A stretch of 53,190 bases of DNA, filler included, from Sphacelaria rigidula (Eukaryota), in the NCBI GenBank assembly GCA_964200075.2. It is 2 parts of 2 records of this genome, joined end to end, with 100 filler letters (N's around TTAATTAATTAA, not from the genome) between each part and the next. Parts side by side here need not be neighbours in the genome. Positions count along the whole stretch, not along the records: positions 26,659 to 53,190 come from CAXNAA020000134.1; 1 more part is not named here. One strand, 5' to 3'. This document shows, in pieces, positions 1 to 53,190 of the stretch (position 1 is the first letter of the stretch; the number at the start of each line of letters is the position of its first letter). Under the pieces are notes generated by a model, which worked only from the letters and a program-made list of their open reading frames with translations, did no database searches and was not told the origin of the DNA. The position numbers and the translations under genes were made by a program.

Positions 1-955
1 CTTCAGGATTTCACACCACCACTACATACAGCAACAACTACGACCGAGTGAGGGCATGGAATAACGAGAGCAGGAATACTACGACACCGCCCAGAACGGA
101 CCGAACAAGATCAACGAACGCCACTACAACACCACACATTGTTAGCCAGAAAACGAAATGGCTGATCGGTAGAAGGGCAATATAACACGGTACGTACTTG
201 ATTCGTATATTATAGTATATGTACTGACTTGCGTATAGGATATATGTATTGACTTGCGTACAATACGGAATCATAGGACTGCGTGCAGGATCTTGATTTA
301 TTTGAAAACAGCGTGTCATGAGCACACCGTATGTGTACTTTATTAGTTCACCAACCCGTGTACAGAAGCTCATGTTTGCGCACTGGGGGAACATGCTTTG
401 AGTCGAGCATCAACTACAACAGTAGGATACGCAGCTGACACCGCTCCCTACGAGACTGTCTACGTAAGACACAGATTTAGATTTATCTATCTTTTTTGAG
501 TCATGAGGGCGCAATGTTCACAACATGAGTACTATCTCTGGATTTAAGGTTGTTGAGTACCAGAGTACATGTGTTTTGATCTTTGCATGCCATGTGAAGT
601 GCTGTATGTTGCGGGAAAACCTTCTAATTTATAGCAGGCACCAAAATTTTGATGCCATGCAAATAGCCCGATTATATTTGTGTAGGGATGAAATTCCAAG
701 ATTGACGATATATCTTGAAGTAAACGTGTGCACCTATACGCATAATAAACAGACTGATTTCTACACATCAGCTCAGCGTATCTTGGATGATTTTTTCGTT
801 TGATTTGAGCTGAGTTTTACCCTTCAGTACAGCGTACCCTGTAGCTGATTTTTTGCACATCAGTACAGTGTGCTTTGTGGTACTTTTTGTTCACTTGTCT
901 AGTACACGATTTGATTGAAAATTGATTTGCTACCCACGTACAACTCAAGGGGGTG

Positions 956-1568
956 TGTTGGAAATTTACACAGCCAGCAATCTAACTGTATATCTTTTGT
1001 GTGAGTTTTTACTCTGTAGCAAATTCGCGGGACAACTAGTGACGGTTCGGGTAGTCGGATAATAGCACAAATCTAACCCGAGATTCCGGGTACAAGTACC
1101 TCTTTTATATGGATCCTTGAGTTAGATATCTTGTTGGTATCGCCACGTAAGATCGTAGGATATGACAGTGTACTGCCATTGTTTGAGAGTGCTGTAGCTT
1201 GAATAAGAATCCAAGCCTATGAGCTGGTGACCTGCCACGCAAGTGTCACGGAAGCGTTTTCGTCTACGTACGTGTAGAAGCTTTGTTTATGGGTTCCAAG
1301 GATTGAGGGACGGAGCTGGTGGTTTCCACCGCCCTCCAAGGTCACTCTCCTTCACTACCATCAGTTCTCCGCTTTGTGAGGAAACTGCGAGTTCTGCTTT
1401 TGTTGACCAAATAAGCGCCCAATCAACCATTCGTCTCACTGATTTTACTCTGAAGCTGCGGAAGCAAGTGGTCTCATCAACCACGGTGCAACCTCTGCAT
1501 ACTACTGTTCGCTGAACAGTAGTTGGCCTGTCGTAAGGACAGTGCCACGACCACGAATTATTCCAACA
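956..1568 (+). mobile_element. 3' LTR of an LTR retrotransposon (probably Ty1/copia-type); the rest of the element extends off the left edge
   Basis: Termini TGTTGGAA (956) ... TTCCAACA (1568) form a perfect 8-bp inverted repeat. A purine-rich PPT-like tract (caagggggtg, 946-955) lies directly upstream. The partner LTR is not in the window, so the superfamily call is tentative. Confidence 0.7.
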
Positions 1569-2069
1569 TCATCTTCATTGATTTAGCTCCATGTGAGGCT
1601 ATCACGATGAACATCATACAATTTCGCTGGTCAGACTGTTTATGGTAGGCGCACGCATTTGCGCGGCACTGTCTGTAGCAAGCCCAGGCAAGGTTAGCTC
1701 ACATCCAGAACCCGCAGCTGCTCCCGTTTTGTACTATTCTTGTTCGAACTACATACTCCGTACCCGCGGTCGAAAGCCCTGTAACGTGGAATATTTCACG
1801 GAATGGTTTGCACAGCCCACTGTGACAAAATCTACGCCAAACAATATTCAACGTGGACCTGCCACACGATACGAAGAAAATAACCTCGTGTGTGCACGGA
1901 GCAGCTGCAAAATCGCTACAGTAGTCGTAAAATCGGTCAATGTCGCCCATGAGGCGCCTTATTATATATACATATAATAATGCTGTTTGAAAAAAGGTGG
2001 AGTGCGCCGCAATCATTTTTCGTGACAGTGTTGGGGGCGTGATGTAAGGGTCGCCTGTCGCCGAATGAC

Positions 2070-2180
2070 TGTATGTGTGTTGTCATCCAATCTATTCCGC
2101 ACGCCAGTCTATGCCTTGTGGTATATGTGGGCGCACCGGCGGGGGTAACACAGGAGGAAGGCCAACACAGGAGTTCTTGT
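2070..2180 (-). mobile_element. 3' fragment of tRNA-derived SINE family
   Basis: Reverse-complement match to the 3' end of the copies at 7665-8028 and 9908-10459 (tgtcatcc.atctattc...atgtgggcgcacc...cacaggaggaaggccaacac). Confidence 0.7.
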
Positions 2181-2245
2181 CCTTTTTCATGCGTTTGAGT
2201 TCTCGAGCAATGCTACGGTAGGATGCACTTTTTCGCGAAATCTTG

Positions 2246-2502
2246 CACACGTCGGGCAGCTCATGATCTACCTAAATATTACCTCTTATTAGTTTACTGA
2301 TCCGGATCACGAGCTAGCTCATGTGATCGCTTTTTCCATATTTTCTCCCGACAGCGCTGGACACCGAGCACGCGGAGAAGCGCAAAGGTGGCGCTTTGGC
2401 TTCTCGGGCCCTGCTGTCACGTAATTTGTGTTTTTGGATGAGCAATCTGAGAGTCCCCTTCGATTTGTTATTTTCGGTAGCTCATGAGCTGTCCGACGTG
2501 TG
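2246..2502. mobile_element. MITE with ~27-bp TIRs (CACACGTCGGRCAGCTCATGA...)
   Basis: cacacgtcgggcagctcatgatctacc ... ggtagctcatgagctgtccgacgtgtg. A second copy with a homologous interior lies at 26069-26321. Confidence 0.75.
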
Positions 2503-2581
2503 AAAAATTGTACAGTACCCACACGGCGACTGACCGCTTCTCGCCTTTGTACAAAAACTACCACCCATGGTGGCTTTTCAG

Positions 2582-5500
2582 CGGACTCACCTGTTCTCGC
2601 CTCCTGTGCGCCGCTCGTGGTCAATTGTGTCGTCAACGGTTGCACCGCATCAGGGGTGAAAGGACGATGTCGGCGATGCAAGAAGTGTTGGGCCAAACCC
2701 GGTAAGGAAGTAAAGAATACTGACTATTTGTGTGCGATTTTGCTCCACCGTTTTGCTCTACGTATGGTTTCTTCTCTGTTTTTCCTCTGGCTTCTTTGCT
2801 TCTGTGATCATTATTCTGTTTATTCGGCTTGTTTTTTTCGCTTTTTTTTATGCTGTTTGGGTGTCGTGCGTATGCGTGAGTTTTCAGTGGCACAGGAAGA
2901 ACACATTTCCGAAAAAGAAATGTAATCTCCTTGACGATATATATCTAATACTTTCATGGAAAAATATGCACGGATATCTTCATCGGCAGATTAAAAATCT
3001 ATCAAAGTTGGTCGTACCCTGGAATTCTGACCTGTTCCACAGTCAACATGCGTTGCCTAGATCAGGCTCCATAGAACATGTGATGGAGCATTTTTCTCGG
3101 GTTGTCACCGCGGAAACCATGACTTGATTTTTTTTGTGCCGTTTGGTTTTGTCCTACTCGTACTATAGAAGTTCCGTGACTTTTTGCTGCTGTTCCTGTT
3201 GCGAAGGGAATCCCAGCATGGTGCGGTGGGTCTTCAGCCTGGCATGACCGCATTACACTGGGACCCCGCACTCTCTGGTCCCGGCATAGTGCGGTGGATC
3301 TTTAGCCTGGCATGACCGCACTACACTGGGACCCCGCACTCTCTGGCGTGGTGCAACTTCTTGATACCAGGATAGCGGATCGGACTCGTGACAAGTAACC
3401 GCGTGGGGATAAGCCCACCGCACTCTAATGGAACCCCTACTCGAACTGCTTTTTTTTCTCCTTGATCCTTTCAGCACGCCCGCCCGCCCCAGAACATGAT
3501 CCAGACAGTCTTCGAGGATCCCCTCCCCCGCATCACACCATTGTGTGTTTCCAGCTAGTAGTGTCCCAGCGGAGGAGAAAATGAGCGATTCATGTTTCAA
3601 TTTATCCTCTCATTTTCCCCCCACTCCTCCTGTGCTTTTCACTTTACACAGGATGCGCCGTAGGATGCTTTCGCTGCTGTTTGAAGGCTGGTAGGGCCTG
3701 CGAAACGCACGCCAAGCAGCAAGAGCGTAAGCGGATCGAGGACGCGCTGCTCGCCGGCGGACGTAGCCAGAACCAACTCGACGGAGAGCGCCGATTGGCC
3801 AAGGGGGTGTTTAAGGAAGAGGCCATCCACGGTGAGAGATGGTGGTAGTGTTGGTGTTACAGAAGGGTACACCCTGTGTAAAAACATTTGTGCAATCCAT
3901 GTACCTTTTATAGACAAATTTACCTGATTCAGAAGCTTCCCCCGGAGTATTTTTTGTTTTGTCGTCATAATCTCAACTCCTCTCCTTCCTCGGAATGAGA
4001 GTGCATCTCGTCACCTGAAGGGATCGGATCAGTACTCCTGCTCGTGTAGACTTTTTAATTTTCTTCGTTCGTCACGTCCTGGTGTTCTCAATGACGGAAT
4101 TCAGACTTTCCTACAAAAAACGGAGTTCAAACCGTTCATATTTCGTCTTTTGGGATTCGAGTCGTGTCGGTTGCACCACCGGGGCGACGTGGAATGGTCA
4201 TGTGCCTTATATTTATGGGCAGTGTACTAGATCCAGAGGCTGCCCTCAAGTGCAGCCTAAGGATCGGAAAACCGATGTACCCGCGATGAACTTTCTCTAT
4301 CGAGACCCTGGAGTTTTTATCATGTAGAGGATTCTACTGTTGTTGTTGCCGCTGCTGTTGTGATTGCGTGTTGTTGCTATTGCTGCTGTATGTCGCATGT
4401 TGTTGTTGCTCCTGCCTACTGCTCTCCCGTTACATGGTTCTGATTTTGTTCTGGTTGCTGTGGTGTGATGAGCTGCCCTTTTTGAAATGTTTTTCCTTGA
4501 CGTTCTGATGAGGGTGTCTGGACATATTTTTCGTACAAAATATCGCCATGTTGGCGTTTGGGCGTCGTTTTTCCCGCTTTCTCTCCTCATGCGTGCGATG
4601 GCCACTCACGTGGTAACGCGCAATGTAGCATGGGTGAAGGCATGATTTTACTGTTCCATTTCTCCATATAATTGGAACTGGTTATAACCGTTGCAGAAAT
4701 GCAAGTTGGACAGTAGCAGATGAGTTCCGGATCTTGGATGCCTCCCGTGTCGCTCTCGATCGACCTCCTCTCCCCCCCACCCTCTAAAATAATCCCTACT
4801 CGTTTCCTGATTCCCAACCGCACGGTACGATCGATGTGTGACGCGCGGTTTTCATCCTGCAGCAATCGGAGATACGGCGACGGTGTTCTGCTTCATGGAC
4901 TTTTCGCGCAGCAAGTCGAACCAAGGGACGTTCAAGGCCCTCGACAGGACCCAGGTGCGCGAACCAACAGGAGATTCCAGCATTTTTCGTGTTCTTCCAT
5001 CCCTTGATTGCAAAGTAGCAGTTGTCATTGTCCAGCGAATCCGTCCACGTATGCCGATGAGATTGTTCTTCTGTGTCTCGATTTTCCTTCTTTGTACGGA
5101 TAATTTTTCGGCGAATATCTCAATAGCTCAGGATTCGGGGGGTTGAGTCATGTTCGACACCCGAGTTGATTTCACCGAGCATTTGCGTAGTGGCAGTCGC
5201 CCGAAATTTGGGGGAGGCTGGGGACGGAGGTGAAGGGGACAAGGAGAGGGGAAACGAGAGCGGGGGCCTACGTGCTTGTAATCATCGGGTACTGCGGATT
5301 GACCTGTAGTGTGGGCATTGGTGGATGCCAGCAGCCTGCTGCAAGCACCATGGACGGATTTCGGTTCTCGTGTGCTTTGCGCGGTGTCGTGGTCTTCTTT
5401 ACAGCGGCTACATCGTATGTATCAACCTCGGCATGCTTTGTCGAGAGTCGCCTTGAAGCTCGTGTTGAATGCTTCCCCCTACTCTGCCATTTCCCTCTAC

Positions 5501-5787
5501 TCTGTGACATATTTTCTCAGAGGGCTACGGCAGGCCGCGCAACCCCTCGCCCGAGAAAGGCAAAAAAAGGGGCGACGGCGGCGGCAGTGTCAGCGAGGCA
5601 GGGGAGTGCATGCCAAAAAGGGAGCGTCGCCCCGAACGCCTCACCCGGCACCGAGGGTCCTGCTTCAACGGTGAACCGGAGGAGGCGAGTTCGCCCCGCG
5701 CTTGCAAGGTGGCGTCGTAAGAACGCGGAGATGCTGGCGGCTGTTCGGGCATCGTGCGAGCAGACCGGACCAGATTTGCTGCCGTGA
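2582..5787 (+). CDS. Spliced gene (5'-incomplete) for an unknown protein with a Cys/His zinc-finger-like motif; exons 2582-2701, 3652-3831, 4863-4954, 5521-5787
   Basis: All introns are GT-AG, with phases 1,1,0 that join into one open frame: ..DSPVLASCAPLVVNCVVNGCTASGVKGRCRRCKKCWAKP/GCAVGCFRCCLKAGRACETHAKQQERKRIEDALLAGGRSQNQLDGERRLAKGVFKEEAIH/AIGDTATVFCFMDFSRSKSNQGTFKALDRTQ/RATAG...PDLLP*. The start exon was not identified. Confidence 0.7.
3211..3346 (+). repeat. 68-bp tandem duplication (2 copies) in an intron
   Basis: 3211-3278 and 3279-3346 are nearly identical (tccc.gcat.gtgcggtgg.tctt.agcctggcatgaccgca.tacactgggaccccgcactctctgg). Confidence 0.9.
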
Positions 5788-7664
5788 AGGGAAAGAATGA
5801 CGGGGTGCGGGTCGCTTTTTTGTTGGTGCAGCTGTCGTTGTCAGTGTCTTGGTTTACGTAACGTAGCTTGCCTGCCCGATCAGCATTTGGATTAAATGAG
5901 GTGAGCGGGTCTCAGGATTTGTTGGCCATGTACGTTGTAAACAAAAAAGGAGAAGAAATAAGCAGACGTTTTAACTGCTACGTTTCGTACGGATCCATCT
6001 CGAGGAGCAGCCTCTTTGTGAAGCGTCCTCTTCCTGACTGCCGGAGCGTTCTTGTCGGCAATGGTCGTTCTAGTACCAAACCGCCCCCCCCCGGTTGAAC
6101 TGCGTGTTTCCCACGGGGTTATAGACAGGGCGTCGTCTCCGTTCGCTCGACCCATGTTGGAAAGTGGTCCTCCTCGAAAATGCCCCCTTATTCCCCGTCC
6201 CCCTCGTCCCCGCTCCCGACTACCGGTGTAGCTAGTTATTGCTCTAATAGCACCAGATCAAGTGTTTGTAGCTTGGCTTCAGTTCCGTGTATACCGTACG
6301 GACGGTCTATCGTAGAGTACTTCCCATTGCTTTGAATTCAAGGAGCTCGAGAGAGGAGGACGAGGGGATGGGGACGCAGAGGTTTGTGTGGCGGAAGCAT
6401 GATAAATATGCCAATTGCTATGATCCTGCGAACGATAAACGCCGTTTCACGTAGATTTCCTGCGGTGCTGTCAGCACTCTTTGTGCGCCCTTCAGGCATT
6501 AGTCTAGGGAGTAGAGCTAGTGAGTAACGATCAGTACCCTAATGGTCGTTTGGTCGTTGGTAGCTTCGGTGCCTGTGGGTTTTACCAGGAGGCGAAGTCT
6601 AGCGGGGATTCCAATGAAACAAGACATTGATCGGTTGATCGTCGCGATTGAAGTAATCGCCCAGGAATCTAGCAGTGTTTAAAAGGTATACGTCCAACAA
6701 GATTATATAACCAATGAATGAGGGTGTTTTCCTCTCGCCGCGCTCCCTCAGTCTTCATCCAGCTCAGATCAGCTTTAATGATTGCGCGATTTTCTGCTAG
6801 GCGTGTTGTAAAATGTAGCATGGGGAGGGCTTTTGTTGCGTTCAGTGGGTTGGATTGCGTGAAGCCTTCTTCCGATGGGTGCGTTTAGCTTGATTTTTTT
6901 CGTTGAATGTTTTTGATTTTTTTTGTCGTTGAATGTTTTCTCACGTTTCTTCTTCTTGCCGGCATGTTGTATTTCCGTTATTTCTATCTGCAGTTTCTTG
7001 ATATTTTTTTCGCGTGTGTGCCTTCTTCATTCAACGCTGCAAAGACCGAGCCGGGACAAAGACAACGTCGTCATACCCCGTTGCTACGAATGAGCTTACC
7101 GGGGTTTAGGGAAGAGGCAAAATCCTGGGACAGTGACACTAGCGTTGTGGGGTATTGGTTTTAAGGGGAACCTATTTGCTTGTGCGTGTACAGCACTTGG
7201 AGCTGCCTGGGTGAATTGATGAGTGTAGCATAGTCGGGCAAAACTGGGCGCACAGGTCCGATCCGCTGCAAGTGGCGGAGTATAGTAGTCCAGGGGGAAC
7301 ATGAGAACTGTGTATACTCCGAACAGTATGCAGCAACCTTTTAAAATAAATTACTAATCGTAGCAAGTGACAACAAGTGGCTCCATTTTTTCTTGTCATC
7401 TTTTTTGGCAATCGTTGATCTAAGTGGAAATCGGCCCCGATCCCTGCCGAGTTGCTCCCATATTCGGCACAGGATTATGAGGGTCCGCCGGGGCTGGATG
7501 GAAGAAATTGACTCGGAGAGTTGTCATTTCTATTATCGATCCACTCGTGGCGAAGCAGGGTCGCATGCGGGGGAGCATTTTCAAAATTCTCAAGCCCCTG
7601 GGGCATGCAGAACATGTGAACGCGGTGATCCTTTGATGCAGTAATGAACGACTCTCCGTCCTCC

Positions 7665-8028
7665 TGTCGCCCCGTTGGCTCAGTCGGAAACCTCGAAATC
7701 TTCTGACGGGTTGGGTCGTGGGTCCGAATCTCGATGCAGCCACACAATCTGAAATATTTTCTCACAAAATGCCCACCAGTGAGACGCAACTATATCGTGG
7801 GTACACAAAATTCGACTTCACGGTCGACGATGGAAGGGGACTGCTGAACCCGTCTTGCGATACAAAAATAAAGCAAGCACCGCAGAAGGAAGACGGAGAA
7901 GTAAAGAGAGAAAACTACCTCTTGTGTTAGCCTTCCTCCTGCGTGACCCCTGCTGATGCGCCCACATATACCGAAAGGTGTAGACTCGCGTCTGGAATAG
8001 ATGGGATGGCAGAACACCCAACAACACA
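7665..8028 (+). mobile_element. tRNA-derived SINE, full-length copy
   Basis: 5' head with A-box-like tggctcagtcgg and B-box-like ggtccgaatct, a body shared with other copies, and a CA-rich tail. Confidence 0.7.
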
Positions 8029-8232
8029 GTTGATGGCGTGTTCGACTGTGGTCATCTGGTTTTCAAGCTAAAGCGAAAATAAACATGCTCAACTCCCCCC
8101 CCTCCCTCCCTACATGACCGTTCTGCAAGCCCTATATTCTTGCCTACGGCGTACATGATAAGATGGTGTGAGCATGAGTCGCGCTGTGCGCGCGCTAGGA
8201 AAGCGGTCTGTATATCCTGAGACCAAGCGATA

Positions 8233-8325
8233 TGTGCGTTTTGCCATCTCATCGATACTGGACGCCAGTCTACACCTTTCGGTATATCATATGTGGGCGC
8301 ATCAGCCGGGGTCACAAATGTCACA
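8233..8325 (-). mobile_element. 3' fragment of the same SINE, abutting a TIR element
   Basis: gccatctcatcgatactggacgccagtctacacctttcggtata...gtgggcgcatcagccggggtcaca matches the family 3' end. Confidence 0.7.
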
Positions 8326-8334
8326 TGGAAATTG

Positions 8335-8684
8335 CACACGCGGCCATTCGGCTACCCCCGAAAATGCCTCCGTAGGGATGCGCGGCCCTCCAGAGGAAGA
8401 ACAAGCCTCCGGAGGCCTTCAACCCTCTGGAGGAAACCAAACACTACGACCTGGAGGGCCGCGCACCCCTCCGGAGGAATTTGGGGGTATGCGCAGCCCT
8501 CCAGAGGCAAAAATCAGCTCCAGAGGCAAAAATCAGCTTCCGGAGGCGTTTAATCCCTCTGGAGGAAACGAAAAAATCTCCTGTGGAGTGCCGCGCACCC
8601 CTCCGGAGGCGTTTAATTCCTCTGGAGGCTCGAAAAGGTTACCCACCTGGGGGCATTTTGGACGTCGCCAAATGGCCGCGTGTG
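8335..8684. mobile_element. MITE with TIR CACACGCGGCCATT and an internal array of the palindromic decamer CCTCYRGAGG
   Basis: cacacgcggccatt (8335) and aatggccgcgtgtg (8684) form the TIR. About 11 copies of cctccagagg/cctccggagg/cctctggagg lie between 8385 and 8630. Confidence 0.75.
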
Positions 8685-9151
8685 TGGATTCGTGCAAGTT
8701 GTAACTACAGACACCACAATCCTTGCCTTAAAATTTCATCACTTGAACTTCCATTCGAGGGCCTTCTCGAAACCTCTGGGCCAACCGAATCGGAACAGAG
8801 GACTTCGAATAGGTTCCTCGGAAGTTGAACCTTATTTTTTTGCTCAACACAATTTCACAGGATCTTCTGTCCATATGAAAATGGTGCAGCGGAAAAGATA
8901 GTGCACGGCGGGCAGGTATGAGTATCTTCACAGCCAGCGGGTGAATGAGGTTACCTCTACAAATAACCTCTCCCCATCGGAAAATGCGCAAAGAGGATGA
9001 TAAGTGGTACTACCACATGCTGCCTGAAACATGGGGGGGAAATAGTTCTCACTCGAGGGTCCGTTCAGAGATACAACACCTTTCACAGAGTATCCCGCGG
9101 ATTTCGTAAAATTCTCGGTGGTTTCCCTTTGGGGGCTCCCAGGTTGGCACC

Positions 9152-9280
9152 TGTGACGGTTCAACCCTTAGACCGCGAGGTTATTAGTCTTTTTGGACCA
9201 TGCATACTTTTTTTTTCACTTGAAATTGATGCCGATTCAACAGAAGACTAACCTCGCGGACTAAGGGTTAAACCGTCACA
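9152..9280. mobile_element. Small hairpin MITE (~32-bp TIR)
   Basis: tgtgacggttcaacccttagaccgcgaggtta ... taacctcgcggactaagggttaaaccgtcaca. Confidence 0.75.
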
Positions 9281-9500
9281 CTTCAATCGTCACACACCCG
9301 AGTCAAACAGTAATTAATGGTTGTACTTGAAGTGATACCGACTGCGCAAACCAGGTGTACATTATACCTTGGCGGCTAAAGGTCGAACCCTTCGGGCGCC
9401 GGATAATGGGCAGTTGTGTCTTCACTTAACTTGATGCGGGCTCAACAGATGGGACACCCCGAACGTTGCAGAATGAATCCTGTCGGGATGTACGCACTAC

Positions 9501-9864
9501 TGTGTGTGTTGTCATCTCATCTATTCTGGACGCCGGCCTACACCTTTCGGTATATATATATGTGGGCGCACCAGCCGAGGTCACACAGGAGGAAGGCCAA
9601 CAAAGGATATATATGTATATATATATATTTAGTTCTCCACCTTCCTTCTGCGATGCTTGCCTCTTTATCAATCGCGAGAGGGGTCCAGCAGCCCCTTTCC
9701 CTCGTCGATCGTTGAGTCGCGTCTTCTTATGTACCTTCGACATAGTCGCTCTCTACTGTTGGGCATTTGTATGAGAAAAAGTCCCAGATAGCTCCAAGAG
9801 TCGAACCCATGATCCAACTGTCGGAAGTTGTTGAGGGTACCAGCTGAGCCACCGCGGCGACTGG
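9501..9864 (-). mobile_element. tRNA-derived SINE, full-length copy
   Basis: The reverse complement has A-box tggctcagctgg, B-box ggttcgactc, the family body and a (CA)n tail. Confidence 0.75.
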
Positions 9865-9907
9865 CGCAATGTACAATGATAACATGATAATTATAATAAT
9901 AGTAGAA

Positions 9908-10373
9908 CACCCCGGTGGCTCATCTGGTGACCTCGAAACCTCCTCTCTGACGGTTTGGTCGTGAGTTCGAATTTTGGTGCAGTCACACGGTATGGGATTT
10001 TCCCCACACATTGCCCAACAGTGATGGAGAGCGACTATGTTGTAGGCACACAAAATTCGACTTCATGGTAGACGAGGGGAAGGAACCGCTGCACTCCTTT
10101 CGCGATAAAAAAATAAGGCAAGCACCGCAGAAGGACGGTGGAGTATTCGAAATAAAAATGAAAAAAACTCCTCTGTTGACCTTCCTCCTGTGTCAACCCG
10201 GCTGATGCCCTCACATATTATACCGAAAGGTGTAGACTGGCGTTCAGAATAGATGGGATGGGCACAGACAAAGATACAGTCACAGCCTCAGACACACACA
10301 CAAGACACTCAGACACACACACGTAGTCACACACACGCAAACACAAACACAAACACAAACACAAACACAAACA

Positions 10374-10451
<78 letters not shown>

Positions 10452-10459
10452 CACACACA
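9908..10459 (+). mobile_element. tRNA-derived SINE with long (CA)n/(CAAACA)n tail
   Basis: A-box tggctcatctgg, B-box agttcgaatt, family body to ~10265, microsatellite tail ~10290-10459. Confidence 0.75.
10293..10459 (+). repeat. Compound microsatellite (CA)n + (CAAACA)n
   Basis: Directly visible in the sequence. Confidence 0.95.
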
Positions 10460-13400
10460 TTATCATGCGTACATCGCTTCAAGGATTCTTCGCGTTGCAC
10501 TGACTGGTGACTCAACAATTTTGCAGAAATCGTGACGCGATGGTTGCCGCGCGGCCGAGAGAGGGAACAGGTATACCACGGATGTGTGGAATACCTGCAC
10601 TTGAGCCGACAGCAAGTCTCTATCGTTTCCACTCTTTTTCTTGTGTAACTTTTTTGCTCTTGAATCCTGTTTGTCTGTACCGAGCGATCATGTACACATC
10701 AAAATGTCATTTTCCAAATACTCTGCATGGAATGGGACGGAACATTCTTGGAACATTATTCATTCATCGACGCGTTTCGAGAAACTGGAGTATGACAAAG
10801 GATTTTGAACACAACAGAGAACACCTGAGGAACAAGCCCAGTGTAGGGTTCACATACCTACGTGACTGGAACGGAAGGTGAGCGACGACAACTGTGGGCA
10901 AGGCAAGAGCTTCTGCATTATAAGTACTTGCAATAATTTACTTCCTGTGCAACTGATTGATCCCATACGGAGGCACTTGCTTGTACCTGAGGGGAAAAAA
11001 GCAACAATGTATTGCCAGGGCAGCACTAGACCGGTTTCCGTTGTTTCTCTGGAAAAGAAAGTGTCACTGGCTGACTGTACATACTGGGTGGTGGGCAGCT
11101 ACCACCCCGGCGATCTTTTGCGCGACGCATCACGAACAGCGTGTTTGGCTCCATAAAAGTCATCCCGGGGGAAAGTTGTGGCACTCGTTGTTGGTCCCTG
11201 CCTTCTCCTTGTGCCATGGTGTCTTCTTTGGTCGGATTCTGTCTGCCTTGACTACCGCTTGTTCAATTCCATCACAGCACGGTCCGAATGTCCACCTCCG
11301 TCGCTGATGCCATCGACAGTCCGTTGCTCGGCGGCCATGTTAGGCCAGCCCGTAGCGTACACAGCAGTCATTTAGAGCGTTGCAATGAAAGCACAATTAC
11401 CATGAAGTCAAGGTAAGGCGCTGATTCCCCACTACGAAGTTGTATTTGAGTTTCGGATCATGGGTCATGCTGTCGGTGGTCCTGCGTTGCGGCAGCCGCA
11501 CCGTGTCTCAAGCTTTTTTGGCATCCTGTCATATAAGGACGTCATCCCCCTGGCTCCTCCCTCACCCGCCCACAACACATCAAAATGTTCTGTACCGTGC
11601 CTCATAAGGCAGTGTGGTGTGTTCATGTTACTCGTGTTGCACACCATGATCTAGGTGCCTAATCCTCTGTACATTCTCCAGGTGGTGTAAGCGTCGGTCA
11701 CCCGTCGTGCGCAGCTCGTTTTTTTCACCCGGTACTTTTATGTACTTGTATTGTCTCCATTGCGTGTCTCCCGTTGCACAGGCACTTGACCGAAAAAACG
11801 GTTTAGGTGGGAGCGTACCCGAGGAATTGTTCGAGAATCTTTGCTTTATCACACCCAAGAGGAAGCCGCCCGTAGCATCTTGGTAGGGCGCTGTTGAGGT
11901 GAGACCATTCGCCGTCTCTGGGGGGTGGTGTGTGTTGGTCCTGCTGTGCTAAGGGCAACGATCGGCATAGCTCAGTCGCTCTTCAGATGCAGGCGACGGG
12001 CATACGGGCGCGCGCCGATGATAACAAGTGCAGCATCTGTCAAGACGGCTTACGATTCGCAGGGAACCTGTTTGGGAAACGGGGCAGTTTGTTGGCGTTG
12101 GCAGCGATAGCCTCCTTCCGGATGGCTTGCCTCGATACCTCCCCATACAGCACTTTCCCCGTTCTCCTCTCGCTCGATGTCGCATGCCGTGGATAGCAAG
12201 GAGAAGCGCGCCAAAAGGGAAAGATATAGGAATACAAATGAGTACGAGCAGAGGTCAAGCAGCTGGAAATCTTTGCCCCCGGAAAGACGTAAAATCTTCT
12301 GTCATCTTTCGGGGATGTTACCGCTTCCATGGTGATGAATGATTTTGGAGACGTATCGAAAGTCGATAATGTTCCTAGTACCAGGGGAGCAAGTGAACGT
12401 ACCCTTATCCCGTCATTCACGACACTAGTGCTACAGTATGTACCACGGGCCGTCACTACTTTGTGTGTTTCGATGACAGAGACACTACCGTACACTACCG
12501 TATGACTTCGTGATTCACGAGGAAACTACCGTATAAAACCTACGGTCTAGGAATTGTTCCAAAAGTTGAAGAAAAAATCACACTCTGGACAACACATCAC
12601 ATTTCTTGAAATTGTGTAGCGTGCAGACAGTATGGAATCTAGCGTCTATCGCAAAATACGCCTTAGCCGATAATGTACGCAGTGCACTTCTTGACAAGGA
12701 AATTTCACATCCCGGGTGCGGAAAACTACGCTGGGGAATCGCGCGTGAGAGGAGATGATGCCGATCAGATTCCATGCCCCGCACAACTAGTCATCACCAT
12801 TGCCAGCATATGCAGACTTGGTTAGGAAAAGATTGTGCACTTTTCAGTTACCATCCTACCACTAATGAGGAAAAACTCGAGAGCTTTGAATTCGATACAC
12901 CGGCGTGTTGGCTAGCTATGGAACCTTGACCCTTACATTTTCCCCCACTGATGGGCATCGGTGTATTCCCGTCAAGCGAGCGAACCACTTTTTTTTTTCT
13001 GATCACTTTGCGGGCTAAAGACTGATGGGACTTTGAAAGGGTTGTTGTGTCTGACAACAATAGAACATGATGAAAGGCACCGAATGTCGGTGAAAAATGC
13101 TTGATACAATCTTTCAAGATGTCGATTTTTCTTGAAATGTGACATGTCTCGAATCCTCCCCCTTCCTCCCCCCGAAGTAGACGTTTCGAAATGGATGCGT
13201 GGTCAATGGTCAAATGACTAAGGCAAGCAACAAATGAGTACGCCTCGTTGGAAAATGAAGGTGGCATGAAATCTGTGGGACATCACGGCAACGAGGAAGT
13301 GACCCCTATACTGGAGGATTCATGGTGGCCACAGACTGCGAAACAGTGAGGGGATAAGACAGATGGAATATTTTTTGTGTTCTAGTACGGAAGAAACATA

Positions 13401-13677
13401 ATGAACACCCAAATGCTGGAGGTGTGTCTAGTCGTCGCAGGAACGGTACTCCGTCCCAACGGGGATGCATGGGTCGGATGATCAAGGGAAGCAACAAATC
13501 GGATGATCAAGGGAAGCAACAAATCAGTACACCCCCCTCTCCGTGATTTTCCACCAATGTTTCACAACACCAGCCAAGGATACCACTGCAGCACTGTGGA
13601 TGGATGTACTCGACAGCCATCGGCAACAGAGACCTAGCTTGATGGACAGGTGGACAACTTCTTTCGTTTCACGTAAA

Positions 13678-14845
13678 CAGGCTGGGCCAGCCTACAAGCG
13701 GATTTTTACTTCGCAGGCGAATTCGCAATTTTTTTCTTGGAGTTGGAAAGTAAACCTTGATACGGACAATCAACAGGGCATGAACAAAAGCTGTGTGTGA
13801 GGTCTCGAAGTTTTTCATTTTTTTTTCATGAGTTGAAAGCGTTTTACTGAAACCTCAAAACTGATTTTTGCCATAAACTCATGAAAAATGAAGAAAACCT
13901 TGGGACCTCACAGACAGCTTTTTTTCATGCCCTGTTGATTGTCCATACCAAATTTCACTGTCCAACTCCAAGAAAAACATGACGAATATACCTGAAATAA
14001 AACGGGCCGGCAGAAATTCGGAACAGTAGTTTGCAGGCTGTTCATCGGCCCACGTTTGGTGTCTGTGGGTCGAAATATCGTGCGAGACCTCGCCAGGTCA
14101 TGATGAAGCAAGAGAAATGGGTTAGGTTGGTTTTTATTTTCATCTTTCACTGATTGAGGGCGTTTTAGTATGGTAACGACCATTTTTTCACGAGAACGCC
14201 CGAACCTCTCATGAAAAAAAGAATGAAGACCCATTTTTTTTGTTCACTCAGCATATCTCTGTCATTCTCCATGCCATTTTTCAAATAAAAAATCTGAAAA
14301 TACGCCTTGAAACTTAGAAGTTGGCCGAAAGCAATGCTCATATCTCCTCACAACTGCCCTAAAAACACGAAAAAAAAGAAGAAGAAAAACTGTGTTTTAC
14401 TCCCTTTCAAATTTCACAGCACAACACTCAACAACTGGGACGCGATATCCAGATTTGGGTCATGTAGTTCCTCCGATCGTAATATGCTGATTTTGGTATA
14501 GAAATTTATGTACGCCATATCTCGAGAACGATGACGAATTAGGTGAAGATGAGAGTACCTGTGGTCTCCCTGTGTTCCAGGGAAGGCCCACAACAAAAAT
14601 CGTCATCATCCACTGAATCGATCGTTTGGGTATCATGAGATTTTGGTGTGGGCGCTGTATCCGCTAGGTATAGGGATTACTAGACATGAGGTTTAACCGA
14701 AGAGGAAAAATCGGCCCAGAGTTATGAGCAGATGGACACCCTCCCCTTGATGGGACGAATACGATATGCGGATCACGGTCTAACTCGTATGTCATTGAAA
14801 TACCGCTTTGAGAGCTCGAACCCAATTTTAGGCTGGCCCAGCTCG
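13678..14845 (+). mobile_element. ~1.15-kb non-autonomous TIR element, copy 1 (contains an internal ~250-bp foldback, ~13730-13980)
   Basis: Termini caggctgggccagccta and taggctggcccagctcg. It is homologous along its length, in inverted orientation, to 16375-17500. Confidence 0.7.
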
Positions 14846-15176
14846 TAATCCTGCCGCATGGACTCGTGAGAGTCCAATTTTCTTGGTGAGACACGGCCTC
14901 GGAATTGAAAGTCTCACCCACCCAGGGAGTGATGCCCTCGTGCTATCCAGAGCGTGCACATCCCACTGTCTCAGTGTCCTTGTATCAAATGACATCCTTC
15001 ACAGTACATGTACATGTGAACCAGCAACGAAAGGAGCATTTCCACAACACTGTTCGCTGCTCGATAAACGGAACTGTCGATTTCAATTGACAAACCAAGA
15101 ACGTTTGCTTGTGCCTCACACCTCATTCGTGCGCAGGTATACCGTTTCAAGTGGAAAGAGAGAGCAGGAATCGACG

Positions 15177-18100
15177 ATGTCGGTTATCGGGGTAGATTTC
15201 GGGAATGATACGTGTGTCATCGGGATGGCGGCGAGGGGTGGTATCGACATCATCCTAAACGAGAACTCCAACCGAAAGAATCCTACGCTGGTGAGTAGCC
15301 CATGGACGGGACGAGGACTTGTGATTTGAACCCGGGATCATCCCACACCCTGACACACCTGGGTTCGAATAAAAGTACGAGTACATGATATTGATGCAGA
15401 CACAAGGCGGGAAAGTAGGGGCTTGCATTTTGTACATGCACATGTCAGGTGCTGTAATAGCACAGGTCATTCTCCACTGCAGGTCCATCAACCTTTTTTC
15501 CACGAGGCACTCTGACGTCGGACCCTGTTTCATTGTACGGCCTGCATACTGTACCAACCCCAAATCCTGCGTTGGCCGACAGAAAATTGAGCTTCATATA
15601 TTTCTTGATTCGCTTGTGGAGTGACACACGTGTATTCGACTCGGAGACATAGGGATGGCGTCTAGTGAAGGGCGTTTCTACACACGGACCCTACCTTGAC
15701 TTGAACAACCCTCCCCCCACCGCACTCTGATGTGGATCATGACCCAGATTGATTACCAAACTCTCGTACCGTACCTAGCCTCATCCTGTGGAAGACTCAA
15801 TTGGAGTAGTCCTCTAGCTTGCTGGATGAGAACAACACGATATCTACCCTAAGAACGGTCGTGACTCAATGTGGAACTACGAACAGATTTTTTGGAGGAA
15901 ACGAATGACCTGGAGTATGCGTGCCCATACAATGGATCCGAGAATAGATGAGTCTTGAACGTCTTGCGGGCGATTTTATGGATACTGAACACTGCGCGCA
16001 CTTCCTAGTACAAATGTGATTCCAAGCAGAGTTCAACACCCACGTTTAAGATACTATGACGAATGATGCACGACTGGGACACATAAGATTGTCGCCGGTT
16101 CGAATAATTGAATCCACGATTTTTTCGTTCTGATTGTTCTACAGAGGGAAAAGTCGACCGCCGGGTCAATTCTATGTGCCTGGACTCCGCGTACCTGGGT
16201 TGCAACACTGAAAATAAACCTCAAGAATTGATTCGTACGGTACGCATCAATGACACTACACTCGGGTAATTTTCGGACGAAAACTAAATTTTTCTGACTC
16301 TTGAAATTTGCGCACTTGATGTACTTTCACGGTTCGAGCATTTGCAGCAGTGATTTTTGAACCGGTAACCGCTACAAGCTGGTCCAGCCTAAAAATGGGT
16401 CTGAGCTCTCGAAGCAATATGCCGTCGACATGGAGGAGTTGGCTCATGATACGCATATCGTATGAATCGTGTAATCAAGAGGGAGGCGCCCATCTGCTCG
16501 AAAATCTGGGCCATTTTTTTTCGTTGATTGAACCCCATGCCTAGTAATTCCGATACTAAATGAAGATGGCGTCCATACTACAAAATCCTGATAGAACCCC
16601 GAACGATACATCAGCGGATAGTGGCGATTCTTGGTGTGGATGTTTTCTGGAGCACGGAGAAACGATAGATACCCTCACCTTCACCTAATCCGTGATCCAT
16701 CTCGAGATGTGGCGTACATAAATTTTTGTCCTGGAACCGAAATAGCACGAGCAGAGGCGTTAGATGCCCTGATTCTGGATATCACGTCTCAGTTTTTAAG
16801 AGTTGTGCTATCACATGGTATGAAGAACCGCTAGTGCATTATGAAACGTGAAAAACAGCTTTTGCATTCCTTCCCTTGTTTCAGGGGGAGTTTTGAGAAG
16901 AAACCAACCTTACTCTCGAGCCTCATCTCGATTTTTGAGCTCAATTTTTGAAACTTTGATTCGAAACTTGGCATGGAGGATAACAGACGTATGCTAAAGA
17001 AAAAATGGACCCGTATTTTTTTTTGAAGAGGTCCGGGCGTTCTCGTGAATAATGGTCGTTACCGAAGTAAAGTGCTCTACACCAGCGAAAGTAGAAATAA
17101 AACCCAACCTGATTCATTTTATTTCATCCTGATATAGCTCAGAGTTTCAATACACGAACACCAAACTTGAGCCGACGAACTGTCTTTTGAAGGGGAATTC
17201 GCAAGTCTTCATTTGAAGTTGGACAAAAAAACTTTGTATGGAAAATAAACAGGGCAAGAAAAAAAGCTGTCTGTGGGGTCCCAAAGTTTTTTTTTCCATG
17301 AGTTATGGACAAAGATCAGGTTTGATGTTGAAGTAAAATGCTCTTAACTCGTGAGGAGAACAAATTAACTTCGGGACCCCACGAACAGCTCTTCTGCATC
17401 CCTTGTTGATTTCCATACCAACTTTCACCGTCCAACTCCAAGTAAAACATTACGAACTCGCCCGCAAACTACGAACCCGCTTCTAGGCTGGCCCAGCCTG
17501 TTCCTCGGCCGCGTCCCGGAGTGTTCTGTCTGTTTTTATCCGCTCGATGCCACGCTTCAAAACACCCCAAAGCAAGAAGTACCCCACCCAACACAGCCTT
17601 GGATGACTGACCTATGAAATGGGGTGCGGCGGGGGAGGGGAGGTGTAGTCGTGATCTTGCATGCCGTATTCACGAAATCAGTGACGTCGCATCCCTAAAC
17701 AGCCGGGACGTAGCACGTCGGGTTTTCGGCGGACCAGGCTCGCAATCAATCACCAAGGCCGAACCGCTGTGATGTGTTCGGCCAGTCGCATGAAGAGAAA
17801 ACGCGGGTGCGGGGGTGGGCAGTGGAGTAATGTCGACGAAATTCTTGCCTTGTCCTTCCCCCTCTCTTTGTTCAATGCAGGTATCATTCCAAGGGAAGCA
17901 GCGGTTGATGGGGGAGGGTGCGGCAAGCATTGCCAGGAGCAACTTTAGAAATACCGTCCGCGAAGTGAAGCGGCTTGTCGGACGCTCTTGGTCCTCCCCC
18001 GAACTCCAGGAAGATTTGAAGCGATTGCCTTTTAAGACAATGTGAGCCGTCGCTGCCTCCCCTGCACGCCTCTTTGTGTATTCCCCCGCCCGTACGTTCC

Positions 18101-21100
18101 TGACGGTCGATTATTGCTCGTTTTTTCCCCACTTCGACTTTTTTTTTGTGTCTTGGTACACTACACTCCACTCGTAGTTTTTTATGTGTGTGTTGCTGTC
18201 TTTGCGTCTCCCGCCCCTTGTCGAGTTTGCGAGTGTAACCGGCTGTTGCTTTCACGTTGTGGGTGCGTCTAATTTCTTGACCCCTCCTGACTCCCTCAGA
18301 GATCAGCTTCTGTTGTCATCCCATTTATTCTGGTCGCCAGTCTACACCTCGGTGTATCTGGGCGCACCAATCGGGGTCACACAAAAGGACGGTCAACACA
18401 GGAGCTTGTTCTTTTTTCTTGTTTTTAATACCCCACCTTCCTTCTGCGGTGCTTGCCTTTATTTTTTATCGCGAGATGGGTTCAGCAGTCCATTTTTCCT
18501 CGTCGACGGTAAAGTTGAATTTTGTGTACCCATGACATGGTCGCTCTCCACTATTACGCATGGTTTAAGAAAAAATCCCGGATCGCTCCGGGAATCGAAC
18601 CCCACTACTCAACTGTCGAAAGTTCACGAGGTTCCCAACTGAGCCACCGGGGCGACCGGTCGGGAACTCAAACTGTGCGACATCTTGCCACCCTCTTTCG
18701 GGACGAGGTCCTGTTTTTTTCAATTCGATCGACCAATGTTGACCTCTGGTGCGTAGTTGCACTTGTGTGTCGAACATGTAATCCGCACGCTTCGGTGTGG
18801 CTCTTGTTTTTCTTTTTGCTGTTGTCCTTCTGATGTATTCAACCCCATCGCCTTCCCGTGGGTGAGTCGGTCGATTCGGGATCAATCGACTTCCTCCCTC
18901 AGTATGCCTCTGACCTTTTTTTTCTTCTGCTATCGGCTGGATTAGAAGTCGCTTCTTTACCGCGTTTGTTCTTTTCGACTTTTTTTTTGCTCATGTGCTG
19001 TGCCCCAGAGCCTGTCTTGGCACATCAGTGTTCGACGGAGAAAGTGCGGTGGAGAATAGATACTGATCTGGTCAGTCAAGATTTCAACCATCTTCAAAAT
19101 TAACGATGACTGAAATTACGACCTATCCGATCGGAATTTTTGCTTTCCACCGTACAAGTTCGATCAAAAACCAATGTTCTGAGACATGGCCTCACTCCGT
19201 AAACTCTTACTGCCTAAAAGGCAACATGTTTTTTGCCCTAAAGAAGAGCCTGCGGAACGAAGACCTGTATTTGCTTACCTCTTTATGTGACGTTGTAGAA
19301 ATCCGTTAATATCCGAAAGGAGTAGAAGGCTCGAACTTCAAAATATGACATGTTTTTCTCATGGACACGAGTCCCACGCCTTCCCTACCCTTTTCTGCTG
19401 CGACGAGCGCCCGTGCACGATCTGACAATCCGTGGTGTCTACCGTTTTTTTGATGTCCGCGCCGTGACATGCCCAAATGACTGTGAACCTATTTTTCAGG
19501 GAACACCCGGAGACGGGAGGGGTGGGCATTGAGGTGGAATATGAGGACGGTATGAAGCTCTTCACGCCGGAGCAGATCGTTGCGTGTATGCTTACAAAGG
19601 TGAAGGCGAACGACCGTTCGGCAGAGACATGAGATGTGTTGAGCAGCATGATCTATCGCCGAGCGCTGGTGCATGACGCGTTTGGGGATTTTGTGCAAGG
19701 CGTTAACAGTAGTATTTGACTGGAATAAGTGGTTACTGAGCTTGGTGCCAATCATTTACACCCTAGACAGTGTGGTCTCAAGGTGCGAAATAATAGTTTT
19801 TTTGTTTACAGTACAGGCCTCTTGCGACTGTTTGTGACATTTTGTCCCGTGTGTGCGATACACAGCTTTGAGCCTGAGGTGTGGGGTCAGGGTCAACCAC
19901 ACGGGTCGAGTGTGTTTTGAATGACTTTTTTTTTGTAACCCCGTTTCGTTTGCCGCGTACCTTGAACGATTTTTTTTTTGCTTCTGCTTCTGCCCTTCAC
20001 GTTTTTTCTTGCTTTTGCCAGTCCTCTGGTTAAAATGGTTCTGGCGCGAGTTTTTTTCATGATGTGGCAAGTGAGCTGTGTGCTGTTGATGACGTAATGT
20101 ACTTCGAAGTATATCGTAAAGGCTGTGGTGTATGTCGTGACATTTGCTTTTGTCAAGACGAATTATCCTAGTCGGTACTAGAAGTCAAAATAACCCCCGT
20201 CATTATCATTATCTCGGCTTATCACTGGTCATTGTCTAACGTCGTTCACCAGATATCAAGTTTGTTTTGACAGATGACCAAAACTCACCATACATGGTTT
20301 GATCGTATGCCGCGTCCTGTATTGTTGTTGTGTATGGTTTTTTTTTTCAACGTGTAGTTGGTGTCCATCGCGAAGGCGGCGAACAACGGCATCGATGTAG
20401 CGGATACAGTAATGGCCATCCCAGGATGGTACACCGACTCGATGAGGAGCGCTATGCTGGTGAGTCTTGGATACATTTAAACCCTCGTACCGTGAGGGTA
20501 GTCCATCTGGAGAGCTGTGTTCACCACTTGGCGAATGAAGAAACTTCTCGGGAACATGTTTTTTCAAAATAACGCCGACGCTCACCCTGACCCCCAACTC
20601 CAACCTGAGGCATACCGAGAACTCGGGCAACGGGGGTGCGAAGCGTTCCCTAGGCGAACTGCGGCGTTGGCAGACCTTGAGCGGCGCCGAAGGCGCAGAT
20701 TTTAACGAAAACTCTTGGCACTTTCTACTATAACCCCCCCTCCCAGAAAAAAAAACCCCAGCCCAAAAGTGTCGAAAAGAAAATGGCCATACAGCGTCTG
20801 ATGTTGGGTTTCAGGCCGCATGAAGCACCCCATATTGGCGACATCGGCTAGAACGTCCCAAGCTTGGGAATTCCCAGCTGCTCATTGTGTTCGGCCTTCC
20901 CCATTTCGATTTGCGTGAAGACTTTGCCCACCGAAACCAGGCACTTTTGAGGGGGGGTGCTATCGTGAAGAATGTTTTTTTCTGCGCACGCGAGAGGCAG
21001 CTGGGGCTGTCACGTCAACCCTGTTGGAAATCCAAATATCGGTGTTTACACTCGGAGCAAGTAATGTAATTCCGGGAAGGTTCTGAGTGACCAACTGGTG

Positions 21101-24100
21101 AACACTTTTTTTCGAGTCAACAATCGACTGTGGTGGGCATTAGAAATATGTTGATTTTCATGCGAGAGAGAGTTTCGATTCAACTTCCCAACGTTTGTGT
21201 TTCGTACGGGTGTAGAGATTATACCTGAAAGTGCGGGAATTTTGAGTTGGCATATTCTTATGAATCAAGCATGAATGTGAACCCAGCATTCACGTGTGAT
21301 TCGGCACGGTATCAAGCCCTTGTCCCGAACACTCAGGTATGGTGCAAGAGAGTATCGGCCAATAAAATATCCGTTTTTATTTTCATGTATATATGTGAAT
21401 ACCAGGGCCCACCAAGGAGCAGTAGCCTCAACCCTTCTGGTCAAAATTATGCCGTTTCACGAAAACAAAAATTGTCAGTAGGCTCTAAAAGTGTCAAATA
21501 TCCGAAATTCATTCGGTTCCGTTGACCAGCACAGATTGATGCCGCGATAAAACCCCCTTCCCCCAGAAAAATGGCTGGTTTGAGGTTGCAAATTTATATA
21601 CGGTTCAACATGACAGGCTGAGCACATTTAGTAGCTGAGAATTCCCATGCTTTGAAGTCGTTTTCGCCAATGTCGCTCTTTTGAGGCGCTTCGAATAGTC
21701 TGGAAGTAGCGATCATGCGCTGTATGGACATTTTCTCCGTGACAACTCTGAGGCTGGTTTGGCGGGGGGCGGGGGGGGGGAAGGGGGCATCGGTGCATCA
21801 CTTCACATTCCCAACCCTAACTAGAACCTGAAACCCTTACCCTAGCCTCAACCATACAGTGAACATCGATGGCATCGCGTGCGACCTTGCACCACCAATC
21901 AGGCGTATACGTGTTTTGCGTTGGAACCATGTCTTTCGATATTTGTTTGAAGCTCTTTCTGTCACCTTGTTCTCGCGTGGCAGAGTGCGTGTGCAGTAGG
22001 GGGCGTAAACTGCCTCCGTCTTATTCACGAGCACACGGCCACCGCGCTGGCGTACGGTATCTACAAGTCTGCGAAGGGGGAGTTCCACGAGAAGGTGAGG
22101 GATTTTTTGCCTCGAAATGTACAGTGTGTTTCAAGGGTTGGGCGAATTATGATCCATCCGAAAGTTGCTTGATAGTAGTGTAGTTGATTCTTATTGTAGA
22201 TGTTGGGATCAATCTTGGAGCTTTGCTTTCGGCGTTGCACCCCCGTAGACATTGCGCATACCCCAGGTCGGTGAAGAAGCGCGAAAACTGCGTGTAAACC
22301 TCTCTGACCCGCGGTTAATTTTCCTTTTTTTTTTCTTCGAGCAATAAGGACTCTTCAATCGTTAAGTTGCTGGTTCGAGCCGGCGTTGGTTCTTTCGACT
22401 CTTGGTGTGTTTCACGTTTGACGGAACTCAGGATTTCAATGGGTAAGGAGATGGATTAGTCGGGCATCATATGAGAGGTTGACTCGACTGCAAATTTTTC
22501 GATTCAATCTTTAGGCTCTGTTTTTAGCCTTGCAACCCAGGTACGCGCAGCTCAGGCACGTGAAATGGCACAAAAAATGCGTGGAGACCTCTTCTACTAG
22601 CGGTCATTTTTTTCTCTCTTTTGCGCGCGATCGGGCCTGACAAATCGTGGATTTGGTAATTCAAACCGGCGACGATTCGTCCGAACCGTTTTCATGGTTG
22701 GTGATGAGGTTGAATTTCCCCGTCTCTGGTGCTGTTGCCGTCACCAGGTCCGTTGGGTCCACATTTTGCGTGCCAGCCTGTCTCCCATGATATTTTGTGG
22801 GGAACACTTTCCGCGTCGGGGTGTGTGTTGGCACATGACTTTTCGATCAAAAATGTGCGGTGAAAAGAAGAAATTCGAACCGATATATCGTCAATACTGT
22901 CGTCGTTCATTCCAAAGATGATTGAAATCACGATTTATCAGATCAGATTTTTGTTTTCAACGGCACGGTTTCAATCGAAATATGATTTGCTACGGCACGG
23001 CCTAATCATGTCTTCAGTTCCTCAAGTTGAAATATTTGCATCGAGAATAGTTGAACACCAAGTAGTTTTTCGGTATCTTTTTGAATGTGAAGATCCGTGG
23101 CAAAACGAACGAGACGTTTCGGTCTCGATTTTTTTTTTTTTTCCCGTCCTCTCTCGTTGTACCAACTTTTGGACGGTTCTCCTTCGTCGCTACGCTCGCT
23201 GCCCATCCTCGTGCTATTTTGTTGCTCCTGGGCCGTCTGTTCTTGTTTTTCTACTTCGTTTTCCCCTCATCTGGTGGACTCAGGAGCCCCAATTTGTGTT
23301 GTTTTTGGACGTCGGGCACTCGAGCTTCAGCGCTTCCGTCGTCACGTTCGTGCAGGTGAGATAATGACTTGATCGTGCTCGTACTGTCGGTCATGATTCA
23401 AAACGTCAGACGAGGTTACACATCGTGTGTTATACAACAAAATTCCCTTGCCATGATCCAGTCACGCAGCGTGTACTGCGGCAATTTTTGGGGGGTTGCA
23501 GTGTTTCCTACCTTTACTTTGACGTTATCAAAATGAGGTGAAGTTTGGTCGTTCTCATTGCGTGAGTGTCTTTTCAATCGGCGGTCTAATGCTCAAAGTG
23601 TCGAGGTGATCGATCCCCGTGGATCTTGTGTAGTGCGTACCTCACTCATATTCACTACAATCATACTAGCAGGTCGTCTGTTCCCTTAATAGAGACCCTA
23701 CTTCAGGGCTACCTAGCAATCTGCGGTTGCCTCACAATCAAACTATATTCACGAACTAGTGCAGTCTGGAGCACCGACGCGGCGTTCAGCGGTGGGTAAC
23801 CGGTTTCATGCTCAGTCATAAAGTGGTCGTATGGTATGGATACACGAATACTTTCCCGAGGTTTCCTTTGTCGTGAATCCTTCATCTCGTCCACAAAACT
23901 ACACGGGATATGAATGTGAGAAAGCACGCAATGGTTAGCATTCAAATGAGCTAGTGATATTCCAGACACTTTCCAAGATACCCTCCCCCCCCCCCTCCCA
24001 AAAAATAAATCACGAACAAAATGGTTTTACAGCGTGTCATGATTGGTTTCAGGCTGCATGAACTGCTTCATTATGAGTGAGACTGGCGAAAACGAACCCA

Positions 24101-25025
24101 AGCACGGGAATTTCTGCACGTAGTGCTCGACTTTCATTCCGATTCATGTGTAGGTGTTGCCTCACCAGACCACCCACTTTCTTGGGGAGGGGGGGCAAAA
24201 AGGGAAATGTACTCAGTTGTTGCTTGCCTTGGTCGTTTGGCAACTGCCCCTCACTTGAGGGGGAAGGGTATGGGTGACAGTGTCACTGGATGAACTTGGA
24301 AAACCGAACCGTCCTGATCTAAATGCTTGAGTAGCTCCCAACGTGATGCCTTAAAGGGAGGAAGAGTATTTGGGCCAATATGTGCAACTCGCACCGTGGC
24401 ATGAGCAGACGGTGTTTTCTCTCTGTCTCCACACCCTGAACAGTGAATTGCTTCGTCGAAAAAGTTGATTAGTGGTTGTTTTGGGAGCATCCGCGAACGC
24501 GGGAAATTGCACACTCTGAATTACAACGGAAGATTGTGTCGACAAGTGTACTGCGTACAGTACTGACTAATGCATCCGTTGCAACAGACGGTGGATCTAA
24601 TACTGTTTGCAGTACACTTCTATGACGAAATCTATAATGTCCAGGGTGCCGAAGATCGTGTTGCGTATTTTCCCCCGCAGAATTGTGTAGGTTCACAGGT
24701 GAATTTTCCGATCAGGGGGTTCTCTAAAATTAAAAATTCCTGGTGTTTTTCTTTGTTTCTTGGTAGATATGTGTCTACTCTTGTTGCTCCCTGTCTTCGA
24801 CTTGGCTTTTTCTTTTCGTTGTTCTGGTATGACTGAGGTCGAACCCGTCGGCTTTTCCTCGACTGCTCTTCGTTTCACATGATTTTTTTTTTTTCTCTCT
24901 TTCCCTGTCGACAGGGGTCACTGACGGTCAAGTCGGCAGCCTTCGACAGCAGCCTCGGTGGGAGAGACATCGACTGGGCTATCGCGCAGCATTGTGCCGA
25001 GGAGTTCAAGGCCAAGACCGGGAAG
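15177..25025 (+). CDS. HSP110: Hsp110/SSE-subfamily Hsp70 chaperone (HSPA4/HSPH1-like), N-terminal 257 aa of the ATPase domain; exons 15177-15290, 17881-18041, 19500-19599, 20358-20459, 21984-22094, 23284-23355, 24915-25025; 3' part absent
   Basis: Spliced translation: MSVIGVDFGNDTCVIGMAARGGIDIILNENSNRKNPTL/VSFQGKQRLMGEGAASIARSNFRNTVREVKRLVGRSW...LPFKTM/EHPETGGVGIEVEYEDGMKLFTPEQIVACMLTK/LVSIAKAANNGIDVADTVMAIPGWYTDSMRSAML/SACAVGGVNCLRLIHEHTATALAYGIYKSAKGEFHEK/EPQFVLFLDVGHSSFSASVVTFVQ/GSLTVKSAAFDSSLGGRDIDWAIAQHCAEEFKAKTGK. All introns are GT-AG and in frame. The motifs GGIDII.NE.S.R, ALAYGIYK and DxGHS are typical of Hsp110. Confidence 0.95.
16375..17500 (-). mobile_element. ~1.1-kb non-autonomous TIR element, copy 2 (inverted relative to 13678-14845), in Hsp110 intron 1
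   Basis: Termini caagctggtccagccta and taggctggcccagcctg. The interior is the reverse-complement homologue of copy 1. Confidence 0.7.
18311..18660 (-). mobile_element. tRNA-derived SINE in Hsp110 intron 2 (best-preserved Pol III boxes)
   Basis: Minus strand reads gccccggTGGCTCAGTTGG (A box, 18635-18646) ... GGTTCGATTCC (B box, ~18591-18601), followed by the family body. Confidence 0.8.
20735..21785. mobile_element. ~1-kb degenerate TIR element with C-rich/G-rich ends; related fragment at ~23980-24130
   Basis: aaatggccatacagcg...gcttgggaattcccagct (~20780-20880) is the inverted counterpart of agctgagaattcccatgc...cgctgtatggacattt (~21633-21735). Confidence 0.55.
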
Positions 25026-26068
25026 GTACATACCTCTCGGGAACATTGTAGTGTTCGACAGAATTTTTCATATCTATGATCATAATTGATATCACGAATA
25101 TAGACAACGGGGTTCGACGATGACGGTGCTTCCGCACTGCTGCTTAATTTGAGAGGTGCTTCTGTCACTCCCTAGCATCGAGCTGTTGGTCTTCATAAAT
25201 CCTTGGATTGGCTCCGCTGGAGCAGGGCGTCAGAACTTTGATCCGATCCGATCGTCGCAAATGAAATGATTCCATTCCACCCCGGGATCCAGCCGTGGTC
25301 ACATGACAGACGAAGCCGAAATAGGAAAAGGGAGCCCTCGCTGAAAAAAGTCGAGAAAGCACAGGTGGTGTTTCAAAAACGATGGGCAAGATGCATCGGT
25401 AGCGTTCACCCCACTTTGGCTGCAACCTACCTCATGTCCAATATTACTACATTTGAATGTGGAGAACGAGAATCGGATCTTTGGTAGGGCTGACAGTCCT
25501 GTGTGCCCACATTAATAGTGTGTGCAGTACTCGTTGGGTTCTGATTCGAGGTCTACCAGGTGAACTTCGCTTGGGAAACCCTACGCGGCGCCCTTGCCCG
25601 ATGATCGTTGGTGTGCCTCGGGCAGGGCACTAGGCTTGGGGTTAGCGTCAGTGTTGAATATGTATCAACCATGAGTTAGTTTGTAGCCCAACTGAAGTAA
25701 TCATGTGTTTCATCGAGTCAGACCAGGAATAAATAAAACACACGAAGAAGAAAAGCACTCGGAAGCAGCATGTCGTAAGTCGCCGCAATCATAGATCTGG
25801 CCGATGCTTGAATGAACCACGATGGCCGCTTTGGACGCTTTTTTTTTGTCTCGATAAGATACGGCCGTGTCTCATCAAGTCTGGGGAAGAATGAGCGTGG
25901 TAAGGAAAAGGCCCCGGGAGCAGCGTTTTGATTGGTCGGCGGTCAAGTCCACCATTACGGCGACCAATCGACATGCTGCTCTTGGACGCTTGTTTCTCTC
26001 TCCGCTTTTTTTTCGGTTTTGATGACACACGGCCTGAACCCTCTTCGAGTACACTGAAGAAAATAATC

Positions 26069-26321
26069 CACACGTCGGACAGCTCATGAGCTACCTGGAT
26101 ATTTCTATTGTAAAGTACTTCTCTGGATCATGAGCTAGCTCATTTGCCCACAATTTACTGTTCAACTTCCGACAGCGATGGACGCCAAGCACGGTATAGC
26201 CGAAAGGTAACGCTTGGGCTTCTCGGACACTGCTGTCACCTGTTTTGTGTCCTGGTACGATGGATCTGAGAGTTGTGTTCGATGAGGTATTTCAGGTAGC
26301 TCATAAGCTGTCCGGTGTGTG
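26069..26321. mobile_element. MITE, second copy of the 2246-2502 family
   Basis: cacacgtcggacagctcatgagctacc ... ggtagctcataagctgtccggtgtgtg. Confidence 0.75.
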
Positions 26322-26558
26322 AAATTATTGCAGAAAAAAATACCTCAACTGCTGTGCCCTGCGTTCCCCCCGCCCCCCTCCCCCCCCCCCGTCTCGAAAG
26401 GGATGCGTGGTCAATGATCAAACGACGAAGGCGAGCAACAAGTGAGTATGCTCCCCCCCTCTGGTTAATGGTTGAACAACAAATGCAAGCAACAAATGAG
26501 TTTCCACACAACCACACCCCAACCTACCTCACCCCTCCATCTCCCACATAACCCCACA

Positions 26559-26658
26559 NNNNNNNNNNNNNNNNNNNNNNNNNNNNNNNNNNNNNNNNNN
26601 NNTTAATTAATTAANNNNNNNNNNNNNNNNNNNNNNNNNNNNNNNNNNNNNNNNNNNN
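26559..26658. other. Artificial 100-bp assembly spacer (44 N + TTAATTAATTAA + 44 N)
   Basis: Exactly symmetric. The 12-mer places stop codons in all six frames, which is a standard design for scaffold/pseudomolecule linkers. Confidence 0.9.
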
Positions 26659-28297
26659 GGTTGCTTCAATGGAAGCTGTCACGTACACGACCAATTTGAC
26701 ACATCACTTTATCGCAACGACGTAGTCAGTCCATTACAACAAAAGATCCCCTCTTTCAGGAAAAAACGATTAGTGCCTGAAACAGTTTTAGTTCCGAAAT
26801 GCCCTCCAGGCGTGAAAATGCTTTGTGCGGTATCTCACCAACCAGACCGCCGAATTCCTCGAATAGGGTACTGTACGGTAGCTACGTGCATAGGACGTGT
26901 GCTCAAGCAAAAAAAAACAAAAAAGTTGCCTGTTAGGAACGCAATAGAGCACCCACTCTGAATCTGAACCTACGTTTTGAATCTCACGAATATAGTGTTC
27001 GTTGTCGTTTTGGTACGTTCCGGCATTCTGCTACTGGTCGACACCTCAACATGCCTCGTATGTGAAGTCCCCGTAGTACCCGCACGCGGTGTATACGACG
27101 CTGCTGTACTCATCAAAGCATGTCGATATCTTTGAATCTCGCCTTCTTGCCCGCCTCCTTGAACACGCGCGACCTGTACCCCACATGGAGATTTCTGGCT
27201 GCCACGTGCCTCTATTATACAGAGGGCCTTCCGTTTCTTGTCGTACTATGTGAACACCTCTCAACAGTGAATCCGATCCGCACCGAACCAGTAGCCTTGG
27301 TGGTTGGATTCCTTATTGATATCAACCCGCAGTCGCTTTTCATAACCATGCCCGGGGAAACGTCGCAGACGCTATGTGAACCCAGCCTTCGTCTGCCTTC
27401 CACCCTTTTCAGTATTTTTTTCGTGTGTCATTCCCGATTTTGTTCAGAAAACCTGTGTTGGAATTCTCTGTGGCTGATTCCCAACGAAAGGGTTGAAAAA
27501 GTGAAAGGAGGAAAAGGGGGGTCTTCGCACATGCGTCCTTTATATCTTGTCAAAATTTCATAGAAAACGGCTCATTTTTGACCATCGAAATCGCGTTTTC
27601 ATTTTCATTTGGCCTGTTCCAACTTACGATATACCTCAAGTTGTGCCCACAATGACACATCGTGGTAATCAACATGCTAACGCACGTCTGTCAATCTACG
27701 TGGCACTGCGATCCAACGACTCTTCATCGAACTAAGTACAAGACTGTAACCATCTGCAAAATGAAGGGAATTGGGAGTGACATGTGCGACGAAGTATCGC
27801 TTACATCCGCTTTTGCCGCGGCCGCGAGTCGTGGTGCCGTTGCGATTGTACAACAATGCATATCGTACTGTAGGCGCGCAGTGTATAGGATGGCGCGCAG
27901 ACGAGACCCCCACCGCGCCAAGGCGTCCGCGTCTGGGGTTATTGTGGGAACCAGTGAGTAGTGGGTGACGAAAGGTTGTACAGAACATGAAAATTCCGAC
28001 TGAGGTTCTTGGCTGATCCGTTTCCACAAAGGAACCGTTTTTTTTACAAAAAGAGAGCTTCTGGAGCGGCCCAGCTAGTGATAAATAAATTCAAAGCTGA
28101 AGATGTATTTTCGTGATACCCCAGCGAGTGTCCATACAACGTTGCAAAGCACAACTCTCGACAAGCGAGATACGAAATCCTGTGTATTGAGTGCCTCTTT
28201 GTGCCATATATTGATTTTAGCATGGAATCTTATGTGCGCCAGCTCTCTAGAAAGAAACAAAATTAGGTGAAGATAAGGATATCAATCATTTCCCCGT

Positions 28298-28632
28298 TGT
28301 AATGCGTGAGAGGACCGCGCCGTTGTTCAAAACACCTCAGGATCGACATTTTTCAAAACCAATCGGGGCAGTCCCTGGAGGTACCATGCCCCTGACCATA
28401 ACCCTAACACTAACCCTAACCCTCATATGGCTAGGATTGACCCTCATATGGTTAGGGTTGATCCTAATATGGTTAGGGGGTTAACCCTAATGTGTTTAGG
28501 GTTTGTTTAGGGTTAGGGATAGTGTTGGAGTAAGAGTCAGGCGCGCGGTCCCTGCAGGGACTGGCCCGAGCGTTCTTGATTACAAATTGTCCCGGGGTGA
28601 TTTGAACTCCGACGCGTTCACCACGTATTACA
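28298..28632. mobile_element. TIR element (TGTAATGCGTG...CACGTATTACA) with internal telomere-like CCCTAA/TTAGGG repeats
   Basis: ~110-bp imperfect inverted arms enclose degenerate (CCCTAA)n and then (TTAGGG)n. Related copies lie at 28786-28862 (partial) and 33498-33723. Confidence 0.7.
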
Positions 28633-29278
28633 GTCTGGGCATATCTTTTCTCGTTGATTTAACGCCATGTCAAGTAATCCCTCTACCGTAGTACGAAGTG
28701 GGGTCCATACTGAAGTCTACATGACACCCCGAACGATATATACAGCGGATGATGACTTTTGGAGTGAACATTCCCTCGAGCTCGGTGTAATGCGTGAGAG
28801 GACCGCATGCTTAGAGGACCGCATCGGAATTTGAACATCCCGATGGTTAGGGTTAGGGTTATTAGAAGGTTTCGGAAAACAAATTTTTGAGCCAAAAACT
28901 CGGTGATAATTTGCGTCTTCTCACTAAAATCCAATCAAACGATAATTATCCCTGAGTTTTTCCGGCCTGTTTTTGTTTTCCGAAACTCTTCATTATGGTT
29001 AACATATTAGGGCTTCACACTCTGATGTGGTCCAAAAAGCACGTGATTCCCCCCCGCATTACATAGACCTTCGAGCTGATGGGCGCATCTTCCCCTTGGT
29101 TAGTATTGATGAGAGACGTGTGTGAGAGCTGACCCAGATCATATACCCTACGTGTCCCGCCGTCTCTAGAACATGAAGTGACCTGCTCACCATCGCAGGC
29201 CATTTAATCTTCTACAAGCGTTGAGCGTGCGTTGGAAATGTTGACCACTCATGTTTCGTTTCTTGATTTGCCGTGCAG

Positions 29279-29350
29279 GACCTATCTCCGGAGCGCTTGG
29301 AGATCTCGATGAGCTGAGGGTGCTGAAGCTGAACAGTAACGAGCTCACGG
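29279..29350 (+). CDS. LRR exon A (72 nt, phase 1-1): (G)PISGALGDLDELRVLKLNSNELT
   Basis: tgcag|GA...ACGG|gtaag; fits the plant-type 24-aa LRR consensus. Confidence 0.9.
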
Positions 29351-29499
29351 GTAAGAAATGATCTAATGGACAGATTTGTATTATTGAAGCTGTGCCATGC
29401 GTAGCCGAGAAGGCCAGTGTATGATGTAGAGCCGGAGGCAAGACACGATCGATCTTACGGAAATCGACAGAAGCATTGTGTTGACTTTCCTGTCTACAG

Positions 29500-29571
29500 G
29501 ACACATACCATCGCAACTTGGGAATCTCGGCGCCTTGGAGCACCTCGACCTCAGCGATAACAAGTTGAATG
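29500..29571 (+). CDS. LRR exon B (72 nt): (G)HIPSQLGNLGALEHLDLSDNKLN
   Basis: tacag|GA...AATG|gtgag; 24-aa LRR. Confidence 0.92.
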
Positions 29572-29935
29572 GTGAGTTCATAAGTTCGTACAGCGAATTC
29601 TATTTTTCCTACCGCAAATGTCTTGAAAACGGCATGTGTTCCGCGCGCGGATGTCGTTCAACACGTTGTTCGTCTCACCTGAGGATCTCATCCCTGCGTG
29701 TATTCGGTTGCAGCAGGCCTCATCCCCTCTCGAGTTAAGTGGTGAGCCTTCCCAATCGTAGATTTGAAAGCACAAGCTTTCGGTTTTCATAGAGATATGT
29801 CCTACGTGGTCCGCCTGCGCCGCTAGAATATGAAGCGAAACCCTCAATGTCGCAGGCCATTTCATCTCGTTAAAGTACTCAGCTTTTGTCGAACGTATTG
29901 CTTGTTCGCGGCTTATTTCTTGCTTTGCTGTGCAG

Positions 29936-30007
29936 GTCACATTCCCGAGGCACTCGGAGGTCTCGGGAAGCTGAAGGTACTGAAGCTGAACGGAAACGAG
30001 CTTACCG
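29936..30007 (+). CDS. LRR exon C (72 nt): (G)HIPEALGGLGKLKVLKLNGNELT
   Basis: tgcag|GT...ACCG|gtgag; 24-aa LRR. Confidence 0.92.
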
Positions 30008-30214
30008 GTGAGAGATGGTGAAAAGGATAGGTTTCTTTTCTGGAACGTGTGTCCCAACCATGCGTGAGCGAGTGGAGTGGGCCAGCACATGGTGTAGAGG
30101 CGTAGGCAGCACAACCGATTTCTCGAAATTCCGACAGCACTATCTATGCGTTGACTGCCATGTCCAATAATGTTCGTTGTCAAGGGGTAAAACCGAGTAG
30201 GAGCCACGAACAGA

Positions 30215-30606
30215 CAACTCTAAAAAATGAGGTTGTACGATGAATTGAGGTTCGAGCCCGAAACAGTGCTTTCCCCACACTTTCAGCGATAGCGCTCGAT
30301 GACTTTTTTGTCCGCTTTATGCCCCTCGATCGCGTAGATACTTCTTCAGCACAATTTACCGACTCTGTGAGCTTACAGCGCTGATAGAAACCGTCATTTC
30401 CCCTGATATTACCTCCCATTAAAAAATGAGGGAAAACGACGGTTTCAGCTTACAAAGTCGGTAAAAATGCGCTGAAAAAATACCTGCATGATCGAGGAGC
30501 ATTAGGCCGACAAAATATCCATTGAGCATCATCGCTGTAAGTGTGGGGGAAACACTGTTTCGTGCTTGAACCTCATTTCATCATACAACCTCATTTTATA
30601 AAGTTG
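30215..30606. mobile_element. Foldback/MITE element, almost fully palindromic (~390 bp)
   Basis: caactctaaaaaatgaggttgtacgatgaattgaggttcgagc...gaaaccgtcatttccc and gggaaaacgacggtttc...gcttgaacctcatttcatcatacaacctcattttataaagttg. Confidence 0.8.
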
Positions 30607-33497
30607 AGTGATGCTACGGTGGGGTACACAAATATTTACTGAGGTTAGAATTGTTAGGAGCCCTTTATCTCATTCGAAACACTACGTATGAAGATATGCG
30701 AGAGTACGCCAGGATTACTATTCCAATGTGCTGGGGATATCCCGAAAAGGTCTGCAAACGGGGATGCCTTGACCCATATTCTTTCGCGTCTAGAATCGTT
30801 AGGAGCCGCTGAACCAGACAAAACTTCGCGAAGAAAGTGCACCCCTACCGTAGCATTGCTCAGTCGTCTGTTACAAGATGTTTCATGGTGTGATGGGAGA
30901 GCAGACGGCACAAATAAAAGCTCCCTACGGCATATTCCTCCCACGTTCGCCGCTGCCTTACGAGCTGGGCCAGCCTAGGGTCGAATTTGCAGTTTGCTGG
31001 CCCATTCGCTGGCCACTACTTATAGGTGGACCCTAACATTTGACCTAAGACCACAAGGGCCATTATAAACATGTTTACGTACTTGGGAAAACCGAACTGT
31101 TTTGCTTTTACATAGGTTGCGAAATTTGGTACATGTTGCTACGCCGGGAAACCTTTGTGCAGACGCCAGTCAGTCCAGTAGAGCGACGAAAGCTAGCTAT
31201 GATAGGGTTTGCCTGCCGTACTACCGCCAGCGTTGCTTGAAAGCCACAAGACCTTTGCGGTCGGCGGTTGATGGCGCGGGTGTCAAATGCAACGACAAGT
31301 GGTTGATCATAGAGCACCCTTGTTCCTCGCGGGGTTATATCTCGTCCCAGGTTGTAGTGCGTGACCTTCTCACATCGGAATTTATTCTTGAAAGCTACTG
31401 TACCGAGGTGTTCACGCAGCCAGCGCGTGTTCTAGATTGCAGCATGGACGCACCACTCTGCACCACGCTAGCAACGGTTGGATCACTACCATAGGTATCT
31501 TTTTTCACTCCACATATCAAAAAGGTCTTCATAAGTGTTTAATCTCTCATACACCCCCCTCAACTGGCGTCTCGCACGCTCTTGTCGTTGGGCATCCAGA
31601 GGGTCATTCACGTACATGCCGGGTATAATCAACGATGCATAACACCCCCCAAGTTCAAATTTGATATATCTGTTGTTTTCGCCGCACCACCGCCCTTGCT
31701 GGCAAGTGTGTGACAGAGAGTAGTAGTAGCGGTGACGGGAACATTGCCCTATTTTTCAACGACATGGTTTTCAGCGCACAGAGGCGTGTCCTGTCCAAAA
31801 AGAGAGGCAGAGAGAAATCAATCTTCGCATTGGTGAGCTCCACAGGCAAGTAGAGACGAAAGTTGTCCGCAGCTCGATGTTCTGGCACATGGAAAACTGG
31901 GTACATGCTGGAAACATCGATGATGCCAGTTTCTCGAGCTATTGGTAATCGCCGAGCGAGGACACACACAGGACATGGGCGAGGAGCTTCGTCTCTGTCG
32001 TTGCTTCTCTCTCTGGTGATATCGTCATCGACACGCGTGTACACCGCATTCGTTCGGTGCACCTAGCCACAACTGGTTCATTGCTGCAGAGTTTTGGGGG
32101 GAAATATGGTTTCGCTTTGTGTAACTGTGTAGCATCATCCCTGCAAAAAAGATATGCTACTTGAACCTCATTTTCGAGATGGGTCCCATGTTTCAGGATC
32201 CACTGTTACGTGATGTATCTCGAATCTGTTTACAATTATTGACGTGCCTTCTCTTCCGGTTCGTGCACCTCGCGATGCACATGAAACGAATGGTCGTTCT
32301 GGTTGGAAGACACTCACTGTCAACTGCAACTGCACTTGTTGCATGCAACTACTTCCACTTTGCGATTAAAAGTGAAGCGCTCCTCGTAGATAAGTATTTC
32401 GTTTTTCACTGGGCCCAAGGGTCTGTCAAGAAAATATTTCGGGACGCGTAGGCTCCAAGATAAAAAATCTGAGTTTTTTCGGGGGGGGGGGGGAACAGCC
32501 AGCCTGCTATCCACTAGTTTATTACTGAGCGTTGGCAGATACGGTCAGCTGCCGTGTACAGATATCCTTGGCATGGAGACCGCTGAGATGACGGGCACAC
32601 CGCCCCTTCGAGTTCATCACCTACCATGATTACATCTATGGGATCACGTTCCGTGTCGTGTGCCTCGACTACCTACCGCTAGCCGGGGCAGATTCGGCGA
32701 GGCGTGATAAAATGTTGCTATTTTTGCTACAGGCTGTCGCTACCGTGCGCTCGTGTATAGTACATAGATGTTGTGTGAGTATTGCCGGCATCCGAGGTCA
32801 AGGAGAAGAAGCAAGCGCGGGTAAGGAGAAGCAAATATGCGAACCTCGCAAAGCCCGCCAGACTTTTCGGTTTTCGCTAATGTCGATCAATTTCTTTCAA
32901 CCATATAAAAAAAAAAACATGACAATCTAAAAATTGCCCTCCGGTATGGGGGGGGTGTACTCATGATCACGCATGCTATGATCATGAGTACAACGCATTT
33001 CCGTACTCCTACAGCTTCTGCAATGACAAACTATCTCCGAGTAGATTAACGTTGAACGGAGACTGGGAGAAAACAAGCAGTAGATACCCGATAGGATGCC
33101 GACGGTGAAGGACGCGGGAGGTAGGTGGGGAATGGGAAGAGATCAGTGTGCAGGCAACGCGCTGCGGTTGAGTTGTCGTTGCAACCGAAGGGGGTGGCGT
33201 TTGGAGTTTTGAGAAACAGTTGGCGGTGAAGGAGTCTCTTTTCTGGTAGTTTTGAGGCGATATTTTGGAATGTTGGGCAGCGAGACAAGGTGCACCTCGT
33301 GTGTGATGATGAAATTCCGCGAGTTAAGGATAGGTGGTGCAGCGGGTGGGTGTCGAAGCGACGAGTCCCATGTCACTAGGTAATCAGGGCGCTGTGCGGA
33401 ACTGGTGGTTATCAGTGTAACTGGGCTATTCTTTTAGCCACACCCAGTCAGTGATGACAACAATGGAGGGTACGATATCGAACCGATGAGGAGGTAG

Positions 33498-33723
33498 CTG
33501 TAATGCGTGAGAGACCCGCGTGCTTAGGGGACCGCATCGGAATTTCAAGACCCCTATGTTTGAGGTAAGGGTCAGGGTTAGGGTTAAGGATAGTGTTGGG
33601 GTTAGGGTCAAGGGCGCGGTCCCTGCAGGGGCTGGTCCGAGCGATCTTGAACAACGTCGGTCTCGGGGTGTTTTGAACTCCGATGCGGTCCACACAAGCA
33701 CACGATCCTGCCACGCATTACAG
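33498..33723. mobile_element. TIR element with internal TTAGGG-like repeats (family of 28298-28632)
   Basis: Perfect 12-bp TIR CTGTAATGCGTG ... CACGCATTACAG; interior gggtcagggttagggtt...ggggttagggtc. Confidence 0.75.
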
Positions 33724-35238
33724 GATGGTCCGACTGTCTCCATGAGGGTTGAGAGAACGTGGCTTCGATTCTTACCAGATACGCTGGGTTCTTTTCTTGG
33801 AAGTTTATGTGATTTCCACCGTCGGAAGCGGGTGTATGTGAGTAGACATGAAGTAGTTGACTAGAGTTGTTATATCGGCGGAAAAGGCCGTAGTGCGGAA
33901 GTGCTGACCCAATCCGCAAATCAAAGTGCTAGACGTCTACAAGGGAGGGATGGGTTGATTTTTTGGGACGATGGACTGTTTCCGAGAAAGAGGACGAGTT
34001 CGAAGTGCGACAAAAATGAAAATCTGCGACAGGGTTTGTATAGCATGCATTCGGGACCTCCACGAGCACTCCACTTGAGCACCGTACCGTACGTAGAGTT
34101 TGAATTGGCTTGTCAAATAATTGAGCTGTACGCCTGAGACTTCGGATTACAGGAAAACGCAAGCAGCACAGAGGGCGGTATGGTCATACTTACTTGATGA
34201 GCAACAGAGGACCACGGCGGAACATGAGGTGCAGTCCTCCTTCTCTCAATTAGCCTCTGAAGTTATTGCACTGGTTGTGACTGCACTGACGATACTGCCT
34301 GTCTTGAACTATATTACAATTCACTGAGTACGGTACATTGGTTAAGTATTCCTGCTGTAGAAGTCCATTCCCATGTGGTTTCGACAGCGATTGCCCGAGA
34401 CACGACCCCACCCTGGTACCTGCTCCGTGGCTACTACTAAAAGAGCTCCTGATGTTTGTCTCACCGCACAGTCTGGGTGGTGCGGGAAACCAATTCTCTT
34501 ATGAAAGGGTGCGACTATTCCTCACCAGCCGCATGATAATCCTTCCCTGGCTGAATGCATACTCCCGGGTGCGAGAGGAGTACTTCTTTTGAACCGACAT
34601 TTAATGCCGTAACGCAGCATGCAGGTGGCGGGATTTCATGTCCGCCGTCAAGGTCTATTCATCCAGATACGCGAAACCTTTGACGGCGGTTTCCTCTGTT
34701 GGCCGTGGGTCTATCGCAACTGTACGACAAAACGACGGGGTAAAATTATTACACCTTATCCCCACCTTGGGCCGCATGTAGGACGGGGGCCTGGATGCAA
34801 TCTCGGGTTAGTGCATGCTACTTAGCCTGCGGAATTCGCGATGAAGCGCTCCACTCAATCTAACTAGATTAGCCGAAAATTATCCACAGACCAATGCTTG
34901 AACAGTTTACTGGCGATCACGGACTATGTTCTGTAAGCTTTGCCATACACGTGATCCTCTTCCGTAATCGTGTCACGCTCATTTGGCATATCCTTCACGT
35001 CTCGAGATCTACCGGTGGTGACCATCCCCTCGTCGTTCAAACTTGGTGCATGATGTTCGCCTGACGAGGGTTGGGCCTGTCGCTGCCTGAACCTTCGTCA
35101 CCTGCAAGAGCTAAACCAGTTTGGGTCTCGTTGATTTCTTGTGAAATTGTGTCCCGTCCACGTGTAGGCGGGACACAGTTGTAGAACGGTAGGAGACATG
35201 ATGTGATTGTATACACGCTCGTTTCCAATACCATGCAG

Positions 35239-35310
35239 GCGAGATCCCATCGTCGCTCGGACAGCTTGGGAGCCTAGAAGTGCTTGACCTCGGCTTTAAC
35301 CAGCTCAACG
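35239..35310 (+). CDS. LRR cassette exon 1: GEIPSSLGQLGSLEVLDLGFNQLN
   Basis: 72 nt, atgcag|GC...G|gtgagt, phase 1-1. Confidence 0.9.
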
Positions 35311-35500
35311 GTGAGTCTGCGAAACGAATCACGGTGTGTAGGAGCAGGGGCGATATTCGAACAGCCGAGAATGGCGCCAGTTCGGATCCCGTTTGTGCTT
35401 TATGGAACTGTGTCCCGTCCACGAGTCGGCGAGACACCGTTGTAAAAACGACGGGAGAGATGATGTGATTGTATCCACGCTCGCTTCCAACACCATGCAG

Positions 35501-35572
35501 GCGAGATCCCATCGTCGCTCGGACAGCTTGAGAAGTTGCAAGAGCTTTCCCTTGGCGTAAACCATCTTGGCG
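35501..35572 (+). CDS. LRR cassette exon 2: GEIPSSLGQLEKLQELSLGVNHLG
   Basis: 72 nt, canonical splice sites. Confidence 0.9.
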
Positions 35573-35762
35573 GTGAGTCTGCGAAACGAATCATGGTGTG
35601 GGGGAGCAGGGGTGATATTCGAACAGCCGAGAATGGCGCCAGTGCGAATCCCGTTGTTGTCTTGTGGGAATGTGTCTCGTTCACGTGTCGGCGGGACACA
35701 GCTGTAGAAACGGTGGGAGACATGATGTGGTTGTATACACGCTCGTTTCCAACACCATGCAG

Positions 35763-35834
35763 GCGAGATTCCATCGTCGCTCGGGCAGCTTGGGAGCCTG
35801 GAAGCGTTTTCCTTCGGCGTAAACCAGCTCAACG
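35763..35834 (+). CDS. LRR cassette exon 3: GEIPSSLGQLGSLEAFSFGVNQLN
   Basis: 72 nt, canonical splice sites. Confidence 0.9.
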
Positions 35835-36026
35835 GTGAGTTTGCGGAGCGAATCATGGTGTGTGGGGAACCAGGGGCGATATTCGAACAGCCGAGAATGG
35901 CGCCAATTCGGATCCCGTTGGTGCTTTATGGAACTGTGTCCCGTCCACGTGTCGGCGGGACGCAGTTGTAGAAACGGTAGGAGACATGATGTGATTGTAT
36001 CCACGCTCGCTTCCAACACCATGCAG

Positions 36027-36098
36027 GCGAGATCCCGTCGTCGCTCGGACAGCTTGGGAAGTTGCAAGAGCTTGACCTCCGCGGAAACCAGCTCCACG
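36027..36098 (+). CDS. LRR cassette exon 4: GEIPSSLGQLGKLQELDLRGNQLH
   Basis: 72 nt, canonical splice sites. Confidence 0.9.
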
Positions 36099-36290
36099 GT
36101 GAGTCTGCGAAACGAATCATGGTGTGTGGGGAACCAGGGGCGATATTCGAACTACCGAGAATTGCGCTAGTCCGCGTCCCATTGGTGTCTTGCGGAACTG
36201 TGTCCCATCCACGTGTCGGCGGGACACATCTGTAGAAACGGTGGGAGACATGATGTGATTGTATACACGCTTGTTTCCAACACCATGCAG

Positions 36291-36362
36291 GCGAGATCCC
36301 GTCGTCGCTCGGACAGCTTGGGAGCCTAGAAGTGCTTGACCTCCGCACAAACCAGCTCCACG
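36291..36362 (+). CDS. LRR cassette exon 5: GEIPSSLGQLGSLEVLDLRTNQLH
   Basis: 72 nt, canonical splice sites. Confidence 0.9.
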
Positions 36363-36554
36363 GTGAGTCTGTTAAGCGAATCATGGTGTGTGGACAACCA
36401 GGGGCGACGTTTAAACTGTCGAGAATGGCGCCAATTCGGGTCACGTTGATCTCGTGTGGAACTGTGTCCCGTCCACGTGTAGGCGGGACACGGTTGTAGA
36501 AACGGTGGGAGACATGGTGTGATTGTATCCACGCTCGTTGCCAACACCATGCAG

Positions 36555-36626
36555 GCGAGATCCCATCGTCGCTCGGACAGCTTGGGAGCCTGACAGCGCT
36601 TTACCTCACCGGGAACCAGCTCCAAG
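36555..36626 (+). CDS. LRR cassette exon 6: GEIPSSLGQLGSLTALYLTGNQLQ
   Basis: 72 nt, canonical splice sites. Confidence 0.9.
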
Positions 36627-36817
36627 GTGAGTTCGCAAAGCGAATCACGGTGTGGGGGAAACAGGGACGATATTCGAAGTGCCGAGAATGGCGCCAATTC
36701 GGATCCCGTTTGTGGCTTGTGGAACTGTGTCCCGTTCACGTGTAGGCGGGACACAGTTGTAGAAACGGTGGGAGACATGATGTGATTGTATCCATGCTCG
36801 CTCCCAACACCATGCAG

Positions 36818-36889
36818 GCGAGATCCCATCGTCGCTCGGACAGCTTGGGAGCCTGCAAAAGCTTGACCTCCGCGGAAACCAGCTCCACG
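36818..36889 (+). CDS. LRR cassette exon 7: GEIPSSLGQLGSLQKLDLRGNQLH
   Basis: 72 nt, canonical splice sites. Confidence 0.9.
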
Positions 36890-37078
36890 GTGAGTCTGTG
36901 AAGCGAATCATGGTGTGTGGAGAACCAGGGGCAATTTTCAAACTACCGAGAATGGCGCCGGTTCGGGCCCCGTTGTTGTCTTGCGGAGTTGTGTCCCGTC
37001 CACGTGTAGGCGCACGGTTTTAGAAACGGTGGGAGACATGATGTGTTTGTATCCACGCTCGTTTCCAACATCATGCAG

Positions 37079-37150
37079 GCAACATCCCATCGTCGCTCGG
37101 GCAGCTTGGGAGCCTGAAAGCGCTTTACCTCAGCGGAAACCAGCTCTACG
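37079..37150 (+). CDS. LRR cassette exon 8: GNIPSSLGQLGSLKALYLSGNQLY
   Basis: 72 nt, canonical splice sites. Confidence 0.9.
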
Positions 37151-37333
37151 GTGAGTTTGCGCAACGAATCATGGTGTGTAGGGAAACAGGGGCGATATTC
37201 GAAGTGCCAAGAATGACGCCAATTCGGATCCCGTTGTTGTTCTGTGGAACTCCACGAGTCGGCGGGACACAGCTGTAGAAACGGTGGGAGACATGATGTG
37301 ATTGTATCCACGCTCGTTTCCAACACCATGCAG

Positions 37334-37405
37334 GCGAGATCCCATCGTCGCTCGGACAGCTTCAGAACCTGTACAGGCTCGACCTTCACACAAACCAGCT
37401 CAACG
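37334..37405 (+). CDS. LRR cassette exon 9: GEIPSSLGQLQNLYRLDLHTNQLN
   Basis: 72 nt, canonical splice sites. Confidence 0.9.
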
Positions 37406-37657
37406 GTGAGTCTGTGGAGCGAATCACGGTGTGTGGGGGCACGGGCGATATTCGAAGTGCCGAGAATGGCGCCGGTTCGAGTTCCGTTGGTGTCTTGCGG
37501 AACTGTGTATCGTCCACGTGTCGGCGGGACACAGCTGTAGAAACGGTGAGAGACACGATGTGAATGTATCCACGCTCGTGTCCAAGAGCATGCAGGCGAG
37601 ATCCCATCGTCGCTCGGATAGTCTAGGAACCTGCAGAGGCTTGACCTCAGCGGAAAC

Positions 37658-38877
37658 TGAAGGCCTCTCGAAGGAGGTGCTCTGGACAGAGGGGAATGCG
37701 TAATAACTCTTCCTTATAAACCTCTTACATCCTTTACTCACTCAGCACCAACCGTGCGAGCTCCACGCGAGCTTCGCCCACATCACCGAAATATGTAGAA
37801 TGCAGGTACAAAACATGAAGTGCCGTTGTTGGGGCGCACAGAACACCTCGTCTCCTATGCGCCACATCTGATGATAACATAATACCTGTCCGCCCCGTAC
37901 CTTTGATATACCGTCAACCTTCCGCGTAATGCACCCGAACTAATTCGAGTGCATGTGCACTAGGGTTCAGGTCGGCAATGTTCTAAATTCTCATAGCTCC
38001 CCTGGTCATATCATCACGCAGGAAAATCTTATTTATATCCCATTAAAGTCAAACAATTATCACAACACAAATGCCGTGAGGCTTGAAAGGTGTGGGCAAT
38101 AGTCAAGCGACAAAGGCAAGCAACAAATAAGTACGCCCCCCTAATCCTATATATCCCTTTCTCATTTTCGGCAGTTCAAGAACCCATCGAAACTCGTGCC
38201 GTGTTTCCTCCATAATCCAATCACAAGAGGATACCTCATAATTCAAGTCCAATACATCAAATAAATATAAAAACTCGCCATTTGCCATGATCTATCAAAA
38301 AGATGATGTTCTCAAATCCACCGACCCCTGACCTCTTTTGTGACCACAGAACCTGTTTGGAAACACTTGAGTTTCATGTCGAAAATCAAACTCAGATGAA
38401 AAAACTACTTCAAACTATGTTGGGATCTCGGTGACTAGAAATCGAGACTGAATCACAACAATCACACTCGAATCGAACTACGGCAACATACACGGTACAG
38501 TACAAAGTGTCATAACGCGATCACCACGTGAGATTCAGTTCATGAGCCTGAATTTTCACGCGGTTTTGATGCGCGCCAGCTGTTTTTACGCAAAATAATC
38601 CCCAACAAATCTCAAAAAGCCTAATGAAGTATGCCAATTACTGTTGCAAATCTGATCCCATTAGTCAAATCACTGCAGTCGGACAGTAAAACTATTAATG
38701 CGCTTTCATTCAAGATCGAATAATTCAAAGCCTTATCCAAAATCAAAATTGCGCAATAATGCATGAATCTACTATCAAACTGATGTGGTCGACAAGTAAA
38801 CACTTGAAATGGCCACATTCGGAGTATACTATACACCAAAACCTATCTCCGGCCTCTGCATTCTTCCATGGTCACGC

Positions 38878-38912
<35 letters not shown>

Positions 38913-41720
38913 CCCCCCCCCCCGCGACGCGGCCCGCGGAGGGGGGGGGGGGGGGGGCGGGGGGGGGNNNNNNNNNNGGAGTAATCAACCCACCAAAACC
39001 CCCCCCCCCCCCCTCCTTTCTTCCCTCGTCCCCCCCCCCCCCCCCCCCCCCCCCGGGTTCATCGGATCGGCACTGCACCCTTGCTCCACTCCATCGGCAT
39101 CGCTCCCCTGCTCCATCCCACCGCCACCGCTCCCCTGCTCCACTCCACCGCCACCGCTCCCCTGCTCCACTCCACCGCCACCGCCCCCCTCCTCCATTTC
39201 ACTGGCACCGACGACGCCACGCGTGAACATGTGTTGCCGACTGTGTTGGTGGTAGCGGCAGTGGTGTTGGCATCAGTTGCATCGGACTCGGAGTCGTTGC
39301 CGATGGCTGCGGTGGTGTCGTGAGAAATGATAGTAGCGTCGGCGCAGTAGTAGCGGGAAAAAATAGGTGTTGTGGTGCGGCGGCGGGTGGAAATGACGGT
39401 ACCGGATGCGCAGCGGTAGTAGAAATATGTCGTCGTGTCGCGGCGGTGAATATAGATGGTGGTGACGGCGGTGCAGCAGTAGCGGGAAAATATAGGTGTT
39501 GTGGCGCGGCGGCGGGCGAAAATGAAGATTGCGGCGGCGCAGACGTTGGAAGCGGCTTGGATTCTATTGCGTGAATCAGCGGCTGCGGGGATGCCGGCGG
39601 GTAGGCGACGGTACTAGTTTCACAACCCCCCCTTCCGACTCCCACGTCGCCCGACCGATGCGTCACTGTCGGAAACATTATCAACTGCGACATAAAAAAA
39701 ACGATTTTTCAGCGATCCTACCCTGCTCTTCAATAGTTCCAACTCAGCATGTGCTGTGTTCACTGTACCGTGAAGGATTTCTGTCTCTATTTCGGACATC
39801 GCAAAAAGCATACCACGCTGGATCTCATAATCCGAGGACGATCTGCGCATAGCGCCTGTTGGCATCGAACTTTGAAATTACCGTACCATACTGTATCTCT
39901 TATGTCTTATCACGTTTGCCTTGCTCAGAAAAAAATGAAGGTGATTCCCCTGACGCCATTCTCAAACTTGTCCACGCCTGTTCGAGGCGAGCTTTCTCAG
40001 CAGTGGAGGAAACAAAATAGTGCCACCCTTCGCTGGGTGAGCCAGATTGCCACATGCTCCACAATGTGGGGTGCGTTATTTTTCCAAGATAATCGTCATG
40101 AACTCGTTGAGCCTTTTCTACTGCCTCGTATTCGTGCTGCCTTTCGAACTCCTCTTCCGTCTCATGAAACACGCGAATAGGTGCCAGTACAAAAAGGGCA
40201 TCACGGCATTTCTCGATGCGGAAGTATCCACACATGTAATAGGAAGCCCCATGCGCCGGGTGCATTGTCGGGGAAGTTGTAGGCCAGTCATGACCAGTTG
40301 AGACCAGGTGTCACTTATGAAATTAATTCACACATATTTTCCCACTCACACACATACACACAGAAAAACACACGCACCGCACGCACTGAACGAAGTGAGG
40401 TAGTCAATCTTAGGGAAATCGCTCAGAAAAACGACACGTCATAATCTCATCTCTTCGCCACGCAAGAAAACATGTGCCCCCCTCAGATACCTACTGCAAC
40501 CATGACATCGGGTATACCTCAAATAAGAGAACTAAGCTCTCATTCGTATTTCCCCTGTACGTCATGATCCAATCTCAATATCCATTACCCTTGCATCCAA
40601 GCCGATGCACAGTTGTAATCCGTGAGCGTAAGTATATTCGATTAACATGTGCACGTGGAACACCCGAAACTTCGAGTTGAGACTCTCCCCTGTTGTCAAC
40701 GATTCGTCCCATGGGTGAATACTGTTGTTGCTGCGTACCCGTACAACGTTCGTGCGGCTCTTTGCCCCTGCATGTAATGATCTTACCTAGTTTCGGGAAA
40801 AACTCGTGGGTTGCTTTGACGATCTCGGTTGTTGACTGTACTAGTCTGCACAGGGTTGCTCTGCGCGCCCGTATCAAAATGTATGGTTCTCTCTCTCTCT
40901 CATACTCTGCAATCGCCTCACCATTTAGCAGCTTCTATGAGTTCCGCCTGCTTCACTTCCATGAGCCGCAACTTCTCTGTTGATATTTTTCTGTGCTTGC
41001 TTCCTTTGTGGTAGCCATTGCTTAACTGTAACTCCGCTCAAACGTATACTCAATCCCTTGTGAAATCAGGTCTATTTCCCTTGTGAGTATACAGCCGAAA
41101 ACATTCTTCGACCTTATGGTATTTGTTTTGCACATCTATCTTGTGATGTGCTTTACTGCACTAGAACGCTGAACGCGCGAGTTCTGCTGCTGTTCTGCTC
41201 AGCTGTATCAGATGCTAACTGCGTAACTTTCAAACTTCTGCTTCAAATTCTTCTCTCGTGCTCGATAGCACTAAAGATAAAACGCTCTGCGCGTGAACCT
41301 CTCTCAAGCTTAAATGCTCCCCTCTGCTTATTGACTGGAATCAGTTTTGCTTCAATCTGACCGGTGGAGCTCTTCGTATCGCTCGCGTAATGAAGGCCTC
41401 TCGAAGGAGGTGCTCTGGACAGAGGGGAATGTTTAATAACTCTTCTGCATTAACCTCTTATACCCTTTGCTCACCCAGAACCAACCGTGCAAGCTCCACG
41501 TGAGCTGCGCCCACACCACCAAAACATGTAGAGTGCAGGTACAAAACATCAAGTGCCGCTGTCGGGGCGCACAGAACACTTCGTCTCCTACGCGACACAT
41601 CTGATGATAACACAATACCTGTCCGCCCCGTACCTTTGATACATCGTCAACCTTCCACGCAATGTACCCGAACTAATTCGAGTACATGTGCACTAGGGTT
41701 CAGGTCGGCAATATTCTAAT
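37658..41720 (-). mobile_element. Non-autonomous/degenerate LTR retrotransposon (copia-like gag remnant, no recognisable pol); LTRs 37658-37993 and 41391-41720
   Basis: Direct repeats of ~330 bp, about 90% identical by manual count. The left LTR is TG...CA with a minus-strand PPT aggggagcta (37994-38003). agcggaaac is duplicated on both flanks (37649-37657, 41721-41729). Frameshifted gag-like peptides on the minus strand include GSPSEGWHYF..AEKARLEQAWTSLRMASGESP (~39930-40050) and SDYEIQRGML..AHAELE, plus a Gly-rich linker and a decayed zinc knuckle CIVYSECGHFKC (~38795-38835). Confidence 0.8.
39075..39195 (+). repeat. 27-bp tandem repeat (~4 copies; GGGGVEQGS on the minus strand) inside the LTR element
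   Basis: Repeating unit ccctgctccactccaccgccaccgctc. Confidence 0.85.
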
Positions 41721-44302
41721 AGCGGAAACCAGCTCAGCGGTGAGTCTGAGAAACGAATCATGTGTGGGGAAGAAGGGGCGATACTCGAACTCCCAAGAAT
41801 GGCGACAATTCGGGTGCCATTGGTGGCTTGTGGGACTGTCCCGTCCACGTGTAGGCGGGACACAGTTATGGGTAGGAATGGGGGCGATTTGGGGTACTAT
41901 ATTCCTGGAAAGTGCAAGGTGAACGCTATATTTCGTCAGAAGAGGTCCGTAATCCAACGAACCGTATCAACGGAAAATGCACGCGTCACCTGAAAATAAC
42001 GATCTGACTCATATGAAATGATCTTTTTTTCTAGTACATTTATTCAAGCCTGGGACTGGTCGGTGTTGAGGTGATTTTGTTCCTCCGGATAGCTCGCTCT
42101 AGATCACTAGGTGTTGGTGCACTAGCTAGTGTCCTGCTTCTGTCTGTACCACTCGGGAAGCACACGCCCTCGGGCTGCCACCACACATTCACCGTCATTG
42201 TGAAAATAACAAGACAAGAACACGAACAGCAGCAGTTGTGGCCGCCACACACCAACGTATCTGCAGCGAAAGGCATGCCTGACCTAGTGCTAGAACAAGA
42301 AAGTACCGAAACTTGGAGACCATGAGCAGCAGCGTTGTGCATGTGAAAACTACTGAGAACGATGTTGATTATTTTGGTCATGGCATGAGTGGAAGGAATC
42401 CCATCTTGTCAGTCGCTTAGGCACGATCTGGTACACTCTGTCCAGATCAACATCTTCAACGTCATTTTTTTTCTGTTTTCAAAATCTCGTACGGGACGAA
42501 GTTGGACAAACGTGACAAAAAACAATTGTGAGGACGACAGAGACGGGATGGATGGTGATAAGGGAGGGGGCAACGCTCCTCAAAAAAGTGAATTGATTAA
42601 TTACCGACTGCGCTCCTTCCCGCCCGTGTAGTGTCCCGTTTCAACAACAAGTTGGCTAAAGTCGCATAGCTCACATGTTATTTGCAGTATGTACAGGCAG
42701 TCACGTGAAACATCGTTGCTCTGCCGACCCGGTCATGCATGGCTCGTGCGTCATCGAAAATAAAACCGCTCTAGACGCCTTGGGTCCTGCCTCGAAACCG
42801 TCTGTCACGGTTCATCAGATTGCTGCATCTCTCCGACATATGCAGCACAGGGCAAGGCGTCATCCACGCGGTATCCAGTACACCCTGAAATCAATCCAAA
42901 GTGGATGACACGATGTCTTCAGCATTATTTAGGCCGTTTCTTCCGGGCCGTTTTTCCTCCATTGGTTATAGTCTGATATGGCAATAACATAATTAGCGAG
43001 GTCGGCTAATCATGCATCGACTATGCTTTTGACAGCGTTTTTTACGAAACCTGCGGACATTTGACTGATGGAACAAAGTCAAACACTTCGTGTATATACT
43101 GAATATATGAAGATCGAAAACATCAATTCCGGTCAGCTGGCATGTTCGAAAACCCTACTCGCTCGATATCACACCATACGACGGTGAGATTCACCTACCA
43201 CGATTGTAAGCATGCGAACAGCAATCGAAACGACGGTTCCCGGTTGGAAGCACCATGTTACGGACAGTTGGTATCGGCGGCCTCTGGCTTGTCCGTGCAC
43301 TAGTTCGTTTTTACTATTGCCTCAATTGCGTAGGTTACCATGATCGCTGTACACACGCTGTGCACGCATCTTCAAGTGTCGGGGAATGAACATAGAACTT
43401 AGCTACGTCAAACAAACATGCGACATACTTATTTATGTATGGTTTGACTGTGTATACTGGCTCACCGTTATCGAACAGCAAAACGTAGAATGATGACCGC
43501 AAACGGTATTCAGCACAAGGGATGATCAGTTTAACGCAGAACAGCTCATCCTGCATGTCAGGGTGTCTTGAGCACAGCTTCAGGGCGATGGTTTTCTCTT
43601 GTGTAGTAGTCTTGACTGCCTCAATACATTCACATAAGCTCGTAGCTCGTTTTGCTCACGTAGAGAGTGAACCCAAGGGGGGCGCCGGTGTTTGGTAACC
43701 ACGGCGCGCAGGGAGGCGTGTCTGTAACCGTTACAAACGGATACCCTCCCTCTCCTTTAGTTAGAATACCCATAGGTCACATCAACTAGCCGTCTGAGCC
43801 CGCCAGTCGAATAGCTGGGTTCATCCTCGTACTACCCTTCCACCATTACGCCGCGTTCCAGAACATTAGTTGGTGCAAAAAAATAACATTGGTCGAAGAT
43901 TCAAGTTGGCGCAAATCGCACGGTTTACATATTGTTTGCAGTATGTACGGGCAGTCACTTAGAACATTGTGGCTCTGCCGACCCGAGCATACATAGTGCG
44001 TAGTCTAAAGTATAAATCGCTCTTCGCGCCTTGGCTTCTCCCCTGGAACCCTCAGACACAGCAGACGGAGCTAACGTGTGACCTCACCCTCTGCAACTCA
44101 ATACATGAAGGGTACTCGCTGTTCAAAGGCGAATCTGCTCTATGTGCACAGTCGTACAGAACGAAGGAGCACCTGATGGCACGCCACAAAGTGAAATGCC
44201 GACATACACTGCTCGCCATAAGGAGAAAAACATGCAGCCCAAAACAAAGCTTGTTGAACGTCGCATAGTTTGCATCTCATTTTTATATTATTCATCCTTT
44301 TG

Positions 44303-44404
44303 GAGCCCATTGACGATTTTTGTTTTTGTGAATCGGCATCATTTTCAGTCATTTTCAAGTCAAAATCATGCCGATTCACAAAAAAGAAAAGCGTCAATGG
44401 GTTC
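44303..44404. mobile_element. ~100-120-bp hairpin MITE (second copy at 47249-47374)
   Basis: gagcccattgacg..tttgtgaatcggcat ... atgccgattcacaaa..cgtcaatgggttc. Confidence 0.75.
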
Positions 44405-44467
44405 GGTCGATAGCATATGCAGACAGTTACTAAATACATGACCACAGTCGCCAGCAGATGTAAGAAG

Positions 44468-44905
44468 ACGGGATCTTACGAACTGGGGATGGATTTTTTA
44501 CTAGGAATGAGAAACCCGGAGAAATAAAATCTTCGTATCCACACCAAATCTTCAAAATATGGTTTCATTCTTTCACCTACTGATAGCTTTTGACAACTAC
44601 TACGCGTCGAAAAAAATATAACCTCGATAACACAAATGTTGGGGTCTTCGGTGGGAAACGAATTTTGGGGAATTCTGGGTGTCCGAACGGACGCCAAAAT
44701 GGTTCCGAAATTGGTGTTTCACCTAGGACCGCAACATTTCGGAGATCGAAATCCAAATTTCTGTGGCATGTATCAGTTATCAATAGCTATTAGTAGGTGA
44801 AGAAAAAGAACCACATTTCGAAGATTTGGTGTGGATACGAATATTTTTATTCTCCGGGTCTCTCATCCCCCCAAAAAGATCCATCCCCAATTTGTAATAT
44901 CCCGT
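44468..44905. mobile_element. MITE with ~120-bp TIRs nested in the 3.8-kb element
   Basis: acgggatcttacgaactggggatggat...tcgtatccacaccaaatcttc...ttcacctact and agtaggtgaa...gaagatttggtgtggatacga...atccatccccaatttgtaatatcccgt. Confidence 0.8.
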
Positions 44906-45770
44906 GTTTAAGGCAGTGCACTCACTAAAATCGCTCTCGACGCCTTGGCTTCTGCACTTGAGTCCTGACACAAAGCAGTCGCCAGCTTTGTCTTTCTTCT
45001 GTGAACTCTCCCTCTATAATTCGACACGTGAAAGGATACTCGCTGTTCAAAGGCGAAACCGCCCTTTGTGCAGAGCCGCACAGAACAAAGCATCGCCCGG
45101 TGGCACGCAACCAAACTGCATGTCGTCACAACTACCTGCTTTCGGCAAGAAACAAACTAGCGCACCGATTTTTGGAATTTTCCATCTTCGACCTCGAAAG
45201 ACGCTACTGACCCTCAACCCAAACGTGCCGATCGCGCAACGCTTCGATCTCGGCAACAGAGCGGGGGATGGGACAGCAGTTGCTTGCGTGCGCTTCCCAC
45301 ACACCCAAGCTAGGTCTCCGAGTAAACTTTCTGCGTTCGCGCGTGATACTGAGTCGCAAAAAAACAAAAAAACTAGCATAAGATGTTATTGGCTTTGAGG
45401 GGGGGGTTCTGGTCCGCTGTTGCGACTTGACCTAAATGTGTAACCAAATTCTCTTGCTGTTGTGTGTATGCGGGGGGCTGTGGAGTGCCGTAGGCTGGCT
45501 TGCTTCCTGTGTCGAGAACCGCGCGATCTTCAATGCTGCAGCTTTCCAATACTTAACCAAGTTAATAAGTGATTATGCATGTGTTCTGTTCGTGATGGTC
45601 TCGGCACAGGTCCGACCATCTACCGACGTGTTCATTATTCCTCCGCGTTATTTTTGACTATAAATTTGGTGTAGATATTTGGTCGTAAGGGCCCCATTCC
45701 TACCCCTAAGTGGTAAGATGCTGGGAGACATGATGTGATACGATCTACGCTCGTTTCCAACACCATGCAG

Positions 45771-45842
45771 GCGAAATCCCATCATCGCTCGGACAGCTTG
45801 GGAACCTGCTTTGGCTTTACCTCCGCACAAACCGGCTCAGCG
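45771..45842 (+). CDS. LRR cassette exon 11: GEIPSSLGQLGNLLWLYLRTNRLS
   Basis: 72 nt, canonical splice sites, open frame. Confidence 0.88.
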
Positions 45843-46032
45843 GTGAGTCTGCGAAACGAATCATGGTGTGTGGGGGCACGGGCGATATTCAAACTGCCGA
45901 CCATGGCGCCAGTTCGGGTCTCGTTGGTGTCTTGTGGAACTGTGTCCCGTCCACGTGTAGGCGGGGCACAGTTGTAGAAACGGTGGATGACACGATGTGA
46001 TTGTAACCACGCTCGTTTCCAACTCCATGCAG

Positions 46033-46104
46033 GCGAAATCCCGTCGTCGCTTGGACAGCTTGAGTGCCTGGAAGTGCTAGACCTCCGCGCAAACCAGCTC
46101 AGCG
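46033..46104 (+). CDS. LRR cassette exon 12: GEIPSSLGQLECLEVLDLRANQLS
   Basis: 72 nt, canonical splice sites, open frame. Confidence 0.88.
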
Positions 46105-47248
46105 GTGAGTCTGGGAAACGAATCACGGTGTGTGGGAGCAGGGGCGATATTCGAACTACCGAGAATAATACCATACAGTATCTGGTCTACTTATAGGACG
46201 GCACAGAGGATATGGTGGGCCCCGCCTCCCTTTGAATGAAACACCGAGATACTTGGATCTGGGGCGGGCGGTTCTACCCCCTGCAGTGGGTTTTACGCCA
46301 ATGCTTTATCATCTCCGTCCCTTCATCGAGGACATCCACATTGCGAGCACAAACCTCGGAAACCTGGGACGCCGCCCAACCGAATGTGAGTCGAAAGTTA
46401 TCAGGATATCATACATCACGTGAGAGCATTTGTGGGCATGTTTTGCGTCCATGCGGACGTTTCGGAAGGCGGTTGTTGTGTTAAATTTGCCAAGATGATT
46501 CGTTTATTCGGAATTTTATTGCCGTTTAATCTCCTTCTGAAAGTAAGCCCCATATACATTTGCTCCTACAGAACAAAGGGTCCCGGAGACAAAAAGTGCA
46601 AGCCCTACCGTAGCATTGCTCTTTACCTCAGCGCAGCGGCAGTCTGGTTTTTCGTCGGGCTTGTATCTCCATTCAAGCTGCCTTTTGTGTCTGGTTCAGC
46701 CTCAGTATGAACGGAGAGATCGGGCATGATTCGGACTTCGCTGGTTACTGCGACCATCAGTGGAGCTACTCGTAGGCACTTGGTTCCTCTTTCTGATGAT
46801 CGCTCTGTTGAACACCGCACATTTATTCATCCTCACGTCTTCCATTACTTTTTTTCAGACATGTGTAAAGTGGTCATTCACACTGCTGTGATTACCGTAT
46901 GCCAAAGCTTTTGCCAGGCCAGGTGCCGTAGCTGCCGTGTCTACCGGTATGCCATGGTCAAGTAGGCTCGTCTGTTTTTCTCTCTCCAGAAAACGTCTGA
47001 CATGTTCAAAGCAATGGTGGATCTCATAAAGGGCCATGGGCGATGACACCAGAGTGCCGCCGAGCCTTTCCGCTACGTCTCCCAAGGTCCCTGTTGTGCA
47101 GTCGCATTAATTCTGTGCATGTTGCCATTTTCTTCGATTATTCGTGTAGTTATTTGATTTTGGATAATTGTTCCGGTTTTAGGATTACTCCCTTCTGATT
47201 TCCCGATATGTTTTCACTCGCGTTTCAATCATACTAGTGTCGGCGTGT

Positions 47249-47374
47249 ATATCCCCTCCGGACCCCACTGACGATTTTTTATTGTGTGAATCGGGATCAT
47301 TTTCAGTCATTTACAAGTCAAAATGATGCCGATTCACACCAACAAAAATCGCAAATGGGTTCCCAAAGGGATAT
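47249..47374. mobile_element. Hairpin MITE, copy of the 44303-44404 family
   Basis: atatccc..gacccc..gtgtgaatcgggatcatttt ... aaaatgatgccgattcacac..gggttc..gggatat. Confidence 0.7.
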
Positions 47375-48373
47375 GATCAAGGGCCCAACGGGAGATGTCC
47401 CAGACGTCGACCCACCCCTCCGACCTCCTTGCCGATTGTGGGTTTTTCCTGTCCGTATCGTGTTACACGAGTTGGTTGACCCCTTTAGGGTCTGCCCTAG
47501 ACGCATATCAGTGCTCTGTGCTATGGACTTCTTGCGGGGCAAGGGGATACAACAGACTGGCCTGGACTATTGTTCTATCGAGGTACTTGTGCACGGGTTT
47601 CGCGACCCTGTCTGGGTCTCTGCTGAGCGCGCATGAGTACTCGGTCTTATCCCTACACCACTGTGGTTCGGGAAGTAACAAGGAAAAATCAGCTTTTCTT
47701 TTCAGTCTGGGCACTGTTCCACGCGTCGATTGACCCACTCCGGGTCTGTGCTAGGCGTGAACTGATGCTCGGTTCTATCATGAAAGCGGCTATTGTCGGG
47801 GGGTGACGAAATACTGTCACTGCTTCTTGTTTTGTCCGGGTGTTGGCAGACCCGTTGTTTGAACCCACTGTGGGTCTGCATTAGGCGTGAACCACACTCC
47901 GGTCGTTTTTCGATGCTTTAGAAGATTCTCAAGGACCACCCTTAAAGACGCGATGCATACTCAATTTGTGAAATCCCGTGTTCCTTGTAAAACTGTCTCG
48001 GTCGACTGTTTCCCCGGCTCTGACTACTTTAATTTGCTCTGTGGCGCCAGCAGGTCGCTAGTATGCAGCGTCTAATGCTGTTGAGGGACTCCCCAGTTCC
48101 ACTGGCCTCAGGTTTCAGTTGTTAGCCTTCACAACACCTTTTATTATCCTGAAGTGCCACACAGGCACATGCTCCAGAAAACACATCAGGGTATCACCCC
48201 CGTGTCCATGTCATCATCCATATCAGCACTACATATCCCAAGTCATCATCCAATCATCACTATATACTCAACGTGACGGCTCGATTTCGTCTCAGCACCC
48301 CCAAAGCGCTTTGGACGAGAATCGAGCAACAAGCTTGACACTCGGAAAAATAACGCCAAAACGATTGAACAAG

Positions 48374-50990
48374 TCACAACTGAATAGAAAACTCACGCAT
48401 AATGCGAGCAGCAATGGAAGGAGTCACTCGCACCTTACGCAACTCTTTTTTGAGAAATTCCGGAGCGGCCTCGAAAATATTTTTAAAAGGCTCCCACGTA
48501 CGCTCCTCGGCTTCAAACCCAACCCAGTCGACCAAGACGATCAACAAACGATCCTCTGCCTTTGCCACGCGAACAATCCCAGCCACCTGAAAAAATTGCC
48601 CCTGGTTGAAGGCGTGCTGAAACACATCCTTCACGTCTGCCGTTACATAAAGCTGTGAGTCTGCATAAAACCGCAGACGAGCGACATGGGCGGTCTGAAT
48701 ACGACCAAAAACAATGTTTTCGATCTCAAACACATGCGGGTGATGAGCACCGACCACTCTTCACCGATCAGTCCACGTCGCCATCAATTTAGGATTAACT
48801 CCCGGGCGACGCACGCGTGCATACAAAACATAATCGCTTACCTCGAAATTCGGCAATCCCAGCCCCGACGAAGACCCCTCACGTCTACGCGCACGTTCAG
48901 CGGCAACACGCTCCTGCGCTCGAGCGCGGAAACTTTCCTGCAACGCCAACACTCCTTGCAACTCACGCTTCAGTTGCGCATCGTCTAAGACATCACAGTT
49001 CCACTCCCGCGCCGATGAGGACGCCAAAACCGAGAAAGACGTCCGAGGTGTACGACCAAACATCACATGTTACGGCGTACTATCGTATCGACGGCGATGT
49101 GCTGTATTTAACGCCCATCGCACCGCGGGCAACACGTCCACCCACTCTGTCACCACTCGACGCTGCTCGAGAAGAATAGATCGAAGAGCACGAAGTACTC
49201 CCTTGACCATGCGTTCGCACGTGCCTTTAGACCACGGAGAATAGGCCGCCACAAACCGGTGATCAACGTGTAATGCCTTTCGCAAGCGGGTCAAGATCGT
49301 GTTCTTGACATGCGTGGCGGTATCACTCACCCACACACTCGGCACCCTCAAAGTTTTGCATCAATTCAGCAAAGATGCAGCAATCGATTCAGCAGTACAC
49401 ACTGCTACTGGTTCCAGAGCCACGAAGTTGCTCGAATCATCCATGATTACCAAAATGTATTGAAACCCAGCATCCTCCGACAAACCTTGGGAAGCTAGGG
49501 GGCCACTCTCGCCCATGTACTACATAAAGTCAAAATGAACGACTTTATTCGGCATGGTCCCATGGACCGTTTCGCTGAGCGGGCGGGGAACAACATCGCC
49601 CGCCCTCGAGTCAGCACAGTGAACACACTGGCGGACAAATTCGCGCACATGAGTTTCTATCCCCAGCCAGACACGAACGTCTTGCAAGCACACGAGCGTC
49701 GCAGCCACACCACGATACGCGGCGTCGCGTATGTGCACGCAAATCATCAGACGTACCTGCGACTGCTTGTCAGAACTCGAAATCCACAAGACGTTCCCGC
49801 CACGCACATGCACACGAAACAGACCTTCATTGTCCAAGATAGCAGTACCAACGTCCGACTCGAAAGATCGTACATCCGTATCTCCGGCCCCAAGATCTTT
49901 CCGTTGCGCTTGGCGGACGGACAACAGATTTGGACGGCATCGAGTCATGAGGTTCACACGGATCATATACAGTCACAGCGCGCACAGGCATTTGAATTTC
50001 AAATGTCGGCACCTGCATAACCAAACTACCCCAATGGCACTCAAATGCATCCGGAGACATTGACACCTGACAATCAGGACAAGGGTGGAACAGCGTCACG
50101 GCATGAGCCACCAAATCCTTGGCTGACGCCCACGCCTGCAGCCTACCCTCCGTCCACGATGCAGCCTTCTTCGGAAACGCCATATCTAGACTGGACCACC
50201 CCGGCTGCAAATTCCGTAACGCCAACCCGAGCGCCAAAAGAGCCACCATGCACAACGCCAACCAACTCGGCTTCACTGGATCGTACCGCCGCGGCGACGC
50301 CCCAGGTTTTGGCTGAACACGCATGGGCTCCGCGCGCGCAGGAGAATCACCTCGCAGCGCACGACGAAACGCGTTGACGCGCCAATGCAATATGCCGCGC
50401 AGGCGCTCCGCTTTTGAGGAGCTGAGGCCGGTCGCCCCAGCATCCGTCACGCTCTCCTCCAGCGCGATCATTCGCGCGGCCTCCTCTTCCGCCGGCTCCA
50501 TAAACATATCAAGGCAACGCTTCACTAAGCGTTCCACCGCCTTATTACGCTCCTCGGACACCTGCCCCCCCGGCAAGCTCACTCTGCGACTGGCCAAAGA
50601 CGCAGGCGTCTCGACACTTGAACCGGGCGACGGCATTTGCGTTTTTAGCGACTCTAACAGCCAATCATACGGGTCGACTCCGAGTTTCCGAAACGTCGGT
50701 AAGCCCAACAGAACGAAACCATCCGTCCCCGGCATGATCGCAAACGATATCGGGGGTAATTTCGCTGTCCCCCAGGTCGTCCTAAACGCCAACTGTAGGG
50801 GAATCCCACGCTCCGTGACATTGACACGTTGCCCCCATGCGGTGATGGCCTGCCGCGCCCCGTGCAAGGACGAATGCGGATCTTCTCACCAAGGAGTAGA
50901 CGCTCCAGCATCTCCACAATCAGCACCGACACGCTCGTGAAATGGGCGCCTGGATCCAGCACAGCGTTGACCGATATGGCTCCCCGCGCC
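48374..50990 (-). pseudogene. pol: Frameshifted pol: protease (LDPGA), RT/RNase H remnants with RT core missing, integrase and chromodomain
   Basis: Integrase motifs H..(Y)RG...VREFVRQCVHC, VVHFDFM, WVSDTATH.KN, AYSPWSKGTCERM, W.DVLPAVRWALNT. Chromodomain VLVDWVGFEAEERTWEP. Multiple stops and frameshifts. Confidence 0.9.
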
Positions 50991-51390
50991 CCTTGATTTT
51001 AGGAGATAGAACTCTGCAGGAATATATTTTTCTTGATCCCCGACCGGCACCTGCTCCGCCGACTGATTTGTCGTGATCCCCACTTGGCGCCACGGCTGCG
51101 CTTGCGGCGCAGGCATAGACGCCCCCGCTGGGGTAAACGGCACCGCCGGCAGAATCAAATTGAAGCGGTACTCCGGCCGACGCAGCGGCGGATCCAAAGT
51201 TCAGCTGAAATCCGGCCGGCTCAGCAGCAGGCGTCTCGCCTTGCTCTGCTGCCGGCGGCGCCGGCACCGAGCCCGACTCTTGAGTGGTCGGTCCCACCTA
51301 CACCGCCCGTTGCGGAGCAGCAGTCCCTGCAGCTGAGCCGGACCCAGAACCGGACCCCTGCTGCTGCTGCTGCTGGGACCGGGAACTCGA

Positions 51391-52314
51391 CTACACACCT
51401 CCACCGCTGGAGGATCCGCCTCCGCCTCCACCCCGATTACCTTTTTCTCCTTCAAGACTGCCAGGGCGCGCGGCACTTGTCTGCCCAGACTCCCCCTCGG
51501 CAGGCGTTGGGCACTTGCGTGCGTAGTGGCCTACCTGGCCACACTGAAAGCAAGTGATATTGGCGGCGGCACTGGCTGCGGATTTGGATCCGCGGTTACG
51601 CGAGCTCGAAGACTGCGGCGACGAGGTGGATGGTTTCCCGAATACTTCAATCTTCCGCCATGCCTGAGCCCCAGCTATCACGGTGTCCATAACTAAGTAC
51701 AGGTCTGACTTCCAATTGGTTTCGTGCTGTAATTGCACAAGCACGGCCTGTTTGAATTCCACCGGTACCGGACCCTCCACCATCGCTTTCGTGATCACCG
51801 CAGCGGGCCCTGGACGGAGTTTTTCATCGGAGGAACGATGAACCATCTCGACGTTGGGATTTTCCGAAAAATCTGTCTCCAACTTTCCCATGATTGGCTC
51901 CACCCTCTCACGCATGGTCTTACCCTTGTGGTTCATAGCAACAGACTTCGCCACGGCCGCGAACGCCTGGGTTAGCTCTACCTCAGCGCCCGCCGCATGC
52001 CCTGCATGCTTCTTGATCGCTGCAGTCAATTTCAGCGGCGTTATTGTGTTCTTCTCATGGAATCTTCTCGCGAAAACGAGTTGGAGGGAGTCAGGCACGA
52101 GTTGCGCCATGGATACCAGCTGATGCCTTACCGCACCCCCCGCATTCGCATGCTCCATCCGCTTCTTGTACTCCACACATTTCGTATAAGACAAACGAGA
52201 AGCACACTCAGAATACAAATTCTCGTAAGTGGGAGGCCGCAACTCTTCTCTCAGAACAACTGGGGTTACGGTCGTCTCCGCTGGCTCTTCGGTCAGTACT
52301 TCTGTAGTCGACAT
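51391..52314 (-). CDS. gag: Gag of the gypsy element with CCHC zinc knuckle
   Basis: 307-aa ORF containing CFQCGQVGHYARKC (51511-51552). Confidence 0.8.
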   Translation of the reverse strand: MSTTEVLTEEPAETTVTPVVLREELRPPTYENLYSECASRLSYTKCVEYKKRMEHANAGGAVRHQLVSMAQLVPDSLQLVFARRFHEKNTITPLKLTAAIKKHAGHAAGAEVELTQAFAAVAKSVAMNHKGKTMRERVEPIMGKLETDFSENPNVEMVHRSSDEKLRPGPAAVITKAMVEGPVPVEFKQAVLVQLQHETNWKSDLYLVMDTVIAGAQAWRKIEVFGKPSTSSPQSSSSRNRGSKSAASAAANITCFQCGQVGHYARKCPTPAEGESGQTSAARPGSLEGEKGNRGGGGGGSSSGGGV

Positions 52315-53190
52315 TTCCGAGCGGACCTAATCAAAGGCTTCTAAACCTTCTCGGGCTCCACAATTCACACCTGCCTTCGTCGCCGCACCGGCACAGCCGT
52401 GGGGTCCTGTAAACACCCGCTGCACGCAGGTCCAGCAAGTCTCCAGTCTGGATCAATCACGGGCCAGTCGTCTTTGCAGCCACCTCAGCTTGAACCCTCC
52501 TCACGCGTCCATGAAGCAATATTTCCGAAGCTGTCCAGACCCCTCCCTACTGAAAAATTTCCAGCAGTCACTAACGATAGCACTACTAGTACGACTAGCA
52601 CTCATATCGATATTGTGACGCCAGCAGGTTGCTAGTACTGCAGCATCTAATGCTGTTGAGGGACTCCCCAGTTCCACTGGCCTCAGGTTTCAGTTGTTAG
52701 CCTTCACAACATCTTTTATTTTCCTGAAGTGCCACACAGGCACATGCTCCATAAACCACATCAGGGTATTACCCCCGTGTCCATGTCATCATCCAATCAT
52801 CACTATATACTCAACGTGACGGCTCGATTTCGTCACAGCTCTCTTTTGCAGCTGAGGAGTAAGAGGCGGAGACTATTTGTTTCCAAACCCTAGAGACCAC
52901 TTTTAGAACACTTGATCTACTCATCTGCGTTGTGCATGGGGTTTTAGATTAAGCTTTTGATTATCCATGATCCCCGAGCAAGCTGAGGTATCTCCATCTC
53001 GACGACAACCTTCTAACGGGTAAGGGAGGTGCCGTCTAGGCAACATGTAACAGTGGGTTCTTAAAACTAGGGTTGAAAAACAAAATGAGGTTCAACTCAA
53101 GAGCCGTGCTTTCCCTGACCTAAATTCATGACAAATGACTTTCATATGGACCACCCCATCCCTCCCGACCTCCCCAAAACAATTTCGAGG

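Follow-up and report, generated by a model that had tools for sequence, protein, structure and literature searches.

A tandem array of one-repeat LRR exons in Sphacelaria rigidula, probably of the kind that builds brown-algal ROCO and LRR-only genes

Introduction

Does a run of homologous LRR exon cassettes in the genome of Sphacelaria rigidula diversify a receptor and, if so, by combinatorial splicing, by unequal crossover or by rearrangement of the DNA? A sequence-only reading of the locus had proposed all three routes, with VLR and Dscam as analogies. The architecture bears on an open question, how brown algae recognise pathogens, as was argued in 2012 (Zambounis et al., PMC3341825) and extended in 2024 (Teng et al., PMC11378527). 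The type I LRR exon described in the first of them is 72 nt long and encodes one 24-aa LRR with the pattern GxxPxxLxxxxxLxxLxLxxNxLx (Zambounis et al. 2012, PMC3341825). The window analysed here is the whole stretch of 53,190 nucleotides; it consists of two contigs joined, and the contig carrying the array begins only at position 26659.

Results

The cassettes form a genuine repeat, far from anything that chance would give. Tandem Repeats Finder reported it at 35116-37657 with a period of 264, 9.7 copies, 83% matches and a score of 3323. A blastn search of the whole window with a single unit gave 14 matches, all 14 on the + strand, at 77-89% identity (E 5e-07 to 1e-137), with 10 in 35139-37657, 2 at 41722-41867 and 2 at 45723-46166. 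The interval 35117-46165 contains 12 LRR cassettes that are 255-264 bp long and lie uniformly on the + strand. Each consists of a homologous intron of ~190 nt (range 183-192 nt) and a 72-nt symmetric exon. The first 2 nt of the exon finish a codon and its last nucleotide opens the next one; therefore, the introns are phase 1, the exons are symmetric, and any cassette exon can be added, lost or skipped in frame. The same codon split is found in Teng et al. 2024, where it is labelled phase 2 (PMC11378527). Thus, the number of units, their size of ~263 bp and the frame argument given earlier were right.

The array lies in three blocks on the + strand. Block 1 (35117..37657) holds cassettes 1-9 and, from cassette 10, the intron with the first 62 nt of the exon. 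Its nine complete exons, each 72 nt long between AG and GT, are at 35239-35310, 35501-35572, 35763-35834, 36027-36098, 36291-36362, 36555-36626, 36818-36889, 37079-37150 and 37334-37405. Block 2 (41720..41867) opens with an unassigned base, T (41720), and the second copy of a target duplication; the 10 nt that complete exon 10 (41730-41739) and the initial 128 nt of the cassette-11 intron follow. Block 3 (45722..46166) contains the end of that intron, exon 11 (45771-45842) and cassette 12 with exon 12 (46033-46104), both exons being 72 nt with AG and GT, and the array ends with the first 62 nt of a 13th intron. In all, 11 of the 12 exons are intact (exactly 72 nt, AG before, GT after), and each of these encodes one 24-aa LRR that fits the type I pattern. 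Exon 10 (37596-37657 + 41730-41739) fits it too, and AG and GT are present in 12/12 cassettes (the exon 10 acceptor AG is at 37594-37595), but the exon is split and carries an in-frame TAG at 37619-37621; this cassette alone has a stop and ~5 changes in the otherwise nearly invariant first 30 nt of the exon. The proposed link to Ectocarpus-type LRR exons is therefore supported by pattern and by exon length (72 nt per exon; PMC3341825), and an array of twelve one-LRR exons holds as a repeat and as an architecture, with eleven rather than twelve of the exons intact. The interval 35117-46165 does contain all 12 cassettes, but ~7.9 kb of its 11 kb is two non-coding insertions.

Insertion 1 (37658..41719, + strand; 4,062 bp including a 10-N assembly gap) lies within exon 10. 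Its terminal direct repeats are 329 bp long (37658-37986 and 41391-41719, 32/329 mismatches), and it is flanked by a 9-bp duplication, AGCGGAAAC, at 37649-37657 and 41721-41729. A Pfam scan of 8 ORFs in insertion 1 found no protein family. It may be a non-autonomous LTR-like element, but its 9-bp target duplication and TG...AA termini are atypical of LTR retrotransposons, so its class, and hence any clock based on it, is uncertain. Insertion 2 (41868..45721, + strand; ~3.85 kb) lies within the cassette-11 intron, is bounded by 21-nt inverted repeats (41863-41883 and 45692-45712, 90% complementary) and contains nested palindromic repeats (44303-44404, 44465-44908). As a Pfam scan of 5 ORFs in it found no protein family, we classify it as a non-autonomous TIR element. 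Its summed contig depth was very high in two DNA runs.

Sequence diversity is unevenly distributed along the unit. Introns have a nucleotide diversity of 0.146, and exons fall into two parts, nt 1-29 (0.080) and the remainder (0.265); within introns, diversity is 0.06-0.14 over the last 60 nt compared to 0.08-0.27 over most of the first 130 nt. In informal estimates of dN/dS, obtained as pairwise Nei-Gojobori counts from 12 related copies rather than by a likelihood test and with only 9 codons in the x class, codons 1-10 had a value of 0.16 and the scaffold L/N codons one of 0.08, compared to 5.58 at the nine x codons. Purifying selection acts on the scaffold residues, and the variable x positions show signs of diversifying selection. 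By eye, the most variable positions across the 11 intact cassettes are 14, 15 and 24, with 6 residue kinds each, and 19 and 20, with 5 each. Three of the four sites published as positively selected (PMC11378527; 14, 18 and 19, here 15, 19 and 20) are among them, whereas the fourth (16, here 17) has only 3 residue kinds in the array.

The array looks old and static, without recent copying. Intron identity between cassettes ranges from 0.81 to 0.907 (mean 0.854), and in a comparison of all cassettes no pair was closer than 90.7% (~9% apart). Neighbouring introns (lag-1 mean identity 0.845; permutation p = 0.96) are no closer than non-neighbours. Of the 13 LRR exons that fit the type I pattern anywhere in the window, 13 lie on the + strand and 0 on the minus strand, and the single-unit blastn of the window gave 0 minus-strand matches. 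Neither of the signs of exon shuffling that we looked for, noncoding-strand cassettes and recent rearranged copies, was found among the exons of this window. Ongoing unequal crossover or rearrangement, as suggested by the sequence-only reading, thus finds no support in this sequence, with introns at least ~9% apart, neighbours that are no more alike than distant cassettes and a uniform strand, and there is no sign of programmed DNA rearrangement in the sequence. The array begins at alignment column 70 of the unit and stops at column 64, a whole number of units to within ~5 nt either way; these in-register ends point to in-place amplification of a single unit.

Most cassette introns contain a hairpin with a 14-bp stem ~60-95 nt upstream of the acceptor (for example 35932..35967, + strand, by RNA folding). 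Folding energies are -20.9 to -27.9 kcal/mol, with z of -2.8 to -6.0 in 4/5 copies folded. The hairpin is deleted in 1-2 cassettes, including cassette 9, and shows no covariation across cassettes. Docking or selector complementarity of the Dscam type does not stand out in the flanks, where we found 2 short complementary sites (9-11 nt) downstream (shuffle P = 0.13) and 1 site upstream (P = 0.82), which speaks against guided splicing of that type. Combinatorial splicing is possible by exon arithmetic and is reported for the family (PMC11378527).

Upstream of the array are three diverged type I LRR exons (29279-29350, 29500-29571 and 29936-30007, + strand; 72 nt each, AG/GT), with a truncated exon-like piece at ~29716-29741 among them. 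They are part of a separate two-exon repeat (29141-29494 versus 29795-30164, 67% identical), and the Pfam LRR_1 score of the region, 18.4 bits, is below the cut-off of 20.6. Downstream lies a degenerate Ty3/gypsy chromovirus (48040..52839, - strand) with LTRs at 48040-48296 and 52614-52839 that are 84% identical and with Pfam matches to zf-CCHC (28.6 bits), Chromo (26.7 bits) and Integrase_H2C2 (25.4 bits). A possible LRR-exon relic at 52970..53022 (+ strand), a C-terminal half-repeat followed by a GT donor, is a single weak regex match with in-frame stop codons just upstream. The window ends at 53190 within repeat-rich DNA. The neighbourhood of the array is transposon-rich. The sole conserved gene found in the window is represented by an Hsp110-like exon, whose best matches are brown-algal at 83-87% identity (9 hits among 98 candidates).

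We also searched for the other domains that a receptor gene of this family would carry. In a ROCO GTPase, the ROC GTPase and COR domains lie downstream of the LRRs. P-loop and NKxD-context motifs were absent from the + strand of the 53-kb window, and Pfam assigned no family, hence no ROC or COR, to the 10 + strand ORFs of 46169-48072, although the exons of a ROC domain can be short. ROCO GTPases also have an LRRNT_2-like N-terminal region of ~45 residues ahead of the LRRs; on a contig that begins at 26659, no match of the W.G[VIL] type had a context fitting it, and 10 upstream ORFs gave no such region in Pfam. For the protein kinase domain of the brown-algal type I LRR-kinases, a catalytic-loop motif was found in no frame, and there was no Pfam kinase among 58 ORFs scanned. 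The window thus yielded no start exon, linker, ROC-COR or kinase domain to make up a complete gene; because the contig starts only at 26659, the missing ends may reflect assembly. A search of the protein database with the cassettes brought back no predicted protein that carries them: its 44 hits, out of 133 candidates, were plant, bacterial-looking or unnamed LRR proteins throughout, which is weak evidence.

Discussion

The locus is probably a germline LRR array made of type I exon cassettes, such as encode the ligand-binding domain in brown-algal ROCO GTPases and LRR-only genes. Its anatomy, selection pattern, insertions and age structure can be read from the sequence, and the following history would account for them. 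One 264-bp segment, comprising half an intron, an LRR exon and half an intron, would have been amplified in tandem, in place. The copies would then have diverged, with purifying selection keeping the structural residues and splice signals and diversifying selection acting on residues that point into the concave binding surface. Since roughly the arrival of the older insertion, no cassette would have been copied or homogenised. One insertion hit exon 10, which has decayed since then. Because every exon is symmetric, skipping exon 10 would preserve the frame; the remaining 11 cassettes look splice-competent and may be joined by ordinary, possibly alternative, splicing, and the locus may be expressed at present.

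The array could instead be a dead relic, an untranscribed LRR gene fragment or pseudogene decaying among transposons. A 4-kb insertion splits an exon that also has a TAG, the next intron has an insertion of its own, further repeats including a gypsy element come 3' of the array, the window has no start exon or signalling domain, and half of the Ectocarpus ROCO loci are reported to be disrupted (PMC3341825). However, decay is seen in cassette 10 only. Neutral drift since insertion 1 would have brought ~1.7 stops and 2.3 splice-site losses, or ~4 disabling hits, to the 11 intact exons, which all keep their frame and both splice sites (0 observed; P = 0.019 with the terminal repeats of insertion 1 as the clock, P ~0.14 at half the time). 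In their conserved part, the intact exons have accumulated mostly synonymous changes (dN/dS 0.16 and 0.08), and, as only 2.6 kb of contig precede the first LRR exon, the missing ends may be an assembly effect. We therefore consider a dead locus rather unlikely, though a serious competitor.

A locus without a signalling domain might also act as a reservoir, donating LRR exons to ROCO genes over evolutionary time. The 53 kb searched yielded neither a GTPase nor a kinase motif or domain, other type I LRR loci have been proposed as a reservoir in both papers (PMC3341825, PMC11378527), and contigs from the DNA runs show that the genome has other cassettes of this subfamily at further sites; one such contig reads 30 letters differently between 36055 and 41727. 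Against this, the splice signals of the cassettes are complete and the 3' end of the intron is conserved, as expected of exons in use, and the array shows no recent copying at all, making a donor role improbable. We give slightly less credence still to a free-standing cassette bank that lacks a signalling domain, is maintained by selection for the copying of its cassettes into ROCO genes, whether germline or even somatic, and can absorb transposon hits because its symmetric exons let a damaged cassette be dropped. Least probable, and in our view very unlikely, is somatic diversification, whether by VLR-like change of cassette number or order in somatic cells or by a Dscam-like device for mutually exclusive splicing. 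Symmetric exons would permit any subset or order, most introns carry a strong hairpin, and somatic diversification has already been hypothesised for the family (PMC3341825). Nevertheless, the array is static and old, inverted cassettes account for 0/13 pattern-fitting exons, and the hairpin lacks covariation and is deleted in 1-2 cassettes; the cassettes are ordinary AG/GT exons, unlike VLR donor cassettes, and the 2 short complementary sites in the flanks are compatible with shuffled sequence (P = 0.13). According to PMC11378527, neither a somatic recombinant ROCO locus nor a matching recombinase had been reported as of 2024.

The germline array favoured here is another case of a known kind, since its architecture is already described for brown-algal ROCO and LRR-only genes. 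It does not make the adaptive-immunity question newly testable. It does offer an example of how symmetric one-repeat exons tolerate damage, with one cassette destroyed by a transposon and the other eleven intact, and an array unchanged for so long argues against constant turnover at every such locus.

The cassettes of lamprey VLR loci cannot be spliced as exons; in lymphocytes they are copied into a germline gene that is incomplete. The array resembles VLR loci in having a bank of nearby LRR modules, but every cassette here is a standard exon and nothing suggests copying; VLR-like donor cassettes would lack splice signals, and all 12 cassettes have AG and GT. In Dscam, mutually exclusive exon choice is guided by docking/selector RNA pairing. 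Arthropod Dscam shares with this array the tandem duplicated, alternatively usable exons (an analogy from PMC11378527), but no docking complementarity was found here and LRR cassettes are additive rather than exclusive. The analogies to VLR and Dscam, and the idea of somatic recombination, were already published for the family (PMC3341825 and PMC11378527), and at this locus they meet neither a sign of rearrangement nor a docking element.

The likeness to ROCO-type arrays (PMC3341825, PMC11378527) is much closer. In both, each 72-nt exon encodes one LRR and divides its codons in the same way, homologous introns recur, the variable residues lie on the concave face and bear signs of diversifying selection, and arrays include pseudo-exons. 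Unlike them, the present array has no ROC-COR in the window, no recent shuffling and no noncoding-strand cassettes, which occur at 19 ROCO loci in Ectocarpus (PMC3341825). It also has a transposon in an exon, whereas the 2012 authors saw no transposon role in shuffling (PMC3341825). LRR-only loci with shuffling LRR exons comprise 46 non-ROCO, non-kinase loci in Ectocarpus and 15 in Saccharina japonica, which have been called a possible reservoir. These LRR-only loci, with type I LRR exons and no other domain nearby, are the simplest match to the window, in which the contig of the array is cut.

Anatomy of the LRR exon array

Tandem Repeats Finder reports 35116-37657 as a single array (period 264, 9.7 copies, 83% matches, score 3323), and a blastn search with one unit (35380-35643) as query gave 14 matches in the window, + strand throughout: 10 in 35139-37657, two at 41722-41867 and two at 45723-46166. 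A pattern scan identified 11 exons of exactly 72 nt, each with AG/GT flanks and encoding one 24-residue LRR. A profile built from the exons recovered a twelfth copy, with positions 1-62 at 37596-37657 (E 3.9e-15) and the final 19 profile positions at 41721-41739. The first two bases of an exon complete a Gly codon and its last base begins the next codon; hence, the introns are phase 1 and the exons symmetric. Cassette introns are 183-192 nt long and alignable over their whole length. The pattern scan and the codon split thus bear out the anatomy proposed by the sequence-only reading, in which each symmetric, phase-1, 72-nt exon carries one LRR. That reading also described 35117-46165 as a tandem library; the 12 copies are present, but the library is not continuous, being broken by two insertions, and exon 10 is dead.

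In the cassette alignment, the array starts (35117) at unit column 70 and ends (46166) at column 64, and so comprises a whole number of units, within about 5 nt. From these in-register ends, we infer that a single 264-bp segment was amplified in place, rather than that a larger array was truncated by later events. No further pieces of either intron family, that of the cassettes or that of the upstream LRR exons, were found past the breakpoints, and no higher-order repeat was found in the array. Stop-free frames of up to 256 aa run through the array on the minus strand (35111-37713); the longest matches no Pfam family, and the 264-bp (88-codon) periodicity most likely explains these frames.

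Two insertions and the loss of exon 10

Exon 10 is interrupted after nt 62 by insertion 1, a 4,062-bp element (37658-41719) with 329-bp terminal direct repeats (32/329 mismatches) and a 9-bp target duplication, AGCGGAAAC, on either side; the remaining 10 nt of the exon lie at 41730-41739. Although insertion 1 contains a 10-N assembly gap between homopolymer runs, the matching exon halves and the target duplication show that the join across it is sound. The poly-C/poly-G runs bordering the gap (38879-39054) are followed by a 27-bp tandem repeat (39071-39210), and this homopolymer/gap region could reflect an error of assembly or sequencing. An in-frame TAG (37619-37621) also interrupts exon 10, which differs at about five sites from the other eleven exons over a stretch where these are nearly invariant.

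Insertion 2 (41868-45721, about 3.85 kb) lies inside the cassette-11 intron and is bounded by 21-nt inverted repeats (41863-41883 and 45692-45712, 90% complementary). In two DNA runs, summed contig depth over parts of it is very high, as expected of repeated DNA. No Pfam family was detected in the 13 ORFs scanned from the two insertions.

Cassettes apparently evolved as coding exons

Pairwise diversity among cassettes is lowest in exon nt 1-29 (0.080), intermediate in introns (0.146) and highest over the rest of the exon (0.265). By the Nei-Gojobori method, dN/dS is 0.16 in codons 1-10, 0.08 at the scaffold Leu/Asn codons and 5.58 at the nine variable codons; these are pairwise counts from related copies and few codons, and are indicative only. 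Counted by eye, positions 1 and 3-10 do not vary among the 11 intact cassettes and position 2 varies once, while six kinds of residue occur at each of positions 14, 15 and 24 and five at positions 19 and 20. Among the ROCO LRR sites, PMC11378527 lists 14, 16, 18 and 19 (23-residue numbering) as positively selected, corresponding to positions 15, 17, 19 and 20 in our numbering. Diversity in the 3' 60 nt of the intron is below that of most of the remaining intron, as for a 3' splice region in use. This pattern of diversity and dN/dS is indicative of cassettes shaped by evolution as coding exons.

The array is old and apparently static

Unequal crossover or rearrangement had been proposed as a possible source of diversity at this locus, and the age structure of the array does not favour it. 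Cassette-to-cassette intron identity is 0.81-0.907 (mean 0.854), and neighbouring cassettes are not closer to each other than distant ones (lag-1 mean 0.845, permutation p = 0.96). Even the closest pair of cassettes is about as diverged as the terminal repeats of insertion 1 (9.7%). All 13 exons with the 72-nt LRR pattern in the window are on the + strand, in contrast to the noncoding-strand cassettes that PMC3341825, in its account of Ectocarpus ROCO genes, reports for 19 loci. This array has for a long time undergone no growth, shrinkage or homogenisation, which speaks against ongoing unequal crossover here. Two contig joints were considered as rearrangements, 35797 to 37058 in sequencing run X2 and 37113 back to 37058 in run X1, and were rejected since they occur in single high-depth contigs with 90% likeness.

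Functional or decayed gene

With the terminal repeats of insertion 1 as a clock (K = 0.104, half per lineage), the 11 intact exons, had they drifted neutrally, would be expected to have gained about 1.7 new stops and lost 2.3 splice dinucleotides; none were seen (P = 0.019, or about 0.14 if the clock is twice too fast). This gives modest support to continued constraint on these exons. Decay is confined to cassette 10 among the 12; most simply, exon 10 would be skipped with the frame kept, 37406-45770 serving as one long intron. Counting against a living gene, no complete gene is visible in the window. P-loop, NKxD-context and kinase catalytic motifs were sought on its + strand and not found, nor was any LRRNT-like exon. 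In a Pfam scan covering 58 stop-free ORFs overall, the 20 + strand ORFs flanking the array matched no family, apart from a sub-threshold LRR_1 on an upstream exon. A homologue search with a cassette matched, in 44 hits among 133 candidates, only plant, bacterial-looking and unnamed LRR proteins. The array's contig starts just 2.6 kb upstream of the first LRR exon, so the lack of a 5' end may reflect the assembly.

Three diverged type I exons (the published brown-algal 72-nt, one-LRR kind) lie upstream of the array at 29279-29350, 29500-29571 and 29936-30007, and may be earlier exons of its gene. Downstream, the minus strand carries a degenerate gypsy chromovirus (48040-52839), recognisable by its zf-CCHC, chromodomain and integrase zinc finger matches. 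A half-LRR with a GT donor (52970-53022, + strand) sits just beyond the right LTR of this element, and the LRR region may continue past the window end.

Transcript evidence

None of the listed runs was labelled RNA; three were of an unlabelled kind (probably DNA, from one study) and three were guessed to be RNA. The guessed-RNA runs contained next to none of the sequence words. We compared contigs only, from runs X1, X2, X4 and X5, over 34500-46700. In the guessed-RNA runs, several bins of the array were uncovered, including those of exons 2 and 10, and summed depth was very high in the bins of exons 3-4 and 8. Depth was raised there in the DNA runs too, consistent with collapsed words common to many paralogous cassettes. 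Fourteen X5 contigs that reach 37083 continue on their upstream side, without an intron, into the end of another LRR exon, and this adjoining sequence agrees with none of the array's 12 exon ends. These 14 contigs are therefore spliced paralogues. Among the contigs of the guessed-RNA runs, none was assignable as a transcript of the array locus; the spliced LRR-exon contigs in them came from paralogues.

Intron hairpin and guided splicing

Most cassette introns contain a strong hairpin whose stem is 14 bp long; in 4 of the 5 copies folded, its energy was -20.9 to -27.9 kcal/mol and z was -2.8 to -6.0. We rejected it as a conserved RNA element: covariation was lacking (compensatory pairs 1/57, term +0.21), its diversity is not below the intron mean, and it is lost in cassette 9. 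Rfam gave 0 matches in 28000-53190. Dscam-like docking sites were likewise rejected, complementarity between the flanks and conserved intron elements being not significant against shuffles. Two sites, 46495-46505 and 46725-46733, are complementary to the cassettes' most conserved 5' intron element (shuffle P = 0.13) and sit in genome-repeated DNA. A 10-nt motif in the upstream LRR exon family's intron (29152-29161) recurs in one arm of the cassette-intron hairpin, which hints that the two intron families are distantly related.

Other features in the window

Exons of an Hsp110/Hsp70-family gene extend over 15184-19629 (+ strand) with introns of 1.5-2.5 kb; the first exon matches Pfam HSP70 at 22.3 bits, and further exons lie at 17881-18036 and about 19468-19629. 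For the exon at 17881-18036, which is on the other contig from the array, the best named matches (9 hits among 98 candidates) were Ascophyllum nodosum and Pylaiella littoralis at 87% and Ectocarpus at 83-85%. These brown-algal matches place the window in a brown alga, though in none of the three just named. At 26559-26658, two 44-N runs enclose a linker of 12 bases, AT-only and carrying a stop in every frame; this looks like an artificial contig join, and features on either side are not known to be neighbours. Repeated pieces of ~120 bp, direct and inverted, flank the upstream LRR exons at 28303-28859 and 33491-33700, and this element contains telomere-like TTAGGG/CCCTAA runs. A 392-bp, MITE-like near-palindrome (30215-30606, 73% self-complementary) lies just past the breakpoint of the upstream two-exon LRR repeat.

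Comparison with known LRR exon arrays

Where they treat this family, PMC3341825 and PMC11378527 describe the same 72-nt, one-LRR exon from ROCO genes, some LRR-kinases and dozens of LRR-only loci, together with diversifying selection at the same LRR positions, frequent pseudogenes, and alternative splicing that gives differing LRR combinations. The same passages already suggest LRR-only loci as a reservoir, draw the comparison with Dscam and put forward somatic recombination as a hypothesis; the 2024 paper (PMC11378527) states that neither a somatic recombinant locus nor a recombinase has been reported. A literature search on brown algae, ROCO and somatic recombination yielded nothing beyond these two papers. 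The mechanisms suggested by the sequence-only reading are therefore already published, and the array is a genuine but ordinary representative of the known LRR exon arrays.

Follow-up and report, generated by a model that had tools for sequence, protein, structure and literature searches.

We confirmed a tandem array of twelve LRR exons in the window, the 53,190-nucleotide stretch of Sphacelaria rigidula DNA analysed here. We judge it probable that this is a brown-algal array of type I LRR exons that was amplified in two-unit steps and whose binding-face residues then diversified. Diversifying selection at the x positions of the LxxLxLxxN motif, proposed in an earlier sequence-only reading, was supported in every test run, with nucleotide diversity near 0.42 at x codons versus 0.15 in introns.

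Each exon is preceded by CAG, and 11 of the 12 consist of 72 nt followed by GTGAGT. The AG and GT flanks are intact at 12/12 exons and the frame is open in 11/12. The repeat unit (exon plus intron) spans ~263 nt, and the introns (~190 nt) are mutually homologous, with pairwise differences of 9-18% among introns 1-9 and 11. Both array ends are truncated. The array and three exons upstream of it are laid out as follows.

29279..29350, + strand: older, diverged 72-nt LRR exon, same phase as the array
29500..29571, + strand: older, diverged 72-nt LRR exon
29936..30007, + strand: older, diverged 72-nt LRR exon
35116..35238, + strand: 3' part of an array-type intron upstream of exon 1, 5' part absent
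35239..35310, + strand: LRR exon 1, 72 nt, with 23 codons in nt 3-71
35311..37595, + strand: span of the nine homologous GT-AG introns 1-9 (183-192 nt)
35501..35572, + strand: LRR exon 2
35763..35834, + strand: LRR exon 3, Leu replaced by Phe at two framework positions
36027..36098, + strand: LRR exon 4
36291..36362, + strand: LRR exon 5
36555..36626, + strand: LRR exon 6
36818..36889, + strand: LRR exon 7
37079..37150, + strand: LRR exon 8
37334..37405, + strand: LRR exon 9
37596..37657, + strand: 5' part of exon 10, inactivated, with an in-frame TAG stop
37658..41720, no strand assigned: insertion 1, 4,063 nt, splitting exon 10
41730..41869, + strand: 3' end of exon 10 (10 nt, 41730-41739), then the 5' part of intron 10
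41870..45705, no strand assigned: insertion 2, within intron 10
45771..45842, + strand: LRR exon 11
45843..46032, + strand: intron 11, 190 nt, array type
46033..46104, + strand: LRR exon 12, followed by an array-type intron that stops after ~62 nt

Within the region of the older exons, 29795-30164 is 67% identical to 29141-29494, and the older exon at 29279..29350 probably belongs to the gene of the array. The type I arrangement, a 72-nt exon whose nt 3-71 encode 23 residues, is found in 11 of the 12 array exons and in the 3 upstream exons. The array also follows the consensus GxxPxxLxxxxxLxxLxLxxNxLx with the exon starting within the Gly codon, exon 3 having Phe at two of the Leu positions. 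Pfam LRR models matched single exons weakly and below the cut-off (E 0.002-0.09) in five of the six scanned. Judged by these sequence features, the array exons match those named ‘type I LRR exons’ in Ectocarpus and Saccharina; both the exon type and the selected sites have already been published.

By sequence identity the host is a brown alga. An Hsp70 gene lies across the scaffold gap at 26559-26658 from the array, and its exon is 83-87% identical to sequences of Ascophyllum, Pylaiella and Ectocarpus (4 of 9 hits are named brown-algal). The array also occurs in a run that carries the label ‘algae metagenome’; no RNA run was among those listed for the array, which says nothing about expression. 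In 4 of the 11 listed runs, where genomic repeats dominated, no contig reached across the array, and the unit order is that of the assembly. In run X4, a 382-nt contig covers exon 8 and parts of the flanking introns with 4 other letters and 3 gaps; run X2 shows no differences from the single-copy flanks and may come from the source strain. No evidence was drawn from X5 and X6, two runs with a small share.

From 26,600 to the window end, regular expressions detected no Roc P-loop, DFxG-type, NB-ARC or kinase catalytic-loop motif. The window ends 7 kb past exon 12, and most of this sequence is retroelement. On the + strand after the gap we found no convincing N-terminal LRRNT-like cap (~45 residues); a cap may sit within the gap or on its far side. 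JGI metagenomes yielded no loci in a DNA pattern scan, a protein-based scan retained none of 91 candidates, and viral contigs gave one weak LRR match (L001). Protein searches for spliced relatives were crowded by long LRR proteins, mostly bacterial-looking or from plants, and 0 of 270 proteins examined combine at least three repeats of the 24-residue type with a Roc motif. Two LRR-Roc-COR proteins (P0100 and P0105) have 23-residue repeats and were set aside because of their bacterial look.

Diversity counts exclude the broken exon 10, leaving 11 intact exons with 11 distinct x-position signatures; all twelve signatures listed in the earlier reading are correct. The five x codons have a nucleotide diversity of 0.417 (pN 0.516, pS 0.110), compared with 0.153 in the introns, and none of 100,000 random draws of 15 intron columns reached the x-codon value. 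Over five independent sister pairs, x codons differ at 20/50 sites versus 102/811 in introns (p=3e-6), and a tree-free count of minimum changes per site (2.0 vs 0.56) likewise supports selection at x codons. At the third positions of x codons there is no excess (3/25), which argues against a mutation hot spot, and local hypermutation was rejected on this basis.

For the codon models we wrote our own code and applied it to 10 exons (23 codons each), with relative branch lengths fixed; these models and all trees exclude exon 10 and exon 12, the latter lacking a full intron. M8 was favoured over M7 (p<=3e-5), with omega of 5-7 at sites 14, 15, 17, 19, 20 and 24. The M2a/M1a, M8/M7 and M8/M8a comparisons were significant in all six tree-and-frequency settings (p 3.5e-5 to 5e-10); the significance of tests of this kind can be inflated by recombination. 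Posterior probabilities were at least 0.98 for sites 15 and 20 in 6/6 settings, 0.83-0.99 for site 17, and 0.60-0.99 for site 19 in five settings and <0.3 in one. The four published concave sites (15, 17, 19 and 20) are thus under positive selection in this array too.

Some details of the earlier description needed revision. Hypervariability does affect the x positions but is not restricted to LxxLxLxxN: site 24, after NxL, shows variability and selection as strong as the x positions, and sites 11-12 vary moderately. The first codons had been called almost invariant even at synonymous sites; this holds for amino acids (pN 0.018 over the first nine full codons) but not for synonymous change (pS 0.218). 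Four-fold third positions there (0.188) are not below introns (p=0.68), and sister pairs agree (8/45 vs 102/811, p=0.36).

To place the selected sites, a stand-in protein (P0060) was folded in place of the spliced product of the array itself; it has a helix at repeat positions 5-9 and a strand at 15-17. Diversifying selection on the beta-strand face is well supported. The selected sites themselves are statistically clear, and their location in or beside the concave beta-strand is mapped indirectly, from the stand-in fold and the literature.

The units retain a duplication history that the earlier reading overlooked, as it did the broken exon 10 and the prior publication of the exon type and selected sites. 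Closest partners lie at lag two (1-3, 2-4, 5-7, 6-8 and 9-11). Among 945 pairings, the all-lag-two pairing ranks first for introns, second for exons and first for whole units, and units at lag two are more similar than expected by chance (p=0.014, 0.003 and 0.001, respectively), a pattern noticed post hoc, after the tree was seen. Whole-unit bootstraps support each pair at 80-91%; for introns alone, the pairing is first in 24% of bootstraps and in the top 5% in 96%. Shared ancestry and lag-two pairing of the units are evident, and unequal crossing-over may have produced them. LRR repeats in general show a duplication peak at two units (PMC1553488).

The earlier reading also described mosaic exons in which blocks reassort between non-adjacent exons through short-tract gene conversion. 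The named blocks are present in the DNA. However, exons 2/4 and 6/8, two of the six cases, are intron-sequence partners, and their shared KLQEL and ALYL therefore need no reassortment. Exons and introns as wholes are congruent (ILD p=0.75 and 0.66), whereas exon halves conflict: trees of the 5' and 3' exon parts disagree at 3 of 4 cut points (permutation p=0.004-0.034), and the within-exon ILD is 7 when the cut follows nt 44, 47 or 53 (p=0.034, 0.008 and 0.004, respectively). Within introns no such ILD conflict was seen (p=0.07-0.92). The half-exon conflict also stands against clonal codon simulations on three trees, taking the best of three cuts (p=0.011-0.043).

Frequent short-tract conversion could be the main source of the patchwork, with half-exons swapped around the beta-strand codons and selection keeping the combinations. 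Beyond the half-exon conflict, this would suit exons 1/5, which have 1 difference in nt 1-47 although their introns differ by 18%, and exons 4/7, which have none in nt 48-72 although their introns differ by 14%. In exons, compatibility between sites separated by 2-9 nt exceeds chance (p=0.007), and AU tests narrowly reject the intron tree with exon data (p=0.039) and the exon tree with intron data (p=0.047). Yet the whole-unit tree is accepted by both data sets (AU p=0.24 and 0.39), in line with the congruence of whole exons and introns, and no conversion tract survives multiple-test correction in 720 unit triplets, 742 exon triplets or 45 pairs. The PHI signal is confined to sites <10 nt apart, is also seen in introns and loses significance after thinning of adjacent sites (all p>=0.077). 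Total homoplasy is not above the level of clonal simulations, and heavy conversion would have wiped out the lag-two ancestry still legible in the exons. Mantel tests between unit segments gave 0/15 positive correlations at p<0.05 (8 units, low power). We consider conversion as the main source unlikely; a contribution from short tracts inside exons is possible, with modest support.

A bolder proposal is that misaligned units exchange preferentially in the beta-strand codons (~nt 44-53), joining half-exons into new binding faces, perhaps in a directed or even somatic manner with the array as a cassette library. We regard this as a long shot. Literature searches found no paper on beta-strand-targeted half-exon exchange in brown-algal LRR exons. 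Two brown-algal papers (PMC3341825 and PMC11378527), in their available text, deal with the shuffling of whole exons and with splicing; neither main text uses the phrase ‘gene conversion’.

Programmed or somatic recombination of LRR cassettes, with the array as a donor library, corresponds to an adaptive-immunity hypothesis already in print for brown algae, as given in the accessible text of that paper (Zambounis et al.; PMC3341825). Symmetric cassettes with near-identical flanks would suit such a system, and related exons seem numerous: at 85% likeness, the summed depth of the array, which is not a copy number, far exceeds that of the single-copy flanks. However, all intron pairs are 9-18% apart, and the longest run of identical bases that two units have in common is 52 nt; copying of recent date is therefore not apparent. 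Run X4, from another study and with flanks 1.0-1.7% diverged, holds 0.54 of the array's words, approximately as divergence predicts; the exon variants therefore look inherited. HMM and blastn searches found no minus-strand (inverted) LRR exon, and Teng et al. state, in the available part of their text, that reports of somatic recombinants or of a recombinase are lacking (PMC11378527). Most introns retain a 9-bp hairpin; its 9 pairs show 0 compensatory changes, it is not better than shuffles, and Rfam has no matches in 26600-53190, leaving it unsupported as a splicing or recombination signal. We consider somatic recombination highly improbable, and favour inherited duplication with diversifying selection.

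Exon 10, treated earlier as an ordinary exon, is the one inactivated exon of the array and lies on the coding strand. Besides its in-frame TAG, it is split by the 4,063-nt insertion 1, which is flanked by a 9-nt target duplication (37649-37657 and 41721-41729), carries 329-nt direct repeats (37658-37986 and 41391-41719, 90% identical) and contains a 10-N assembly gap (38968-38977). Insertion 2 ends in perfect 14-nt inverted repeats and appears DNA-transposon-like, and a chromodomain retroelement lies downstream of the array. With a broken exon, two large insertions and truncated ends, the locus may now be a pseudogene; by our own estimate this is a reasonable prospect but falls short of even chances, and it would not account for the diversity pattern. 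All exons are symmetric, so skipping of exon 10 preserves the frame and the gene need not be dead.

The same lesions, together with the downstream retroelement and the failure to find a further domain, could suggest a decaying pseudogene or neutral tandem repeat whose x positions vary because selection is relaxed. Under relaxed selection, x sites should equal introns, yet they are ~3x higher, and first and second framework positions fall well under introns (3/140 vs 102/811). The open frames and preserved splice flanks also argue against decay, and M8 vs M8a (p<=3e-6) largely refutes relaxed selection as the cause. We give this explanation very little weight.

We propose that the array is the LRR-coding part of a gene in which each exon would encode one 24-residue solenoid turn. 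The ~263-nt unit would have been amplified in tandem, largely two units at a time and most simply via unequal crossing-over. The statistics show that the helix and the Leu/Asn framework were then conserved under purifying selection, while diversifying selection (omega ~5-7) at the six sites gave each turn its own surface. Exon halves were probably exchanged now and then, long ago, by crossover or conversion between misaligned units (best candidates 1/5 and 4/7, with modest support), and decay of exon 10 and mobile-element insertion would have come later. By analogy with its family, the array likely serves as the domain that recognises ligands in a candidate receptor for immunity or non-self (LRR-ROCO, LRR-kinase or LRR-only). 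According to the available text of PMC3341825, a ligand or immune role has not been demonstrated for any brown-algal gene of this kind.

Design and selected sites being published, a specialist would not be surprised by this locus, which is of use as a test case. With introns that have stayed homologous, it offers a neutral control missing from earlier exon-only analyses, and as a single locus it confirms diversifying selection. As for array shuffling, its history reads as inherited duplication in two-unit steps, with exchange within exons occasional at most, rather than somatic rearrangement that is still under way. An amplicon of 2.5 kb, in which eleven exons can be told apart, would be a handy target for questions of somatic recombination and alternative splicing, and ROCO LRR exons of brown algae are described as alternatively spliced in the accessible part of PMC11378527.

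Similar designs are known from other lineages. A ciliate system resembles the array in its tandem units, each an exon plus intron of constant size and phase, in nearby mobile elements and in the spread of units via ectopic recombination or unequal crossing-over. It differs in having 90-nt exons and thousands of genes, and the phrase ‘positive selection’ is absent from the paper's main text. Podospora NWD/NLR genes, in the available text of PMC13449251, likewise combine near-identical repeats with few hypervariable, diversifying positions, and unequal crossing-over and conversion are proposed; unlike the array, they use WD40 and other repeat types, and that text describes no one-LRR-per-exon design.

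Among the closest systems are the type I exons found in LRR-ROCO, LRR-kinase and other LRR genes of Ectocarpus, as described in the available text of PMC3341825. They share with the array the brown-algal host, one 72-nt exon per 24-residue repeat, the consensus, concave-face positive selection at sites 15, 17 and 19 (20), inactivated among intact exons, and within-locus duplications. Inactivated or inverted LRR exons occur in introns of many, though not all, of these loci. The array differs in having no opposite-strand exon, in that neither Roc-COR nor kinase motifs turned up in the window, in the selection of sites 14 and 24 as well, and in introns alignable over their full length, which provide a neutral yardstick and a readable two-unit history. 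ROCO LRR exons from four brown algae also resemble it in the accessible part of their description (Teng et al. 2024, PMC11378527): they measure 72 bp, of which nt 3-71 code for 23 residues, and their selected sites 14, 16, 18 and 19 are sites 15, 17, 19 and 20 in array numbering.

The array at 35239..46104 (+) repeats a unit of ~263 nt (tandem period 264, 9.7 copies within the main block), in which a 72-nt exon flanked by CAG and GTGAGT is followed by a 183–192-nt intron. Nucleotides 3–71 of the exon make up 23 codons, and the codon split by the intron encodes Gly; each exon thus adds one 24-residue leucine-rich repeat (LRR), and skipping it leaves the reading frame intact. These traits define the type I LRR exon array, the 72-nt exon class of brown algae. 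Three older exons that match the array exons in size and phase lie 5–6 kb upstream. The exon starts are:

Start positions of LRR exons 1–12 (+)
35239, 35501, 35763, 36027, 36291, 36555, 36818, 37079, 37334, 37596, 45771, 46033

The reading frame is open in 11 of the 12 exons. Exon 10 contains an in-frame TAG, and 4,063 nt of inserted DNA, accompanied by a 9-nt target duplication, interrupt it. Intron 10 carries another element, 3.8 kb long and bounded by 14-nt inverted repeats. Scanning two internal ORFs of the exon 10 insertion gave no Pfam domain match. Its combination of 329-nt terminal direct repeats and a 9-nt target duplication is not known to be typical of either LTR elements or terminal-inverted-repeat elements. 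The intron 10 element contains a 444-nt palindromic repeat (44465–44908) and other nested repeats.

Other features of the window
15174–25025 (+): Hsp70/Hsp110-type gene, 5' exons, truncated ahead of the scaffold gap; Pfam HSP70 in 3/3 exons scanned
37658–41720: insertion in exon 10; 329-nt terminal direct repeats, 90% identical; 9-nt target duplication
41870–45705: element in intron 10; perfect 14-nt terminal inverted repeats
48064–52795 (-): LTR-retrotransposon-like element, degraded; direct repeats of 157 nt (96%); matches to zf-CCHC, integrase zinc-binding and chromodomain in Pfam

An Hsp70 exon matched nine proteins, and the four with an organism name come from Ascophyllum, Pylaiella and, in two cases, Ectocarpus (83–87% identity). 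A sequencing run labelled as an algae metagenome also contains the array. Both observations point to a brown-algal host, with the caveat that a scaffold gap lies between the Hsp70 gene and the array: positions 26559–26658 are a 12-nt A/T linker with a run of Ns on either side, and the flanks are possibly not true neighbours. Short stretches bounded by AG...GT at about 2670–5740 (+), seen by eye, suggest exons of another spliced gene.

Within the window, an exon HMM and blastn with one unit found no minus-strand copy of the LRR exon. Beyond the scaffold gap, motif scans for an N-cap, Roc, NB-ARC and kinase came up empty. Just past the retroelement, a partial LRR exon at about 52975–53021 (+) retains its 3' part with an intact GT donor and lacks its 5' part; the gene might extend past the window end. 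Among the older exons, a 25-nt AG...GT piece (29717–29741, +) is a possible exon remnant. A degenerate LRR-exon-like stretch at about 35020–35115 (+), recognized by eye and left unconfirmed by blastn, leads into the first partial intron.

The sequence-only reading had proposed diversifying selection at the exposed x positions of LxxLxLxxN, and this proposal holds. The five x codons reach a nucleotide diversity of 0.417 across the 11 intact exons (pN 0.516, pS 0.110, for non-synonymous and synonymous differences), against 0.153 in the ten complete introns (splice ends excluded). The x codons thus vary more than the introns, the opposite of what would have refuted the proposal. Counting alleles minus one per column over ten units, with no tree involved, yields 2.0 per site for x-codon positions 1+2, 0.56 in introns (151 columns) and 0.14 at framework positions 1+2. 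Minimum steps per site are higher for non-synonymous x-codon changes (21/11.3) than for synonymous changes across the exon (15/17.5, p=0.016). Five independent sister pairs differ at 20 of 50 sites in x codons, 102 of 811 in introns and 3 of 140 in the framework.

We fitted codon site models in our own implementation, not PAML, to 10 array exons of 23 codons each, drawing on four topologies and two frequency models for a total of six settings. The M8 versus M7 comparison suggested by the same reading favoured a class with omega 4.9–7.4 in all six settings (p=3e-5 to 9e-9). Posteriors of selection are at least 0.98 in every setting for sites 14, 15, 20 and 24 of the repeat; they are 0.83–0.99 for site 17, and for site 19 they are 0.60–0.99 in five settings and <0.3 in one. 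At this single locus, the array exons have been under diversifying selection. The first codons had been described as almost invariant even at synonymous sites, which is true of the protein and fails for the silent sites (pS 0.218). Their four-fold third positions (0.188) vary like the introns (0.155, p=0.68), so nothing extra at the DNA level needs explanation.

PDB profile matches include the plant LRR receptors MIK2, TMM, GSO1 and HSL1 as well as lamprey VLRs. P0060, an LRR protein folded as a stand-in for the array product, has repeats up to 19/24 identical to array exons. Its AlphaFold model (pLDDT mostly >90) places a helix at repeat positions 5–9 and a strand at 15–17. Zambounis et al. 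(PMC3341825) assign sites 15, 17, 19 and 20 of the type I exon to the concave face. Site 24, past the asparagine turn, is probably exposed.

A tree of whole units groups 1-3, 2-4, 5-7, 6-8 and 9-11, every partner lying two units away. Among 945 pairings, this lag-two arrangement has the smallest total distance for introns alone and for whole units, and the second smallest for exons alone. Lag-two units are nearer than chance (p=0.014 introns, 0.003 exons, 0.001 whole units), p values to be read with the pattern having been picked out post hoc, once the tree was known. Whole-unit bootstraps recover each pair in 80–91%; introns alone put the lag-two pairing first in only 24%. Duplication in two-unit blocks is well supported, and a two-unit step is given as a typical LRR duplication size in PMC1553488.

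This history bears on the suggestion that the exons are patchworks made by short-tract conversion. The motifs KLQEL (exons 2 and 4) and ALYL (6 and 8), cited as reassorted blocks, would be shared by descent through block duplication. Exons are congruent with the downstream (ILD p=0.75) and upstream (p=0.66) introns, and homoplasy counts are not clearly higher than in clonal simulations (p=0.07–0.35); one homoplasy ratio test gave p=0.024, an effect lost under stronger rate variation. A GENECONV-like test gave a best pair at p=0.0044 and 7 of 45 pairs below 0.05, none after correction. Of 720 unit triplets, none stays significant under Bonferroni; the strongest, with exon 1 between units 5 and 3, has p=0.002.

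What survives of the patchwork claim is a conflict between exon halves, found at three of four cut points (p=0.034, 0.008, 0.004) and persisting when clonal evolution is simulated under a codon model with omega 5.5 (p=0.011–0.043, best of three cuts). One half of the exon is near-identical within each of the pairs 1/5 and 4/7, against intron differences of 18% and 14%, respectively. AU tests are borderline (p=0.039, 0.047). PHI is significant in exons at three of the four window sizes used (p=0.003–0.006) and also in introns (p=0.0004–0.03), a signal gone once adjacent sites are thinned. Overall, exchange within exons is plausible, with modest support: we lean towards some having taken place, and consider it unlikely to be the main source of diversity.

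Array introns differ by 9–18% in every pair and the longest identical run between any two units is 52 bases, which argues that exchange in the array is not very recent. Most introns have a 9-bp hairpin (columns 101–130 of the intron alignment A3; 95% of cells pair, no compensatory changes); introns 7 and 8 have lost part of its stem. A 51-residue ORF of another assembly (P0271) joins a related exon to a translated intron end resembling the array's, suggesting that the exon-plus-intron family also occurs elsewhere, either at a different locus or in a related organism.

Somatic rearrangement of the array is unsupported. Contigs of X4, a sequencing run from a different study, differ from the window in single-copy flanks at 11 of 1,076 and 26 of 1,517 bases; over exon 8 and its surroundings (382 nt), 4 differences and 3 gaps separate them. 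Of the words sampled from the array, X4 contains 0.54 (0.80 in the best-matching run), near the 0.59–0.73 of 31-mers expected to remain at 1.0–1.7% divergence and in agreement with inheritance; being contigs, these data are uninformative on unit order and rare somatic forms. In X9, a run guessed to be RNA, 27 contigs at window position 37083 show a different LRR exon whose 3' end directly abuts sequence like the start of exon 8. They look like spliced LRR-to-LRR junctions, and would derive from paralogues since X9 has next to none of the array's words.

The 72-nt type I exon was defined in Ectocarpus genes for ROCO, kinase and other LRR proteins by Zambounis et al. (PMC3341825), who report positive selection at sites 15, 17, 19 and 20, describe inactivated exons and local duplications, and propose somatic recombination. 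Teng et al. (PMC11378527) report the same exon phase and selected sites in four species and prefer alternative splicing. Homologous introns or two-unit duplications may already be visible in the supplementary alignments of both papers. ROCO family expansion is noted in a brown-algal genomes preprint. Tetrahymena 90-bp exon arrays and fungal NLR repeats with high conservation work in like manner. The array is thus a real, statistically clean case of the already described brown-algal type I exon system.
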